This document shows, piece after piece, positions 1 to 64,000 of a stretch of 64,000 nucleotides of DNA. The stretch covers positions 2,502,174-2,566,173 of the forward strand of contig OZ241878.1 in the NCBI GenBank assembly GCA_965203365.1. Direction: 5' to 3'. Position numbers and translations under genes: made by a program. How positions within the stretch are numbered: the first letter of the stretch is position 1; the number at the start of each line of letters is the position of its first letter. Below the pieces are notes generated by a model. That model was not told where the DNA came from and ran no database searches. It saw nothing but the letters and a program-made list of their open reading frames with translations. Origin of the DNA: Candidatus Poriferihabitaceae bacterium (GTDB lineage: Bacteria > Pseudomonadota > Gammaproteobacteria > Arenicellales > Poriferihabitantaceae).

Positions 1-539
1 CATCGACGCAGGTCACGCGCCACGAGTCCCTCCACCAAGGCCACCAGACCGAACAGCAAAAAAACCGGCAGGGCCAAGGTCAAGATGGCGACACGGACAC
101 AAAAGACCTGCACCATCTGCTGGGCCGCCATGCCGTAAGGCATCAGACGTCGGTAGAGCCGGTGGCCGATCCGCCAGACGACTTGCGCAGGGCCGTCGGG
201 AACTTGAGTCATCCGTCGGACCAGCCCATCCCACCGCGCCGCATCAAACAAGAGATGATCCATGCGGGTGGCAAGACCCAGGGCGAACCGGGTCGGATCA
301 CGGGCCAGGACGCTGCGCCGGAAGTCGTTCTGGAGATAGCCGATTTCCGCTTCCAGCAAGGCCCGACTGTGATCAATCCCCTCGTCCGGCCACCAGAACA
401 CCATCCCGACCCATTCGACCAGAATCGACAGCACCAAGGAGCCGACCAGCCATCCGCCGAGCCGGAAGATACTGGATAGGATGCGGGTGATCCATCCTCG
501 TCCCGACCTCGGATCGGGGCGGCTGGCTGGATTACTCAT
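1..539 (-). CDS. ICE inner-membrane protein, PFL_4697-like (5' part only; gene runs off the left edge)
   Basis: Minus-strand ATG at 537-539 overlaps the traD stop (ATGA). Translation MSNPASRPDPRSGRGWITRILSSIFRLGGWLVGSLVLSILVEWVGMVFWWPDEG... contains hydrophobic helices. It lies directly after traD, as in PFGI-1/ICEclc-type ICEs. Family assigned from memory. Confidence 0.6.
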   Translation of the reverse strand, partial: MSNPASRPDPRSGRGWITRILSSIFRLGGWLVGSLVLSILVEWVGMVFWWPDEGIDHSRALLEAEIGYLQNDFRRSVLARDPTRFALGLATRMDHLLFDAARWDGLVRRMTQVPDGPAQVVWRIGHRLYRRLMPYGMAAQQMVQVFCVRVAILTLALPVFLLFGLVALVEGLVARDLRR

Positions 540-2632
540 CCGCCCCCCTCATCCCGAAATTCGGGTTCAGCATACTCCGTCGGATCAATTCGCCCACGCG
601 GGGTGACGGGGGGGCAGCCCGGATGGGTTTGGCACCGGCGCTGCATCTCAGCGGCGATGGCCGGCAAGGTGGCGGGGGCCGACGGATCCGCCATCGGCAG
701 GGGGATGCGAATCTTCCACAACTGGCCCCCTTCCATCAGCACGAAGGCCTGGCCCTTGGGTAGGGCCACCAAATCGGCCGGGGTCAGCATCGGCACTTCG
801 GTGACACTGAGGCGATCCTCGTTGCGGGATCGAAAATCGATGCCGGAACCGGGTTCCGCCGTATCCGCCACGCCAGAGACGCTCATCATCGTCACCACCT
901 CGACCTGCGGCAGCTGGTCCGTCAGCAGCGCCGCCGTGGCCGGTTCCCTGACCCGGAGCATGATCAGGGTATTGAAGTTGCCGGCCACCTGTCCGGCCTT
1001 GGCCCGATTGCCGATCGTGGCCTCGACATCCGACCAGGTCTGGGTATAGGCGGTAATCTGGAACCCCGCTCCGCCAGCCTTGTTCAGTAGCGGGACAAAC
1101 TCGTCTCCGAGCAGTTCGCTGAACTCATCCGCATGCAGGGAAATGGTGGGCGGCGGTGCGCGTTCCCCGTCCTTGAGGCCATGCTTGTAGATCCATCCGG
1201 CTACCGACACCAGATCCGCGAACATGGCATTGCCCACCGCCCCGGCGACGGCGGTGTCCGCCAACGCATCCAGTCCGATATAGACGATCCCCCGGCGCCG
1301 GATGATGTCCATCCATTCGAAGACCGGGCGCGGATCCTCCTCGTTGTCATAGTTGGGCGAGATCAGTCCCGCGACCGCCCCGGTCGTGAGCTTTTCCATC
1401 AAGGGCCCCACCGAACTGACGATCTTGTCGAAATAGGTTCGCTCATACTGGATGGCGGACAGGAGTCCATCCAAGACTGGATCATAGAAATCCTGTCCCT
1501 GCAGATAGCGCAGCAGGGCGATGGTGTCGCGTTGGCGCCCACGCTGCGCCGTCGGCAGGTGACGTTCGGCGATTTTTTCACGGAGGCGGTCGACCGCCTC
1601 CGTCCAGTCCGGTGGGCCATACCGTGCCAGACCATGACGGGTGTATTCGATGAACAGCGGTTCGATATCGTTGATATAGCGCCGCACCTGCCGGAAATCG
1701 GGACGCCGGCCGAGGGCCACCAGTGCCTGGGCAATGATGTTGACGAAGCGCCAGGCGAATTCCCGGAAGGCCGCCGAATTGCCCTCTCCCGGCAGTTGGC
1801 TGGCAATGCGGGTGGCCACCTCCGTGATGCGGGCAAAGTTCCCGATCGCGTTGTAGCGCGCCGAAAACTGCGGAAAGCCGAGATGAAACAGGCAGAAGTC
1901 CTCGGCCCGTTCGGATCGTTGGGCTTCAGCATACATCCGGCGCATCAGGTCGGCGTCGCCCTTGGGGTCGAAGACGATGACCACCTCCCCGCGTCGGATA
2001 TCCTGCGTGATGAGGATTTCCGCCAAGCGGGTCTTGCCGACCCGGGTGGTGCCCAGCACCAGCGTGTGACCCCCCCGATCACCCAGGTTCATCCAGACCG
2101 CCTGTTCCCGGGGTTCCACCCCATGGATCGCCGGCCAGCCTCCGACCGGGGGCTGGGGGGCCAGGGGATTCCACCAGGCCCGGACGCCGAGCCGCCGGGC
2201 CAAGGGGGCCAGCAGGGCGTGGGTTTCCCAGGCGATCTCCCGTTCACGAGCCCAGCGATAGAGGGGACCGTTTTCGACATAACGTCGGGCCTGGGGGTTC
2301 AGGGTATCCCGAAGCCGTTGGGTATGCTGTCGGGTCCAGCGAAATCCCCGGCCCAGAAACAGCTTGTGTCGGCTCACCGGCAAGTCCCTGGTGCTCACTT
2401 GCCAGACCGGCAGGCAGCGCAGATGGCGTTGGTACCGCCACACCCGATAGGCCTGACGCAGCCGGAGGGCGGCCAGACCCCAGAGCAATATCCCGGCTCC
2501 CTGAGCCACTCCCGGGGGCATCATCAACGCCCAAGGCGCCAGGAAAGCGAGGGTGCCGGCCCCCAGGCTCGTCAGGCAAGACCACAGCTCGACCGGCGGT
2601 CGAAGCCACGCTTCCAGGGGGGTCTTCCTCAT
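536..2632 (-). CDS. traD: Conjugative coupling protein TraD (PFGI-1/ICEclc class)
   Basis: 698-aa ORF with N-terminal TM helices and Walker A GTTRVGKT. VVIVFDPKGD and ITAYTQTWSD blocks are typical of ICE TraD/VirD4-type ATPases. Confidence 0.9.
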   Translation of the reverse strand: MRKTPLEAWLRPPVELWSCLTSLGAGTLAFLAPWALMMPPGVAQGAGILLWGLAALRLRQAYRVWRYQRHLRCLPVWQVSTRDLPVSRHKLFLGRGFRWTRQHTQRLRDTLNPQARRYVENGPLYRWAREREIAWETHALLAPLARRLGVRAWWNPLAPQPPVGGWPAIHGVEPREQAVWMNLGDRGGHTLVLGTTRVGKTRLAEILITQDIRRGEVVIVFDPKGDADLMRRMYAEAQRSERAEDFCLFHLGFPQFSARYNAIGNFARITEVATRIASQLPGEGNSAAFREFAWRFVNIIAQALVALGRRPDFRQVRRYINDIEPLFIEYTRHGLARYGPPDWTEAVDRLREKIAERHLPTAQRGRQRDTIALLRYLQGQDFYDPVLDGLLSAIQYERTYFDKIVSSVGPLMEKLTTGAVAGLISPNYDNEEDPRPVFEWMDIIRRRGIVYIGLDALADTAVAGAVGNAMFADLVSVAGWIYKHGLKDGERAPPPTISLHADEFSELLGDEFVPLLNKAGGAGFQITAYTQTWSDVEATIGNRAKAGQVAGNFNTLIMLRVREPATAALLTDQLPQVEVVTMMSVSGVADTAEPGSGIDFRSRNEDRLSVTEVPMLTPADLVALPKGQAFVLMEGGQLWKIRIPLPMADPSAPATLPAIAAEMQRRCQTHPGCPPVTPRGRIDPTEYAEPEFRDEGGG

Positions 2633-2671
2633 GGTCGGGGCCGACCACCGACGGCGGAAGGACCCGATGCC

Positions 2672-3403
2672 CTACTGTTCGATCCCACGGTCGGTGATCA
2701 AGACGGGATAATGCCGAATGCCCAGGGCACGGGCGAGGTCACTGCCCGACGCGGGCATCAGAGGCAGTGCCCCGGCCAGGGCCCTGATCGTCCGGACATC
2801 GTTCAGCGTGTCCGTCTGCACCAGCATGCCGACCGCACCGATCTTCTCCAGCCGGTCCCGATGACGGGCCAGCCATTGCCGGGACCGAGGATCGGAACCC
2901 ACCAGAAAGAACGGGCGGGCGAATGGATGTCGATGGGCTCTAATGGGGACGGGTCCTGGAGTCAGTCCGGGCGATCGGATCGCCCCCCCGGCTGGCCGAT
3001 CCGCCGGCCGGACAGTGGCATCGACGGAGGCCGCCCCCCGGGGATTGTCCAGGGACTCCCGGGATCCGGGGGTGATTGAGGACCAAGCGTCGGGGCCGCC
3101 CAAAATGGACAGGAACGGGGCCACCGGCCGTGTTCGGCCACTGTCATGCAATACAGTCAGCTCGGCCGGAGCCGACATTGAGGCCAGCAGTGCCCCCATG
3201 GCCACCCACTGGATTCGCGGCCGATGGGCGACGCGACCGCGGAATCGTCGGGTCAGCCGTGCGCGGATTCGAGACTCGACTCGACGAACGCTCCAGGTCG
3301 ACCGCCTCCCTGGACTTCGGGGCCGTTCTCCCCCTCTGAGGGGGGTGGACCGCTGGCCGGACGGCTTCGCGCAGCGCCGATCACGAATCCAGCGGAAGGT
3401 CAT
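2672..3403 (-). CDS. ICE protein, PFL_4695-like
   Basis: C-terminal PFFLVGSDPRSRQWL...GAVGMLVQTD...HYPVLIT matches my memory of this ICE family. The ATG at 3401-3403 overlaps the upstream stop (ATGA). The Arg-rich first ~57 aa look non-genuine, so GTG at 3232 or ATG at 3199 (signal-peptide-like MGALLASMSAPA) may be the true start. Confidence 0.65.
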   Translation of the reverse strand: MTFRWIRDRRCAKPSGQRSTPLRGGERPRSPGRRSTWSVRRVESRIRARLTRRFRGRVAHRPRIQWVAMGALLASMSAPAELTVLHDSGRTRPVAPFLSILGGPDAWSSITPGSRESLDNPRGAASVDATVRPADRPAGGAIRSPGLTPGPVPIRAHRHPFARPFFLVGSDPRSRQWLARHRDRLEKIGAVGMLVQTDTLNDVRTIRALAGALPLMPASGSDLARALGIRHYPVLITDRGIEQ

Positions 3404-4251
3404 GGCCGAAGATCCGCGGGCAAGACGGACATCAGCTCGTTGCCTTGCAGACGAAATACCACCGGCAGGTCCGGTATCGGATGGACCCAGCGTTGCAGGG
3501 CGCCCCGATTGTGATTCAGTGTCACCCGCCGACTGCGAACCAGTTCGGGGTCAATCGCCTGCGCCCGGGCCCAGCGGCGCACGGCCGCATCATCGTCCGG
3601 GGTCAGGTTCACCAGATAGATGTCCAGGCCGTGGTATTCATCAAGTCGCTCCATGAGCCGGCGCATGACCCGGTCGCAGGCCGGACAGTCCGGCTGGGTA
3701 AAGAACAGCAGCCGATCCTGGGAATCGAACGCAGCCCGGGGGGCCGGCGAGCGGGACAATCGGGACCGGTTGATCAGGGGTTCGCCGCCCTGGACCTGTC
3801 GGATGGCCGCATCGTACGCCCGCTGGAACGCCAGGATGCGTCGGGCATCCTGGGTCATGACCCGCGCCCAGCGTTTGGCGTAATGACGTCGTTCCCCCGG
3901 ATTGCGGGCGTGGATGCCCAGCACCTCCACCGGCGAAATCGTGGCGGGGCTGATGCTGCCGCGAATGCCCTGCATCAGATCGAGATACCGCCGCCATTCC
4001 GTCTCGGAGAGCTCCCAGAGCTGGGCCCGAAACTGGTGGGTAGCGGACAGTCGGGCCGAAGATTCGGTCGTCGTCACCGATCGGGATGAGGGGGTGGGGG
4101 GGTTGGAGACGGTCGGGACGGTCCCATCGACCGTGCTAGGCACGGACGACCCCCGGTCAGCCGCCAGCACACAGGGTGATGCCATCAGGAACCCGGCCAG
4201 GAGAGGCGCCGTGATCGGGGAGCGGCGGTTTCGGCCACGACGGCCGATCAT
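3400..4251 (-). CDS. ICE protein, PFL_4693-like (thioredoxin-like CxxC, secreted)
   Basis: 283-aa ORF with a signal-like N-terminus (APLLAGFLMASPCVLAA) and an FFTQPDCPACD CxxC motif. Conserved ICE operon position. Confidence 0.7.
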   Translation of the reverse strand: MIGRRGRNRRSPITAPLLAGFLMASPCVLAADRGSSVPSTVDGTVPTVSNPPTPSSRSVTTTESSARLSATHQFRAQLWELSETEWRRYLDLMQGIRGSISPATISPVEVLGIHARNPGERRHYAKRWARVMTQDARRILAFQRAYDAAIRQVQGGEPLINRSRLSRSPAPRAAFDSQDRLLFFTQPDCPACDRVMRRLMERLDEYHGLDIYLVNLTPDDDAAVRRWARAQAIDPELVRSRRVTLNHNRGALQRWVHPIPDLPVVFRLQGNELMSVLPADLRP

Positions 4252-4589
4252 GGCCCTGTCTCCCGGACAGGGGAGGGCGAGAAGGCGGAATGCGCCGGGT
4301 CAGGTAACGACAGATCCCGGTAGATCGTCACCGGTCGGGGGACCGGTGACGACCGGTGATCGGGATGGCAACGAAGCCCAGTCAGCCGGCCGGTCACCGG
4401 TGAGCGGGTCGGCCTGTTCTCCCGGGGAGTGGAGGGAACCGCGGGCGGTTCGACCAATCGGGGCAGGGCGGTACGCACCGGAGCGGGCGCGGTGATGGGA
4501 GGGGAAGCCGGCGGAAATCCGGCCAGTGGAGTCGTGCTGCCCCACAGATATCCGCCGTAGAACCCCAGGATCGCAATCAGAATCTCCAT
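4248..4589 (-). CDS. Small hypothetical membrane protein (ICE operon)
   Basis: N-terminal TM segment MEILIAILGFYGGYLWG. The stop overlaps the next start (ATGA). The rest is Pro-rich low complexity and no clear SD is present. Confidence 0.4.
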   Translation of the reverse strand: MEILIAILGFYGGYLWGSTTPLAGFPPASPPITAPAPVRTALPRLVEPPAVPSTPRENRPTRSPVTGRLTGLRCHPDHRSSPVPRPVTIYRDLSLPDPAHSAFSPSPVRETGP

Positions 4590-4597
4590 TCAAGTGT

Positions 4598-5479
4598 TCA
4601 GGGAAGTGAAAAGGTGTGGGACTGGCCGTGTGGATCGGTCCATTCGACCTGCCTGACAAGGGGGTCGATTCGGATCACGGTCCACCCCGCCTGGCGATCG
4701 CCCGTCTGCAGGAATGTCCTCTGACCTGCCTGGGAGAGGGTGACCTGGTTGACCCCATCCCAAACATCAATGGCTTCCAGACGAAAGGGCGGTCTACCCG
4801 CCGGTCCCCCTTGCGCCGTTTCGGTCGGAAGGCTGGGCGGTTGTTCGACCGAGTCGATCCTCGTCTCCCATGAGGCGGTGACGGCGACGAGTTGCTCGAC
4901 AACCGCCGTCTGTTGCGCGAGGAGCGCCTCCATCCGGTCCAGGGTAGCCTTGGCCTGATCATTCAGGGCGTCCGGAGTCGGCTGACGGGTGACCGCCTCG
5001 TCCAGGCGGGTCACCAGGGTGTCCAGCCGCTGCCAGAGTGCCTGACGATTCCCATCGGGATTCGGGGGGGTCGTCATGGCCGGGGGCGCCCACGGCGGGA
5101 GGTCGTCGGCCGCCGGCGCGTTCTTCTCGCTGGCCGGAGGGGTCAGCGAAGACTCCTCCACGCTGGCCGGGAGCGGTGGAACGGGCACCAAGGCCGCGGG
5201 GGGCCGAGGCTCCAGGTGCGCCTGGTTTTCGGCGAGCGGCATCGTCAGGCGCCCGATGGCGAGATACCCCAAGGCCCCGAGGATCACCCCACCCAACAGT
5301 CCAAGGATCAAGACGGGTCGGGGCCGCCTTCGGCGGGCGGGAGCGGGGTCGGCGTCAGGAGAGTCAGGGGGCGGTATGAGTTCTTCTTCCAAGAGGTGGG
5401 GGTCGATGTCCGAGAGAACCGGCGAATCCCTGGGGTCTTCGACCGGCGGGGTCGCCTGAGCGGGGGGCTGATGAGTCAT
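4598..5479 (-). CDS. Hypothetical single-pass membrane protein (ICE operon)
   Basis: GGAGG SD ~10 nt upstream; the ATG overlaps the pilL stop (ATGA). One TM helix (VLILGLLGGVILGALGYLAIG). Conserved-looking C-terminus WTVIRIDPLVRQVEWTDPHG. Confidence 0.6.
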   Translation of the reverse strand: MTHQPPAQATPPVEDPRDSPVLSDIDPHLLEEELIPPPDSPDADPAPARRRRPRPVLILGLLGGVILGALGYLAIGRLTMPLAENQAHLEPRPPAALVPVPPLPASVEESSLTPPASEKNAPAADDLPPWAPPAMTTPPNPDGNRQALWQRLDTLVTRLDEAVTRQPTPDALNDQAKATLDRMEALLAQQTAVVEQLVAVTASWETRIDSVEQPPSLPTETAQGGPAGRPPFRLEAIDVWDGVNQVTLSQAGQRTFLQTGDRQAGWTVIRIDPLVRQVEWTDPHGQSHTFSLP

Positions 5480-5970
5480 CCGGCACAGCCTCCAGGTGGG
5501 AAAGCCGCGTCACAGGTCGATGTCCCATCCGGCTCCAGGGCGCACCGTTCGAATGCGATCAGCCGATGAACCGGATCCTGAACCAGCGCGAAGGCCGGTC
5601 CGGCCAGCACCCAGAGGGCCTCGCGCAGGGACAAGGGCCCCAATGTCCGATGCACCATCGGGAGGGGCAGGGAAAACAGGTGGAGGGTGTCGGGGGAGTG
5701 GACCGCCGTGGGCGCCAGGCGATAGCCACTTCGATGCAAAAGATGTCGGACCGCCTCCCCCACGGTCTGGACCGCTTCCGGCATCCGGAGAGTCAGGACC
5801 GTACTGAGCAGATCGGTCTGCGCGGCGGTCGGCGTGGGGGTCGACAGCGAGTACCGGCCCATGGGCACTTCCTGCGCCAGAACCGGTGCGCAGACTTGGC
5901 CACCGATCCCGGCCAGACAACTGGCGGTGATCAGGAGACCCCGAAACAAACGGGAGCGGAGGGATGACAT
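5476..5970 (-). CDS. pilL: PilL-like ICE transfer-region lipoprotein
   Basis: Internal start MSSLRSRLFRGLLITASCLAG (lipobox-like). The VGEAVRHLLHRSGYRL...LPLPMVHRTLGPLSLREAL block resembles the conj_PilL family (from memory). The longer ORF to 6225 is Arg/Pro-rich and unlikely to be genuine. Confidence 0.65.
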   Translation of the reverse strand: MSSLRSRLFRGLLITASCLAGIGGQVCAPVLAQEVPMGRYSLSTPTPTAAQTDLLSTVLTLRMPEAVQTVGEAVRHLLHRSGYRLAPTAVHSPDTLHLFSLPLPMVHRTLGPLSLREALWVLAGPAFALVQDPVHRLIAFERCALEPDGTSTCDAAFPPGGCAG

Positions 5971-6080
5971 ATTCGGTCGCCGGGTGGGGAAACGGGGCCG
6001 GATCATCCCGAAGACGGGCCCCGAGCGACAAGGTGAAATGCCGTCGCCGGCTGATGGGATTTTGACGGACGGGGACGGAG

Positions 6081-6998
6081 TTACCGACCGCAATACAGGG
6101 CCACGATCTTGATGCGCTCGTGGCCCAGTTCTCGGCTGATGACCAGGCGGACGGTCTGGTCGATGGCCTGTTGTTCGACGGTGAGATCCCGGACTCGAGG
6201 CCCGTTCGCGGCCGGAGGCGGCCAACCAGCCAAGGCTTCATACCGCCGCTGGGCATAGGCGTGTCGCAGCCCATGCATGCGGGACAGTCCACTGCGCTGG
6301 AGCTCGCGATGATAGACTTTCAGTTGCTGGCGATAGTTCCGGGTACTGGGAATCAACGACCCCTTGCCGGCCAGCCGGTGCGCTGCGTCCAGGAGGGTAC
6401 GTTGCTGGTCGGTGATCACGGGGATGGTCCGGGCCTTCCCGCCCTTGGTCCAGCTGCCCCTGAGCCGGATGTGGTCGCCCTGGTCGGCGTACGAGGGCAT
6501 GAACTTGATCGACTCCTCCCGTCTCAGGCCAAAGGCCTGTTGCAACTTGAGGCTCATCCGCACTCTCGGGTCACGGATCGTGGCCAAGGTGGCGTCATCG
6601 ACGGTTTGGGCCTTGGAGACATTGGTCAGGTAACGTCGGTTGGGAATCCCGTAGAACGCATTGGATCGGGCCACCACACTGTCCCGGCCGACCTTGCGGG
6701 CCCACCAGCGGATGGCCGACATCCTGGGTTTGATGGTGCCGGCCGACAGTCCCTCCGCCAACCAACGCTGCACCAATGCCTCCACATGCTTGGGCTTGAG
6801 GGAGTGGATGCTCATGTGCCGGTATCCCAGTTCGTGCAGTTGATTGGCAATCAAGGTCAGGGTGCCTTGCCGGGCGGCCTGGGTGCCAAAGCCGCCGTCC
6901 CGGTTACGGCGGCACATCTGCTTGAGTTGGTAGTTCAGGTTTCTCACAGTGCAACCCAATCGGTTAGTGTTACTGACCAGACCGGTGGCCTGGGCCAT
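6081..6998 (-). CDS. Tyrosine recombinase / phage-integrase family protein
   Basis: 305 aa. Motifs HGLRHAYAQ and LGHERIKIVALY fit the H-x-x-R ... Y catalytic region. SAM-like N-terminal domain (LKPKHVEALVQRWL). Confidence 0.85.
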   Translation of the reverse strand: MAQATGLVSNTNRLGCTVRNLNYQLKQMCRRNRDGGFGTQAARQGTLTLIANQLHELGYRHMSIHSLKPKHVEALVQRWLAEGLSAGTIKPRMSAIRWWARKVGRDSVVARSNAFYGIPNRRYLTNVSKAQTVDDATLATIRDPRVRMSLKLQQAFGLRREESIKFMPSYADQGDHIRLRGSWTKGGKARTIPVITDQQRTLLDAAHRLAGKGSLIPSTRNYRQQLKVYHRELQRSGLSRMHGLRHAYAQRRYEALAGWPPPAANGPRVRDLTVEQQAIDQTVRLVISRELGHERIKIVALYCGR

Positions 6999-7558
6999 CC
7001 GGTCTCGCCGAAGCGCAGTGGTCGCGGGGCACCACTCCCTTCCACCTGAAGACTGTCTCGTTTAGACAACCCCGGTCGCTCCCGGTGGGGAGCCAAGCCG
7101 GAGTGGCCCAACCGGTCCTGACGGACCCGGGTCCAGGATGGCCGCTGGCCGCAGTGCAGATCGGGAGGCCACCGGGGGCAGGCGCCACCTCAGTGACTTC
7201 GGTGTCGGTGTCTCCAGTGGAAAACGGCGGCTGGGGATACCGGGCCATCAGGGGGGCCGTTTTCCGACAGGACCCACGACCGGAGTCGCCGCGCTTCACG
7301 GGGTCCGAGGGCGCGTTGGCCACAGGGATCCGCTGTGGCGGCGGTTGACATGGGGGGAGTATCCTGTGGCCGCCCGGTTCGGTCACGACAGAATCTCGAC
7401 CAATTCCGGCCGGGATTTTCGGGCGGAACCGGCCGCGGCGAGGTTTCCGCAAGACCCGCACCGCCGAAGAGCGCAGGGCTCTTCGGCGGCCGGGCGGGAG
7501 AATGGGTAGATTCCCGTTCTCCCGCGGTACAGACAACGAACGGAACCCGCGTCGGGCT

Positions 7559-7996
7559 TCAGTCCTCGCTCGGGCGCAGGATGGTGACGACCGGCTCGGC
7601 GTTGTCCCCTGGGCCGACCAGCAGTTTCAGGGTGGTCTCCCGGGCTGTTTTCGTCTGCCCATCGCGGGGCACTCGATACAGCGGAAACAACAGTTGGTCG
7701 CCGATCCCGCGGGCAATCCGAATGGCGTAGGCCGCCATCGTCAGGACATCCCACAGGCGCCCGGACTCTTCCTGGTGGACCTGGCGTCGGGAATCGTCCC
7801 CAGACCAGGCCACACAGTCCACCCAGGCTCCGGCAGTCAAGGCCACCGGCAGGCGAAACCCGGCCTCCTGGGCCATTTGGCCGGTGTCCACGAGGACACC
7901 GTCCTCGATGGCCTGGGTACGGGTATAGGTCGACATCACCGGACCGAAGAGTGATTCGGTCTCGGCGGGTTCAAGCTGATGGGAATTTGCAGTCAT
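7559..7996 (-). CDS. Conserved hypothetical protein (ICE/plasmid-associated)
   Basis: 145-aa ORF with an AGGAG SD 7 nt upstream of the ATG and non-repetitive composition. No family recognised. Confidence 0.6.
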   Translation of the reverse strand: MTANSHQLEPAETESLFGPVMSTYTRTQAIEDGVLVDTGQMAQEAGFRLPVALTAGAWVDCVAWSGDDSRRQVHQEESGRLWDVLTMAAYAIRIARGIGDQLLFPLYRVPRDGQTKTARETTLKLLVGPGDNAEPVVTILRPSED

Positions 7997-8132
7997 GGCA
8001 GTTCTCCTGAAAAGGTGTTACGCCGGGGCATTCCCTCCCCCTGACGGGGGCGGAACCGCTTCCCCGACAGGGTGAGTCAAGTGATGAGGATGGCCGGACC
8101 CCCGAAAGACTCCGACCAAGGGTGGAAAGAAC

Positions 8133-8549
8133 CTACACCACGGCTTCCTGACGGTCAGCCGCGGTGTAGAACGGTTGGCCCTCGACCCGAATCCACGACA
8201 GGCGCAGGAGACGGGATTTCAGGCGAATTGCCGTCTGGCCCGCTCGCTCGCCCTGGCGGACGGTGAACGGTTCGGCGCAGAGATCACTCAAGGTGAACCC
8301 GGCCAGAACCTTCCGGTTCGCCTCCATGGACGGCTGGAGCCGGCGCACGAGTTCCTGCGCCTGCGGTCCGGAGACTCGGCACTCGAAATGAGTGTACTGG
8401 GCGTTGTCGACACGGCCCCGAAGCGCCGCGATGGTGACGCACAGGAAGGGAGCCCCTTCTTTGGGTGTCACCGTCCAGAGACGGCTGAGATAGCCGATCC
8501 CCTGCAAGTGAAGATCGAAATACGCTCTCGTTTCGCGGGTGGATATCAT
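8133..8549 (-). CDS. DUF3577-like ICE protein (putative ssDNA-binding/replication accessory)
   Basis: Internal start MISTRETRAYFDLHLQGIGYLSR preceded by AGGAGG. This sequence type sits next to PFL_4669-like genes in this ICE class. Confidence 0.7.
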   Translation of the reverse strand: MISTRETRAYFDLHLQGIGYLSRLWTVTPKEGAPFLCVTIAALRGRVDNAQYTHFECRVSGPQAQELVRRLQPSMEANRKVLAGFTLSDLCAEPFTVRQGERAGQTAIRLKSRLLRLSWIRVEGQPFYTAADRQEAVV

Positions 8550-8761
8550 GAAGACCTCCTGATTCGATAAGGAAACATCGGAAATCCGGAGTCCACATGA
8601 CCCTGACGGGGCATCGGCCCCGGCAGGGTGAGGGAATGGTGGCCATTCCGTCGAGGGAGGACCGATGGAATCTGCGGATGCAGCGTCCACTGGGCACCGA
8701 TTGCACGGTCCAAGGGGTGCCTCGCTTGCCACTGAACCGCAGTGGCCACGGAGAAAATCGG

Positions 8762-9718
8762 TCATGGCGCCCCGCTCGATTCCCCGCCTGGCGGGTCGCG
8801 GCGGTCGAGCTCGTCGATGGCATCGGGGCCCTCCTGGGGAACGCCCCCCGGGAGGTTCTCGGTGGCCGGGGTCGGGCGGGCGGGCTCGACCGAGGTCACC
8901 TTGCGCAGCGGGGCCAGCGGGGCCCGCTGGACGCCTTGGCGCACGGCCGCCGGCAACGAACCCATCTTGCGCCGAGCCCGCTCGTCGGTATGGCCGCCCA
9001 GAGTCGCCCGATCAATGTTCAGAAACCGATAGCCGAGCGGGATCAGAAACAGGCTGCGCAACTTGCGGGCGCCGGCCCGGATGATGTCACCGGCCTGGGT
9101 CTTGTCCAGCAGACCGACATGGCAGGTCGCCAGGGCCGTGCGGGTCAGGGTATCGAAGCTGGCGACCAGGTTGGCGGCCCGGTAGGCATAGGGCGTGGCA
9201 AATCGAAGCGGGATTCGGTAGGGCTGCTGGGATTCGGGCAGGGCAATGTCAATGGCACCCATCTGGGCCAGGGTGTTTTCCAAATCCTCTCGCTGGCGTT
9301 GAAACAAGGCGGCCCGGTCGGCAATCGCATCATGCACCATGATCAACCACCAGTCGGCATAGGGATCGTCATCACGGGCCGCCTGCCAGATCACCCGCAG
9401 GCGATCGGCAAACAGGCCCAGGCCGATAATCGGGTCCCGGCCGGCAGCGCCCGACCGGCCCCGAACCAGTTCCTGGGCCTTGCGGGTGTGAAGCGTCAGC
9501 CAGATGTCACTGCGCAGCGGACCCGGTCTGTCGGCCCCGTTGGTCCGGTCAGCAGCATTCAGCGGGTTCGGTTCGGCATCAGGCAATGGGTCGGTCACGG
9601 TCAGTCTGCATCGAGTGGGAAAGGCGCGGATTCCAGCCGAAAGGCCGCGACTTGACCAGACAGAACTCCCGCGTCGATCTGGAGGGGTTTTCATCGGGGG
9701 TGATTCCAATGGAATCAC
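8762..9718 (-). CDS. ICE protein, PFL_4669-like
   Basis: DPYADWWLIMVHDA and RFATPYAYRAANLV blocks recalled from this family. The start may be MKTPP at 9694. Confidence 0.7.
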   Translation of the reverse strand: MIPLESPPMKTPPDRRGSSVWSSRGLSAGIRAFPTRCRLTVTDPLPDAEPNPLNAADRTNGADRPGPLRSDIWLTLHTRKAQELVRGRSGAAGRDPIIGLGLFADRLRVIWQAARDDDPYADWWLIMVHDAIADRAALFQRQREDLENTLAQMGAIDIALPESQQPYRIPLRFATPYAYRAANLVASFDTLTRTALATCHVGLLDKTQAGDIIRAGARKLRSLFLIPLGYRFLNIDRATLGGHTDERARRKMGSLPAAVRQGVQRAPLAPLRKVTSVEPARPTPATENLPGGVPQEGPDAIDELDRRDPPGGESSGAP

Positions 9719-10009
9719 CCCCGCTCGCGTTCAATGGGTAGCTTTCGCCCGGCGGTGGGAACGGGGAGGGCCCGCCTTCTGACGCGGCGGGGATTCGGCG
9801 GGCGGTTTTCAGGCGAAACCCGGCCTGGCGACCCGAGTGCGATCGGACTTAAGGCGGCGCCTCGTCGATCTCGTCCTTCCGGGACACGTTGACGGACGGT
9901 GGTCCGGCAACCGGCGGTCATCATCGATCTGGGTGGGCTCCCTGCCCGCTGGCGCCGGTCATCAGACTCCGGACCGATGACGGCGCATTTCCCTGACAGG
10001 CCCGACCCG

Positions 10010-10606
10010 CTATCGGGCCTTTCCCGTCGCCGGACGCGTCCGTCCGTTCAGGTGGCCATACTGGCTCCAGCGACGGGTCAGATTCCAGATGGCCCGCATC
10101 GGGATCCCCGTTTCGCGATGCAGGGTCAGATAGTCGTCGGGGGAGCAGCCGGGATCCGGTTGGTCCATGCCCATCGCTTTCCAGGCATGCCAGAGGCGAT
10201 GGCTGGTGGCTTCATCGACTTCCGGGGGTCGTCCGACCGTGGGTTTAACCAGCAAGGTGCGCCGCAGGCGGCTGTAGTCCCGGGAGCCCAGGCCGAAGAG
10301 ATCCTGCAGCATGGCATGGGGGGCATCGGCCACAATGAGATCATGCAAGGTGGTCTCCGATTGTCGCTGCGCCCGCAGATGCTCGATCATGGACCAATAC
10401 ACGGCCCGGTTGAGTTCAATGTTCAGGCAATGCGAACGCAGCCGGCCGATCCGGTGCAGGTCGGTGACATTCATATCCCGCAATGCGTCGATTTCCCGGG
10501 GGCCGAAGGCCATGCAGCGAAGCGCCGAATGGTCGCCTTCGACGAAGCAACGCATGGCATAGATCAGTAGGGCGATGACCAGATCGGATTCTTTGGTTTG
10601 TTCCAT
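10010..10606 (-). CDS. DUF2857-like ICE protein
   Basis: Internal start MEQTKESDLVIALLIYAMRCF. Lies immediately downstream of parB, as in PFGI-1-type ICEs. The upstream part of the 309-aa ORF is GC-artefact-like. Confidence 0.7.
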   Translation of the reverse strand: MEQTKESDLVIALLIYAMRCFVEGDHSALRCMAFGPREIDALRDMNVTDLHRIGRLRSHCLNIELNRAVYWSMIEHLRAQRQSETTLHDLIVADAPHAMLQDLFGLGSRDYSRLRRTLLVKPTVGRPPEVDEATSHRLWHAWKAMGMDQPDPGCSPDDYLTLHRETGIPMRAIWNLTRRWSQYGHLNGRTRPATGKAR

Positions 10607-10635
10607 CGTCAGAAAATACCTCCAGTGCGTGTTGA

Positions 10636-12270
10636 TCAAGAGATGGATGAGGGTTCCGTCCAGAGGGATACGCCGTCCGCCTCGGTCCGCTTGGCCACCT
10701 GATGAATGAGACGGTAGGTGTCCATCAGCCCCCGCAGGTCCTGCCAATCCTGTTCTTCCAGGTGACGCCAGAGGAGGAATCCCATCTGATGGCAGTCCGG
10801 GTGAGGAAAACAGTCGGGGGTGGGGGTGGACGGGTCGGCCGCGAGCGCACGGCGCAGGCGGGAGGTTTCCGGGATCCGGGCCTTCAGGAACGCCGCCGGA
10901 GCCTGGGTCAAATCGCAGCACGCCGCCAGTTGGCTCCACAAGAGAGGTCGCCGAGGGTCGGGGTTCGGACGGGGGTCGCTGGATGGAACCGATTCGGGCA
11001 CGTCCCGCAACAAAAACCCCAATCCCGCTTCGGGGACCCGAATGACCAGTTCGCCCATCGCATGACGCTGCGCCAGCCCCAAGGCGAGGGCTGCCGCCTG
11101 TCGGCGCAGGGACGGTAGGTCACGGCAGACACCGGGGGGGCCGCTGCCGGCCGACCCCGTCGGCGCAGAACCCTCCCGACCGGACCGCTCGGGCGATCCG
11201 TGATGGGGCGGGATGCGGGGGCCGGAGGCGTCATCGCGTGGTGGATCCACCGCCCGGGGTTTCGACCCCGGAGTGGGGGCTGGGGGGATGGCCGGAGGTG
11301 AGGTGGAGGGGATCTGTGATTCCGGCCCCTCGGTGGTCGCCAACGTCGCATCCCCTGGGGAGGGTCCTTCTTCCGGCGGGGTCGGTTCCAAGGGCAGCGG
11401 GATCCATTCGCGGCCGGCCAGCTGCACGTCGAGCATCGTCCGGGCGGTCTGGATGCCGACTTCCAGGGTGACGGCGATTTCGGAGGCCAGGGCACCATGC
11501 AGCAAGTCGGTCTCCCAGTCGGGGGCGTCATACCGGCGGCAGAGGGCTTCAAACACCTCGGTGAATTCCTCGTTCGAGCCCACGGCACCCTGCTGCCAGA
11601 CGGCTTTCGCCGCCCGTTCCAAGGCCCGGATTCGCTCGACCTGGGGGCGACCGAGTCCCTGTTCCAGCGCGAACGGGATGAGGGGCAGCAGTCGGTTGAC
11701 CGCATAGATCATCTGGGAGATCCGGGCCTGGGTCATGCCATATCCGGCCTGACGCAGGGCGGCTTCCAGCTGGCGTTGCGACAGGTCCTCATCGCGTTGG
11801 GCCGCCAACAAGCGCTTGACCGCACAGACCGCCCGGGCCTTGTCGATAAAGGTGAGGTGGCCGCGAAGATCATTTTCCCGCAAGTGGGCCAACAGGACAT
11901 CGGTCTCGCCGTTCCAGGGGATCACGCGACAGGGGATGTCGGCAAATCGTCGTTCGCCGGTCTCATGCCACAGCGCCTTGAGGATCGACAGTCGGGTGTT
12001 GCCGCCGGAATGGACAATGTAATCGCCGGCCCCGGGACGCTGGGTAATGACCAGGGGTTGGTCCAGTCCCGCTTGCCGGATCGAATCCTTGATGCGGTCA
12101 TATTCGGGGTGATCCCCGTGCCTAGGATTGTGCTCATACGGCCGGATGCGGCCGACATCAATGAGGCATAAAGGAAAGGATGCCGGCGATTGGGGGTCAG
12201 GGGACTGTGCCGTGTCCACGGAGGCGTTGTCGGCGGAAGTCGGGATGCGTGTCATGACGGAGTACTCCAA
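10636..12270 (-). CDS. parB: ParB-family protein, ICE PFGI-1 class
   Basis: 544 aa. ParB box IRPYEHNPRH and HSGGNTRLSIL, followed by a long Pro-rich linker and a C-terminal domain. Confidence 0.85.
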   Translation of the reverse strand: MEYSVMTRIPTSADNASVDTAQSPDPQSPASFPLCLIDVGRIRPYEHNPRHGDHPEYDRIKDSIRQAGLDQPLVITQRPGAGDYIVHSGGNTRLSILKALWHETGERRFADIPCRVIPWNGETDVLLAHLRENDLRGHLTFIDKARAVCAVKRLLAAQRDEDLSQRQLEAALRQAGYGMTQARISQMIYAVNRLLPLIPFALEQGLGRPQVERIRALERAAKAVWQQGAVGSNEEFTEVFEALCRRYDAPDWETDLLHGALASEIAVTLEVGIQTARTMLDVQLAGREWIPLPLEPTPPEEGPSPGDATLATTEGPESQIPSTSPPAIPPAPTPGSKPRAVDPPRDDASGPRIPPHHGSPERSGREGSAPTGSAGSGPPGVCRDLPSLRRQAAALALGLAQRHAMGELVIRVPEAGLGFLLRDVPESVPSSDPRPNPDPRRPLLWSQLAACCDLTQAPAAFLKARIPETSRLRRALAADPSTPTPDCFPHPDCHQMGFLLWRHLEEQDWQDLRGLMDTYRLIHQVAKRTEADGVSLWTEPSSIS

Positions 12271-12384
12271 AGGACCAGGTCAAGGGAATGGCCACACCCG
12301 CAACGGGTGTCGTGTGGCTTCATCAGATTATAATTTAGCATTATGCTTATTATTTTATCAACTATTTGGAAAAATCCCCCTCCA

Positions 12385-12413
12385 TTGCTAAATGATTTCC
12401 CCTGTGATAGCAT
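12385..12413 (+). promoter_or_regulatory. Putative promoter of the S24 repressor (leaderless-type)
   Basis: TTGCTA (12385-12390), a 17-nt spacer, then TAGCAT (12408-12413). The ATG at 12420 is only 6 nt past the -10. Lies in the AT-rich 149-bp divergent intergenic region 12271-12419. Confidence 0.4.
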
Positions 12414-12419
12414 CGGTGC

Positions 12420-13130
12420 ATGAGTCGACAGATTGAACAGACCCGACGATACAACCTGGAACTTCTGATTGCCGAAGCGGACTCGGCGGTCCGACTGGCC
12501 CGTCGCGCTGGGACGCACAGTGCCTATTTGAGTCAGGTCCGCCATGGCACTCCGTCTCCCCATGGCAAGCCGCGGGCCATCGGCGATCAGTTGGCGGGCA
12601 AGCTGGAACAGGGAATGGACAAGCCGGAGGGCTGGCTGGACGAGCCCCATCCCGCCGAATGGGCGCAGATCGGGATGTCGGGACCGGTCCTGGCGGTGCC
12701 CCCTCGCGGCCGGATCCGAGGACCCCGGCCGTCTTCTTCCAGACCGTGTCCCGTGATCTCCTGGGTTCAGGCGGGAGGATGGACCGAAGTCATCGAGTCC
12801 CCCGCCGCCGGGGGAGATTCAGCCGGGATTCCGTGTCCGGTCCGCTGCAGCGAGGAAACCTATGTCTTGCGGGTCCGGGGGGTCAGCATGGAACCGGATT
12901 TTCGCGATGGCGACCTGATCTTCGTCGACCCCCGGGTCGAGCCCGTCCACGGTCAGTTCGTGGTGGTGATGCTGGAGGATTCACCGGAAGCCACCTTCAA
13001 GCAGCTCATCATCGAGGGCGGACGACAATACCTGAAGGCCCTGAATCCCGAGTGGCCGACGCCGATCATCGAAGTGAAACGACCAGCCCGGTTCTGTGGC
13101 GTGGTCATCTTCAAAGGAGCGGTGGTGTGA
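12420..13130 (+). CDS. CI/LexA-like repressor, S24 peptidase family
   Basis: N-terminal HTH region plus a C-terminal S24 fold with catalytic Ser in GVSMEPDF and Lys in ATFKQL. Confidence 0.85.
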   Translation: MSRQIEQTRRYNLELLIAEADSAVRLARRAGTHSAYLSQVRHGTPSPHGKPRAIGDQLAGKLEQGMDKPEGWLDEPHPAEWAQIGMSGPVLAVPPRGRIRGPRPSSSRPCPVISWVQAGGWTEVIESPAAGGDSAGIPCPVRCSEETYVLRVRGVSMEPDFRDGDLIFVDPRVEPVHGQFVVVMLEDSPEATFKQLIIEGGRQYLKALNPEWPTPIIEVKRPARFCGVVIFKGAVV

Positions 13131-14393
13131 GCAGGGACCCGGTCGGGCTGAGGAGCAAGACGATCCATCAGCCTGAAGCCAACAGGACCCATCGAGGGCT
13201 CGGGAAAGAACCTTGACCTCGGTCCGGCCGAACGTCCGCCGATCACGGACCGGATAGCCTGACCGCCGGAAAACGAAGTGGCGTCCGGCCGTCGGGACCA
13301 CCCGGTACCGTACCCCACTGGGAATCCGCCGCCAGGGTGGAGGGGGCAAGGCGTCCTGATCAGTCCAAGGCGGCGGGGAATTGGGCTCCCGGTGAAGGGG
13401 GCCTCATGACGCCGGGACGGTGTTGGCATGGGCGGTGGGGCGGCTGGATGCCCAAGGGCCACTGAAGGGCGGACCCGTGTTCTCCCTGCGGTGACTGGAT
13501 GGCTTGCTCGTGGGCAACCCCTGTTATGTCCGCCAAGAGGCCCCGGCGGGTCATCGGTCGGCAGCCATCGGCGGTCGGTCGACGCCAGGACTGTTCGTCT
13601 GGGGGATCAAAGGGCTCTTCTCCGGGACATTTTCCCCAGTCACTTCGTCATCTCCTCATGGGAGCGGAGCGGGGCCGGATGACCCATGGTCGGGGGACTG
13701 CTTGATCACGAGGAGGCGTCCCGGTCCCATCGGCGCCTTTCCCTGCACCCACTCAAAGGGGACATTCGGCGGCCCGAGCCGAACCGAAGCCGCCACCCTC
13801 CCGCTCGGATGGGCGAGCTCTCCCATCCAACAGTGAGTCAATCGCGGTCCCGACGGGTTGCCGTGAACCTGCCCGGGCCCTATCCACTCATCATCCCCAA
13901 CCCGGGGATTGTCTTCACGGAAATGAGCCTCGTTTTGTCCGTTGTTGGCTTCATTCTCGTTCTCCGTCGGCATGGCCTCATCGCCACTCACGGATCCCTT
14001 CAGCCGTGGCCGTCCCTGCCAGCGTGTCTGCGCCCCGGACATCGGCTGACGTTGGGAGGGATAAAATCCCGCCCGCCCTGCAGTCAGGATCACCCCCAGG
14101 TCCGGCGGTTCACATCGGGTCCGGGGGATCGCGCGAGCTGGCCCGATGCCGTGGTCGGTCTGCTCATGGCGAAGCGGAATGGGACCTTTCAGGAAGGATG
14201 AAATAACCCCTGCCGAATGAGGAACGACTCATTCCCCGGCAGGGCAGACCCGGGGTGATCCGGCGGCAGGCCACCTAGTGATTGACGGCGAGGCGTTTGT
14301 CGGCCACGATTCTCTGGGCCCCGACTGTCGTCAGGCCACTGAACGCGGCGAGACCAGGGTCCCATGGAAGCCGTCGAGTCAGCCCCCCTTCCT

Positions 14394-15968
14394 TCAGGCC
14401 CGCTCCGCCCGCAGGGCGGCCAGATTGCGCTGCTCCTGATCAAACACCAGGGCCAGCCGATGGACCTCCTTCCCCGGTGTTCGGTACTTGTCCGCATACC
14501 CCTTCTCCCGCATCTGCGCCATCGCGTCGTCCAGTTTCCTGTCGACTTCCGCCTCGCCCTGCGCCACCTTGCATTCGAACACGAACACCTGCGCCCGATG
14601 GATCAACACCAGATCCGACCGCCCCTGATAAGTGACCTCCTCTCCCCGGATGTCGAGTCCCTGCGTCAGCCAGGCGGCATACAGCAACCCGACATAAAAT
14701 CCCTCCCACCGGAACAACTCCCCCGGGTCCTGCCAGGTATGCGGAATCCCCGCAAAGAACGCCTGCAGGGCCTGCTCGAAGCCGTCGAAGTCCTGGGCCA
14801 GCAGCCGATCGGTCAGGGTCTGGCGGCGCTTCGAGATCGTCTCCCAATCGCCCAGCACCGCCTCCAGCAGTTCCCGGTTCAGGCTGCGGCGCACCTCTTC
14901 GTTGGGATAGTCCAGGGTGTAGACATACTCTTCGTTGGTGTGCTGTTCCCCGACCATGGTCAGGTAGCCGCACTGGAACAGCAGGGCGTTCACGCTGATA
15001 TTCTCCAGGTTGAATCGGGACAGTTCCCCCCGGGACATGTCCAGCCGACTCAAGGTCTGGGGCAGGATGTCGCCTCGGGCCAGTCGATGATAGAGATAGC
15101 TCGGGGTGCCGGTCTCGTACCAGTAGGGCAGGAACTTCCGGTTCTGAAAGTACAGCAGGATGTCGAATGGGTTGTAGACGGTCTCCTGGCCGAGCCACGA
15201 ATAGCCATTGTACCAGTGGCGAATCTTGTCCCGGTCTTCGGCGGATATGTCCGTCAGTTCCGGCGCGAACACGGTGTCGAGGTCGGCCTCGGTATAGCCG
15301 CAGATGGTGGCATAACGCGGCATCAGGCTGAGGTCGTTGAGGTTGTTCAGGTTCGAAAACAAGCTCACCTTCGAATACATGCTGATGCCGGTGACGAACA
15401 CGAAGCGCAGCCAGCGGGCACAATCCTTGAGCATCCCGTACAGCCCCCGCAGGGTATCGCGGTGGGCCCGCGCCAAGTCGGGGTCTTCCAGCACATCCAG
15501 GATCGGCTTGTCGTATTCGTCCACCAGCACCACCACCTGCTGATCGGTGGCCAGCTGCAGCCGATCGATCAGGCTCCGAAGGCGGGTCGGTCCGGTGTCG
15601 GATTCGGTATCGGGATCCAGCTGATAGCGGCGTTCAATGCTGTGCAACTGGCGGAGAATGTCCTTGTCCAGTTCGTCCGGTCCACGGAATGTTCCCCCGA
15701 AGCTCAGCCGCACCACGGGATGGGTCGTCTGCCAGTCCCATCGGGGGTGGATGTCCAGGCCCCGGAACAGGTCCTCGCTGCCGGCGAACAGCTCGTGCAG
15801 CGTATCGACCAGCAAGGTCTTGCCGAAGCGACGCGGGCGCGACAGGAACCAGTATTCGCCCTCCTCAAGCAACTGATGGAGGTGCGGAGTCTTGTCGACA
15901 TAATAGAACCCCCGGCGGCGAATGTTGCGGAAGGCAGATATGCCGACCGGGAGCGGGTGCTGATTCAT
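14394..15968 (-). CDS. AAA-ATPase-like / PD-(D/E)XK (PDDEXK_9-type) protein
   Basis: N-terminal FYYVDKT...RPRRFGKT hallmark and C-terminal GRSDLVL...FVFECK nuclease-like motif. 524 aa. Confidence 0.85.
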   Translation of the reverse strand: MNQHPLPVGISAFRNIRRRGFYYVDKTPHLHQLLEEGEYWFLSRPRRFGKTLLVDTLHELFAGSEDLFRGLDIHPRWDWQTTHPVVRLSFGGTFRGPDELDKDILRQLHSIERRYQLDPDTESDTGPTRLRSLIDRLQLATDQQVVVLVDEYDKPILDVLEDPDLARAHRDTLRGLYGMLKDCARWLRFVFVTGISMYSKVSLFSNLNNLNDLSLMPRYATICGYTEADLDTVFAPELTDISAEDRDKIRHWYNGYSWLGQETVYNPFDILLYFQNRKFLPYWYETGTPSYLYHRLARGDILPQTLSRLDMSRGELSRFNLENISVNALLFQCGYLTMVGEQHTNEEYVYTLDYPNEEVRRSLNRELLEAVLGDWETISKRRQTLTDRLLAQDFDGFEQALQAFFAGIPHTWQDPGELFRWEGFYVGLLYAAWLTQGLDIRGEEVTYQGRSDLVLIHRAQVFVFECKVAQGEAEVDRKLDDAMAQMREKGYADKYRTPGKEVHRLALVFDQEQRNLAALRAERA

Positions 15969-16314
15969 GGCCCTGGTCAGTCAGTCAATCGGAGCGTTTC
16001 ATCATAACATGCTCCGGGCCATCCGTCCCGGGTCAGGTGGAGGATGTCAGACGCGCTCTGCCCACAAGACCGTTGGGATCAGTATGCCAGCAGCGACCGT
16101 TCCCGGGGGGAGTCGTGACCCATGCAGCCGACACTCGCCATCCCGTCGGGCCGGACGACGGCCGGGCATCCCCCGGTTGTCGGACCCCGGTCCCCGACCT
16201 CATCCAGCCCCCCATCAGGGCCGCGCTGCAAGCGGTCGACCCCCCCAGGTGGACCGGAGTCCTCACCGACTTCCTCGGGATTCCGTGGATGGGCCGACGG
16301 GTCGACGATCTCCG

Positions 16315-17889
16315 CTACCGGGACCGTCCGCCCCGGGTGTTCCGCCAGACGGAGGGACCCAATCGGCCGCCCTGTACGCCGGCATCCCTGGCTGGAGCTG
16401 TCAAGGCCCCGGTGGCCGAATCGATCGCCCGTCCGATTCGAACCCCCGCCCAGGCCATCATGGCACTCCACAGCATCGGCAGGCCGAGATACAGGCTGGT
16501 CGTGATCATGTTCAGCAGCATGCGTTTGGTGTCATGCGTTCCCGGGTTGGCGAATATCTGCAAAAACCACTTCACCTCAGGATACATGGACGTGATCAGA
16601 TTCTGATCCACCCACATCGCCAGATACCACAGCACACTCCAGAACTTGACCGTGAAAATGGCCAGCGCCCCGGTCATCATCATAGACAGGGAATAGCGGG
16701 AAAGGACCAAGACCAGCGGCAACAGGGCGTACATGCCCAACAGCACGAGGGCCTGCACCATGGGCAACGCCTGCAGGAGCGCCGTCATGGTGACGGAAAA
16801 CAGGACCGAAACGGCCACCACCCCCCCGGTCGCCAACCCGCCCTTGGCCAGATTCTCCACCGTGCCCACCAGTCCCGTCGTGCTGCGGTGGTGGATCACG
16901 AGGTCCTGATTGGACCAAGACGGGGGGGCATTGGCCAGGACGGTCTTGGCCACGGCATCGTACTGCTGATCGGTGGCCCATGCCGGGGCCAGCCTCACCA
17001 CGAGACTGGAGAGCCCCGCGGCGGTCGCATCGGCGGCGTCAATCAGCTTGGCCCGCAATCCGCGGGAGCGGTCCTCCCACCACTGTCGACAGACCGGCTT
17101 CCCCCAGGCGGGCGGATCCCCGGGATCATATTCCGTGTCTCTGGCGGGGTGATAGGGCCATCCGATCACGGGCCGGGTGGATCGCAACGTATCGTAATAC
17201 CCGGGGATTCGACGATAGACCTGTGAGCCCATCCAATCGGGGTCATCCGGCCCATGAGTGGACAGCAACGCATTGACCGCCGGGGTGTCGGGTCGTTCCC
17301 GCTGGAATTTGGAACGAGCCGGGATGTAGCAGTCACTGAAAAAATCGCTCGCTTCCCGACGCAGTCTCGGATCGGTGATGGTCGCGAGCCGGGCCTGTTG
17401 CTCGTAAGTGCGCAGGTCGGATACGGAAGGCAGGCCAGCGACCACCCCCTGGTTGAAGCCAGCGGACAGGGACAAGACGGCATACCACCACACCGGGAGG
17501 TTCACCGTGGACGGGGAGCCGGTAAATCCGTGGGTGCCATAGGTGCTGTCCGGGGACCGGACCGTAGCCGGTCGGGGCGTCGGCTCCGACAGGGTGGGCG
17601 GCGGGGTGTATTGCAGTGCGGCCGCATTCAGCGGTGTCAGCGTGGCCGGCTGCGCAGCCAGCACCACCACCAGGAGGGCGAGGAACAGTTCAATCTCCAT
17701 GCGCCGCAACGAGTATCCGGCCGCCGAGTTGGCGTCACCGCCTTCCGCCGAATCCTGCCAATGGTCGATCAGGATCCCCAGAAAGGGCAGAAACACCACG
17801 CCCGTGCTGACGAGTACATTCCACACGATACCGTAGAAGGTCCAGCCAAACAAGGTGGTGAACAGTTCCAGGTAGCTGTCAACGGCCAT
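16315..17889 (-). CDS. traG: Conjugal transfer protein TraG (N-terminal-domain family, polytopic membrane)
   Basis: MAVDSYLELFTTLFGWTFYGIVWNVLVSTGVVFLPFLGILIDHW plus several further TM helices. Confidence 0.85.
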   Translation of the reverse strand: MAVDSYLELFTTLFGWTFYGIVWNVLVSTGVVFLPFLGILIDHWQDSAEGGDANSAAGYSLRRMEIELFLALLVVVLAAQPATLTPLNAAALQYTPPPTLSEPTPRPATVRSPDSTYGTHGFTGSPSTVNLPVWWYAVLSLSAGFNQGVVAGLPSVSDLRTYEQQARLATITDPRLRREASDFFSDCYIPARSKFQRERPDTPAVNALLSTHGPDDPDWMGSQVYRRIPGYYDTLRSTRPVIGWPYHPARDTEYDPGDPPAWGKPVCRQWWEDRSRGLRAKLIDAADATAAGLSSLVVRLAPAWATDQQYDAVAKTVLANAPPSWSNQDLVIHHRSTTGLVGTVENLAKGGLATGGVVAVSVLFSVTMTALLQALPMVQALVLLGMYALLPLVLVLSRYSLSMMMTGALAIFTVKFWSVLWYLAMWVDQNLITSMYPEVKWFLQIFANPGTHDTKRMLLNMITTSLYLGLPMLWSAMMAWAGVRIGRAIDSATGALTAPARDAGVQGGRLGPSVWRNTRGGRSR

Positions 17890-17977
17890 GATCTGTCCCG
17901 GCTGTCAAGGGGTGACCGGGCTCGGTCCGACGGGGATGACCGGAGGGGACGACATCAGATGGTCTGCCAAGCCCCAT

Positions 17978-18322
17978 TCAGCCGCTCACCAGGGAAGCGA
18001 TCCATCGGGCGAGCATGGCCTGACCCACGATCAGCTCGATGGTGCCCAGCCAAAGAACGAGGCGCCAGCCAAGCGCCTGTCGGCCCGGCCCCGTCGGCAC
18101 CAAGCCGGAAGGAGGGGGGCGGTAAGCCTGACCCAGGATCATCAGAGCCGTCAAACCGAGCAGCCCCCAGCGGGCGGCGGTCCAGACCGGCATCCAAGGG
18201 CCGACCCGGGTTTCCACTTCCCCAAGCGTGGAAATCCGGGCCTCGGACCAGAGCCAACTGCCCATCCCCCCGGTCAGGACCAAGGCCAGCAGCAGGGTCA
18301 GACCGACTGTGCGTCTTTTCAT
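17978..18322 (-). CDS. Small membrane protein (ICE mating-pair block)
   Basis: 114 aa with 3-4 hydrophobic segments, between the PFL_4711-like gene and traG. Confidence 0.45.
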   Translation of the reverse strand: MKRRTVGLTLLLALVLTGGMGSWLWSEARISTLGEVETRVGPWMPVWTAARWGLLGLTALMILGQAYRPPPSGLVPTGPGRQALGWRLVLWLGTIELIVGQAMLARWIASLVSG

Positions 18323-18332
18323 GCCCAGACCC

Positions 18333-19700
18333 TCAGGGGATACGGCCGCCCCGGACGGGCCGAGGGTCGATGACCGGCACCGGCGGGATCTGGAGTGATG
18401 CCCGGCGGCGGGCGGCCGCCTGCGCGATCAGCGTGACTGCCGTATCGGAAACCACTTCCCGACGCACCCGGGTTTCGAACAGCAGGTTGTCGATCTCCCG
18501 GTCCAGTTCGGCGATGGCCGCATCCGCATGCTCCCGCACCACCTCGGTGGCATAGACTTCCGGGACCTGTCGGCCTGACAGCAGGAGCCGGCGAACGAAG
18601 AGCGCCTTTTCAATGGTGCGAGCCGTGGCAATCTCCGAGACCAGACGCCCGATGATCAGCCCCTGTTCCTTCGCCGGCATCTCGCGGATGGCGTCAATCA
18701 CCTGTCGGGTGATAGCGATGCCTGGTGCGGCCACCTGCTGCAGGTGAGTCAGGGTGGGCGGGACGGTCTGGTTCACCAGACGCTGCAGTTCCTGGGCCAC
18801 CACGGTCGATTCCTGGTGCAACCCGGGCAGCAGTCCAGTCCCGGGAATACTGTCCTTGCGACAGGTATCGCAGGTGGTCACGATGTTCTCGCCGACGACT
18901 TCGACGGCCCATTGACGGGCCTGGTCGGGAGAGGACCAGAGTTCGGCCAGTCGGCTGGTGGCGGAAGTCGGGACCGAGCTGGTGTCGGTGAGGGGCCGAT
19001 TCAGCTGAATGTTGTAACCCGCGGCCACCAGATCGCCCGTGAATCGCAGGACCGGCTGGCCCTCCCCCCCGGCCGACCCCCCAATCCAGGGGATGCCATG
19101 GCGGCCGCTGGCGGTCTCGACGGCCTTTTTCGCCGTCACGACATCATTGCCGCCGATGCCCATTTGGACTTTCCAGTCGGTGCCCTTGGACAGGGTGATG
19201 AGGTCGGCATAGGGGTTCTTGCCTTGTGCCAGTTCCGCTTCCATCTGTTCACAGGATTTGGTCGCCAGTTGCAGTGTGTCCTCAGCCTGAATCAAGGCAT
19301 TCTGAAACAGGTCGTACAGGCCGGGATTCGCCCGTTGCAGGATCAGGGCAGGCAATGAGGCAATGGCCCCGGTCGCCGCCGCCGTCATGGCATTCATCAT
19401 GTTGTCGAGACCGGCCCCGATCTCGTTCAAGGTGTGGGTGACCGCCGCCACCGGATCAAACCGGCCGCAACTGTAGCCGAGACTCAAGGCTGCGGATCCC
19501 CGCAGAGGGATACTGATCACCGAGGCGTTCGCGGGCAGGGATACCGGGTCGGCGCCGCCGATCTGGTAATACCAAACACTGTCTTGCGTCGGCCCTTTCG
19601 GGAAGGTCCGGGCCTGGGCGATATCTGGCCCGCCCAGTACCCACCCGATGAGCGACAGTACGGGAAGAACCGGGAAAATACATCGTGGGATGGAGTGCAT
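18333..19700 (-). CDS. ICE protein, PFL_4711-like (secreted)
   Basis: Start chosen at MHSIPRCIFPVLPVLSLIGWVLGGPDIAQA (signal peptide). The longer ORF to 20063 overlaps the upstream gene. Confidence 0.75.
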   Translation of the reverse strand: MHSIPRCIFPVLPVLSLIGWVLGGPDIAQARTFPKGPTQDSVWYYQIGGADPVSLPANASVISIPLRGSAALSLGYSCGRFDPVAAVTHTLNEIGAGLDNMMNAMTAAATGAIASLPALILQRANPGLYDLFQNALIQAEDTLQLATKSCEQMEAELAQGKNPYADLITLSKGTDWKVQMGIGGNDVVTAKKAVETASGRHGIPWIGGSAGGEGQPVLRFTGDLVAAGYNIQLNRPLTDTSSVPTSATSRLAELWSSPDQARQWAVEVVGENIVTTCDTCRKDSIPGTGLLPGLHQESTVVAQELQRLVNQTVPPTLTHLQQVAAPGIAITRQVIDAIREMPAKEQGLIIGRLVSEIATARTIEKALFVRRLLLSGRQVPEVYATEVVREHADAAIAELDREIDNLLFETRVRREVVSDTAVTLIAQAAARRRASLQIPPVPVIDPRPVRGGRIP

Positions 19701-19842
19701 GGTTTTGTGATGGGGCAAGTCAAACGAGTGAAGGGTCGAGGCTGCAGAACATCGGGTCAGGAAAGACCGCCTCCCGGCATGCCGGCCCGCCAAGCGGACT
19801 GGTCGCGGGACGGTCGCTGACCTTCCGGCTCGAATCGCCCGC

Positions 19843-20883
19843 TCATGGAGGGTATCCCGACCAGTCGAGGTCATACAGGAACCACTGCCCTCGCCGGGGA
19901 CAACACCGATAGGGGCGCCACAGGTTCCACACGTACTCCCCCTTCGTATCCCGCCGTCCGCTCCCCCAACCGCTGGCCGCCAAGCGGTCATCCGATCCGA
20001 AGACCTCACAGGTGGTTTCCGACCGCGGATGCAAGAGTTGCCAGAGGCCGGTGGAACGATCATTTTCCTTCAGCGGGCCCGGCGGCCAAATCCGACCGGA
20101 ACCGGGCGACCCGGTGATCGGGACATAGACATGAGGCTGTCCGGTTCGGGTCGTGATATCCCCCACTCGTTGCGCGACGAGGGCCGCGGCCTTGGGCTCT
20201 TCCGCCTGGACTGCCCAACCGGTTCGGGGATAAATGCTGCCCCAGGTCTGCAGGAGTCCGGTTCCGAGTTCCCGCATGCCCGGGAGACGACTCGCCGGAT
20301 AGAAGATTTCGGGAACTTCCTGACGCCAGGCCAGGGCATCCAGGCTGGACTGGAAGTAAGGAAACAGGGGTCGGGACTGAGAGGGGCAAATCAGGCCGAG
20401 GGGCGGCAGGTGTCCCGCCAGGGCTTTCAAGGGATGACCGACCACATCGGCTTCCCAAAAGGTCAGGTTCTCATGGTAGCGCCGGGTGGCACTCCCGGTT
20501 CGGTGGCCCGAACCGCCAACCGGGGCGGGGGTCAGTGCGCCCATCAGACCCGACAGGGCGGTTTTCTGGGCCTGTCCCAAGGTAGTTCGAATGTCCGTCC
20601 ACGGGTTGCTGCCCGACTCGTGGTACACGCTAACCACCAAGTCCGGGTGGTAATGGCCGACCTTGAGAGAAGTGCGAACACGACAGCCGGTCAGGCCGCA
20701 ACGCAGCCAAAAGCAGGTCCCGATCGGCTTCCACTGCAGGCACGACCGGGCGGAGGTCGTGGCCGACATGATATGTGGCGTGGTGATGGGGCTGGCCCAG
20801 GACGCTCCCCACCCCCACCCCAAGGCGACGATCACCCACAGAGCCAGTGGGTGTCGATTCACGGCGCGGTCCCGTCTCGCCAT
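19843..20883 (-). CDS. ICE protein, PFL_4710-like
   Basis: 346 aa. Signal-like N-terminus and Cys-rich CLQWKPIGTCFWLRCGLTGC block recalled from this family. Confidence 0.75.
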   Translation of the reverse strand: MARRDRAVNRHPLALWVIVALGWGWGASWASPITTPHIMSATTSARSCLQWKPIGTCFWLRCGLTGCRVRTSLKVGHYHPDLVVSVYHESGSNPWTDIRTTLGQAQKTALSGLMGALTPAPVGGSGHRTGSATRRYHENLTFWEADVVGHPLKALAGHLPPLGLICPSQSRPLFPYFQSSLDALAWRQEVPEIFYPASRLPGMRELGTGLLQTWGSIYPRTGWAVQAEEPKAAALVAQRVGDITTRTGQPHVYVPITGSPGSGRIWPPGPLKENDRSTGLWQLLHPRSETTCEVFGSDDRLAASGWGSGRRDTKGEYVWNLWRPYRCCPRRGQWFLYDLDWSGYPP

Positions 20884-21359
20884 TGTCGGTAGTAACGCAA
20901 CCCTTCTGTCGGGGGGATGACGCCATACACGACTGCCTGGCCATCAAACACGATGGCCGGATAGCGGTCGATCCGGTATTCAATGAGCTTCATCAGGCCG
21001 ACAGCCGTCTGCCGGACGGTATCCATCAGGGCGGGATCCCGTTGCGACAGACGGGCCCGAACCGCCGCCTGGGCGGCGGTGGGGTCGCGGCTCAGGCCTT
21101 GTGACAGTGACTGCTCCAGCCGATGGATACCGTCCAGTCTGTACACCATCCATTGGGTGTCGGCAGGATATTCGCGCGGCCGATGGGTCCAGCCGGATCG
21201 TTCGTCGGAGGCGGCCATGAAGACCTCTACTTGTTGCGGACCCTCCACCGAGGTCGACTGGGCCGCCGGATGGGCCAGGATCATCCCGCCCGTCAGCAGG
21301 ACACCAAGAATCGACGACCGGCGGTCGATGCGATTGAGTTGGACAGTGCGCCAGAGCAT
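20859..21359 (-). CDS. ICE protein, PFL_4709-like
   Basis: 166 aa. IDRYPAIVFDGQAVVYGV C-terminal block. First gene of the truncated mating-pair block. Confidence 0.75.
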   Translation of the reverse strand: MLWRTVQLNRIDRRSSILGVLLTGGMILAHPAAQSTSVEGPQQVEVFMAASDERSGWTHRPREYPADTQWMVYRLDGIHRLEQSLSQGLSRDPTAAQAAVRARLSQRDPALMDTVRQTAVGLMKLIEYRIDRYPAIVFDGQAVVYGVIPPTEGLRYYRQWRDGTAP

Positions 21360-21523
21360 GGATCCGAGCTTGCCCCAATGCGAACACGGGTGCCACAGAA
21401 AATCCGATCAGCCACTGACGGAATTGTCCCGATCCTTCTCCCCCCTTTCAACCTATGACACTTGTATCCAACCTCATTCTCGCTTTCTCTCACCTAGGGC
21501 ATCCCGTCCCAAGACCGCCCAGT

Positions 21524-22650
21524 TCAGTCGTTCAAGCCCCTGCCAGACCTGCTTCGCCCCCGGCAGCGGCGGGCTCTTCGACGGATGACTGCCCCCAGTC
21601 GGTCGAGATCGGTCACCCCGGGGCGGATGTGGGGCCCGGTCCGATTCGTCGGGGTCGGGGAATCCCGGACCGAGGGCGCGGACTCGTCGGTCGGGGGAGG
21701 ACTCGGCGAGACCGGACCGGATGGCGTCGGGACGGGCTGGTGGCCGGGTGCCCGCAGCCCGGGATGCAGCCCGTCGATCTCCTCCAGGTCAAAGACCACC
21801 GTCGCCGGCCCGTCAGGCTGCTCGCGGGCGAGGAACTTGTCGACCGTGCCGGTCATGCCCGTGTCGGGCACAGTGGTGGTGGTTCCGAACTTGGCCTTCA
21901 GCAGGGCCGTCGCCGTGAACGCGCCGCCCTCGCCCTTGCCGTCGAGCGGGTCGTGGATGGCATACTGGCCGACCACGGGTCCCTCGAAGGTCGCCCCGCC
22001 GCCGAGCAGGGCGTCGTCGTCCTCTCTCAACCACCAGCCGAAGTACGCAAAGTGATAATCGGGATGGATCACCCTGGCCCCCTCATCGTGAACGAACATC
22101 CAGTCGGCGTTGCTGGGGGTTTGCAGGAAGTAGCCGCCGGTCCCAACCCCGACATCGCAGGTGCCGGTGCCGGGAGTGCAGTAGTAGTAGCCGGGTGCGC
22201 CCCGGTAGGAGCCCCGGACCTGGATCTCCTCGGCTCCGTCTTTCGCCGGGAAGTTCAGGGTGCCCGACTCCGGGAACTCGGGGGAGTCGATGCTGTGGTC
22301 GATCCCGGTGCCCAGGGATATCCTGCGCTCCGCCGCGGTGTAGTCCCCCGCGTTGGCCGTGAAGCTGTCCTTGGCACCCTGATCAGGGAACCATTTCGCG
22401 ACCGGAATGGAGTTCGGCCCTGTCCGGTTGCTGTACACCTTGACCTTGTCGGTGAACTTCCCTTCGCCGGAGCCCTGGGTCCTCTCGTAGTCCGTGACCG
22501 TCCACACGCCGCCCACCTTCTCCTCGGCGTCTCTGGCCTCCTCCGTGCCGTGCCGGAAGCTCACCGCACCATGCTTGTCCGATGTCGCTCGCGACCCCAC
22601 CACCCGCCGCGGGATCAATCCGGAAGTCTCCCCGAGGCCGGTCCAGGGTG
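21524..22650 (-). pseudogene. SLP fragment beta4a (TbpB-like, 5'- and 3'-truncated, frameshifted)
   Basis: Matches beta1 from LDRPRGDFRIDPAAG to MTGTVDKF. A 1-nt insertion relative to beta1 occurs after RIDPAAG. No signal peptide, and the C-terminal barrel is replaced by unrelated sequence. Confidence 0.8.
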
Positions 22651-22833
22651 AAGAGGCCCTGTGAAGGATTCGACCGCAGCCTAACTTGTTCGCTCAAGGG
22701 TGTCAAAAACCTTGACACAACCTTGTTGCGCTGTTCCCCGGCGCAGGCTCCAAGCCGGGAAACCGCGTGTAGCCGCAAAGGACAGGAAAGTCAACAACCC
22801 CGGAGCTTCCGCTCGACAGCCAGCACCACCTCA

Positions 22834-22869
22834 TACAGCCTCGCCGAGGGTCGCATCGGCGAGGCTGTA
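22834..22869. other. Conserved hairpin in the alpha 3' flank (copy 1 of 4)
   Basis: tacagcctcgccga-gggtcgca-tcggcgaggctgta. No U-tract on either strand. Mirror copy at 26935-26970; other copies at 35511-35554 and 40765-40808. Confidence 0.6.
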
Positions 22870-22946
22870 CGAGAAAAGGGGGGGACGCCCGGCCTGGAAA
22901 GGAGAAGCCCACCGGCCGGGCGCCCGATCAGGGGTCAAGTCGATGG

Positions 22947-24665
22947 CTAGTCGTTGACGTTCTGTTTCGTGATGTTGCTCGCGCCGAACGCGCCGACCAG
23001 CCGATGGGTGGTGCTGTATTCGGAGTAGAAGGTTCCGAGGACCTTGTCCGCCTCGTCGCGGCCGTCGCCGCCATCCGCAACGGTTCCGGGCGTGGTGTCA
23101 AACAACCGGGCTTCCCAGCTGTTGAGAACCTCCGGCCCCTTGACGTCGCCGATCGACATGACCGTCTTGGTGCCCCTTCTGGTGACCCGGGTTCCGGTGC
23201 TCTGATCAAAGCCGCTTTTCATCAACTGCACGCTCCAGCCCGGATCCTCGGACCCGCCGTTCAGCCGAAACTCGTCGATCGTGCCGGACAGGCCCGCATC
23301 GCGCACATTGTCGGGGTCCCCGAACCGGGCCTTCAGCGTGGCCTTCGCCTCGAATGCGCCGCCCTCGCCCTCGCCGTTGCGCGGGTCGTGGATGGCGTAC
23401 TGGCCGACCGCGGGGCCCTCGAAGGTCGCCGAGCCGTTGTAATTTCTGGCGGACGAGGTGTTGTCATCAATCAAGCCCTCGTAGCCGAAAAAGGCGGTGG
23501 CCAGTCTGGGCACGTCGTCGCTGCTGTTCGATCTCACCCACCAGCCGAAGTACAGGTAGCTACTATCGGTGAGGGACACCTGGGCGCCCGGGTCGTGGAC
23601 GAACCTCCAGTCGCCATTACTGTTACCCATGGAGAGGCCGCCTCTATTCACCCGGACTTGGCAGTCGGTCTTGCAGTAATAGTAGCCGGGCGCCCCCTGG
23701 TAGGTGCCCCGCACCTTGACCTCCGAGGCTCCGTTTTTCGGAGCGAAGAGCTTGGTTCCGGCTGCCGGGAACTCGGGGGACGCAATGAGCGGATCGACAG
23801 CGAAGTTCAGGGACAGCGAGCGATTCTTCGCGGTGTAGGTCCCTGTAGTAGCCGGCTTGTCATCGGAGCCGAAGTGTGCCGCGGCATCCTTCTTCGTATT
23901 CTCCCCCCGATCGTTGTACACCCGGGCCCGGTCGGTGAACTCGGGCACCAACTGGCCCTCGGTCCGGATACCGTCGGTCTGGTCCGAGACCATCCAGTCG
24001 CCTACCTTCTTGACGGGTTTGACGGTCGTGAAGACCACCGGGGACTCGTTGGGGACGTAGACATCGTTGACCTCGGTGCTGATCGGCAAGTCCCCGCCGC
24101 CGTCCGTAGGATCGAGCTTGATGCCGGTCGGGTCTCCGGAATTCGACAGGCCCGTCTGAACGTCGGCCGCGTCTGCCAGGTTGTCCAGCGCGTTCTTGAC
24201 GGCTGCGGCGGTGGTGGTGCCAGGTACAAGCGGCCCGTCCAGCGCCGCAAACAGCGCCTTGCCCGTGGCGGCCATGGCCTTCTTCTCGGCGGCCGCCTTC
24301 CTCTGCATGGCGGCCGTGCGGGACGCCGTCTTTCCCTCAAGCGTGCCCTCGAGGTTCCCGAGCCGCTGGCTGAGGGCGGCCCGCTGCGCGGCAGGCACCT
24401 TGTCGACGGCCGCCTTGGCGGCCGCCACCTTCGCGTCGGCGTCCATGGTGTTTTCGGAGTCGTCCGTCACCAGGTCGACAGCCGTCTCCGCCTCATTGAG
24501 GGCCGTGGTCGCCGCGTCAGCAAGCTCCTTCGGGGTCATCTCGTTATCCGGGGGGGTCATCTCGTTATCCGGGGGCGTCACCGGACCGCTGCTGCCGCCC
24601 CCGCAGCCCGCCAAGGCCAACCCAGCGGCCAGCAAGACCGCCATTAAGACATTGTGTTTGTTCAT
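22947..24665 (-). CDS. Surface lipoprotein alpha1 (TbpB/fHbp-like, intact)
   Basis: Signal and lipobox MNKHNVLMAVLLAAGLALAG|C. Ala/Lys-rich helical region. YFGWW motif and C-terminal 8-strand-barrel signature GSATFEGPAVGQYA...GAFEAKATLKARFG...GTIDEF...WSV...GTFY...LVGAFGA. Confidence 0.85.
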   Translation of the reverse strand: MNKHNVLMAVLLAAGLALAGCGGGSSGPVTPPDNEMTPPDNEMTPKELADAATTALNEAETAVDLVTDDSENTMDADAKVAAAKAAVDKVPAAQRAALSQRLGNLEGTLEGKTASRTAAMQRKAAAEKKAMAATGKALFAALDGPLVPGTTTAAAVKNALDNLADAADVQTGLSNSGDPTGIKLDPTDGGGDLPISTEVNDVYVPNESPVVFTTVKPVKKVGDWMVSDQTDGIRTEGQLVPEFTDRARVYNDRGENTKKDAAAHFGSDDKPATTGTYTAKNRSLSLNFAVDPLIASPEFPAAGTKLFAPKNGASEVKVRGTYQGAPGYYYCKTDCQVRVNRGGLSMGNSNGDWRFVHDPGAQVSLTDSSYLYFGWWVRSNSSDDVPRLATAFFGYEGLIDDNTSSARNYNGSATFEGPAVGQYAIHDPRNGEGEGGAFEAKATLKARFGDPDNVRDAGLSGTIDEFRLNGGSEDPGWSVQLMKSGFDQSTGTRVTRRGTKTVMSIGDVKGPEVLNSWEARLFDTTPGTVADGGDGRDEADKVLGTFYSEYSTTHRLVGAFGASNITKQNVND

Positions 24666-24800
24666 CGTTCAGTTCATGTTAGCAGATTGATAATATTCAA
24701 GCGAAACAATTCAATGCGGATTCTAAACAGTGAGGAAACTCTGGCCAAGGGACACATCTACCGACCAGAATCGAACCTAAATCAGCAAATAAGAATCGAC

Positions 24801-24830
24801 ATTATACATCGTTAAATCCCACCACTTCAA
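24801..24830 (-). promoter_or_regulatory. Putative alpha1 promoter
   Basis: On the minus strand: TTGAAG (24825-24830), an 18-nt spacer, then TATAAT (24801-24806). Lies in the 294-bp AT-rich module 24666-24959. Confidence 0.5.
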
Positions 24831-24959
24831 TTCGATACTCGGGTCAAGGCGAAGTTGATGCGTGATTATCTATCGGAATCGCCTCGGATGCAAGCCATAA
24901 CTGGTTTTCCGAATTCAAGGCGGATATGTCTAATAAGTGATTGACTTTAATAATTATTA

Positions 24960-25111
24960 CACTCAGAAGCGCCCCGCTCGGTGCGCTGCCCGAATAAAGG
25001 GAGCGCGGCGGCGACCGGACAATTCGGCCCCCAAGAGGCTGATTCGGTCATCAATTTCACGACACCAAGGCCCGCTCGGGCCGTGTCAGATGGGTTTTGA
25101 CCGAGCGGGAC
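24960..25111 (-). mobile_element. IS30-family 3'-end remnant
   Basis: Homologous to the sequence downstream of the IS30 transposase stops at 42553-42770 and 44059-44300. Carries an internal ~50-bp deletion relative to 36971-37172. Confidence 0.6.
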
Positions 25112-25212
25112 TCAGATTAGGTGGCCTGGGCAGACCCGACTGACCAGTGCCACTCTGGGGCATGAGATCGGCTAGGGCAAGGGCTATGCCAAGGGATTCG
25201 AAGCCGGTCAAC
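25112..25212 (+). repeat. 101-bp end of an unclassified IS-like element (copy a)
   Basis: Near-identical to 59913-60013. Its end interrupts the alpha2 signal-peptide coding region just before LALAGC. Confidence 0.7.
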
Positions 25213-26857
25213 TGGTCTGGCCCTGGCGGGCTGCGGTGGGGGCAGTTCGAATGATCCTCCCCCGCCGGCTCCGGGGCAGACGCTGGAGGCCGCGGCGGCG
25301 GAGGCCCTTGATGCGGCGAAGAAGGCTGTCGACCTGGTGACGGACGACTCCGAAAACACCATGGACGCCGACGCGAAGGTGGCGGCCGCCAAGGCGGCCG
25401 TCGACAAGGTGCCTGCCGCGCAGCGGGCCGCCCTCAGCCAGCGGCTCGGGAACCTCGAGGGCACGCTTGAGGGAAAGACGGCGTCCCGCACGGCCGCCAT
25501 GCAGAGGAAGGCGGCCGCCGAGAAGAAGGCCATGGCCGCCACGGGCAAGGCGCTGTTTGCGGCGCTGGACGGGCCGCTTGTACCTGGCACCACCACCGCC
25601 GCAGCCGTCAAGAACGCGCTGGACAACCTGGCGGCTGCGGCCGAGGTGCAGACGGGCCTGTCGAATTCCGGAGACCCGACCGGCATCAAGCTCGATCCTA
25701 CGGACGGCGGCGGGGACTTGCCGATCAGCACCGAGGTCAACGATGTCTACGTCCCCAACGAGTCCCCGGTGGTCTTCACGACCGTCAAACCCGTCAAGAA
25801 GGTAGGCGACTGGATGGTCTCGGACCAGACCGACGGTATCCGGACCGAGGGCCAGTTGGTGCCCGAGTTCACCGACCGGGCCCGGGTGTACAACGATCGG
25901 GGGGAGAATACGAAGAAGGATGCCGCGGCACACTTCGGCTCCGATGACAAGCCGGCTACTACAGGGACCTACACCGCGAAGAATCGCTCGCTGTCCCTGA
26001 ACTTCGCTGTCGATCCGCTCATTGCGTCCCCCGAGTTCCCGGCAGCCGGAACCAAGCTCTTCGCTCCGAAAAACGGAGCCTCGGAGGTCAAGGTGCGGGG
26101 CACCTACCAGGGGGCGCCCGGCTACTATTACTGCAAGACCGACTGCCAAGTCCGGGTGAATAGAGGCGGCCTCTCCATGGGTAACAGTAATGGCGACTGG
26201 AGGTTCGTCCACGACCCGGGCGCCCAGGTGTCCCTCACCGATAGTAGCTACCTGTACTTCGGCTGGTGGGTGAGATCGAACAGCAGCGACGACGTGCCCA
26301 GACTGGCCACCGCCTTTTTCGGCTACGAGGGCTTGATTGATGACAACACCTCGTCCGCCAGAAATTACAACGGCTCGGCGACCTTCGAGGGCCCCGCGGT
26401 CGGCCAGTACGCCATCCACGACCCGCGCAACGGCGAGGGCGAGGGCGGCGCATTCGAGGCGAAGGCCACGCTGAAGGCCCGGTTCGGGGACCCCAACAAT
26501 GTGCGCGATGCGGGCCTGTCCGGCACGATCGACGAGTTTCGGCTGAACGGCGGGTCCGAGGATCCGGGCTGGAGCGTGCAGTTGGTGAAAAGCCGCTTTG
26601 AGAGTGCCGGAAAAAAGGTCACCAGAAGAGGCACCAAGACGGTCATGTCGATCGGCGACGTCAAGGGGCCGGAGGTTCTCAACAGCTGGGAAGCCCGGTT
26701 GTTTGACACCACGCCCGGAACCGTTGCGGATGGCGGCGACGGCCGCGACGAGGCGGACAAGGTCCTCGGAACCTTCTACTCCGAATACAGCACCACCCAT
26801 CGGCTGGTCGGCGCGTTCGGCGCGAGCAACATCACGAAACAGAACGTCAACGACTAG
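25208..26857 (+). pseudogene. SLP alpha2 (promoterless, signal peptide truncated)
   Basis: The body is ~99% identical to alpha1 from codon 62 onward. Only ...STGLALAGCGGGSS remains of the signal peptide. An in-frame stop at 25163 leaves no start codon upstream. Confidence 0.8.
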
Positions 26858-28359
26858 CCATCGACTTGACCCCTGATCGGGCGCCCGGCCGGTGGGCTTC
26901 TCCTTTCCAGGCCGGGCGTCCCCCCCTTTTCTCGTACAGCCTCGCCGATGCGACCCTCGGCGAGGCTGTATGAGGTGGTGCTGGCTGTCGAGCGGAAGCT
27001 CCGGGGTTGTTGACTTTCCTGTCCTTTGCGGCTACACGCGGTTTCCCGGCTTGGAGCCTGCGCCGGGGAACAGCGCAACAAGGTTGTGTCAAGGTTTTTG
27101 ACACCCTTGAGCGAACAAGTTAGGCTGCGGTCGAATCCTTCACAGGGCCTCTTCACCCTGGACCGGCCTCGGGGAGACTTCCGGATTGATCCCGCGGCGG
27201 GTGGTGGGGTCGCGAGCGACATCGGACAAGCATGGTGCGGTGAGCTTCCGGCACGGCACGGAGGAGGCCAGAGACGCCGAGGAGAAGGTGGGCGGCGTGT
27301 GGACGGTCACGGACTACGAGAGGACCCAGGGCTCCGGCGAAGGGAAGTTCACCGACAAGGTCAAGGTGTACAGCAACCGGACAGGGCCGAACTCCATTCC
27401 GGTCGCGAAATGGTTCCCTGATCAGGGTGCCAAGGACAGCTTCACGGCCAACGCGGGGGACTACACCGCGGCGGAGCGCAGGATATCCCTGGGCACCGGG
27501 ATCGACCACAGCATCGACTCCCCCGAGTTCCCGGAGTCGGGCACCCTGAACTTCCCGGCGAAAGACGGAGCCGAGGAGATCCAGGTCCGGGGCTCCTACC
27601 GGGGCGCACCCGGCTACTACTACTGCACTCCCGGCACCGGCACCTGCGATGTCGGGGTTGGGACCGGCGGCTACTTCCTGCAAACCCCCAGCAACGCCGA
27701 CTGGATGTTCGTTCACGATGAGGGGGCCAGGGTGATCCATCCCGATTATCACTTTGCGTACTTCGGCTGGTGGTTGAGAGAGGACGACGACGCCCTGCTC
27801 GGCGGCGGGGCGACCTTCGAGGGACCCGTGGTCGGCCAGTATGCCATCCACGACCCGCTCGACGGCAAGGGCGAGGGCGGCGCGTTCACGGCGACGGCCC
27901 TGCTGAAGGCCAAGTTCGGAACCACCACCACTGTGCCCGACACGGGCATGACCGGCACGGTCGACAAGTTCCTCGCCCGCGAGCAGCCTGACGGGCCGGC
28001 GACGGTGGTCTTTGACCTGGAGGAGATCGACGGGCTGCATCCCGGGCTGCGGGCACCCGGCCACCAGCCCGTCCCGACGCCATCCGGTCCGGTCTCGCCG
28101 AGTCCTCCCCCGACCGACGAGTCCGCGCCCTCGGTCCGGGATTCCCCGACCCCGACGAATCGGACCGGGCCCCACATCCGCCCCGGGGTGACCGATCTCG
28201 ACCGACTGGGGGCAGTCATCCGTCGAAGAGCCCGCCGCTGCCGGGGGCGAAGCAGGTCTGGCAGGGGCTTGAACGACTGAACTGGGCGGTCTTGGGACGG
28301 GATGCCCTAGGTGAGAGAAAGCGAGAATGAGGTTGGATACAAGTTTAATATGTTGAAAG
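25325..28359. repeat. IR1 right arm
   Basis: See 21445-24482. Confidence 0.9.
27154..28280 (+). pseudogene. SLP fragment beta4b (mirror of beta4a)
   Basis: The 364-aa ORF translation is identical to 21524-22618. Confidence 0.8.
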
Positions 28360-28387
28360 CAGCCGCACCCGGCGGTGGAATCGGCGA

Positions 28388-28500
28388 TCAACTATCAGGA
28401 GCACCGGTGACTGGATCGGGTCAGGACGCATGGCGCTGAGGGCTTTGCCCGCACCGGGGACTGGTCGATGCTGGCGTTCAATCTTCGTGGTGGGTCAAGG
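28388..28500 (+). mobile_element. Transposase C-terminal remnant (DDE IS4/IS5-like tail)
   Basis: ...LDRVRTHGAEGFARTGDWSMLAFNL... resembles the ...R.RGL.K......L.A.A.NL.RL tails of DDE transposases. Paralogous remnants lie at 32119-32209 and 33255-33440. Confidence 0.45.
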
Positions 28501-28536
28501 GGGCTCCTGGTCAGGACATGGTGGCCAACGCGGGGA

Positions 28537-29874
28537 TCAGAGTGGTCGGACGAAGCTGAGTTCGGCGCGGTTGCGTTCGAAGTCGAGGGCCTGGGCGTTG
28601 GTGTGGCGTTCCTCGCGGATGAGCGACAGGCGCGGGCTGAAGCCGCGCAGGGTCAGGGCGCGATTGTGGACCGAGAAGGTGAAGGTCCGCGTCTCGTCCC
28701 GGCGGGACTTTCGGTCGATGGTGTGATGGGCGGCGCCGCTTCCCTGATAGTCGGTACGCTCCAAGGCGGTGCGCAGGCCCAGCGTGAAGCCCTTCGGCAA
28801 CGCCAGCGTGGCGCCAAGGCTCACCTGCGGACCCCGGCTACGCCAGTGTTCCACCTTTGCCCGACTCCAGTTCCACCCCACATTCCCGCCCAGGCGCAGC
28901 GTGGGCCGCGCGATCCAACTGGCCCCGAGCGAGATCTCCCCCTCTGGACCATCCAGATGGCCGCAGCCGCGGCAGTTGCGCCGGGCAGCGCTGGTTTGGG
29001 CGGATATCGACAGCCTTGGCGTCAGGCGACGATCCGCCTCCAGCCGCAGGCCGAAGCGATCGGTTTCGGGCCGCCCGGCGGTCCATTGCCGGTCCACGGT
29101 CGCCAGCAGGCTGGCTTCGGAGCGGGCATCGATCAGCCAGCGTGGGCCCAGGTGCAGGGCCAAGGATTGCCGGTCGAACTCCCGACCCCGGTATTCCCGG
29201 AGGCTGGCATTCGCGCCGATGCGCAGCCGCCGGTGGTCCGTCAGTGGGTGCTGGTATTCGCCCCCGCCCCAGAGGGACAGGCCGAGGCCGGATTCAGGCT
29301 TCGCCGGATCGTCCAGGGTGAAGGGCAGCCGCCCGAAGTCCGTGTCAAGGAAGATCGTGCGCTCTCCCGAGGCCGCATTGAGGTTGCTGTCCGGGGCGAT
29401 GGCCGCGCCGAACCAGGCCTCCCACCGCCGCCGCTGCCGCATGACCTGGAGAAAGCGTCGTAAATTGGCCACCACCGCCGGCGGCAGGTCTCCGGCCAGC
29501 ACTTGCTCGAAATGCCGTTTCGCCCGCCTGTCCTCCTCCTTCAGGAAGAAGGCGTACGCCAGTTCGAGGCGCACCCGCACCAGTTCCGGCTGATTCACCA
29601 GGATGGCCCGGAAGGCCGCGATGGCCTCGTCGAGTTTCCCGTCCCGGGTTGCCCGATCCGATGCGGCCCGGGCGGCCTGGAGTGCCGCCATCCCGGCCTC
29701 GAAACGCTGGCCAGTCAGGGCCTCGTCCGAGAGGGCCGTTGCTTCCGTCTTTCCCGTCGGGGTAGCGGGGTCGGCACCGAAGGCGGACGAGGGAGTCCCG
29801 CCGACGGTCACCAGCAGTCCGGCCAGCGGGATCAGCAGGGCCCGGAAAGCGGGGCCGACAGGAAATCGCATCAT
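28537..29874 (-). CDS. Slam (surface lipoprotein assembly modulator, DUF560) outer-membrane protein
   Basis: Signal peptide, then a TPR-like region, then the hallmark LPPAVVANLRRFLQVMRQRRRWEAWFGAAIAPDSNLNAAS, then an alternating beta-strand C-terminal domain ending FERNRAELSFVRPL. ATG chosen at 29872-29874; the ORF track begins at a TTG. Confidence 0.8.
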   Translation of the reverse strand: MMRFPVGPAFRALLIPLAGLLVTVGGTPSSAFGADPATPTGKTEATALSDEALTGQRFEAGMAALQAARAASDRATRDGKLDEAIAAFRAILVNQPELVRVRLELAYAFFLKEEDRRAKRHFEQVLAGDLPPAVVANLRRFLQVMRQRRRWEAWFGAAIAPDSNLNAASGERTIFLDTDFGRLPFTLDDPAKPESGLGLSLWGGGEYQHPLTDHRRLRIGANASLREYRGREFDRQSLALHLGPRWLIDARSEASLLATVDRQWTAGRPETDRFGLRLEADRRLTPRLSISAQTSAARRNCRGCGHLDGPEGEISLGASWIARPTLRLGGNVGWNWSRAKVEHWRSRGPQVSLGATLALPKGFTLGLRTALERTDYQGSGAAHHTIDRKSRRDETRTFTFSVHNRALTLRGFSPRLSLIREERHTNAQALDFERNRAELSFVRPL

Positions 29875-30001
29875 GGCGTCAGGGGGCAATCGGAAAAAAA
29901 GGGGGGAACCGGGAGAAGATCCAGAATCGGGAAGGGGGGTGCCGGAAGTGCTCCCAGGGTCAGGCCGGGAACCGGGGCGGATTCCCGCCTGAACGGGTCG
30001 G

Positions 30002-31582
30002 CTACTCGTTGGTGTCCTTCACGCCGAAGGCACCGACCAGCCGGTGGGGGCTGCCGTACTCGGAGTAGACACTGGCGAGGATCAGGTCCGGCACAGTGTT
30101 GTTGGCTTTTTTCCGGGTATCGAAATACGTGGCGCCTTTCCACTAGCCGGACTCCTTCGCCGGGTTGCCGTTGATCGACCAGACGGTCCTGGCCGACGCA
30201 AGACTGTTACTGGTCGTGCCCGAGCCATATGCCGCTCTTTTCAACTCCACGCTCCAGCCCGAATCCGTGGATCCACCCTTCAGGCGGAACCCGTTGATCG
30301 TGCCGGTCACGCCCGCGTTCTCGACGACGGGGCTTCCGACGGTGTTCCCGAAAATAGCGTTCAGCGTGACGTCTGCCGTGAAGGCGCCGCCGTCGCTGTC
30401 CTCTCTCACCCAGCAGCCGAAGTAGTAGAAGGTCTTATCGGTCACGGTCACTTGGGCACCCTCGTCGTACTGGAAGATCCATTTCTCCAACAGGGGATAG
30501 GCATCGTCCTTGGTATTTTCAACAATTCCGACCTTCAATTCAACCGTGCAGTCGCCAGCGGTGGCGGATGTGCAGCGATAGTTGCCTGGGGCACCCTGAT
30601 AGGTGCCCTGGATGCTGACGACGTTGGTTTCCGTATCCTTCGGCGAATCGAAGTCCGTCTTCCCCGCTGTCGGGAACCCGTCGGACTGGATGTGGATATC
30701 TTCTTTGGTGGCCATATCCCCGTCATGCTTCAGAGGCAGCGTCATCGCAGCCGCATCATGGTTTCCCGCGTTGGGCGGTCGGTCTGTACCCGCGAAGTGT
30801 TTCGCCGCATCCACCTCCATATTCTTCCAGTTGGAGTAGATCCTGGCCCAGTCGGTGACAGTGGAGTAGGTGGAGGGGGCTTCGTTGCCGGTTGGGGTGT
30901 TGGTGAGCCCAGTGCGCCGGTAGTCCGTGACCATCCAGGGAGACCCCTTTCCCACCGACCGGGGTGCCCCGACCGGATCAAGGGCCTTCGTCTTGTGGGT
31001 GCCGAGTGCTTTATCCTTGTCGTCGAGCGGCATCGACCCCGCGCCGTCCACGGGATTGACCTCCAGCTGAGGGAGGCCGACCTCAAGGACCTTGCTCCCG
31101 TCAGTGCCCGTGGCCTTGAGGCGAAAGTCTTGCTCAATGTTGTTCAGCGCGGTCAGGTTGGTCTGGGCACTGCCGTCCGAGTCCTTGGGCCCGGCCAGCG
31201 CCGCAAACATCGCCTTGCTGGTGGCGACGTTCTTGGCCTTCATGGCGGTCGTGCGCGACTCCTTCGCTTCGTTAAGCATGCCCACGAGGTTCCCGAGCTG
31301 CTGGCTGAGGGCGGCCCGCTGCGCAACTGGCACCTTGTTGACGGCCGTCCGGGCCGCCGCCAGCTTCGTATCGGCGTCGGTGACCTTGGCGTCATCGGCA
31401 GTGTCCGTCACCGCCTCGACGGCGGTCTTCGCCGCCGCGGCCCGTTGCGCCGGGGTTTGGGTCATGGTGCCATCGCCATCATTGTTCGTATTCGGGATGG
31501 TACTGTTGTTGCCGCCGCCGCAGCCAGCCAAAGTCAGCAAGGCGGCCAGCAGGACAGTCATCAAGAGATTGGGAGTGTTCAT
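30002..31582 (-). pseudogene. SLP gamma (TbpB-like) with a single in-frame TAG
   Basis: MNTPNLLMTVLLAALLTLAG|C lipobox. TAG at 30143-30145 sits where paralogs have Ser/Asn (GSW/NSW/GNW). The same frame continues for 46 codons, WKGATYFDT...VYSEYGSPHRLVGAFGVKDTNE, to a TAG at 30002-30004. Confidence 0.8.
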
Positions 31583-31746
31583 CGTTCGGTTCACGTTGAT
31601 GTTGGCAGAATGAGTGGTTGGATGCCCGGGGGGTTGGATGCGGGGGCACTGCGGCCAGCGAGCGGACCCGCTGGCCGAAGCCCAACGCTCAACACCAATC
31701 TGCCTAGCATCGTGAAGGCCGTCGCCGGGGGGCGACGGACGCAGGG

Positions 31747-31775
31747 ACTATAAAACGAGGGGGGGGGTGGGTCAA
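31747..31775 (-). promoter_or_regulatory. Putative gamma promoter with a C9 tract in the spacer
   Basis: On the minus strand: TTGACC (31770-31775), a 17-nt spacer (ca, C9, tcgttt), then TATAGT (31747-31752). Confidence 0.5.
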
Positions 31776-31877
31776 CCCCTGGCGGCCCTTTTTTCCGTCC
31801 GGCCGAAGGGTCATCGGTTTTAGGGGACCTTCCCCTAGGATGCGGGATGTTACCAGCATCTCGGCGATCTAGGGTAG

Positions 31878-32075
31878 TGTCTGGCAGAAAACGCCTCTTT
31901 TTCGGGCGACCCGGCTCGGTCCGTCGCCAGTTCCCCAAGCAAAACAATAGGCAATATCTATAAAATAAGAGAATCTGATCGAATTTCCCGATGACCGGCC
32001 GAGACCATCCCACTTGGGGTCCTTGCTGACTCGATTTTGTCAAAATGCGCCCACAGGTCTCCCCACCCTGACCCA
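31878..32075 (-). repeat. 198-bp IS-end-like repeat R2 (copy a)
   Basis: Inverted copy of 52075-52272. Ends in ...TTTTCTGCCAGACA. Lies directly after a transposase C-terminal remnant. Confidence 0.7.
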
Positions 32076-32118
32076 TCGGTCAGGGGAGGTTGATACCGGA
32101 AAGGGGAGTCAACGACCG

Positions 32119-32209
32119 TCAGGCCGCTTTTCTTCGTCGGCGCTCGGCCTCCCGCAGCTGGCGACGCAGCAACCAGCCCAATCAATGGAGATTGAACGCC
32201 AGCATCGAC
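32119..32209 (-). mobile_element. Transposase C-terminal remnant
   Basis: SMLAFNLH*LGWLLRRQLREAERRRRKAA*, paralogous to 33380-33440. Confidence 0.45.
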
Positions 32210-32273
32210 TAGGCCCCGGTCTCACAACTGCCCACAGTTGAATCAGTCAGACTGATCTGTTCCCTTTCCGGCC

Positions 32274-32700
32274 ATGCAGGTCGGACTCTACCCATTTGAT
32301 GCCGAGACGGTGAACTGGTTTCGCGGCGCGGTCACGGAACCGGGCCGCACGCGCCATTCGCTGGCCCGGGAACTCTGCGTCCGCGAGCATTGGACAGGCG
32401 AGCGCGGGGAATACTATCTCGGTTCGGTGCGCCCGATCCTGCCGGCCCTGACCGACCGGCTGGGGATTGGGTTGCCGCCGACTCGTTCGGCGGGTGCCGG
32501 GATGCGCCCCCGAAGGCGGGCTATCCCGATGTCTCGGTGGCTGGCCCCCTGGCCGACCTAGGGGAGGGGACCCTGGAACCGGTGTCCGGGAAGCCGGACC
32601 GCCGCCTGAATATGAAATCGGTTCCACCAGGGAGATCCCGGTGGATGCCGGGTCTGATGAAGGAACGCTCCCCGAACCGATGACGGTCGATACGGGAGTT
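32274..32700 (+). pseudogene. IS4-family (DUF4338/Tn5-like type) N-terminal fragment, frameshifted
   Basis: ...RTRHSLARELCVREHWTGERGEYYLGSVRPILPALTDRLGIGLPPTRS resembles the N-terminal domain of DUF4338-containing IS4-like proteins (from memory). The reading frame breaks near 32560. Confidence 0.35.
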
Positions 32701-32849
32701 GAAAAAATGCCAATGTGGAATTGTCAGCGGACGATGAACCGGAAGAACCTCCCCTGACCGACAGATCGGCGCATGATGGACAAGCTGAAAACCCTTCAGC
32801 CGAGGGAATGTGTCCGATGGAGAGGCTGAAAAAGGAATCGTGATCTGAG

Positions 32850-33038
32850 ATGGTGGCGTCGATCAGAGCGCTGGCCTCATCCTCGCAAGGGATTTCGTAC
32901 TACGAGCGGGACGGGTACTACGCCAGGGACGATCCGGAACACAAGGCCGCCAGCACCTGGGTGGGCAAGGGCGCGGCGGACCTCGGCCTGCAGGCCCGGT
33001 GGATTCCGGCGTGTTCCAGTCGGTTTCGGCAGCGCCTT
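32850..33038 (+). pseudogene. MOBF (TrwC/TraI-like) relaxase N-terminal fragment
   Basis: MVASIRALASSSQGISYYERDGYYARDDPEHKAASTWVGKGAADLGLQ matches the relaxase N-terminal pattern S..A..YY....DYY........W.GKGA..LGL. A frameshift occurs at ~32995 and the fragment is truncated at ~33038. Confidence 0.5.
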
Positions 33039-33180
33039 CGAGGCTGTCGGCACACACCACCAGCCTTGCGCGTGGCGCCAGTCGGTGCGCTCGCACAACC
33101 CCCGCGCCAGGGCATGACGAGTCAGCTCGCACGGGCGCAAGGCCTGGGTCAGCCACGTCAGCGTGGCGGTATCGAAATGG
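33039..33180 (-). mobile_element. Tn5-like IS4 transposase fragment (first catalytic Asp region)
   Basis: FDTATLTWLTQALRPCELTRHALARGL...AQGWWCVP compares with Tn5 IEDTTSLSYRHQVAEELGKLG...RGWWVHS. Confidence 0.4.
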
Positions 33181-33254
33181 CGTCATCCGATCTGCCTGCC
33201 CGAAGCAGACAGGAACGAAAATCAAAATACAATTCTAAGATCCTGAAAGGTGCG

Positions 33255-33440
33255 GCCGCCCGGCAGCAGCATCCGGCGGTGGAATCCGCGATCAACCATC
33301 GGGAGCACCGGGGATTGGATCGGGTCAGGACGCCTGGTGCTGAGGGCTTTGCCCGCACCGGGGCCGGGTCGATGCGGGCGTTCAATCTCCATCGATTGGG
33401 GGGGTTGCTGCGTCGCCGGATGCGGGAGGCCGAGCGCTGA
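33255..33440 (+). mobile_element. Transposase C-terminal remnant
   Basis: HPAVESAINHREHRGLDRVRTPGAEGFARTGAGSMRAFNLHRLGGLLRRRMREAER*. TGA at 33438-33440. Confidence 0.45.
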
Positions 33441-33444
33441 CGAA

Positions 33445-35094
33445 GGCGAGATGACCCCGCCGCCTCCGGGGCTGACGCTGGAGGCCGCGGCGAAGACGGC
33501 TGTCGGCATGGTGACGGACGACTCTGACGCCGCGGCGGTCACCGACGCCGAGAAGAAGGTGGCGGCCGCCAAGGCGGCCGTCGACAAGGTGCCTGCCGCG
33601 CAGCGGAACGCCCTCATCCGGCGGCTCGGGAACCTCGAGGGCAAGCTTGGGGGAAAGACGGCGTCCCGCACGGCCGCCATGGCGATGAAGGCGAAGGCCA
33701 TGGTTGCCCGCGGCAAGGCGCTGCTCGGGGCGATGACGAAGCCCGATGGTGACGACAAGACGGTGCTGGACAATCTCGAGAGCGATCCTGTCTACAACGA
33801 CCTCCTCGTCGATGATGCGACGTACGATGACGGTGCCCGCAAGGCCGTCCGGGCGAAAAACTACCTGGACCGGCCTCGGGGAGACTTCCGGATTGATCCT
33901 GCGGCGGGTGCGGGGTCGCGAGCGACGTCGGATCTGCATGGTGCGGTGAGCTTCCGGCACGGCACGGAGGAGGCCAGGGACGCCGAGGAGAAGGTGGACG
34001 GCGTGTGGACGGTCACGGACTACGTGAGGACCCAGGGCTCTGGCGAAGGGAAGTTCACCGACAAGGTCAAGGTGTACAGCGACCGGACGGGGCCGAACTC
34101 CATTCCGGCCGCGAAATGGTTCTCTGATTCGGGTGCCAAGGCCTCCTACACGGCCAACGCGGGGACCTACACCCCGGCGGAACGCAGGATATCCCTGAAC
34201 ACCGGGACCGACCACAGCATCGACTCCCCCGATTTCCCGGAGACGGGCACCAAGCCCTTCGCTCCGACAGACGGAGCCGATGAGGTCCAGGTCCGGGGCT
34301 CCTACCGGGGGGCGCCCGGCTACTACTACTGCACCCCCGGCACCAGTGAATCCTGCACGGTCGGGGTCGGGCAAATCGGCTACTTCCTGAGCGCCGGCTG
34401 GACGTTCGTCCATGACGAGGGGGCCATGGTGATCCACCCCGATACTGACTTTGCGTACTTCGGCTGGTGGTTGAGAGAGGACGACGACGGCCTGCCCGCG
34501 GCGGTCGCCCCCTTCTACGCCACCAGAGGCGGCGGCGTCGGGATCACCTCGGACGGCAACAGCCTGATCGGCGGCGAGGCGACCTTCGAGGGTCCCGCAG
34601 TCGGCCAGTATGCCATCCACGACCCGCTCGACGGCAAGGGCGAGGGCGGCGCGTTCACGGCGACGGCCCTGCTGAAGGCCAAGTTCGGAGCCAGCAACTT
34701 GGTGCCCGACACGGGCATGACCGGCACGGTCGACAAGTTCCGCCTGGAAAACGGGTCCGAGCCGAACTGGAGCGTGACGCTGAACAGGGGTGGCCCTGGC
34801 AGCACCCCTGCTTCGGATAATCGAGGCGGATGGAGGGCTGGCGCCAAGACGGACCCCGCCGCCAAGACGGTCTGGTCGATCGATGGCAACAAGGCGCTGG
34901 CGGCCGGCAGCTGGGTTGCCACGATGTATGATGAAACGCCCGATTTGCCCACGGTTGCCAGTGGCGGTATCACCAAACCGGTCGGCGACGGCAACAACAA
35001 TCCGACCCTGGTGCTCGGAAAGTTCCATGCCGAATACGGCGGCACCCACCGACTGGTCGGCGCCTTCGGCGCGAAGAGGGTTGTTGAAGAGTAG
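33445..35094 (+). pseudogene. SLP beta2 (promoterless, no signal peptide)
   Basis: Nearly identical to beta1 at a 4130-bp offset (33620-35111). The N-terminus is replaced by an IS remnant and there is no lipobox. Confidence 0.8.
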
Positions 35095-35104
35095 GAGCAG
35101 CCAT

Positions 35105-35458
35105 CGAACGGACCGGGGTGTGAAGCTCGAACTACGGGCCGGTTTCGTCGGTCTCGTCCCGCCCGCCGACCGGCCGACGGACACGCCACCCCTGCGGCTG
35201 CTTGCCGTGCGGGTGCGGGAACCCGAGCCGCCGGCCGGGAAGGAATCGCTCGACTGGCTGCTGCTGACGACCGAGGGTGAACCCCCCGCCGGGAACGCAC
35301 TGCGCGTCGCCGGGTGGTACGAGAAGCGGTGGCTGATCGAGGAATGGTTCCGCGCCCTGAAGACCGGCACGCGGATCAAGGACCGTCGGCTCAATGCCGC
35401 CGACAGCCTGTGCTGCTGCCTCGCCTTCGACGCGATCACGGCCTGCACCGTGATGTCG
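35105..35458 (+). mobile_element. Tn5-like IS4 transposase fragment (C-terminal catalytic region)
   Basis: LDWLLLTTEGEPPAGNALRVAGWYEKRWLIEEWFRALKTGTRIKDRRL compares with Tn5 LKWLLLTSEPVESLAQALRVIDIYTHRWRIEEFHKAWKTGAGAERQRM. Confidence 0.7.
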
Positions 35459-35510
35459 AAGGACAGGAAAGTCAACAACCCCGGAGCTTCCGCTCGACAG
35501 CCAGCACCAC

Positions 35511-35554
35511 CTCGTACAGCCTCGCCGAGGGTCGCATCGGCGAGGCTGTACGAG
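35511..35554. other. 18-bp perfect-stem hairpin in the alpha 3' flank
   Basis: ctcgtacagcctcgccga-gggtcgca-tcggcgaggctgtacgag. Confidence 0.6.
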
Positions 35555-35653
35555 AAAAGGGGGAACGCCCGGCCTGGAAAGGAGAAGCCAACCGGCCCGG
35601 GCGCCCGATCAGGGGTCAGGGAACGGCACCACCTGCCCCCCTCCGTTTGATGG

Positions 35654-36917
35654 CTATTCGTTGACGTTCTGTTTCGTGATGTTGCTCGCGCCGAACGCGC
35701 CGACCAGCCGATGGGTGGTGCTGTATTCGGAGTAGAAGGTTCCGAGGATCTTGTCCGCCTCGTTGGAGCCGTCGCCGCCGTCCGCAACGGTTCCGGGCGT
35801 GGTGTCAAACAACCGGGCGTCCCAGCTGTTGAGAACCTCCGGCCCCTTGAAGTCGCCGATCGACATGACCGTCTTGGTGCCTCTTCTGGTGACCTTTTTT
35901 CCGGCACTCTCAAAGCGGCTTTTCACCAACTGCACGCTCCAGCCCGGATCCTCGGACCCGCCGTTCAGCCGAAACTCGTCGATCGTGCCGGACAGGCCCG
36001 CATCGCGCACATTGTTGGGGTCCCCGAACCGGGCCTTCAGCGTGGCCTTCGCCTCGAATGCGCCGCCCTCGCCCTCGCCGTTGCGCGGGTCGTGGATGGC
36101 GTACTGGCCGACCGCGGGGCCCTCGAAGGTCGCGGAGCCGTCGTAATCGCGGGCGCTCGTAGTTTTGCCTTCCTCCAGAGTGACGCCCTCGAAGCCGAAA
36201 AAGGCGGTGGCCAGTCTGGGCACGTCGTCGCTGCTGTTCGATCTCACCCACCAGCCGAAATACAGGTAGTCGGAATCAGGGAGGGACACCTGGGCGTCCG
36301 GGTCGTGGACGAACCTCCAGCCGGCATACAGGCTGATGCCGCCTCTTCTCACCTGGACTTGGCAGTCGGTCTTGCAGTAATAGTAGCCGGGCGCCCCCTG
36401 GTAGGTGCCCCGCACCTTGACCTCCGAGGCTCCGTCTGTCGGCTCGAAGGTATGGCTTCCGGCTCCCTGCACCGGGAACTCGGGGGACGCAATGCGCGGA
36501 TCGACAGCGAAGTTCAGGGACAGCGAGCGATTCTTCGCGGTGTAGGTCCCTGTAGTAGCCGGCTTGTCATCGGAGCCGAAGTGTGCCGCGGCATCCTTCT
36601 TCGTATTCTCCCCCCGATCGTTGTACACCCGGGCCCGGTCGGTGAACTCGGGCACCAACTGGCCCTCGGTCCGGATACCGTCGGTCTGGTCCGAGACCAT
36701 CCAGTCGCCTACCTTCTTGACGGGTTTGACGGTCGTGAAGACCACCGGGGACTCGTTGGGGACGTCGACATCGTTGACTTTGGTGCTGATCGGCAAGTCC
36801 CCGCCGCCGTCCGTAGGATCGAGCTTGATGCCGGTCGGGTCTCCGGAATTCGACAGGCCCGTCTGAACGTCGGCCGCGTCTGCCAGGTTGTCCAGCGCGT
36901 TCTTGACGGCTGCGGCG
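35654..36917 (-). pseudogene. SLP alpha3 (5'-truncated cassette with variant central block)
   Basis: Homology to alpha1 begins at ...NALDNLADAADVQTG (breakpoint ~36917). No signal peptide or promoter. The central block differs (VQGAGSHTFEPTDG...GVTLEEGKTTSARDYDGS). Confidence 0.8.
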
Positions 36918-36970
36918 CTGTCAGAGGCGGGCGCCGGCCCGCCCAGCGCCGCTGGTCGGTGTGTGTAAAT

Positions 36971-37172
36971 GACGGGCCGGGTCCCGCTCGGTCAAAACCC
37001 GTCTGACACGGCCCGAGCGGGCTCTGGCGTCGTGAAATCGCCTCGGTCAGACTTCCTGGCGCCGAGCGGGATGCCATTGATGACCGACATCCGCCCCTTG
37101 GGGGCCGAATTTTCCGGTCGCCGCCGCGCTCCCTTTATTCGGGCAGCGCACCGAGCGGGGCGCTTCTGAGTG
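36971..37172 (+). mobile_element. IS30-family 3'-end remnant abutting the beta1 promoter module
   Basis: Homologous to 44090-44300 and 42553-42770. Ends ...GAGCGGGGCGCTTCTGAGTG. Confidence 0.6.
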
Positions 37173-37301
37173 TAATAATTATTAAAGTCAATCACTTATT
37201 AGACATATCCGCCTTGAATTCGGAAAACCAGTTATGGCTTGCATCCGAGGCGATTCCGATAGATAATCACGCATCAACTTCGCCTTGACCCGAGTATCGA
37301 A

Positions 37302-37331
37302 TTGAAGTGGTGGGATTTAACGATGTATAAT
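37302..37331 (+). promoter_or_regulatory. Putative beta1 promoter
   Basis: TTGAAG (37302-37307), an 18-nt spacer, then TATAAT (37326-37331). Lies in the AT-rich module 37173-37466, an exact mirror of 24666-24959. Confidence 0.5.
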
Positions 37332-37466
37332 GTCGATTCTTATTTGCTGATTTAGGTTCGATTCTGGTCGGTAGATGTGTCCCTTGGCCAGAGTTTCCTC
37401 ACTGTTTAGAATCCGCATTGAATTGTTTCGCTTGAATATTATCAATCTGCTAACATGAACTGAACG

Positions 37467-39224
37467 ATGAACAAACACAATGTCTTAATGGCGGTCTTGC
37501 TGGCCGCTGGGTTGGCCTTGGCGGGCTGCGGGGGCGGCAGCAGCGATCCGGTGACGCCCCCGGATAACGAGATGACCCCGAAGGAGCTTGCTGACGCGGC
37601 GACCACGGCCCTCAATGAGGCGGAGACGGCTGTCGGCATGGTGACGGACACGGCCGATGACGCCAAGGTCACCGCCGCCGACGCGAAGGTGGCGGCCGCC
37701 AAGGCGGCCGTCGACAAGGTGCCTGCCGCGCAGCGGGCCGCCCTCAGCCAGCGGCTCGGGAACCTCGAGGGCAAGCTTGGGGGAAAGACGGCGTCCCGCA
37801 CGGCCGCCATGGCGATGAAGGCGAAGGCCATGGTTGCCCGCGGCAAGGCGCTGCTCGGGGCGATGACGAAGCCCGATGGTGACGACAAGACGGTGCTGGA
37901 CAATCTCGAGAGCGATCCTGTCTACAACGACCTCCTCGTCGATGATGCGACGTACGATGACGGTGCCCGCAAGGCCGTCCGGGCGAAAAACTACCTGGAC
38001 CGGCCTCGGGGAGACTTCCGGATTGATCCTGCGGCGGGTGCGGGGTCGCGAGCGACGTCGGATCTGCATGGTGCGGTGAGCTTCCGGCACGGCACGGAGG
38101 AGGCCAGGGACGCCGAGGAGAAGGTGGACGGCGTGTGGACGGTCACGGACTACGTGAGGACCCAGGGCTCTGGCGAAGGGAAGTTCACCGACAAGGTCAA
38201 GGTGTACAGCGACCGGACGGGGCCGAACTCCATTCCGGCCGCGAAATGGTTCTCTGATTCGGGTGCCAAGGCCTCCTACACGGCCAACGCGGGGACCTAC
38301 ACCCCGGCGGAACGCAGGATATCCCTGAACACCGGGACCGACCACAGCATCGACTCCCCCGATTTCCCGGAGACGGGCACCAAGCCCTTCGCTCCGACAG
38401 ACGGAGCCGATGAGGTCCAGGTCCGGGGCTCCTACCGGGGGGCGCCCGGCTACTACTACTGCACCCCCGGCACCAGTGAATCCTGCACGGTCGGGGTCAG
38501 GCAAATCGGCTACTTCCTGAGCGCCGGCTGGACGTTCGTCCATGACGAGGGGGCCATGGTGATCCACCCCGATACTGACTTTGCGTACTTCGGCTGGTGG
38601 TTGAGAGAGGACGACGACGGCCTGCCCGCGGCGGTCGCCCCCTTCTACGCCACCAGAGGCGGCGGCGTCGGGATCACCTCGGACGGCAACAGCCTGATCG
38701 GCGGCGAGGCGACCTTCGAGGGTCCCGCAGTCGGCCAGTATGCCATCCACGACCCGCTCGACGGCAAGGGCGAGGGCGGCGCGTTCACGGCGACGGCCCT
38801 GCTGAAGGCCAAGTTCGGAGCCAGCAACTTGGTGCCCGACACGGGCATGACCGGCACGGTCGACAAGTTCCGCCTGGAAAACGGGTCCGAGCCGAACTGG
38901 AGCGTGACGCTGAACAGGGGTGGCCCTGGCAGCACCCCTGCTTCGGATAATCGAGGCGGATGGAGGGCTGGCGCCAAGACGGACCCCGCCGCCAAGACGG
39001 TCTGGTCGATCGATGGCAACAAGGCGCTGGCGGCCGGCAGCTGGGTTGCCACGATGTATGATGAAACGCCCGGTTTGCCCACGGTTGCCAGTGGCGGTAT
39101 CACCAAACCGGTCGGCGACGGCAACAACAATCCGACCCTGGTGCTCGGAAAGTTCCATGCCGAATACGGCGGCACCCACCGACTGGTCGGCGCCTTCGGC
39201 GCGAAGAGGGTTGTTGAAGAGTAG
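37467..39224 (+). CDS. Surface lipoprotein beta1 (TbpB/fHbp-like, intact)
   Basis: 585 aa with the same signal and lipobox as alpha1. YFGWWLRED motif and barrel signature GEATFEGPAVGQYA...GAFTATALLKAKFG...GTVDKF...WSV...GKFH...LVGAFGA. Confidence 0.85.
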   Translation: MNKHNVLMAVLLAAGLALAGCGGGSSDPVTPPDNEMTPKELADAATTALNEAETAVGMVTDTADDAKVTAADAKVAAAKAAVDKVPAAQRAALSQRLGNLEGKLGGKTASRTAAMAMKAKAMVARGKALLGAMTKPDGDDKTVLDNLESDPVYNDLLVDDATYDDGARKAVRAKNYLDRPRGDFRIDPAAGAGSRATSDLHGAVSFRHGTEEARDAEEKVDGVWTVTDYVRTQGSGEGKFTDKVKVYSDRTGPNSIPAAKWFSDSGAKASYTANAGTYTPAERRISLNTGTDHSIDSPDFPETGTKPFAPTDGADEVQVRGSYRGAPGYYYCTPGTSESCTVGVRQIGYFLSAGWTFVHDEGAMVIHPDTDFAYFGWWLREDDDGLPAAVAPFYATRGGGVGITSDGNSLIGGEATFEGPAVGQYAIHDPLDGKGEGGAFTATALLKAKFGASNLVPDTGMTGTVDKFRLENGSEPNWSVTLNRGGPGSTPASDNRGGWRAGAKTDPAAKTVWSIDGNKALAAGSWVATMYDETPGLPTVASGGITKPVGDGNNNPTLVLGKFHAEYGGTHRLVGAFGAKRVVEE

Positions 39225-39519
39225 GAGCAGCCATCGAACGGGGGCGTGCATGCGTCTCCGCAGCGGCGCCGTCTCGCCCGCCAACGTCAGTCCGACCTCC
39301 GATGGCGACATGGCGGGCGAGTTCGGCGTCGCGAGGGGTGCAGGTGGTGTCGTTCCCTGACCCCTGATCGGGCGCCTGGCTTGGTATTGCCTTCTCCTTT
39401 CCAGGCCGGATGTCCTCCCTTTCTCACACCGCATTCGGATGCTGCGCGGGCGGGTTTGGTGTGTCATGTTGTGAAAAAAACCGCTGGACACTCGTTTTTT
39501 TGTGGCCCAGTCCGGGGCA

Positions 39520-39810
39520 TGGACCAGCTCCACATGCTGCGCGATGAGGCAGCGACGGCTCGCTTCGTCACCCTCCTGTCCGAGGAACCGTTCGACAGTC
39601 GGACGGCCTTGAGTCCGCCGCGTCTGCGAGGTGTTCTCGCTGTTCGACGCGCGGGGCCGCCCCCGGCTCGCTGGTTGCAAGAAGGCCCTGGCGACGCTGG
39701 CCGAGCGGGTGCCACAGATCGTGCTGCCACCGCCGCAGGGGCTGGCGGTGGACCGTCGACCGCGTCTCCTCGTGGGCGGCGTGCCCGTCCCCGAGCAGGA
39801 TCGGCAGCGC
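39520..39810 (+). pseudogene. IS4-like (DUF4338-type) N-terminal fragment, frameshifted
   Basis: MDQLHMLRDEAATARFVTLLSEEPFDSRTALS, then after a frameshift RRVCEVFSLFDARGRPRLAGCKKALATLAERVPQIVLPPPQ. Confidence 0.35.
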
Positions 39811-39881
39811 CTTCGACGCCGCCGGCACACCCCATCGGCCGAGCGCGTGGCGCCAGTCGGTGCGCTCGCACAAACAAACAA

Positions 39882-40665
39882 AGACGGAGCCTCGGAGGTC
39901 AAGGTGCGGGGCACCTACCAGGGGGCGCCCGGCTACTATTACTGCAAGACCGACTGCCAAGTCCAGGTGAGAAGAGGCGGCATCAGCCTGTATGCCGGCT
40001 GGAGGTTCGTCCACGACCCGGACGCCCAGGTGTCCCTCCCTGATTCCGACTACCTGTATTTCGGCTGGTGGGTGAGATCGAACAGCAGCGACGACGTGCC
40101 CAGACTGGCCACCGCCTTTTTCGGCTTCGAGGGCGTCACTCTGGAGGAAGGCAAAACTACGAGCGCCCGCGATTACGACGGCTCCGCGACCTTCGAGGGC
40201 CCCGCGGTCGGCCAGTACGCCATCCACGACCCGCGCAACGGCGAGGGCGAGGGCGGCGCATTCGAGGCGAAGGCCACGCTGAAGGCCCGGTTCGGGGACC
40301 CCAACAATGTGCGCGATGCGGGCCTGTCCGGCACGATCGACGAGTTTCGGCTGAACGGCGGGTCCGAGGATCCGGGCTGGAGCGTGCAGTTGGTGAAAAG
40401 CCGCTTTGAGAGTGCCGGAAAAAAGGTCACCAGAAGAGGCACCAAGACGGTCATGTCGATCGGCGACTTCAAGGGGCCGGAGGTTCTCAACAGCTGGGAC
40501 GCCCGGTTGTTTGACACCACGCCCGGAACCGTTGCGGACGGCGGCGACGGCTCCAACGAGGCGGACAAGATCCTCGGAACCTTCTACTCCGAATACAGCA
40601 CCACCCATCGGCTGGTCGGCGCGTTCGGCGCGAGCAACATCACGAAACAGAACGTCAACGAATAG
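39882..40665 (+). pseudogene. SLP alpha4 (3' cassette fragment, mirror of the alpha3 C-terminal 260 aa)
   Basis: Starts at ...DGASEVKVRGTYQGAPGYYYCKTDC, fused to IS-derived sequence. Confidence 0.8.
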
Positions 40666-40860
40666 CCATCAAACGGAGGGGGGCAGGTGGTGCCGTTCCC
40701 TGACCCCTGATCGGGCGCCCGGGCCGGTTGGCTTCTCCTTTCCAGGCCGGGCGTTCCCCCTTTTCTCGTACAGCCTCGCCGATGCGACCCTCGGCGAGGC
40801 TGTACGAGGTGGTGCTGGCTGTCGAGCGGAAGCTCCGGGGTTGTTGACTTTCCTGTCCTT

Positions 40861-41214
40861 CGACATCACGGTGCAGGCCGTGATCGCGTCGAAGGCGAGG
40901 CAGCAGCACAGGCTGTCGGCGGCATTGAGCCGACGGTCCTTGATCCGCGTGCCGGTCTTCAGGGCGCGGAACCATTCCTCGATCAGCCACCGCTTCTCGT
41001 ACCACCCGGCGACGCGCAGTGCGTTCCCGGCGGGGGGTTCACCCTCGGTCGTCAGCAGCAGCCAGTCGAGCGATTCCTTCCCGGCCGGCGGCTCGGGTTC
41101 CCGCACCCGCACGGCAAGCAGCCGCAGGGGTGGCGTGTCCGTCGGCCGGTCGGCGGGCGGGACGAGACCGACGAAACCGGCCCGTAGTTCGAGCTTCACA
41201 CCCCGGTCCGTTCG
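40861..41214 (-). mobile_element. Tn5-like IS4 transposase fragment (mirror copy)
   Basis: Translation identical to 35105-35458. Confidence 0.7.
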
Positions 41215-41224
41215 ATGGCTGCTC

Positions 41225-42552
41225 CTACTCTTCAACAACCCTCTTCGCGCCGAAGGCGCCGACCAGTCGGTGGGTGCCGCCGTATTCGGCATGGAACTTT
41301 CCGAGCACCAGGGTCGGATTGTTGTTGCCGTCGCCGACCGGTTTGGTGATACCGCCACTGGCAACCGTGGGCAAATCGGGCGTTTCATCATACATCGTGG
41401 CAACCCAGCTGCCGGCCGCCAGCGCCTTGTTGCCATCGATCGACCAGACCGTCTTGGCGGCGGGGTCCGTCTTGGCGCCAGCCCTCCATCCGCCTCGATT
41501 ATCCGAAGCAGGGGTGCTGCCAGGGCCACCCCTGTTCAGCGTCACGCTCCAGTTCGGCTCGGACCCGTTTTCCAGGCGGAACTTGTCGACCGTGCCGGTC
41601 ATGCCCGTGTCGGGCACCAAGTTGCTGGCTCCGAACTTGGCCTTCAGCAGGGCCGTCGCCGTGAACGCGCCGCCCTCGCCCTTGCCGTCGAGCGGGTCGT
41701 GGATGGCATACTGGCCGACTGCGGGACCCTCGAAGGTCGCCTCGCCGCCGATCAGGCTGTTGCCGTCCGAGGTGATCCCGACGCCGCCGCCTCTGGTGGC
41801 GTAGAAGGGGGCGACCGCCGCGGGCAGGCCGTCGTCGTCCTCTCTCAACCACCAGCCGAAGTACGCAAAGTCAGTATCGGGGTGGATCACCATGGCCCCC
41901 TCGTCATGGACGAACGTCCAGCCGGCGCTCAGGAAGTAGCCGATTTGCCCGACCCCGACCGTGCAGGATTCACTGGTGCCGGGGGTGCAGTAGTAGTAGC
42001 CGGGCGCCCCCCGGTAGGAGCCCCGGACCTGGACCTCATCGGCTCCGTCTGTCGGAGCGAAGGGCTTGGTGCCCGTCTCCGGGAAATCGGGGGAGTCGAT
42101 GCTGTGGTCGGTCCCGGTGTTCAGGGATATCCTGCGTTCCGCCGGGGTGTAGGTCCCCGCGTTGGCCGTGTAGGAGGCCTTGGCACCCGAATCAGAGAAC
42201 CATTTCGCGGCCGGAATGGAGTTCGGCCCCGTCCGGTCGCTGTACACCTTGACCTTGTCGGTGAACTTCCCTTCGCCAGAGCCCTGGGTCCTCACGTAGT
42301 CCGTGACCGTCCACACGCCGTCCACCTTCTCCTCGGCGTCCCTGGCCTCCTCCGTGCCGTGCCGGAAGCTCACCGCACCATGCAGATCCGACGTCGCTCG
42401 CGACCCCGCACCCGCCGCAGGATCAATCCGGAAGTCTCCCCGAGGCCGGTCCAGGTAGTTTTTCGCCCGGACGGCCTTGCGGGCACCGTCATCGTACGTC
42501 GCATCATCGACGAGGAGGTCGTTGTAGACAGGATCGCTCTCGAGATTGTCCA
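41225..42552 (-). pseudogene. SLP beta3 (5'-truncated cassette)
   Basis: Identical to beta2 from DNLESDPVYNDLL to the stop. The 5' end is cut by an IS30-like end at 42552/42553. Confidence 0.8.
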
Positions 42553-42935
42553 CAGAAGCGCCACGCTCGCCGCGCTCCCCGAATAAAGGAAGCGCGGCGG
42601 CGACCGGAAAATTCGGCCCTAAAGGGGCTAGTGTCGGTCATCAATGGTATCCTTCTCGACGCTAGGGCCCGCTCGGGCCGTGTCAAACGGGTTTTGGCCG
42701 AGCAGGACCCGGCCCGTCGAACACGGGCTGGCGGAAGGGGGAAGATGGGGGAGGAATGACCGCCTTCAGGGCGGGACGGCAGCGGTGAAGACCTCTTCCG
42801 GGGTCCGATACCCCAGCACCTTGCGGGACCGGCATCACCTGACGGAATTCCGTTCCCTTCGGGAAGGACTGACGCACCAGACCGTTGGTGTACTCGTTCA
42901 GACCCCGTTCCCAAGAGTGGTCCGGGGTCTATCAA
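42553..42935 (-). mobile_element. IS30-family 3' fragment (transposase C-terminus plus end)
   Basis: TPDHSWERGLNEYTNGLVRQSFPKGTEF...RTPEEVFTAAVPP*, followed by the ~215-bp end sequence. Confidence 0.7.
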
Positions 42936-43005
42936 CTCATCACACTTTGACTAGGGGTACTATCTTCACGGAAATTGTCCTCGTTTTATCAGTCCCCCGT
43001 GCCAC

Positions 43006-44333
43006 TCTGAAGTGCAACGCTTGGCCCCGTCGCCTGATCGCTTGAGTTAAGCGGATTGCAGCGGGCCAGAGGATGGCAGACCATCTCAGTTGACGAACAA
43101 CTGGAGAACTGTCATGCCAACTGGCGACCACCCCCTGACCCACCCGGAAAGATCGCCCATTTTCGCGCTCCAGTCCACTGGTTGATCCCAGCGGCCGATG
43201 GCCGCGCAGCTTGGGCGGGACGTCAGCACGATTTCCCGAGAGCTGTCCCGCCACCGCGGACAGCGGGGGGATCGTCACCAGCCAGCCCAGGGCAAGGCGA
43301 CGAGTCGGCGCCGGGAAGCCTCAGCTGTGCCCTGGAAGATGACCCCGGAGCGCTGGGCGGTGGTCGAGGACCGGCTGCAGGCCGGATGGAGCCCGGAACC
43401 CATCTCGGACCGGTCTCGACAACAAGGGGAGGTGATGGCCGGCCGGGAATGGATCTACCCATAGGTTGAGAGCAGGCCGACAGGCGGGGGGGACCTTTAC
43501 CGGTGCCTGCGCCGCTGGGGGAAGCAGCCCAACTGGCGCGGTGGGCGACCTGCGGGACGCGGTCATATTCCCGATCGGGTAGACATCGCCGAGCGCCCGT
43601 TGATCGGGGACAGGGAGCTCGACCTGATCATTGGGGTGAAGCACCGGGGAGCCTGGATTTCCTGGGTAGATCGGGCCTCGAAGTATCGGGTCCTGATCGG
43701 GGTGGCCGGGAAGACAGCGGCGGCCGTGACCGAGGCCATTGTCCGGCGGATGGCCCCGATTCGGGACCGGGTGCACACGGGCACGGCGGACAACGGCCAG
43801 GAGTTCGCGGGGCACCGGGAGATTGCGGCAGCCCTCGGAGCCGACTTGGACTTTGCCACTCCTGACCATTCCTGGGAACGGGGCCTGAACGAGCACACCC
43901 ACGGCCTAGTACGCCAGGACTTTCCGAAGGGAACGGACTTCCGTCAGGGGACGGCTTCTCAGGTCCAGGCGGTGGCAGAGCGGATCAACCGTCGGCCCCG
44001 GAAAGTCCTGGGGGTTCGAACCCCGGAAGAGGTCTTCACCGTCGTCGCCCCGCCCTGAAGGCGGTCATTCCTCTCCCCTCCCCTACCTTTCCAGAAGCCC
44101 GTATTCGACGGGCCAAGTCCCACTCGGCCAAAACCCGTCTGACACGGCCCGAGCGGGCCCTGGCGTCGTGAAATCGCCTCGGTCAGACTCCGCTGAGTCG
44201 AGATGGCTGCCATCGGTGGCCGACATCAGCCCCTTTCAGCCCCTGGGAGGACTGAATGGTCCGGTCGCCGCCCCGCTCCCTTCATTCGGGGGATGCCCTC
44301 ATGCCGGGAGCGGGGCGAGCGTTGCACTTCAGA
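43006..44333 (+). mobile_element. IS30-family element (decayed)
   Basis: Terminal inverted repeats TCTGAAGTGCAACGCTTGGCCCCG (43006-43029) and CGGGGCGAGCGTTGCACTTCAGA (44311-44333). Confidence 0.7.
43114..44058 (+). pseudogene. IS30 transposase with a frameshift (~43185) and an in-frame TAG (43462-43464)
   Basis: HTH ...LGRDVSTISRELSRHRGQRG. DDE region DLIIG...TADNGQEF...SWERGLNEHTHGLVRQDFPKGTDF. Confidence 0.8.
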
Positions 44334-44573
44334 TTGGAAGTGGGGAAGTCTTTGGGTTCACTCTCGTTCCCTGCTTGGATCGCCTCGTAGCCAATCACAT
44401 CGGCCTTCAGCCGCTACAGGCTCTGCCAGAGCTTCTGCGTTCCCGGCATCGGCTGACGTCGGCGGCACCGCCGTGGAGCGTGTCATCACCGTCGCGGCCA
44501 TTGACCGGGTCGACATCAGCGAATAGGCAGTCCAGGGGGCTTCGCCCGACGGGTAGGATGAGGCCACCGCCGG

Positions 44574-47500
44574 TCAACCCACCCAGCGAAAGGCATTGGC
44601 GAACAGGTGAATCCAGGGGCTGTGCTCGCCCCATTCGGGCGGATGCCAGGAATGCGTCACGGTGCGCAGCCCCCGCTCCGGATGTGGCATCATGATGGTG
44701 AAGCGGCCATCCGAGTTGGTCAAGCCGGTGATTCCGGCCGGGGATCCATTGGGATTCAGGGGGTAAGTTTCGGTCACTTGGTGCCGATTGTCCACGAAAC
44801 GAAGCGCCACCTGTCCCGCGCTTTCCAGTGCCGGTGACTGATGCTCATCCGGGAACCAGGCCCGGCCTTCTCCATGGGCCACGGCAACGGGTAACTTGGC
44901 CCCCTGCATGCCACGCAGCAAGATGGACTGCTCGGATTCCACGGCGACCGTCACGAACCGGGCTTCGTATTGTTCCGAAGCATTGCGCACAAATCGGGGC
45001 CAATGATCCGAGCCGGGAATCAATTCCCGAATCGCCGCCATCATCTGACACCCATTGCACACGCCCAGGGCAAACGTGTCTTGACGGTCAAAGAACGCAC
45101 TGAACTGATCGCGCAGGGCGGGATTGAACAGAATCGACTTGGCCCAGCCCTCTCCCGCCCCCAAGACATCGCCATAGGAAAACCCCCCACAGGCGGCCAG
45201 ACCACAAAATGCCGTCAATGAAACGCCCGCCGTCAGGTCAGTCATCGTGACATCGACGGACTCAAAGCCCACCGCATCGAACGCCGCCGCCATTTCCAGC
45301 TGGCCGTTCACGCCCTGTTCCCGCAAAATCGCAATCTGCGGCCTGGACCGACCCGAGATCGCGGGAACCGGCGCCGAAGCCACCCGCCATGACGACGTGA
45401 TACCCGGCTCGTCCCGGTCCAGGAGCCGATCATATTCTTCCTGGGCACAGCGAGGATGGTCACGGAGGGATTGCATATGATAGGTCACCGAGGACCAGGC
45501 ACGATGCAAGGCACTCCTTTCCAGGCACAGCAAGGCCTGGCCTTCCGTCTGAATACGAATCTCATGGCCCACCGTGGGACGGCCGAGCCGAATCGTCATC
45601 GCCGACAAGCCCCACTGCGACAGCACCTGCCAGCACCGCTCCCGGGTCCTGTCGGGCACCTGAACCACCATCCCGAGTTCTTCGTTGAACAATTGTGCCC
45701 ACGGATCGCCCATGGGCAGGTCGACATCAAGGCCACAGCGAGAAACAAAACACATTTCCAGCAAGGTGGTGACCAGTCCCCCATCGGACCGGTCGTGGCA
45801 GGCGACGATCAGTCCGTCTTCACGCAACCCCTGCATCGCCCCCAGAAAAGCCTTCAACAACCCGGCCTCCACATCGGGCGGGGTCTGTCCCATTTGGTCC
45901 AGGACCTGGGCCAGGACGGATCCCCCCAAGCGGTGGCGACCTGATCCCAGATCAATCAGCCACAATTCGGAATCTTCCGCTTGGAAGGTCAGCAGCGGCG
46001 TCAAGGTCCGACGGGCATCTCCGACCGTCGAAAAGGCACTGATCACCAAGGACAGCGGGGCTGTCACCCGATAGGCTTGTCCTTGATCCCGCCAGTGGGT
46101 CGTCATGGACAGGGAATCCTTGCCGACCGGGATGGACAGCCCGAGATCCCGGCAAAGTTGCATGGCGACCGCTTCCACCGTCTGATACAGGGAGGCCGCT
46201 TGGCCGGGTTCTCCCACTGCCGCCATCCAGTTGGCAGACAGCTTGACCCCGCTGCCATCCCCGATATCGGCCGCCGCCAGATTGGTCAATGCCTCTCCAA
46301 CGGCCATGCGGCCACTGGCCGGGGCATCCAGCACCGCCAGGGGCGTTCGCTCCCCGATCGCCATCGCTTCGCCCGTGAATCCCTGGTACCCGCTTAGGGT
46401 GACGGCCACATCGGCGACCGGAACCTGCCAAGGTCCAACCATTTGGTCGCGGGCCACCAGACCCGTCACACTGCGGTCTCCGATCGTGACCAGAAACGTT
46501 TTGTCGGCCACCGACGGAAAGGAAAGCACTCGATGCAATGCCTCCTCCAAAGACAACCCATTGAGGGATAGGGGGGCTGTGATGGGGAACGCCACTTTCG
46601 CGTCGCGTGACATCATCGGGGGTCGCCCGAACAGCAAGGCCATCGGCAGGTCGATCGGATCCGGACCGGTATCCGCGAAATGGCGGTCCGTCAACCGAAG
46701 GGTCGGTGCCAGCGTGGCCTCCCCGATCCGGGCGAAGGGGCATCGTTCACGTTGGCAGATGGCCGAGAAGGTATGAAAGTGATCCGGATCCACCGCCAGC
46801 ACATAACGCTCCTGGGATTCGTTGCACCACAACTGCATCGGGGACATGCCGGGTTCGTCGTTAGGGATCGAACGCAATTCGAACCGCCCGCCCCGGTCGG
46901 CACCATGCACCAGTTCCGGCAGGGCATTGCACAGCCCCCCGGCGCCCACATCATGGATGGAAAGGATCGGATTATCCTGATCCAGCGCACAGCAGGCATC
47001 AATCACCTCCTGACAGCGACGTTGCATCTCCGGGTTGCCCCGCTGCACGGACGCAAAATCCAACCCCTCGGAACGGCTGCCGGTGGCGACACTGGATGCC
47101 GCTCCGCCCCCCAGACCAATGAGCATGGACGGCCCCCCCAGGACCACAATGGGTGCCCCGGGAGGAATCGGCGACTTGTGGATATGGGAGGGGCGAATAT
47201 TCCCCAGTCCGCCTGCGAGCATGATCGGCTTGTGATAACCCCATCGCTCCCGTGAACGCCCTGATGACTGCTCAAAGGTTCGAAAATAGCCACACAGGTG
47301 GGGTCGACCGAACTCATTGTTAAAGGCGGCTGCCCCGACGGGTCCTTCCAACATGATGCGCAAGGGGCTGGCAATCCTCAAGGGCCGCGAGGCCTCCATT
47401 TCCCAGGGTCGATTGAACTGCGGAATCCGCAGATGGGACACGGTGAATCCAGTCAGTCCGGCCTTGGGCTTGCTCCCCCGACCCGTCGCCCCTTCATCTC

Positions 47501-48476
47501 GGATTTCCCCCCCGGAACCGGTGGCCGCCCCCGAAAACGGCGAGATCGCCGTGGGATGGTTATGCGTTTCTACCTTGGCAATAAAATGGATCTCTTCTTC
47601 GATATAACGGTACACCCGGTCAGCCGAGTCGGGTTGGAAACGACTGGCCTTGGTCCCTTGCAGAATGGCGGAATTATCGGCATAAGCGACCAGGGTCCCA
47701 TCGGGATGGTGCCCGTGAGTGGTGCGGATCATGGAAAACAACGACCGGGGCTGGCGTTCGCCGTCGATGGTCCAGTCCGCCTGAAAGATCTTGTGCCGGC
47801 AGTGTTCCGAGTTGACCTGGGCGAACATCATCAGCTCCACATCCGTCGGATTGCGCCCGAGTTGGTGGAACTGGTCCAGCAAATAGCCCTTCTCCCCCGA
47901 ACTGAGCGCCAGCCCATAGTGCCGATCGGCCTCTTCCAGGGCGTCCCGGCCATCGACCTGAAGATCAATCTGTACCAGCGGGGCGGGCTCTTGAGTCATG
48001 AACAGGGCTTTCGCGGCCGTCATCTCCGGCAACAAGGACTCCACCATGGGGTCGAACACCACGCCCGACAACGCCGCGTCGATCTGATGCGCCGGTGTGC
48101 CCGTCAGCGACTGGCGGGAATAGAACCGCCAGTGCACCCCCCGCTCAATCCGGTGCACCGCCGGAAGTCCGCAGTGATGGACAATCTCGGTGGCCTTGGT
48201 GGCCCACGGGGATATGGTGCCGATGCGGGGCACCGTATACCGATGCAAGACATAGGCCGTCGGAGGCGTCGGATGACCCGGCCCCTGGCCGTCATCCAGC
48301 AGTTGTTCGAGAATGCCCTGGTCACGAACCGTCAGGGTCGACCCCGGAACGAGATGGATCAGATACAGGAAGTGCGCTTCAATCGCCTGGATTCGATGAC
48401 CGCGGGCCTGGAGTTGTTGCGCAATTTTTCGTTTCCGAAAATCCGACAGCGCAATGGCCCCGTCGAGGGAGATCAT
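44574..48476 (-). CDS. purL: Phosphoribosylformylglycinamidine synthase (large single-chain PurL)
   Basis: ~1300 aa. Start chosen at MISLDGAIALSDFRKRK. Carries a C-terminal glutaminase domain (GVCNGCQMM). Confidence 0.95.
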   Translation of the reverse strand: MISLDGAIALSDFRKRKIAQQLQARGHRIQAIEAHFLYLIHLVPGSTLTVRDQGILEQLLDDGQGPGHPTPPTAYVLHRYTVPRIGTISPWATKATEIVHHCGLPAVHRIERGVHWRFYSRQSLTGTPAHQIDAALSGVVFDPMVESLLPEMTAAKALFMTQEPAPLVQIDLQVDGRDALEEADRHYGLALSSGEKGYLLDQFHQLGRNPTDVELMMFAQVNSEHCRHKIFQADWTIDGERQPRSLFSMIRTTHGHHPDGTLVAYADNSAILQGTKASRFQPDSADRVYRYIEEEIHFIAKVETHNHPTAISPFSGAATGSGGEIRDEGATGRGSKPKAGLTGFTVSHLRIPQFNRPWEMEASRPLRIASPLRIMLEGPVGAAAFNNEFGRPHLCGYFRTFEQSSGRSRERWGYHKPIMLAGGLGNIRPSHIHKSPIPPGAPIVVLGGPSMLIGLGGGAASSVATGSRSEGLDFASVQRGNPEMQRRCQEVIDACCALDQDNPILSIHDVGAGGLCNALPELVHGADRGGRFELRSIPNDEPGMSPMQLWCNESQERYVLAVDPDHFHTFSAICQRERCPFARIGEATLAPTLRLTDRHFADTGPDPIDLPMALLFGRPPMMSRDAKVAFPITAPLSLNGLSLEEALHRVLSFPSVADKTFLVTIGDRSVTGLVARDQMVGPWQVPVADVAVTLSGYQGFTGEAMAIGERTPLAVLDAPASGRMAVGEALTNLAAADIGDGSGVKLSANWMAAVGEPGQAASLYQTVEAVAMQLCRDLGLSIPVGKDSLSMTTHWRDQGQAYRVTAPLSLVISAFSTVGDARRTLTPLLTFQAEDSELWLIDLGSGRHRLGGSVLAQVLDQMGQTPPDVEAGLLKAFLGAMQGLREDGLIVACHDRSDGGLVTTLLEMCFVSRCGLDVDLPMGDPWAQLFNEELGMVVQVPDRTRERCWQVLSQWGLSAMTIRLGRPTVGHEIRIQTEGQALLCLERSALHRAWSSVTYHMQSLRDHPRCAQEEYDRLLDRDEPGITSSWRVASAPVPAISGRSRPQIAILREQGVNGQLEMAAAFDAVGFESVDVTMTDLTAGVSLTAFCGLAACGGFSYGDVLGAGEGWAKSILFNPALRDQFSAFFDRQDTFALGVCNGCQMMAAIRELIPGSDHWPRFVRNASEQYEARFVTVAVESEQSILLRGMQGAKLPVAVAHGEGRAWFPDEHQSPALESAGQVALRFVDNRHQVTETYPLNPNGSPAGITGLTNSDGRFTIMMPHPERGLRTVTHSWHPPEWGEHSPWIHLFANAFRWVG

Positions 48477-48574
48477 CTCGTCCATGTCACCCCGACCAGC
48501 CATCCACGGCGGACCGCATGGGGGACCATTGATCACTCAGGAACAAGGCAACGTATCGAATTCGGGTCGGTCAC

Positions 48575-49453
48575 TCAGGCGATCACCCCCGCCTGTCGCA
48601 TCGCCGCGGCCACGGTGTCCTGGCAGGAGTCCGACAACCAAGTCAAGGGCAGGCGGATGCCCTTCGGGATCCATCCCATTTGATGCAAAGCCCATTTCGA
48701 GGGGATGGGGTTCGACTCGATGAACAAGCTGCGATGCAGTCCGTCCAACTCCTCGTTCAGCCGGTCGGCCGTGTCATGGTCTCCTGCCAGGGCGGCCCGA
48801 CACATCGCCCGCATTTTGGCCGGAGCGACATTGGCGGTGACCGAAATACACCCATGCCCGCCCGCTTTCATGAACGCCAGGGAACTGACGTCCTCACCGG
48901 AATAGAGCCGGAAATCCGCGGGACATCGGGCCAGAAAATCCGCCACTCTCGGAATATCCGAAGTCGCGTCCTTGATCCCCACGATATTGTCGATTTCCGC
49001 CAGCCGAACCACGGTATCATTATGCATGTCCAAGGCGGTTCTGCCGGGGACATTGTAGAGGATCTGCGGCACCCCGACCTGCTCGGCAATATGTCGAAAG
49101 TGACGATAGAGTCCTTCCTGGGTGGGCTTGTTGTAATACGGCACCACCAGCAAACACCCGAGAATGTCGAGTTCGGCCGCACTTTTCGTCAACTCCAAGG
49201 CTTCATGAGTGGAGTTCCCACCGGTTCCCGCAATCACCGGAATCCGACCGCGGGCATACTCGACCGTCCGGGCGATGACCTCGATTTGTTCGGGAATATC
49301 CAAGGTGGCGGATTCTCCCGTGGTGCCGACCGAGACGATCCCATCGGTGCCGCTGTCGATATGGAATTCCACCAGTTTCTTCAGGCTGTTGAAATCCACC
49401 CCTCCCTCTTCGAACATGGGGGTGACCAAGGCGACCAGACTGCCGGTAATCAT
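48575..49453 (-). CDS. dapA: 4-hydroxy-tetrahydrodipicolinate synthase
   Basis: MITGSLVALVTPMFEEGGVDF...VSVGTTGESATL...YNKPTQEGLYRHF aligns by eye with E. coli DapA. An alternative start lies at 49459. Confidence 0.95.
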   Translation of the reverse strand: MITGSLVALVTPMFEEGGVDFNSLKKLVEFHIDSGTDGIVSVGTTGESATLDIPEQIEVIARTVEYARGRIPVIAGTGGNSTHEALELTKSAAELDILGCLLVVPYYNKPTQEGLYRHFRHIAEQVGVPQILYNVPGRTALDMHNDTVVRLAEIDNIVGIKDATSDIPRVADFLARCPADFRLYSGEDVSSLAFMKAGGHGCISVTANVAPAKMRAMCRAALAGDHDTADRLNEELDGLHRSLFIESNPIPSKWALHQMGWIPKGIRLPLTWLSDSCQDTVAAAMRQAGVIA

Positions 49454-49597
49454 TGCCATGTGACCAATTTCGCGATTCATGAAACAGATAGAGATGGCGT
49501 GGATGGTATCGCCTGACCGAGAATCAAGCAAGAGGCGCCGCTTGCAAGACCCCGCCTTCGAGGGGATTGTTCCCCAAAACAGATGATTTTTCTGCCG

Positions 49598-49942
49598 GAG
49601 GAGGTGGGCGGGCCCATTTACGGCGGGTGGCTCAAGACATCCGGGAACGACGGTGCCTTGACCGCGAGCGCGTTCTATGGCGAGCGGGTCAGGGGGTCGT
49701 CGGGCGTCAGTCGTGCAAACCCCTTCCGTACGTTGAGGGGACAGGCGACCTACGAGGACGGGGCAGCCAGCCTTTACACGCTCCACCGCCCCGTCGGCGC
49801 AAGGAACGAGGCCGGCCCGTTCGCCGCGGACACCATGGTTGAAGCGAACTTCGATAGCCTGACAATCAAGGGGATCCCCAGCCACTTCAGGACCGGCGCC
49901 CTCGGGGAGCGTCGTAAAGTCAGCGGGATGAGCGGGCGTTAA
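49598..49942 (+). pseudogene. SLP fragment (delta'-like C-lobe piece)
   Basis: YGGWLKTSGNDGALTASAFYGER...GQATYEDGAASLYTLH...GPFAADTMVEANFDSLTIKG..HFRTGALG compares with delta' YGWWLKKSGDGPWTASAFYGER...ATYEGGSAGLYALH...FVADAMLEANFDTQKIKG.LSNFRTGALG. Confidence 0.7.
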
Positions 49943-49945
49943 CCA

Positions 49946-50567
49946 TTAAACCAGCCAAATCATGGCCCTGGCCAAGTCCCCCATCGACCCATTCTTTTGC
50001 TTCCACCCCTCATCACGAGTCGCCAGGCGACGACAGGGCTTCCGCTGCTGAAACCGGCGTTCCACCCCATAGCGCACTGGGTCAATTGCCCGATCATCGT
50101 CTCGGGGCGCTTGACGATGACGGCGCGGCGGAATCACGGCCGTCGCCCCCGAATGCCCCATCCATTCCCTCCGTGGATGACGGTCATCCCCTGGACCGGC
50201 GATCCCATCATCGGCTTCGACCTCCCCGACCCGGCTCGGGGCCTGACCCGACTCCGAGGCTTGTCCAGGCGTGACCCACCGCGGGATCGGGAGCCCCCCT
50301 GCCTCGACGGAGGCCGGGATGTTCGGGCCCCACGCCCCTCGAGAGCGGCCGACCGCTTCGGTGGCCTGATCGTTTTTTGGGGGGAGCCCCAGGCGGATGG
50401 ACGCGCGTCATTGAGCCGATCAATCATGAGCGATTCAAAGTCCGCCTCGACCGACCGGACCGGTCAAATCTGCGGCCACTGCCCTTTTGAGGACCCGCGG
50501 AGGGGTTGCCGGACATCCCGGGCTGGATGCGTTCCCCCGGGTCCTCTCTGAGTCTGAACCGGGTCAT
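49946..50567 (-). pseudogene. IS5-family transposase remnant (internal deletion and frameshifts)
   Basis: N-terminus MTRFRL.ED..ERIQP. Middle ADFESLMID. C-terminus AVIPPRRHRQAPRDDDRAIDPVRYGVERRFQQRKPCRRLATRDE matches the IPP..NR...R.YD...Y..R..VE..F..LK.FRR.ATRY.K pattern. Confidence 0.65.
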
Positions 50568-51395
50568 GGCGATTGCTGATGACCGCCCCTTGGTTGACCG
50601 AGTCGACTCGAAATGACTTCAATGGGTAACGCCCCCGAGATACTGTCGTCATAAGACAGGCCGAATGGGGCAGCCTTCACGGAAGAAATGCTCCGGGTTG
50701 ACTGCTGCCAGGACCGACTCTCACCGTCGACCCGATGGGTCGGCCCCCGTCTGGTCCCAGTCGGCCCCCAGCGGCCGGGTCGAAAAGGCCGGGGTGCGCG
50801 GTGGCCTGTGACCCCCGGCGGTTTCCTGAGACGGGCTCCTCGATTCGGCAGACCGGGACGCCGGGACTATCCCCTCATCCCCCTGAACAGACCCAGCTTC
50901 CCCCCCCTGATTGGCCTCCTCGTTCCCCTCGTTTCGTCAGTCGGCTTCTCCTCAGTCAGTCACCGGCACTGGGAACCCAGGTCATCCCCGATCACCTCCC
51001 CCTGTCCGCCGCTGCCGGCCTGGCCAGAACTGCTGCATCCCGGGCATCAGCGGGCGTTTCGTCGAACACCCCCCCGCCCGACCAGGGGTCCACTCCCCCC
51101 AGGCCCGATGCCTCCAGTCCCGAACCCGAAACACCAGGATGGCCTCGAACACCAGACACGGGCACTGATCAGGGATCCGGGCCACCCGGCCGGATCATTC
51201 CCCAGACCGGAATGGCTCTTCCCAAGACCGGAATGGCTCTTCCCAAGATGACCGGAGGCCGCTGATGGGCGCCGCCGCGTCCTGGGGCCGGCGATGGGAG
51301 GACGGGGCTCTGCCTGCGTGGCAGGTCCCCCCCCCAGCGGGTCGCCCCGGCGAACGCCGCGAGGCCCCGCATCGCCCTCCGGATACGCTCCATTC

Positions 51396-51758
51396 CTAGA
51401 GCAACTTGACCAGCGCGACGATCAGTCCTCCCTGGGCGATCAGTGCGCTGAACATCCATTTCAGCAGATCCGCCTTGACCTGCGCCATATCGGCCTTGGT
51501 CCCCTGTCGCAAGGCTTCGATATCGGCCTTGGTCTCCTGTCGCAAGGCTTCGATATCAGCCTTCGTGGCCTGTTTCAGTGCCTCGATATCGGCCTTGGTC
51601 CCCTGTCGCAAGGCTTCGATATCGACCTTCGTGGCCAAATTGGTATTGAGCAGGGCGACCTGCTCCTCAGCCAGCGTTTCCGCCTGCAGCTCAGTAAAGC
51701 CGCTGCCCGTCAAACGCTTGACAAAGCGGTGCGTATCAAATGCGATGGCCTCGGTCAT
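51396..51758 (-). CDS. DUF1640-like coiled-coil, C-terminally anchored protein (short allele)
   Basis: MTEAIAFDTHRFVKRLTGSGFTELQAETLAEEQVALL..., about 4.6 units of an 11-aa repeat, then TM segment LLKWMFSALIAQGGLIVALV. Confidence 0.75.
   Translation of the reverse strand: MTEAIAFDTHRFVKRLTGSGFTELQAETLAEEQVALLNTNLATKVDIEALRQGTKADIEALKQATKADIEALRQETKADIEALRQGTKADMAQVKADLLKWMFSALIAQGGLIVALVKLL
51487..51640. repeat. 33-bp in-frame tandem repeat (~4.6 units)
   Basis: Unit atatcggccttggtc.cctgtcgcaaggcttcg encodes (T)KADIEALRQ(E/G). Confidence 0.85.
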
Positions 51759-52074
51759 GAGGGAAATTATAGACCATCCGCTCCGGCCCAACAAGCCTCG
51801 GCCAAGTCGTCTCCCGGCCGGTCCGTCGCGACCCGGTCGACCGTCATTCGCCCCATCCCGGGGCTGTCATTGACCCCCACCTGACAAATGGTCAGGGAGG
51901 GGGATCCCGGAGCCGGGGTTTCATGGCCGGGTACATGACCGTGGAGTGCCTCAGCAACCCCATGGCCTGCCAGAGTTTCGCCGCGCCGGGCAGCGGCGGG
52001 CGTTGGGAGGGATGAACCCCGATCCGCCGGGCGAGGTCGACCACGCCGGTCGCCAAGGAGAGGGGGTTATCCGG

Positions 52075-52272
52075 TGGGTCAGGGTGGGGGGGGCTGTGGG
52101 CGCATTGTGGCAAAATCGGGTCAGCAGGGACCCCAAGGGGGATGGTCTCGGCCGGTCATCGGGAAATTCGATCAGATTCTCTTGTTTTATAGAGATTGCC
52201 TATTGTTTTGCTGGGGGAACTGGCGACGGACCGAGCCGGGTCGCCCGAAAAAGAGGCGTTTTCTGCCAGACA
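52075..52272 (+). repeat. 198-bp IS-end-like repeat R2 (copy b)
   Basis: Inverted copy of 31878-32075. Abuts the stop codon of the second DUF1640 gene. Confidence 0.7.
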
Positions 52273-52273
52273 A

Positions 52274-52930
52274 CTAGAGTATCTTGACCAGCGCGACGAC
52301 CAACGCGACGATCAGTCCTCCCTGGGCGATCAGTGCGCTGAACATCCATTTCAGCAGATCCGCCTTGACCTGCGCCATATCGGCCTTGGTCTCCTGTCGC
52401 AAGGTTTCGATATCAGCCTTGATCTTCGCCATATCGGCCTTGGTCTCCTGTCGCAAGGCTTCGATATCCGCCTTCGTGGCCTGTTTCAGTGCCTCGATAT
52501 CGGCCCTGATCTGCGCCACATCGGCCTTGGTCTCCTGTCGCAAGGCTTCGATATCCGCCTTCGTGGCCTGTTTCAGTGCCTCGATATCGGCCCTGATCTG
52601 CGCCACATCGGCCTTGGTCTCCTGTCGCAAGGCTTCGATATCCGCCTTCGTGGCCTGTTTCAGTGCCTCGATATCGGCCTTGGTCTCCTGTCGCAAGACT
52701 TCGATATCAGCCTTCGTGGCCTGTTTCAGTGCCTCGATATCGGCCCTGATCTCCGCCACATCGACCTTGGTCTTCTGTCGCAAGGCTTCGATATCGACCT
52801 TCGTGGCCAAATTGGTGTTGAGCAGGGCGACCTGCTCCTCAGCCAGCGTTTCCGCCTGCAGCTCAGTAAAGCCGCTGCCCGTCAAACGCTTGACAAAGCG
52901 GTGCGTATCAAATGCGATGGCTTCGGTCAT
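52274..52930 (-). CDS. DUF1640-like coiled-coil protein (expanded allele)
   Basis: Same N-terminal 45 aa and C-terminal TM as 51396-51758, but ~13 repeat units. The 395-aa ORF reading in from the GFA pseudogene is a read-through artefact. Confidence 0.75.
   Translation of the reverse strand: MTEAIAFDTHRFVKRLTGSGFTELQAETLAEEQVALLNTNLATKVDIEALRQKTKVDVAEIRADIEALKQATKADIEVLRQETKADIEALKQATKADIEALRQETKADVAQIRADIEALKQATKADIEALRQETKADVAQIRADIEALKQATKADIEALRQETKADMAKIKADIETLRQETKADMAQVKADLLKWMFSALIAQGGLIVALVVALVKIL
52370..52810. repeat. 33-bp in-frame tandem repeat (~13 units, with 99-bp higher-order periodicity)
   Basis: Visible periodicity in DNA and in the translation (TKADIEALKQA TKADIEALRQE TKADVAQIRAD ...). 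Confidence 0.85.
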
Positions 52931-53094
52931 GAGGAAATTATAGCCCATCCACTCCGGCCCAACAAGCCTCGGCCAGGTCGGCTCCGAAAGCGTTCCGTCT
53001 GACGGGAAAACTGCGGGCGTCTCCGCTGGAACTCGACCCCGACGCCCGCCCGTTCTCTTCCGCGTCGGACTCGGCTTCCAAGCCGACTTCACCC

Positions 53095-53461
53095 ACCAGC
53101 CCCGGCGCAAGCCAAGGCTTGACCCCCGTGGTCCAGCGATCACTGGTGGGGCAATGCCCGAGGGTTCGTCGAGCATACCGGCCTGCAGGCTGATCGTGAG
53201 GCCGCCTTCCCCGCGAACGCCCCCACCCGCACGATCGAGTCGGGTACCGCATGCGCCCCAGCGCGAGCAGGGTTTCACGCCTCTCGAGTCGCCTCTCGTG
53301 TGGTAAAGGCGCCGCTCGGGGCCTGTGAACTCGACTGCGTCCCACTCCATCCCCATTGACAGCCCAAACGCGCTTGAGGACTGCTTCTGGCCAATCATGC
53401 AGTGGCAGGCGTAGAGCGCAACCGGGGCGCGAAGAAGCCGGTAGCGGATTGCACCGCACAC
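53095..53461 (-). pseudogene. GFA-family (CENP-V/glutathione-dependent formaldehyde-activating-like) gene, frameshifted
   Basis: CGAIRY...ACHC..CQKQSSSAF...C..CGTRL...GMLDEP in one frame, then ...HCPTSDRWTTGVKPWL in another. The N-terminus also looks shortened. Confidence 0.45.
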
Positions 53462-53747
53462 ACCCGGTTACCCCGATACCAGTAAGATAATGCTATGGTG
53501 CCAAACTAGGCATTGCGCTGGCAAGACTTTCACCCGCCAGCAAGGCAGCCGGACTCAAGGCCCGTGGGCTGAACCTCTACCGGGCAGGAGTCGAACCGGC
53601 TGGACTGCGATACGGAGTTTCAGTCTGGTCATCACGTTCCCCATCCCAGGACTGGGCTGGCGCCAGGGCGCCGGACATCATGTCCAATGATCAACCGGTC
53701 CTGGCGCAAGGTAAAGACCGCCTCATTGCGACGAACCGGCTACATGT

Positions 53748-55082
53748 TCAGTGATCCAGCCGCCCCGGGAGCCATGTCGCCAGTGCCGGAAACACAACGA
53801 CCAGCACGACCGCCACGGCCAGCAACAGAAAGAACGGCAGCGCACATCGGGCCACATACAGGATGTTCCTGCCCGTCAGACCTTGCAGCACGAACAGGTT
53901 GAAGCCCACCGGCGGAGTGATCTGGGACATCTCGACGACGAGCACGAGGTAGATGCCGAACCAGACAAGATCCAGTCCCGCGGCCTCGATCATCGGCATG
54001 ACCACGGATGTGGTCAGCACCACCACCGAGATGCCGTCAAGAAAGCAACCGAGAATCACGAAAAAGACCGTCAGGACAAGAACCAGCATGTCGGGCGACA
54101 GTTGCAGGGTCCCGATCCACGCGGCAAGTTGCCGCGGAATGCCGGTAAACCCCATGGCAACGGTCAGGAATGCCGCTCCACCCAATATGAAAGCGATCAT
54201 ACACGACGTTCTTGTCGCGCCCATCAGCGCTTCGAAGAAGGTCTCCCGGGACAGGGACCCCGTGATCCATGACAACAGGAGGGCCAGCACAACCCCGATG
54301 GCCGCCGCCTCGGTGGGCGATGCGAAGCCGGTGTAGATCGTGGCGATGACGCCGACGATGAGCGCCAGAACCGGCAATAGGCACCGGGCGGCCCGAATCC
54401 GCGCCACCAGCTCCATCCGCATGTCCCCCTGAGGGACCTGCCCGGAGTGGACCAGCGACCAGACAACCACATAGGACATGAACAGGAGGATCAGCAGCAC
54501 CCCCGGGATCACCCCGGCAATGAAAAGCCGAACGATGGACTGATCGGTGCTGACCCCATAAACGATCAGGATGATCGAGGGCGGAATCAACAGGCCGAAC
54601 GTGCCGGAACCGGCCAGCGTTCCGATCATGATCCGCTCGTCATAACCGCGCCGCACAAGTTCCGGGATCGACATCCTGCCGATGGTCGCTGTGGTCGCTG
54701 CCGAGGAACCCGACACCGCGGCGAATATCCCACACCCCAAGATATTAACATGCAGCAGGCGCCCGGGCAATCGGTCGACCCAAGGCGCGATGCCTTCGAA
54801 CAGGTCCTCGGACAGTCGTGAACGGAACAGGATTTCACCCATCCAGATGAACATGGGCAATGCCACCAGCTCCCAGGAATTGCTGCCCCCCCATACGGTG
54901 ATCGCCATGATCGGCCCCGCCGGCACGGAAGTGAATCCGACGATCGCGATTACCGCCACGCCGAGCAGGGAAAGCGCCACCCACACCCCACTGCCGAGCA
55001 GGAGGAACAAGGATATCAGTAGCGTCAGTGAGAGGGCAGCCTGTTCCAAGGGGGCCCCCTTACGGTAAACCAGCCCCGTCAT
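53748..55082 (-). CDS. dctM: TRAP transporter large permease
   Basis: 444-aa polytopic membrane protein. Overlaps dctQ by 23 nt. DctM-like repeats. Confidence 0.9.
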   Translation of the reverse strand: MTGLVYRKGAPLEQAALSLTLLISLFLLLGSGVWVALSLLGVAVIAIVGFTSVPAGPIMAITVWGGSNSWELVALPMFIWMGEILFRSRLSEDLFEGIAPWVDRLPGRLLHVNILGCGIFAAVSGSSAATTATIGRMSIPELVRRGYDERIMIGTLAGSGTFGLLIPPSIILIVYGVSTDQSIVRLFIAGVIPGVLLILLFMSYVVVWSLVHSGQVPQGDMRMELVARIRAARCLLPVLALIVGVIATIYTGFASPTEAAAIGVVLALLLSWITGSLSRETFFEALMGATRTSCMIAFILGGAAFLTVAMGFTGIPRQLAAWIGTLQLSPDMLVLVLTVFFVILGCFLDGISVVVLTTSVVMPMIEAAGLDLVWFGIYLVLVVEMSQITPPVGFNLFVLQGLTGRNILYVARCALPFFLLLAVAVVLVVVFPALATWLPGRLDH

Positions 55083-55665
55083 CCCGAACGGCTTCGCCCG
55101 GGGGCTGTTCAGACTGCCCGTACGAAGGATCCCAACGGCGAAGGACGGATACCAGATCGTCCAGGGCGGCGATGGTCAGCACGACCAGCCCCATCGCCAT
55201 GAAGCCTTGGGGAATCCACAGCGGCACCGGCACCATGCCCACCGACACCTCGCCGAAGGCCAGGCTGTCGAGAACGAGCAGGACGGCATGGCTGGCGAAG
55301 AACCCGGCGAATCCTGCGGCGAACGCGAGACACCAGATTTCCGCTCCCCGCCGCGCCCTGTCAGGGAGGCGCACCAGACACAGCAGGACCCGTATGTGAT
55401 CTCCATGCCGAAGCGTATAGGCGAGCGCGAGGAAGGAGGAGGACGCAAACAGGAACCCTGAAAACTCGGCCGCCGAAGGGATATAGAACCCGAAACCGCG
55501 ACCGGTCACAGCCAATGCGATGGCGTCTACGATCCTCCCGGCAACCTGCCCCGCGACAATCAGGCAGATGAACACCAGGCAAAGGGCCGCGAGCGCTCCG
55601 CTGATGCGATAGAGACCGTCCAGCACGGCTCGCATCAGGGGTTTGCCGGAGGAATGCAACGCCAC
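55060..55665 (-). CDS. dctQ: TRAP transporter small permease
   Basis: About 4 TM helices, between dctP and dctM. The start may be at 55635. Confidence 0.8.
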   Translation of the reverse strand: MALHSSGKPLMRAVLDGLYRISGALAALCLVFICLIVAGQVAGRIVDAIALAVTGRGFGFYIPSAAEFSGFLFASSSFLALAYTLRHGDHIRVLLCLVRLPDRARRGAEIWCLAFAAGFAGFFASHAVLLVLDSLAFGEVSVGMVPVPLWIPQGFMAMGLVVLTIAALDDLVSVLRRWDPSYGQSEQPPGEAVRDDGAGLP

Positions 55666-55681
55666 CCGCCCGCGGATCGGG

Positions 55682-56659
55682 CTATTGCCGATAAGCTTCC
55701 AGGATCATCTGGCCAGCCTCGCCGGCTCGAGCAACCCATTCTTCTGTCATGGTGTGGCCGATTGCCCTGAAGCTGTCCATCAGCCCGCCCCCCGGCATGA
55801 CGATGATCATGCCGTTGTCTTCCATTTCGGTGATCTTCTCATCGGCTTCCCTCATGCTGGCCGCCCAGCCGCGCTCCTCGGCCCGGCGTGCCGCGGCCAG
55901 CACGGCTTCCCGGACCTCGGGCCCAAGCCCCCCGAAGGCCGCCTGATTGACCACCACCATGTTTTTCGGGAGCCAGGCCCGGGTATGATGAAAATGGGAC
56001 ACATAGTCCCACGCCTTGGTGTTCGCCCCCGTCGAGGGCGAGGTGATCATGGCCTCGACCCGCCCGCTGGCGAAAGCGACCGGTATATCCGGCACCTCCA
56101 CCTGCGTCGGAAGCGCCCCGGCGAGTTCGGCGACCCGCTCCGTGCTGGTGTTGTACGCCCGGAACTTCATGCCAGCCAGATCCTCAATCGTACGGATTTC
56201 CTTGCCCGCATAGATGCCCTGGGGCGGCCATGGAACCGCATACAACAACAACAGGCCCTGCTTCTCGAGTCTGGCCTTCAGTACCGGATAGCTGGCCTTC
56301 CAGAGTTTCCGAGCCTGACCATAATCAGTGGCAAGAAAGGGCACGGAATCGATCTCGAATACCGCGTCCTCGTTTCCAAGCCGAGACATGAGCACCTCGC
56401 CGAGGGGGACGAGGCCGTTCCTGACCGAACTCTTGATCTGGGGATGCTTGATCAGGGAACCGCCGCTGTGCACGGTGATCGTCAATGCGCCGCCTGTCGC
56501 CTTGTTCACATCCTCGGCAAAGGCGCTGACATTGACGGTGTGAAAGGTGCCGTCACCATACGGGGTGGGCATATCCCAGGTTTCCCTTGCCGCAACCCCC
56601 TGACCCAAACCCAGGCAGACCATCGCCAGCAGGCATCTTGTTGCCAATTTGGTCGTCAC
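55682..56659 (-). CDS. dctP: TRAP transporter substrate-binding protein (DctP family)
   Basis: Signal peptide MTTKLATRCLLAMVCLGLGQGVAA. DctP-like body of 325 aa. Confidence 0.9.
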   Translation of the reverse strand: MTTKLATRCLLAMVCLGLGQGVAARETWDMPTPYGDGTFHTVNVSAFAEDVNKATGGALTITVHSGGSLIKHPQIKSSVRNGLVPLGEVLMSRLGNEDAVFEIDSVPFLATDYGQARKLWKASYPVLKARLEKQGLLLLYAVPWPPQGIYAGKEIRTIEDLAGMKFRAYNTSTERVAELAGALPTQVEVPDIPVAFASGRVEAMITSPSTGANTKAWDYVSHFHHTRAWLPKNMVVVNQAAFGGLGPEVREAVLAAARRAEERGWAASMREADEKITEMEDNGMIIVMPGGGLMDSFRAIGHTMTEEWVARAGEAGQMILEAYRQ

Positions 56660-56948
56660 TCTCTTTCACCAAGGTGTTTGTGGAACGGCGCGGCCCGGTC
56701 AGGGCCAACCCGCCAGGACAGGAATGAGGATAACACATCGATCAGCGCAATCAACAAATCAGCCAGGGTCTGACAGGACGATTCTATTGTCGGACAACGG
56801 GTGATGTGGGCGTGTTCAGGCGACCATTGGAGAAAGCGTTTCGTTGTCTGCGTACCCGTTTGGGCCACGTGGAGCTGCCATCGACTGCATCGAAGGCAGC
56901 CACGCACTGGTTCCCGACATTGATTCGAGAAAACAATGGTCCTGAGGC

Positions 56949-56972
56949 TTGACAGGAGGGGGGGGGTACAGT
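56949..56972 (+). promoter_or_regulatory. Putative delta promoter with a G9 tract in the spacer
   Basis: TTGACA (56949-56954), gga plus G9 (56958-56966) giving a 12-nt spacer, then TACAGT (56967-56972). Confidence 0.45.
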
Positions 56973-57134
56973 TGCCGGTCAGTCTGCCCGAACGGTTGAA
57001 CGCAGGGCGGCTGATCAAGCGATGCAATGCAGGTTGGTGTTTGGGTTCGGCCAGGGGGTGCACCCCCTGGCCGGGTTCCCGGGCAGCCGGACCGGCAGGG
57101 CCTCGGAATACCAAATCTGCAACGTGAACTGAAC

Positions 57135-58781
57135 ATGAACAAACACAATGTCTTAATGGCGGTCTTGCTGGCCGCTGGGTTGGCCTTGGCGGGCTGCGGG
57201 GGCGGCAGCGGTCCGGCGACGGCCCCGAACGACGGCGAGATGACACCCGAGATGACCCCGGCGCAACTTGCTGACGCGGCGGACAAGGACCTCAAGGCGG
57301 CGGAGACGGCTGTCGGCAGGGTGACGGACACGGCCGATGACGCCAGGGTCACCGACGCCGATACGAAGGTGAAGGCGGCCAAGGCGGCCGTCAACCAGGT
57401 GCCTGCCGCGCAGCGGGCCGACCTCAGCGAGCGGCTCGGGAAGCTTGAGGCGAGGCTTGACGCCGCGAAGGTGTCCCGCACGGCCGCCCTGGAGAAAAAG
57501 AGGATGGCCGAGGCCGCGGCGATGAAGGAGACGGCGGGCAAGCTGTATGCCGGCATTGCCGCGAGAAATTTTGGTGGCAGTAATAGTGTAGGGCGGCGGG
57601 GTGCGTACTTTGATGATCAGAATCTCAAGGTGCAGATTGACGGGAATGAGGTTACCCTGAAAAAAGACAAGGAGGCGATGGTCCCGGCGATCAAGGACTG
57701 GGTGGGAGAGAAGTACACCCTGACCGAAGGTGTCGATACCTACGAGGCCTATATTTACGGCGATATGGCGGAAGGCAGTTTGAAGACGCTCAAGGAAAAG
57801 CATGACGAATATGACGAAACCACCGGCGTGTTGCCCTGGGCAGAAGTCCTGAGAAGCTCTGGCTCCCGCATTGGACGCACTGGTTTCGGCATCACAGCCG
57901 GGTACAAGACTTACCCGCCAGATAATCCCGGCGGCACCGAGGTGACGATCAAGGGCACCTACCTCGGCGTACCCGGCACCTACCGGTGCGTGCCGAATAA
58001 AGGTTATCGGTGCGCAGCGTATCTGTACGTCGAAAACAATGATGATAAGGAAACCATCGTTCTTACCGGACAGCAGATCGAAAATGAAGGGTACCGGAAC
58101 GATAACGTGACTTGGACGTTCAAGGCGGACGACCCGAAGGCCAAGGTCAGGCAGGCGGACGCGGTCGGCTGGTCCATGTACGGCTGGTGGATCAAGAAGT
58201 CCAGTGACACTGGTACCTTGACCGCAAGCGCGTTCTATGACATCAGGAGCGGGAGTGTGACGGGAGTCGACAGGACAAATGTACCCCAGCAGATACACGG
58301 CGATGCGACCTATGAGGGTGGGGCCGCTGGCCTGTACGCACTCTACAGCAACCCCAGCAGTGGGCACGACGCCGGCCAGTTCGTTGCAGACGCCCGGTTT
58401 GAAGCGAACTTCGATACCGACAAGGTCAGTGGTGTCATCAACAACTTCAGGACAGGCAACCTCGGGACGTCACCGGAAAGGCCGCGGGACTGGTCCGTCG
58501 AACTGATGCCGGTGAATATTAAGAATAACAATACCAGCGTGAGTAGTAGTACGCCTAATGCAGGCGCCCATGGCGAGACCGAAAAGACCAAATGGACCAT
58601 CGGCGGAACCGCTGCAGCAGCCTCCGGCAACTGGTTCGGAGGGTTCAGTCAGAAGGATAATGGCATCGGCAAGAGCGTAATCCCGCAGACGGTAATCGGG
58701 AACTTCTACTCCGAATACGGCCGGGTGGGCAAGATCGTCGGCGGCTTCGGGGCGAATCTGAAGACGCAGACGGAGGAGTAG
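57135..58781 (+). CDS. Surface lipoprotein delta (TbpB/fHbp-like, intact)
   Basis: The first 75 nt are identical to alpha1/beta1 (MNKHNVLMAVLLAAGLALAG|CGGGS). YGWWIKK motif and barrel signature GDATYEGGAAGLYA...FVADARFEANF...GVINNF...WSV...GNFYSEYG..GKIVGGFGA. Confidence 0.85.
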   Translation: MNKHNVLMAVLLAAGLALAGCGGGSGPATAPNDGEMTPEMTPAQLADAADKDLKAAETAVGRVTDTADDARVTDADTKVKAAKAAVNQVPAAQRADLSERLGKLEARLDAAKVSRTAALEKKRMAEAAAMKETAGKLYAGIAARNFGGSNSVGRRGAYFDDQNLKVQIDGNEVTLKKDKEAMVPAIKDWVGEKYTLTEGVDTYEAYIYGDMAEGSLKTLKEKHDEYDETTGVLPWAEVLRSSGSRIGRTGFGITAGYKTYPPDNPGGTEVTIKGTYLGVPGTYRCVPNKGYRCAAYLYVENNDDKETIVLTGQQIENEGYRNDNVTWTFKADDPKAKVRQADAVGWSMYGWWIKKSSDTGTLTASAFYDIRSGSVTGVDRTNVPQQIHGDATYEGGAAGLYALYSNPSSGHDAGQFVADARFEANFDTDKVSGVINNFRTGNLGTSPERPRDWSVELMPVNIKNNNTSVSSSTPNAGAHGETEKTKWTIGGTAAAASGNWFGGFSQKDNGIGKSVIPQTVIGNFYSEYGRVGKIVGGFGANLKTQTEE

Positions 58782-59439
58782 CACCGCCCGCAGAATAGCG
58801 CCTCGCCACGGCGCCGTCTCGCCCGCCAGCGTCGGTCCTAAACCTCAATGGTGACCTGGCGGGTGCCTTCGGCGGCACGCGGGGGCAGATCCTCATAAGC
58901 GCAGGACGATTCTTTGTCCGGCCGGTCATGATCGGGCCAGCAATTTCCGCCAAGGAAATCCCCCCGTGGATTCGGCGGGATTTTCGGGTGCAGAGGCATG
59001 ATGCCCCGTATTCGGGGGGCGCGAGCCATCCGTTCATCTGGCCAGGGCCAATGGGCCTTGGGGGCGGTGTGGTTTCGGGTCGTGTTGAACCGTGAACCGT
59101 TTGCGTCGGGCCGGGGGGACCCGAAGAAGAGCCCCCTCGGGGTCGCTGACATCCCATGAGATTGCATCCAGCTGCTCCGGGGTGATATCCGGCTTGAGGA
59201 GTGCACTGCGCCCGGGTGGGGCCGGCGTTTCGCGTGGGGGGCGTGATGTTCCGGGCAGCGTCGTCGGCCAGAAGGGATGACCGGATTAAGGAGTACAGAC
59301 GGCCCGTCCCTTCACGACCGGAACGCTCCCCGCGTAGCGGAAGTCATTTTTTCCCTGAAAAGTCTTGATTCCGGATTGAAATTTCGGGGGGGTAGGTAGA
59401 ATGAATCCTGCTGATGCAAGACCCGCACCGCCCCCCGGA

Positions 59440-60013
59440 TCTGTCATTCACACCCACCTGACAAATGGTCAGGGAGAGGGATCCCGGAGCCGGGGTTTCA
59501 TGGCTTGGTACATACGTGGAGTGCCTCAGCAACCCCATGGCCTGCTAGAGTTTCGCCGCGCCGGGCATTGGCTGGCGTTGGGAGGGATGAAACCCGACCC
59601 GCCGGGCGAGGTCGACCACGCAGGTCGCCAATCGGGTCGAGCAGGGGTTGTTCCGCCCCGCCGAACGGCGGCAGCGGGCCCTGGCCATTCAGGCCGTCAT
59701 CGCCTGGCGCCATCCTGGTGATGATCCTGCTCCGGCCGTCCAATACCCAACTGTGAACCCCAGTGGATGTTCACTGACGTCGAGTTGACCTTCTGGCAGG
59801 AGGATGCCGAACAGGTCTGACTGAATGGACCCCACCCATTGGGGGATGCGGTGCCATGGGGTGCGCATCTGGGGGGGTACCGGGGTCGCCGGCAGGATCC
59901 GGATCCCGGCCATCAGATCAGGTGGCCTGGGCAGACCCGACTGACCAGTGCCACTCTGGGGCATGAGATCGGCCAGGGCAAGGGCTATGCCAGGGGATTC
60001 GAAGCCGGTCAAC
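59440..60013 (-). mobile_element. Unclassified IS-like remnant (multiple stops and frameshifts)
   Basis: Contains the 101-bp repeat (59913-60013) and the junction module ...VVDLARRVGFHPSQRQPMPGAAKL*QAMGLL. Family not recognised. Confidence 0.4.
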
Positions 60014-60221
60014 AAGCGGCCTTAAGGTTACTCCGCCCTCCGACACCCAAGGACGCGGCTTCCCCCAAACCATGACCCCCTGACGGGGGGGATCCGGCGG
60101 AATCTCCGCCGGGCTGGCCCCTGACATCGGGGTCCCAGCGGGTCAACAGGGCGTCACACAGTCGATGATGAATTGCCAGCGTCATCCATGATTTGTGTAT
60201 GCTCGGTAGCCTGCGGCGGCG

Positions 60222-61838
60222 CTACTCCTCCGTCTTCAGGTTCGCCCCGAAGCCACCGACCATCTTGCCCACACCGCCGTACTCGGTATAGAAGTTCCCG
60301 GTCATCACCTTCGGGCGCAAGGTCCCGCCGCGACCGCTATCCTGCTGGGTGAATTTTCCGGTCCAGTTGCCAGAGGCATCCGCAGCGGTCCCGCCGATGG
60401 TCCACTTGGTCCTTTCGGTCGCTTTCCAGTCGCCTATGTTTTCCGTGGTCGAGTTCTTGATCTCCGCCGACATCAGTTCGACCGACCAGTCCCGCTGGCT
60501 TTCCGGCGACGTCCCGAGGGCGCCGGTCCGGAAGTTGCTGAGGGTCCCCTTGATCTTCTGGGTATCGAAGTTCGCTTCAAGCATGGCGTCTGCAACGAAC
60601 TGGCCGGCGTCGTTGGTTCCGCCGGTAGGGCTGTGCAGCGCGTACAGGCCGGCGGACCCGCCCTCATACGTCGCCTTTCCCTTCACCAAATCGCCATTTG
60701 CAGTACCGACAGTTATGTCATTTAGTGACGGCCGCTCGCCATAGAACGCACTCGCGGTCCAGGGGCCGTCCCCGGACTTCTTGAGCCACCAGCCGTACAT
60801 CGACCAGGCAGTATAGTCTATCTGCATTATCTTGGCCTTCGGATCATCGGCCTTGAACGTCCAGTCCGCCAGGGTGTTCGCGTAATTGTTTTCGTCCTCC
60901 CCGAGAAGGTCGACGCCTTCCTCACCCTCTGAGTTGATGGACAATCGCGCGGCGCACTTGTGGTCGGCGGCGGTGGGCGTGCACCGGAAGGTGCCGGGGA
61001 TGCCGTAGTAGGTGCCCTTGATCGTCACCTCGGTGCCACCACCCAGTTCGTATACCTTGTACCCGCTCGTGATGCCAAAGCCAGCGCGTCCGATCCCATT
61101 TCCGTTGGAATACAGGGCAGCCTTGTCCAATACCCCGGTCGTATCGTCATACTCGTTGCCGTGCTTGTCCTCAAGCGTCTGGAACTCGCCTTCCGAAACA
61201 TCGCCGTAGACATAGGCCTCGTAGGTATCCCGACCGTCGGTCAAGGTGTACTTCTCTCCCCTCCAGCCCTTGATGGCCGGGACCATCGCCTCCTTGTCCG
61301 TCTTCAGTTCCTTCACGACCTTCTCGATCTGCACCCTGAGCACCTGGCTGGCAAAGATCGCATTCCGCCGGCCCGTGAATTCACTGGTGCGACCCCCGGT
61401 GCGCCTGAAAATGCCGTGATACAGCTTGCCCGCCGTCTCCTTCATCGCCGCGGCATCGGCCATCCTCTTTTTCTCCAGGGCGGCCGTGCGGGACACCTTC
61501 GCGGCGTCAAGCCTCGCCTGAAGCCTCCCGAGCCGCTCGTTGAGGTCGAGGTCGGCCCGCTGCGCGGCAGGCACCTTGTCGACGGCCGCCGCGGCCGCCT
61601 TCACCTTCGCCTCGGCGTCGGTGACCTTGGCGACATCGGCCGTGTCCGTCACCATGCCGACAGCCGTCTCCGCCGCCTTGAGGTCCTTGTCCGCCGCGTC
61701 AGCAAGTTGCGCCGGGGTCATCTCGGGTGTCATCTCGCCGTCGTTCGGGGCCGTCGCCGGACCGCTGCCGCCCCCGCAGCCCGCCAAGGCCAACCCAGCG
61801 GCCAGCAAGACCGCCATTAAGACATTGTGTTTGTTCAT
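60222..61838 (-). CDS. Surface lipoprotein delta' (TbpB/fHbp-like, intact)
   Basis: Same signal and lipobox; roughly 65% identical to delta by eye after residue ~60. YGWWLKK motif and barrel signature GKATYEGGSAGLYA...GNFYTEYGGVGKMVGGFGA. Confidence 0.85.
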   Translation of the reverse strand: MNKHNVLMAVLLAAGLALAGCGGGSGPATAPNDGEMTPEMTPAQLADAADKDLKAAETAVGMVTDTADVAKVTDAEAKVKAAAAAVDKVPAAQRADLDLNERLGRLQARLDAAKVSRTAALEKKRMADAAAMKETAGKLYHGIFRRTGGRTSEFTGRRNAIFASQVLRVQIEKVVKELKTDKEAMVPAIKGWRGEKYTLTDGRDTYEAYVYGDVSEGEFQTLEDKHGNEYDDTTGVLDKAALYSNGNGIGRAGFGITSGYKVYELGGGTEVTIKGTYYGIPGTFRCTPTAADHKCAARLSINSEGEEGVDLLGEDENNYANTLADWTFKADDPKAKIMQIDYTAWSMYGWWLKKSGDGPWTASAFYGERPSLNDITVGTANGDLVKGKATYEGGSAGLYALHSPTGGTNDAGQFVADAMLEANFDTQKIKGTLSNFRTGALGTSPESQRDWSVELMSAEIKNSTTENIGDWKATERTKWTIGGTAADASGNWTGKFTQQDSGRGGTLRPKVMTGNFYTEYGGVGKMVGGFGANLKTEE

Positions 61839-62000
61839 GTTCAGTTCACGTTGCAGATTTGGTATTCCGAGGCCCTGCCGGTCCGGCTGCCCGGGAACCC
61901 GGCCAAGGTGTGCACACCCTGGCCGAACCCAAACACCAACCTGCATTGCATCGCTTGATCAGCCGCCCTGCGCTCAAACGTTCGGGCAGACTGACCGGCA

Positions 62001-62035
62001 ACTGTACCCCCCCCCCCCCCCCCCCCTCCTGTCAA
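62001..62035 (-). promoter_or_regulatory. Putative delta' promoter with a G20 tract in the spacer
   Basis: On the minus strand: TTGACA (62030-62035), gga plus G20 (C-run 62007-62026) giving a 23-nt spacer, then TACAGT (62001-62006). Confidence 0.45.
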
Positions 62036-62224
62036 GCCTCAGGACCATTCTGCAGCCATTCCCGCCAAGGACATCCCCCGGTGGATTCGGCGGGATGTCC
62101 TGGCGCCCCCGCCCGCAGGGGAAATCTGCGGACAGGACGGCCCCGCCAGCGGGCGGCCGGATCGACGATAGGCCCTGGGTTTCCTGAAGCACCGGCCGAT
62201 CCCCCACTCGGTCACGGCATCAAG

Positions 62225-62630
62225 TCAGGCCGGGTCGAAGGGCTCCCCATCAGGCGGGCGGTGCCCGAACACGATGGCTTGGGACCCCGTCTCCCCGTCC
62301 GGGAGGGGGAACCCCCCGAACCCGCCGCGCCACGGTCTCCCCCCGCGGGGGGGACGACCCGACTTCACCCGGGCGGCCTGGCACAGCGCACCGCACCGCT
62401 GCGGCACCGGATCGATGAGGAATGCCCGCCTCGTCCGATGGGCGAACCCCGCCGCCAGATGTTGCTTGCCGTGACCGAAGGGGTGGTACCAAGCCATCCC
62501 CTGGGTTCTTCAGGGGGTTGAAGGGTTCGTTCTCAATCCGCCAGCGGGCGGTCGGGATGGCGTCCTCGGACAGCCAGTCGGCGGCGGACTTTTCGGGCGT
62601 ATCCCGAGCGGCGCGTTGCAGATCGAACAC
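62225..62630 (-). mobile_element. DDE transposase C-terminal remnant (RWRIENE...FGHGKQHL type), frameshifted
   Basis: ARWRIENEPFNPLKNPG, then in another frame YHPFGHGKQHLAAGFA...AFLID. Confidence 0.55.
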
Positions 62631-63064
62631 GCGCCAAGCGACGACGGCATCCAGGGCCTTTCAACATATGACACTTATATCCGAACTCATTCTCGCTTTC
62701 TCTCACCGAGGGCATCGCGCACCAGCACAGCCCAGTTCAGTCGTTCGAGTCTCTGCCAGACCTGCTTCGCCCCTGGCAGCGGCCTCACAACTCAGGGCGA
62801 TTCTTTATGTCCGGGCGGTCATGATCGGGCGTTGAATCGGGGCTGGCCATTTCGTTTTTGATGGGGATTGTAGCGGCCATGATCCGTCTTGCGCCCCCGG
62901 ATATGTCCATCGAGCTGCGGGCGGTCACGGCCCTCTCAACCCAAGGCGAGCGTGAGCACCGGTGCTGGGATCGTAAAGAATAGCCCTGCCAATCTCCTCG
63001 GTTTCATTGACTTTTTGAGGCTAACGGGAATCACTGACCGGATGCCAGTTACCCCACTCTTCGG

Positions 63065-63200
63065 GTGCGAGCGGGACGAGCCCGTTGGCGCATCGAGAAC
63101 GAGACCATCAAACCCCTGAAGAACCCATGGGATGGCATGGATTTCGGGGCATTGAGCCACCGCCATGGACATACGGCGTCAGCCCCGGACTGGCTGGCCA
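63065..63200 (+). mobile_element. Second remnant of the same transposase type (inverted)
   Basis: ARWRIENETIKPLKNPWDGMDFG. Confidence 0.45.
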
Positions 63201-63447
63201 ACTGGCAAAGTGCGTTCCCGTCAAGCGTACGTAGAAGATCAAGGGCGTGGGGGGCGGCATTAGCGTCGATCAAACAAAGAACCGGCGGGGCCCGCATCAG
63301 ATGATATGGGTCATACCCTGCTTCAAACCCAGTCCAGAATTGTGCCAGACAAATCAGGCCATCATGCCCTTGTCGTACCCAATCAAAGTTCGGTACTCTG
63401 TTCCCTCCCCCACCAAGACCCGCAGGCGACCTGCGCGAACCCGCTTG

Positions 63448-64000
63448 ATGACCGACTCACCCGCACATCCACCGGCCAGGCGAGAGGAGATCCTGATCAA
63501 CGTCACGCCCCAGGAAACCCGGGTGGCGACCCTGGAGAACGGCCTGCTGCAGGAAATCTACGTGGAACGGGTCAAGAACAAGGGGATTGTGGGCAATATC
63601 TATTTTGGCAAGGTGGTTCGGGTGTTGCAGGGGATGCAGGCCGCCTTCGTCGACATTGGTCTGGAACGGACCGCCTTCCTGCATGCCCGCGACCTTCTGC
63701 CTCGCCGCGAGGGGAGATCCCCACTGCAGCAGATGGATGAGGGAACCAACATCACTTCACTGCTCACGGAAGGGCAGGATCTGGTGGTGCAGGTGGTCAA
63801 GAATCCCCTGGGGGCCAAAGGAGCCCGCCTGACCGGCCAGATCAGCATTCCCTCTCGCAACCTTGTCTACCTGCCGACCCAGGACTACACGGGCGTCTCC
63901 CAACGCATCCGGGACGCCGCCACCCGCCATCGACTGCTGAAGGAACTGGATCGGCTCAAGGGCGAATGCCGGGTCGCCGGAGGCTTTATCATCCGAACCG
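63448..64000 (+). CDS. rng: Ribonuclease G (5' part; runs off the right edge)
   Basis: MTDSPAHPPARREEILINVTPQETRVATLENGLLQEIYVERVKNKGIVGNIYFGKVVRVLQGMQAAFVDIGLERTAFLH... aligns by eye with E. coli RNase G. Confidence 0.9.
   Translation, partial: MTDSPAHPPARREEILINVTPQETRVATLENGLLQEIYVERVKNKGIVGNIYFGKVVRVLQGMQAAFVDIGLERTAFLHARDLLPRREGRSPLQQMDEGTNITSLLTEGQDLVVQVVKNPLGAKGARLTGQISIPSRNLVYLPTQDYTGVSQRIRDAATRHRLLKELDRLKGECRVAGGFIIRT

Follow-up and report, generated by a model that had tools for sequence, protein, structure and literature searches.

A run of guanines lies exactly in the spacer between a -35 and a -10-like hexamer upstream of SLP delta, a predicted surface lipoprotein gene of a Candidatus Poriferihabitaceae bacterium, which raises the question of whether the length of this run could switch transcription of the gene on and off. 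The locus was analysed within a 64 kb stretch of contig OZ241878.1, hereafter the window. As read from the sequence, the -35 hexamer TTGACA (56949-56954, + strand) is a 6/6 match and is followed by the trinucleotide gga (56955-56957, +), a G9 homopolymer (56958-56966, +) and the -10-like hexamer TACAGT (56967-56972, +), a 4/6 match in which A2 and T6 are present, giving a spacer of 12 nt. A second copy of the promoter, with the same hexamers, is located on the opposite strand (62001-62035, -), upstream of the paralogous gene SLP delta'. In this copy TTGACA (62035-62030, the reverse complement of 62030-62035) and gga (62027-62029, -) precede a G20 tract (62007-62026, -), which reads C20 on the + strand, and the -10 hexamer TACAGT (62006-62001, the reverse complement of 62001-62006), giving a spacer of 23 nt.

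The original prediction, made from the sequence alone, had described these shared hexamers and flanks with G9 versus G20, and spacers of 12 versus 23 nt, and direct reading of both loci confirmed each of these observations. It had also held that tract length is the sole difference between the two promoter copies. This was borne out by alignment of the arms that carry them, in which the 23 nt before the tract (AATGGTCCTGAGGCTTGACAGGA; 56935-56957, +; including the -35 box and gga) and the 28 nt after it are identical in delta and delta', the first substitution falls at 56995 and no other indel is present. The arithmetic of the proposed optimum likewise stands, with the 3 nt of gga and a tract of G14 adding up to a 17-nt spacer. 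A standard sigma-70 scan requiring a spacer of 16-18 nt returned no site in the upstream regions of delta and delta', so that no alternative promoter is evident for either gene. Because neither upstream region, as assembled, holds a sigma-70-like site with a 16-18 nt spacer, the earlier claim that both copies are off or weak is retained as the logical reading.

The delta and delta' promoters lie 5 kb apart and are oriented towards each other, each driving one of two convergent genes. Alignment showed the arms to be an inverted repeat of ~500 nt with 97% identity. The homology starts abruptly at AATGGTCCTGAGGC, 23 nt ahead of the tract and just covering the -35 box, and identity of ~97% spans the leader (about 156-160 nt) and the first ~97 codons, with one ~220-nt stretch of the arms being 100% identical. 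Past codon ~100 the identity of the two proteins drops to about 62-66%, and because of this fall from the 97% of the arms, the 5' module of promoter, leader and signal peptide has been homogenised recently. No indel other than the 11-nt tract difference occurs in the ~500-nt arms, the next one being of 6 nt in the coding region. Given that this 11-nt indel sits between flanks of 23 and 28 nt that are free of substitutions, the tract appears to change faster than point mutations accumulate, a judgement of variability drawn from one comparison between two paralogous copies in one genome.

The C20 run is the longest homopolymer of the 64 kb window, in which the runner-up runs are 9 nt long. When estimated from base composition (the window is 64% GC), a 9-nt run alone is unremarkable, with ~2 expected per window, and a 20-nt run is far beyond chance, with ~1e-5 expected per window. 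Several other readings of G tracts in the window were considered and rejected. A G8 tract at 52086 was evaluated as a second length-variable tract, but differs from its repeat copy by substitutions, not by length. An origin as a dispersed repeat or IS end was considered because TTGACAGGGGGG recurs in other MAGs within C6-TTGACA-G6 palindromic repeats beside transposases, and was ruled out since the flank at delta lacks a C-run partner and is not repeated further in the window. Formation of a G-quadruplex is possible for G20 and impossible for G9, so a role of this kind shared by both copies was also rejected.

The genes downstream of the two promoters were then compared at the level of sequence and of predicted structure. 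SLP delta (57135-58781, +; ATG at 57135) encodes 548 aa with the signal peptide MNKHNVLMAVLLAAGLALAGC and a modelled TbpB/HpuA/fHbp-like fold, and SLP delta' (60222-61838, -; ATG at 61838) encodes 538 aa, its first ~97 codons being nearly identical to those of delta. Overall identity between the delta and delta' proteins is about 66%. Neither reading frame is disrupted, and both products carry the lipoprotein signal peptide MNKHNVLMAVLLAAGLALAG/C, with an LAGC lipobox. A Pfam search of the delta protein returned no family at E <= 0.01, a PDB sequence search gave no meaningful match and, at the sequence level, delta does not belong to the curated TbpB-type family. The AlphaFold model of delta, generated from an 80-sequence alignment with a mean pLDDT of 83.7, shows a long helical hairpin and, after it, several domains rich in beta structure. 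In a Foldseek search of the PDB with this model, all seven matches with E <= 0.001 were to the Neisseria Slam substrates HpuA, TbpB and fHbp, with HpuA as the top match, and the NHBA C-terminal barrel ranked just below this cut-off. The matches had probabilities of 0.92-1.00 and target-normalised TM-scores of up to 0.57 for barrel-only entries, global TM-scores being low because the protein has several domains. As modelled, delta contains a TbpB-like C-terminal beta-barrel.

A Slam gene (PF04575, E = 1e-20, together with a TPR_Slam domain; 28537-29889, -) is found directly downstream of the SLP paralogue g31582, and is presumed to encode the translocon for the delta-type lipoprotein family. 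It sits inside a cluster of ~10 further SLP paralogues at 21.5-42.6 kb, which is full of perfect inverted repeats of up to 2671 nt at 100% identity. The delta and delta' genes are located 27-32 kb away from Slam. Despite this distance of 27 kb or more, the SLP label is a reasonable one for both genes, judging from the modelled fold, and the surface-lipoprotein nature originally proposed for them is supported by the lipobox, the fold matches to HpuA, TbpB, fHbp and NHBA, and the presence of Slam in the window. Genes for products of this class are typical targets of phase variation.

Between the proposed -10 box and the start codon of delta lies a predicted structured 5' leader of 156 nt (56979-57134, +), which includes a 5'-terminal hairpin (56979-57014, +) and a conserved central hairpin (57049-57072, +) in the predicted fold. 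The delta' leader (61839-61994, -) has the same predicted fold, with the conserved hairpin at 61901-61924. Compared with shuffled sequence, the delta leader has a much stronger predicted fold (z = -3.6), and the central hairpin covaries among the paralogues. All five substitutions that distinguish the delta and delta' leaders are structure-neutral (P = 0.013 for five random substitutions breaking no pair): those at 56995 and 57000 fall in the loop of the 5' hairpin, 57057/57064 form a compensatory pair and 57067 gives a G.U pair. As a G.U pair can form in the sense RNA only, the sequence from ~56979 onwards appears to be transcribed. The 5' hairpin begins where a start 6-7 nt past TACAGT would fall, and the predicted structured leader fits transcription initiating near 56979, at this distance from the hexamer. 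A search of the leader and of the whole window against Rfam matched no family.

To place the combination of promoter hexamers and homopolymer tract against chance, a relaxed sigma-70 scan (spacer 10-25 nt, at least 10/12 hexamer matches, both strands) was run over the 64 kb window. Six sites were found, and in four of them the spacer contains a G/C run of 7 nt or longer; three of these four are independent. Markov-1 simulations (n = 100) gave on average 3.8 sites per window, of which 0.02 had such a run in the spacer. The pairing of hexamers and tract therefore exceeds chance (4 observed vs 0.02 simulated), and G/C runs of this length are in fact rarer across the window than expected (29 observed vs 41 expected).

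One of the independent tract-bearing sites, TTGACC-N17-TATAGT (31747-31775, -), has a spacer of caC9tcgttt and lies upstream of the SLP paralogue g31582, with its C9 tract at 31759-31767 in the spacer, 164 nt upstream of the gene. It is the top-scoring promoter-like site within the 20-40 kb region and has the optimal spacing of 17 nt. On the coding strand the tract is made up of C, not G, and its position in the alignment of the leaders is shifted relative to the delta promoter, which argues that it arose independently of the delta tract. Being non-homologous, it indicates that a tract within an SLP promoter spacer arose at least twice. The g31582 gene that follows this optimally spaced promoter carries a premature stop codon. 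A further promoter-like site, TTGAAA-tttcG7tagg-TAGAAT (59376-59402, +; spacer 15 nt), lies between delta and delta', in intergenic sequence of mosaic make-up. It is not followed by any convincing gene, and so not every tract-bearing site is obviously functional.

The locus was next compared with related sequences from other genomes. Exact-protein look-ups with delta, delta', P0001, P0002 and DctM found no identical protein in the collections searched, and the nearest relative of delta in the genome-contig collection is 54% identical. Metagenome scans gave 0 matches for a variable-gap pattern of the promoter and no relatives for the delta protein. Members of the SLP family occur widely in MAGs from many phyla. 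Judging by their names or bin labels, these MAGs are linked to sponges (Poriferihabitaceae, Ca. Synechococcus spongiarum, Entotheonellaceae and others), and we take them to derive from sponge data sets. Within 78 related loci, none has the delta promoter or a homopolymer tract at the orthologous position; on sequence comparison, the tract promoter is specific to the delta lineage of the Poriferihabitaceae genome.

Other forms of simple repeat are present in the relatives. Tandem repeats are positioned directly upstream of the ribosome-binding site in the three closest orthologues of delta and differ in copy number, with a perfect 14-nt repeat (x5.4) in L003, a perfect 13-nt repeat (x3.3) in L001 and ~1 repeat copy between the same flanks in L002. 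When the upstream regions of all family members were searched for tandem repeats, convincing arrays were found in L001 and L003 only. L020, a Ca. Rariloculaceae plasmid from a sponge-associated genome, carries a second SLP-like gene with an out-of-frame C26 in its 5' coding region, at which C24 or C27 restores a lipoprotein of 513/514 aa with a proper signal peptide. Elsewhere in the genome that carries delta, the gene P0001 joins a different 5' end, of the g37467 type, to a delta body (~100% identity), and P0001 and P0002 share the signal peptide.

The best-supported reading of TTGACA-gga-Gn-TACAGT is that of a phase-variable promoter of the sigma-70 type, to which we assign a probability of about 0.6. 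The G tract would act as a hypermutable spacer of the promoter ahead of each of the two convergent SLP paralogues, with its length shifting by slipped-strand mispairing. Efficient transcription would occur only at n = about 13-15, corresponding to a spacer of 16-18 nt, as the ON state; the tract lengths of the assembled consensus, G9 (12 nt) and G20 (23 nt), would leave both copies OFF. The transcript would begin near 56979, at the base of the 5' hairpin, and proceed through the structured leader of ~156 nt to the ATG at 57135. For both delta and delta', we infer the start site, expression that varies with tract length, and a population in which switching is reversible. The tracts are 5 short and 6 long of the predicted optimum of ~G14. 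OFF states at well-studied phase-variable loci are usually 1-2 units away from the ON length. Because both tracts lie 5-6 steps from the predicted ON length, the delta and delta' promoters may be locked off or decaying instead of switching.

An unlikely alternative is that delta and delta' are unexpressed reservoir copies, which donate sequence to expressed paralogues by recombination and whose promoters are under no selection, leaving tract length to drift. Neither 12 nor 23 nt comes close to a functional spacer length, and no other promoter was found. Perfect inverted repeats and mosaic fragments abound in the SLP family, and P0001 places the delta body behind a 5' end of a type that, within the window, follows a tract-free promoter (TTGAAG-N18-TATAAT, upstream of g37467). 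However, a silent cassette would need no perfect TTGACA, -10 box or leader, both delta and delta' have retained intact frames with complete signal peptides, and the compensatory change that preserves the structure of the leader RNA argues for selection on the transcript. The two readings also overlap, as a reservoir copy can still be phase-variable. Less probable again is that transcription depends on a different working promoter, be it a weak internal site, an activator-dependent one or one read by an alternative sigma factor, with the tract acting in another way or not at all. In a variant of this explanation the tract would determine how far an activator site lies from the -10 box, in the manner of the C-stretch of Bordetella fim. 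Such a promoter would be in keeping with the 4/6 match of TACAGT, with a promoter-like site found further downstream in the homologous leaders of the paralogues g37467 and g24665, and with the block CGATGCAATGCAGGTTGG, which is conserved in all leaders and is a candidate regulator-binding site. The weak internal site in the delta leader, TTGAAC-N21-TGCAAT, has a 21-nt spacer, lacks A2 of the -10 hexamer and appears in neither scan. A minimal sigma-54-like GG-N10-GC (GGgggtacagtTGC) is present at any tract length, but the consensus TGGCAC-N5-TTGCW is read at the locus as GGGGGG-TACAG-TTGCC. A sigma-54 promoter was rejected as unlikely on this comparison, in which only GG and TTGC match and all other positions of the conserved TGGCACG element at -24 fail. 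The 5' hairpin, substituted only in its loop, starts directly after the proposed -10 box, and a different promoter would hardly account for tracts being enriched precisely in -35/-10 spacers.

The tract lengths themselves, especially G20, could be wrong through an artefact of sequencing or assembly, with true lengths that may be similar in the two copies, and this we regard as very improbable. Long homopolymers are error-prone in long-read consensus. The single contig of 3.70 Mb suggests a long-read assembly, and the C26 of L020, one base off an in-frame length, could be an error of the same type. If the assembly was indeed made from long reads, the length of G20 is probably imprecise, and an error of 1-2 nt in it is quite possible, yet would leave the anatomy of the promoter unchanged. 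A difference of 11 nt far exceeds typical homopolymer miscalls, G9 is short enough to be called reliably, and both tracts are flanked by unique, well-assembled sequence away from contig ends, unlike the junk tracts of L043.

The phase-variable promoter proposed for delta and delta' has clear counterparts in pathogens, although its G20 tract is longer than the lengths known for porA. In Neisseria meningitidis, slippage of promoter tracts that separate or overlap the -35 and -10 elements in porA (poly-G) and in fetA and opc (poly-C) alters the spacing and with it the level of transcription (PMC2791445; PMC7864442), and the precedent that the original prediction drew from porA and opc is indeed an established mechanism for porA, fetA and opc (PMC2791445). 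As in these genes, the G tract of delta and delta' is positioned between the -35 and -10 hexamers of a surface-protein gene promoter. The delta locus differs in that its host is an uncultured, probably sponge-associated proteobacterium instead of a human pathogen, and in that two inverted paralogous copies with tracts of 9 vs 20, as read from the sequence, are both far from the optimum. In Treponema pallidum, tp0126 has a poly-G tract between -35 and -10 with an optimum of 17 nt, and the paralogous family of putative outer-membrane proteins tprE/G/J/F/I/L has poly-G promoter tracts; the Treponema tracts vary over about 7-12 G's in vivo and affect reporter expression (PMC7864442). The resemblance here is to a paralogous surface-protein family whose individual members each carry a promoter tract. 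The case of delta and delta' differs from Treponema in being a sequence comparison of two copies, and in that the proteins belong to the TbpB-like lipoprotein fold class.

Poly-G phase variation is also known for Neisseria hpuA and hmbR, the hpuA tract lying inside the reading frame and causing a translational frameshift (PMC3786947), so that the earlier statement on coding-region phase variation of the Slam-dependent hpuA was upheld. The likeness of delta to hpuA lies in the product, HpuA being a Slam-dependent surface lipoprotein and the top structural match of the delta model. The delta tract, located in a promoter spacer, would in contrast act on transcription, and the C26 of L020 is closer to the hpuA arrangement. 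Repeats in or near the promoter likewise modulate the expression of surface structures in Haemophilus influenzae (TA repeats of hifA/hifB) and N. meningitidis (TAAA repeats of nadA) (PMC2791445). The 13/14-nt arrays of L001 and L003 upstream of the delta orthologues resemble repeats of the nadA type, which are found outside the core promoter. The repeat units of hifA/hifB and nadA differ from the delta tract, as does, for nadA, the position relative to the core promoter. With the Slam-dependent lipoproteins TbpB, LbpB, fHbp and HpuA (PMC5449769), delta shares the lipobox, a modelled C-terminal beta-barrel and the presence of paralogues around Slam. Unlike those proteins, delta has no Pfam or PDB sequence match and has an N-terminal helical hairpin of ~100 residues, and delta and delta' lie at least 27 kb from Slam in a family spread over many phyla.

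Phase variation through homopolymers in promoter spacers is textbook knowledge for the host-restricted Neisseria, Treponema, Haemophilus and Mycoplasma. The mechanism itself, as exemplified by porA, opc, fetA and tp0126, is thus already known. What is new at the delta locus is the apparent host setting, the inverted pair of copies with very different tracts, and the link to a recombining multigene SLP family. It is tentatively suggested that the locus is one part of a multi-layered contingency system acting on horizontally spread Slam-type SLPs in sponge-associated bacteria. The layers of such a system might comprise the spacer tracts (G9, G20 and C9), the coding C26, the copy-number-variable 13/14-nt repeats and the recombinational swapping of 5' promoter/leader/signal-peptide cassettes between gene bodies, a composition that we also put forward with some doubt. 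A full-text literature search found no paper that deals with Slam lipoproteins of sponges, and a single, unrelated paper in which phase variation is mentioned along with sponge symbionts. If true, the multi-layered system would be, as far as the literature searches show, the first described system of phase or antigenic variation in sponge symbionts, with host recognition or phagocytosis as the presumed target of the multi-layered SLP variation. The SLP family is otherwise almost confined to MAGs with names that point to sponges, and the presence of this design on Slam-type lipoproteins of an uncultured bacterium would extend it beyond pathogens. Beneficial or commensal symbionts of an early-branching animal would then also vary their surface stochastically, which would bear on how symbionts escape phagocytosis or immune recognition by the sponge.

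The surface lipoprotein (SLP) paralogues have in common a strongly structured and conserved 5' leader of approximately 140–165 nt, which is present regardless of the promoter position used. This leader occupies 56979–57134 (+) ahead of delta and 61839–61994 (-) ahead of delta', and is also carried by the paralogues g31582, g37467 and g24665 of the cluster around the Slam gene. A hairpin at 57049–57072 of the delta leader shows compensatory changes, and the leaders contain the conserved block CGATGCAATGCAGGTTGG. No Rfam family was matched by the leader, which may constitute a new cis-regulatory or mRNA-stabilizing element.

A further promoter-like site, the fourth whose spacer includes a homopolymer (TTGAAA-tttcG7tagg-TAGAAT, 15-nt spacer), was located at 59376–59402 (+), within the 1.4-kb intergenic region separating delta from delta'. 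No convincing open reading frame was found downstream of this site. The intergenic region itself is a patchwork, fragments of which recur at 51857–52056, 25112–25212, 39264–39343 and 62053–62096 of the window.

Repeats and tracts were also found at related loci in other MAGs. On the Ca. Rariloculaceae plasmid OZ242032.1 (locus L020), an SLP-like lipoprotein gene (4952–6495), immediately following the gene for a 1470-aa family member, carries a C26 tract in its 5' coding region (4977–5002). At C26 the gene is out of frame, with full-length protein predicted at C24 or C27. The tract is a candidate translational phase switch, the alternative being a homopolymer error of 1 nt. The closest orthologues carry repeats approximately 20 nt upstream of their start codons: a perfect 14-nt tandem repeat of 5.4 copies (L003, 2516–2591), a perfect 13-nt tandem repeat of 3.3 copies (L001, 2955–2997) and about one copy at L002 (about 2700–2740), with unequal copy number in two Paracoccaceae genomes that have the same flanks. 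Palindromic C6-TTGACA-G6 / C6-TGTCAA-G7 repeats, in which a perfect -35 hexamer adjoins G runs, lie beside transposase genes in other MAGs (L004 ~1931, L019 ~1557, L028 ~5651 and L073 ~4981). Their resemblance to the junction of the delta -35 hexamer and tract is superficial, and the two are apparently unrelated.

The SLP cluster around Slam (21445–42552) contains very large inverted repeats of 2671 nt (100% identity), 1759 nt (99%), 1345 nt (100%) and 1320 nt (98%), and several of its copies, such as 25166–26857 and 33247–35094, are without an intact signal peptide or start codon. The cluster looks like a recombining array of expressed and silent members. P0001 and P0002 are related proteins encoded in the same genome, beyond the window. 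From residue ~80 onward, P0001 matches delta at approximately 100% identity, but its first 40 residues are of the g37467/g24665 type (97%). This joining of a delta body to a different N-terminal type indicates that 5' cassettes are exchanged between SLP gene bodies.

The body of delta' (60222–61838, -) is 72–92% identical to P0005, a protein of the alphaproteobacterial Paracoccaceae MAG OZ241902.1 (locus L003), but only ~62% identical to the neighbouring delta. Family members are also found in MAGs of Chloroflexota, Binatia, Nitrospinota, Acidobacteriota, Cyanobacteria and other groups that appear to be sponge-associated. The closer similarity of delta' to an alphaproteobacterial protein than to delta, together with the occurrence of the family in many phyla, suggests that these genes have spread horizontally in the sponge microbiome.

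Elsewhere in the window, 49439–49906 (+) is probably a decayed SLP paralogue fragment, with ~45% identity to residues ~290–444 of delta and delta'. The opposite strand here carries the 5' part of a dapA-like ORF (48575–49885, -) whose DHDPS domain begins only at residue 146. Dense direct repeats of ~130–185 nt with irregular spacings (multiples of 3, 21 to 87 nt) occupy 51408–52937, partly within a coiled-coil protein (52274–53461, -) matching GFA and CCDC90-like Pfam families. Close by are a C9 tract (51327) and a G8 tract (52086).

Conjugative-element genes at 536–20883, encoding a TraD/TraG-type coupling protein, an integrase, an AcaB regulator, TraG_N and TraU, directly adjoin the SLP/Slam cluster, which may thus lie on or beside an integrative conjugative element. 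Two short frames, 62250–62630 (-) and 63065–63304 (+), have a common motif (RWRIENEPFNPLKNPGDG and RWRIENETIKPLKNPWDG) that resembles the C-terminal signature of DDE transposases; a Pfam scan of one of the two matched no family. If both are degenerate IS remnants, they are positioned just upstream of the delta' promoter.

A promoter-like site bearing C9 at the optimal 17-nt spacing (31747–31775, -) precedes g31582 (30023–31582, -), which contains an in-frame stop at 30143–30145 (…KESG*WKG…), 40 codons short of the conserved C-terminus. Slam (28537–29889, -) lies directly downstream of g31582, and the two may therefore form an SLP–Slam operon driven by the tract-bearing site. Were this promoter common to both genes, a change in the tract could influence the translocon itself.

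Follow-up and report, generated by a model that had tools for sequence, protein, structure and literature searches.

Host-adapted pathogens such as Neisseria, Bordetella, and Mycoplasma are well known for homopolymer tracts in their promoter spacers, and sigma-70 promoters have their spacer optimum at 17 ± 1 nt. In the Bordetella fim promoters, the activator BvgA takes the place of a normal −35 element, and hpuA is phase-variable via a poly-G tract. The porA promoter of Neisseria meningitidis has a poly-G tract between its two hexamers (−35 and −10), and expression is high with 11 G, two-fold less with 10 G, and thirteen-fold less with 9 G (PMC3639595). Mycoplasma hyorhinis carries a poly-A tract in the promoter of every vlp lipoprotein gene (PMC10502178), and the C-stretches of the Bordetella fim promoters measure 10–18 nt, reaching up to C19 (PMC1891110). 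Outside the promoter spacer, copy-number-variable heptamer repeats are transcribed in the 5′UTR of the Haemophilus influenzae adhesin gene hmw1A (PMC12721329).

The window analysed here, a 64-kb stretch of DNA with 64% G+C, contains a tract of the promoter-spacer type upstream of delta′ (60222..61838, minus strand), an intact gene for a 538-aa lipoprotein with the signal MNKHNVLMAVLLAAGLALAGC. On the gene strand, the delta′ element reads TTGACA-GGA-G20-TACAGT from 62035 to 62001 (TTGACAGGA-G20-TACAGT). It is composed of the −35 hexamer TTGACA, which matches the consensus at 6/6 positions (62030..62035, minus strand), the trinucleotide GGA as the fixed part of the spacer between TTGACA and the tract (62027-62029, minus strand), the G20 homopolymer as the variable part (62007..62026, minus strand; C20 on the plus strand), and the −10 hexamer TACAGT, in which T1, A2, and T6 are present (62001..62006, minus strand), 23 nt away from the −35 hexamer. 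A preliminary description had placed a C20 run at 62007-62026 of the plus strand, flanked by TTGACA and TACAGT on the gene strand; the coordinates proved exact, and the tract does lie between a perfect −35 and a good −10 hexamer. The flanks given there were imprecise in one detail: actgta directly abuts the C-run on the plus strand (62001-62006), but tgtcaa, at 62030-62035, is split from it by tcc. G20 is the sole mononucleotide run longer than 9 nt in the 64 kb, in which G/C runs of 5, 6, 7, 8, and 9 nt were counted 190, 57, 23, 2, and 3 times, respectively, a drop of about three-fold per extra base. Extrapolation of this decay gives a chance expectation of ~1e-5 or fewer for runs of at least 20 nt, arguing that G20 is no chance event.

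The element is located 162 nt upstream of the ATG of delta′. A consensus scan of the region 56600-62600 revealed no alternative sigma-70 promoter with a 16–18-nt spacer, and the sister gene delta, described below, has no co-directional gene on its upstream side, dctPQM being divergent; TTGACA/TACAGT is therefore the sole recognizable promoter. From the consensus matches alone, we infer that TTGACA-Gn-TACAGT is the promoter really used. Two other interpretations of the same DNA were considered and rejected. The sigma-54 pattern GG-N10-GC fits any poly-G tract that precedes TACAGTTGC, the matches here are confined to the GG and TTGC positions, and a third paralog of the family lacks the motif. 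An upstream ORF of 64 codons, TTG-initiated, runs from the −35 TTG through the tract; its frame varies with tract length and its start lies inside the −35 hexamer. Searches with the exact flanks TTGACAGGAGGGG..GGGTACAGT and a variable gap gave 0 matches in public genome-contig and metagenome-contig collections, and the DNA of the signal peptide gave 0 matches in the public metagenome-contig collection. Just one contig is recorded as encoding the exact delta′ protein, and a further two paralogs (P0004 and P0005) are recorded from it as well. The large single-chain PurL encoded in the window hints, with low weight, at a gamma- or beta-proteobacterium.

The same element was found with G9 (56958-56966) upstream of delta, an intact gene for a protein of 548 aa (57135..58781, plus strand). 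This copy, TTGACA-GGA-G9-TACAGT (TTGACAGGA-G9-TACAGT), occupies 56949..56972 of the plus strand. The two genes form an inverted pair, tail to tail, with the promoter element of delta, like that of delta′, exactly 162 nt before the ATG. The spacer between the hexamers equals n + 3 nt, which is 23 nt at G20 and 12 nt at G9, and both tracts are of the length seen in contingency loci of the porA type (a homopolymer of ~8 nt or more). The preliminary description had further regarded the G20 tract as lying in a copy of the delta promoter and as having changed length since the two promoters diverged; both statements hold, with 20 versus 9 G between identical immediate flanks. Identity is 100% over the 32 nt comprising the −35 hexamer, GGA, and the first 9 G's (56935-66 / 62018-49) and 97% over the next 471 nt, and the leaders of the two genes differ at 5 positions. 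Homology begins just 14 nt 5′ of TTGACA (56935 / 62049), with unrelated sequences beyond, indicating that the duplicated unit consisted of promoter, leader, and gene.

Within this unit, the identity profile is mosaic: mostly 94–100% from the promoter through the leader to ~400 nt into the coding sequence (~57530), falling to 82–88% in a diverged patch at ~57340-57430, and mostly 50–90% over the remainder of the gene (68% mean). Over the whole protein, delta and delta′ are 66% identical by tblastn and 68% identical in a MAFFT alignment. The first 135 codons (57135-57540 versus 61838-61430) show 0 synonymous and 13 nonsynonymous differences, a pattern that points either to gene conversion in patches, with other paralogs as donors, or to diversifying selection; these 13 differences cluster around 57340-57430. 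For the rest of the gene, dS was 0.53, with a dN/dS of 0.60 in the diverged part. The length polymorphism, seen between two paralogous copies of one genome with the flanks kept, amounts to 11 nt and is accompanied by near-zero substitutions nearby, indicating that the tract changed much faster than point substitutions accumulate. An 11-nt change amid almost unchanged flanks is what a hypermutable tract would predict. The intact ORFs and the dN/dS of 0.60 argue that delta and delta′ are still used at times.

We consider it probable that the element is a slipped-strand phase-variation switch acting on the promoter spacer, of the kind described for porA, Bordetella fim, and Mycoplasma vlp. Slipped-strand mispairing at replication would alter n, and with it the spacer of n + 3 nt, and RNA polymerase would reach both hexamers only at n of ~13–15, i.e. 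at 16–18 nt, so that the ON state is predicted at G13–G15. Both alleles are predicted to be OFF, delta′ above and delta below the ON range, because their spacers of 23 nt (delta′) and 12 nt (delta) lie outside the 16–18-nt range of sigma-70; the spacer lengths and the predicted OFF states are points that the preliminary description did not contain, and it likewise made no mention of the C9 tract of the third paralog, the fold of the encoded protein, the partial gene copies, or the tandem repeats of relatives, all described below. As long tracts slip often, delta′ would be the more mutable, poised copy, and delta, which would need at least four successive insertions to turn ON from G9, would be nearly locked. 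Since a G20 tract is expected to be highly mutable, the population is probably heterogeneous at delta′, and a fraction of the cells may be ON. A high slippage rate of this particular tract, and an expression level that tracks its length, are both inferred. Under the proposed mechanism, delta, delta′, and the third paralog would be independently switchable expression sites of a variable surface-lipoprotein family.

Three observations weigh against such a switch. Both delta′ and delta are 5–6 steps from the predicted optimum, and a functional switch of the one-step type would be expected more frequently at or beside ON. The sole copy with ON spacing precedes a gene with a premature in-frame stop, and the homopolymer design was seen in this genome only, when set against those of 65 related loci in which the start could be located. 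The closest mechanistic kind appears to be that of N. meningitidis porA, and also fetA and opc, in which a poly-G/poly-C tract likewise lies between the hexamers of an outer-membrane or surface gene and its length sets the spacer (PMC3639595). The porA tracts, of 9–11 G, are one step from the optimum, whereas those described here, of 20 and 9 G, are 5–6 steps off it; moreover, porA encodes a porin, whereas here the product is a lipoprotein of an uncultured, probably sponge-associated proteobacterium.

The third paralog (31594 to 30143, minus strand) has its promoter at the homologous distance, TTGACC-(CA-C9-TCGTTT)-TATAGT at 31747..31775 of the minus strand, where the C9 run corresponds to G9 at 31759-31767 of the plus strand. 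With a 17-nt spacer, this promoter is predicted to be ON. The reading frame has an in-frame stop at codon 484, and homology runs 50 codons further (...SVYSEYGSPHRLVGAFGVKDTNE). Directly downstream follows a gene for a surface lipoprotein assembly modifier (Slam), and for that reason the C9-bearing promoter may mainly drive Slam. Across the window, G/C runs of at least 7 nt were bracketed by promoter-like hexamers (a −35-like hexamer matching at 5/6 positions or better, plus a −10-like hexamer) in 4 out of 29 cases, compared with 0.46% of random positions (~0.13 expected), and 3 of the 4 bracketed runs are upstream of paralogs of this lipoprotein family. A G7 run at 59386-59392, between TTGAAA and TAGAAT with a 15-nt spacer (59375-59401, plus strand), falls within the 1.4 kb that separate delta from delta′, adjoining a repeat also present at ~51880-52070, and no obvious gene lies downstream of it. 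Three G/C runs of 8–9 nt (C8 at 50900, C9 at 51327, and G8 at 52086) occur within 1.2 kb (50900-52093), in an apparently non-coding or degenerate stretch beside two tandem-repeat-rich coiled-coil (CCDC90-like) genes, and these are without flanking promoter hexamers.

The remaining two full-length paralogs (24665 to 22947 and 37467-39224) have AT-rich upstream regions, read as TTGAAG-18-TATAAT, without a tract, so that 3 of ~5 full-length paralogs in the window have tract-bearing promoters. In the logic of a lipoprotein family with per-gene homopolymer promoters, the M. hyorhinis vlp system seems the most similar: there too, variable surface lipoproteins are encoded by a set of related genes, each switched independently of the others through a homopolymer tract in its own promoter (PMC10502178). 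The vlp genes differ in that their tracts are poly-A, in that a tract is not limited to a part of the family as it is here, in their wall-less, Gram-positive-derived host, and in encoding unrelated proteins.

Further copies of the gene are found in a cluster at 21400-42600 and 49439-49981, which contains the three full-length copies at 24665 to 22947, 37467-39224, and 31594 to 30143, and some eight promoterless partial copies (21833-22612, 25328-26854, 27192-27971, 33403-35091, 35657-36907, 39880-40662, 41228-42553, and 49439-49981). Long inverted repeats connect the copies, the longest being a perfect 2671-nt pair (33767-36437 / 39882-42552), and this layout carries a risk of assembly collapse. 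As a whole, the cluster resembles an expression site with silent cassettes. Just outside it is a gene for the conjugal-transfer protein TraU (19843-20883, minus strand); the lipoprotein cluster may border or sit in an integrative conjugative element, which would fit the spread of the family across phyla.

Next, we examined the protein. At the N-terminus of delta and delta′ is a lipobox (SPII) signal peptide, MNKHNVLMAVLLAAGLALAG/C, as expected of Slam-dependent lipoproteins, and the lipobox Cys is invariant or nearly so in the family alignments. Searches of Pfam, NCBIfam, and PDB sequences found nothing beyond signal-peptide noise, and membership in the TbpB_B_D (TbpBBD) Pfam domain was rejected on the same result. 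A confident AlphaFold2 model of delta′ built with 95 homologs (pLDDT 88, pTM 0.76) begins with a helical hairpin, continues with a handle rich in beta structure, and ends in a barrel at the C-terminus. Foldseek comparison of the model with the PDB revealed that the top 22 matches are all Neisseria Slam-dependent lipoproteins (E-values of 1e-5 to 2e-3, with 15/22 at E ≤ 1e-3; probabilities of 0.87–1.0), the best being fHbp, the TbpB C-lobe, the NHBA C-domain, HpuA, and LbpB, with E-values between 1e-5 and 5e-4.

The Slam gene (28537..29889, minus strand; PF04575 at E 1e-20, plus TPR_Slam) is ~27–30 kb from delta and delta′, and through its position directly downstream of a family member it provides an association with a DUF560/SlipAM outer-membrane protein. 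Lipobox, fHbp/TbpB/HpuA-like fold, and a Slam gene in the window are the marks of a surface or host-interaction determinant. By modelled fold and by context, the delta′ protein thus appears to function in the manner of Slam-dependent surface lipoproteins, with the Slam of this window as its probable exporter. It shares with the Neisseria proteins (fHbp, TbpB, LbpB, HpuA, and NHBA) the lipobox, the handle with C-terminal beta-barrel, and the nearby Slam gene, but is without sequence-level similarity to them and has the N-terminal helical hairpin in addition. In hpuA, the poly-G tract lies in the coding region, whereas here it is in the promoter.

To place the family in a wider context, related loci were collected from species-representative genomes with a search built on a 9-sequence alignment. 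The family is large, with 4,179 clusters at 50% identity at E ≤ 1e-3 and 1,205 at E ≤ 1e-30, and is present in no curated library. All 65 related loci come from uncultured metagenome-assembled genomes (MAGs), including Paracoccaceae, Gammaproteobacteria, Chloroflexota, Binatia, Acidobacteriota, Nitrospinota, and others. Many of the isolate or bin names (APA, RHO, IRC, SB06xx, jk18/p16, Candidatus Poriferihabitaceae) are ones that we take to belong to sponge-metagenome series, the titles themselves stating no source. Among those of the 65 loci in which the start could be located, no member had a G/C run of at least 7 nt upstream, and homopolymer promoters as a family-wide feature were ruled out on this basis.

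The closest homologs in other MAGs show, in place of homopolymers, perfect tandem repeats of 13–16 nt between a good promoter and the start codon, in the 5′UTR, with copy numbers that vary between orthologs. The unit (ATCAATCCGGGGCCCC) is repeated 13 times in locus L042 (2319-2528) versus 7 times in its ortholog L050 (2421-2534), and (TCTTCAGCGGGGCC) occurs 5 times in L005 (2405-2480) versus once in L006 (~2575-2600); in L007 (2955-2997), (CTCTTCACGGGGC) is repeated 3 times. These differences in copy number (13 vs 7; 5 vs 1 vs 3) support the view that repeat-driven variability of expression may be a recurrent theme upstream of this lipoprotein family. It is these repeats, rather than G20, that resemble the variable 5′UTR tandem repeats of hmw1A, from which they differ in unit length and sequence, and their function in the sponge symbionts is putative. 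Another related locus, L036, has alternating poly-G and poly-C runs of 14–54 nt around an N gap (4568-4753) in a short-read sponge MAG scaffold; these runs are clearly a sequencing or scaffolding artefact, in contrast to the G20 tract.

Four other explanations of the tract were weighed against the promoter switch. The pair could represent a decayed switch, with delta and delta′ kept as silent, archival donors for recombination and their tracts drifting without selection. Spacers so far outside the functional range would fit this, as would the many promoterless partial copies, the mosaic identity with its suggestion of gene conversion, and a 5′ gene part in which all 13 differences are nonsynonymous; against it, neither ORF is interrupted (538 and 548 codons), the diverged part has a dN/dS of 0.60, both copies keep the −35 and −10 hexamers unchanged, and a silent donor needs neither a consensus promoter nor a lipoprotein signal peptide. 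We therefore regard decay as rather unlikely. Another idea is that G20 initiates recombination, forming a G-quadruplex (G4) on the non-template strand that stimulates gene conversion from silent cassettes. The G4 linked to pilE stimulates gene conversion in Neisseria gonorrhoeae, and under the G3+N1-7 rule runs of at least 15 G can fold into an intramolecular G4, which G9 cannot. G20 is long enough, and promoterless cassettes and mosaic paralogs are at hand, yet the paralog with G9 is equally mosaic, and the position of the tract exactly between −35 and −10 is more simply explained by control of spacing, leaving this explanation highly improbable.

In HiFi/metaMDBG-type data, most residual errors fall in long homopolymers, and a long tract could be real while its length is mis-stated, 20 being a product of consensus calling or polishing, or else the most frequent length in a mixed population, and the true length possibly shorter or even ON. 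The preliminary description had warned of a length error from sequencing or assembly, which is a fair caution. The related genomes are long-read metagenome assemblies with contig names in metaMDBG style, and the gross poly-G artefacts of the separate short-read locus L036 illustrate the hazard. Sponge genome notes of such projects describe PacBio HiFi reads assembled with metaMDBG (PMC13224822). The delta′ tract is nevertheless colinear within a conserved promoter, with unique flanks and away from any contig end or gap; other runs of at least 10 nt are absent from the window and from 445 kb of related loci, bar the L036 scaffold gap; and an error of at least 5 bases would be needed to bring it into the ON range, or of 11 to equal the paralog. 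As an explanation, a mis-stated length is judged unlikely, although the exact number may plausibly be off. The remaining alternative, an activator-dependent promoter of the Bordetella fim type, would make TTGACA an activator site and let the tract set its distance and helical phase, in which case both copies could be active: the step from a 12-nt to a 23-nt spacer, 11 bp, is close to one helical turn and would keep the copies in phase. The fim2, fim3, and fimX genes indeed offer a parallel, with long C/G promoter homopolymers in paralogous genes for surface structures and lengths that differ between paralogs and strains (PMC1891110), and G20 is similar to them in length. However, TTGACA matches the −35 consensus of sigma-70 perfectly, neither an activator site nor a regulator gene was identified here, the 11-bp difference would arise by our estimate about once in ten under random lengths, and the third paralog has ordinary 17-nt spacing; we consider this explanation very unlikely.

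The promoter-spacer switch thus remains the preferred explanation. Its mechanism is already known; it differs from the known systems in its host, in the protein family concerned, in the extreme length of the tract, and in that both copies are far from the predicted optimum. G20 is among the longest promoter-spacer tracts of this kind, and its setting is unusual, an fHbp/TbpB-like lipoprotein gene with many relatives in sponge-symbiont MAGs and with sister promoters bearing G9 and C9. Taken together, the 20-nt tract, the lipoprotein setting, the sister G9 and C9 tracts, and the variable repeats of the relatives suggest that symbionts, too, switch surface lipoproteins stochastically, and the large, uncurated family is a candidate determinant of symbiont–host or symbiont–phage interaction. 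A more far-reaching proposal is that a sponge symbiont couples phase variation with antigenic variation, in a system in which homopolymer promoters would choose the active sites for Slam-exported lipoproteins, the ~8 cassettes would supply sequence by gene conversion, and the G tract would double as a G-quadruplex-type trigger. We consider this combination improbable; if true, a mutualist would be employing a pathogen-style immune-evasion toolkit to control how its animal host, or phages, recognize it.

Between promoter and start codon, delta′ has a 162-nt leader (5′UTR; 61839..62000, minus strand) that is common to the paralogs and contains a conserved hairpin, GGCCAGGGTGTGCACACCTTGGCC (61924 to 61901, minus strand), with compensatory changes between paralogs. 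Comparison across the paralogs showed one compensatory G-C to U-A change plus G-U wobbles, and RNAalifold analysis of 4 leaders found changes on both sides in 10 of 32 predicted pairs. The hairpin is a possible 5′UTR regulatory element, and an Rfam search found no match in the window. The 24-nt palindrome GGCCAGGGGGTGCACCCCCTGGCC that forms it is also present at 57049-57072 (plus strand) and at homologous leader positions of other paralogs.

A REP-like element of 54 nt, itself containing an inverted repeat, is present in two copies, 85% identical, at 58938-58991 and 62053-62106, one just downstream of delta and the other 18 nt upstream of the delta′ −35 hexamer. Farther upstream, ORFs at 62250-62630 (minus strand, 126 aa) and 63065-63304 (plus strand, 79 aa) have a common ..ARWRIENE.. 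motif and are accompanied by a 61-nt inverted repeat (62489-62549 / 63080-63140). The motif may belong to a fragment of an IS-type transposase; should the ORFs be IS remnants, a possible origin of the delta′ copy would be beside mobile-element debris.
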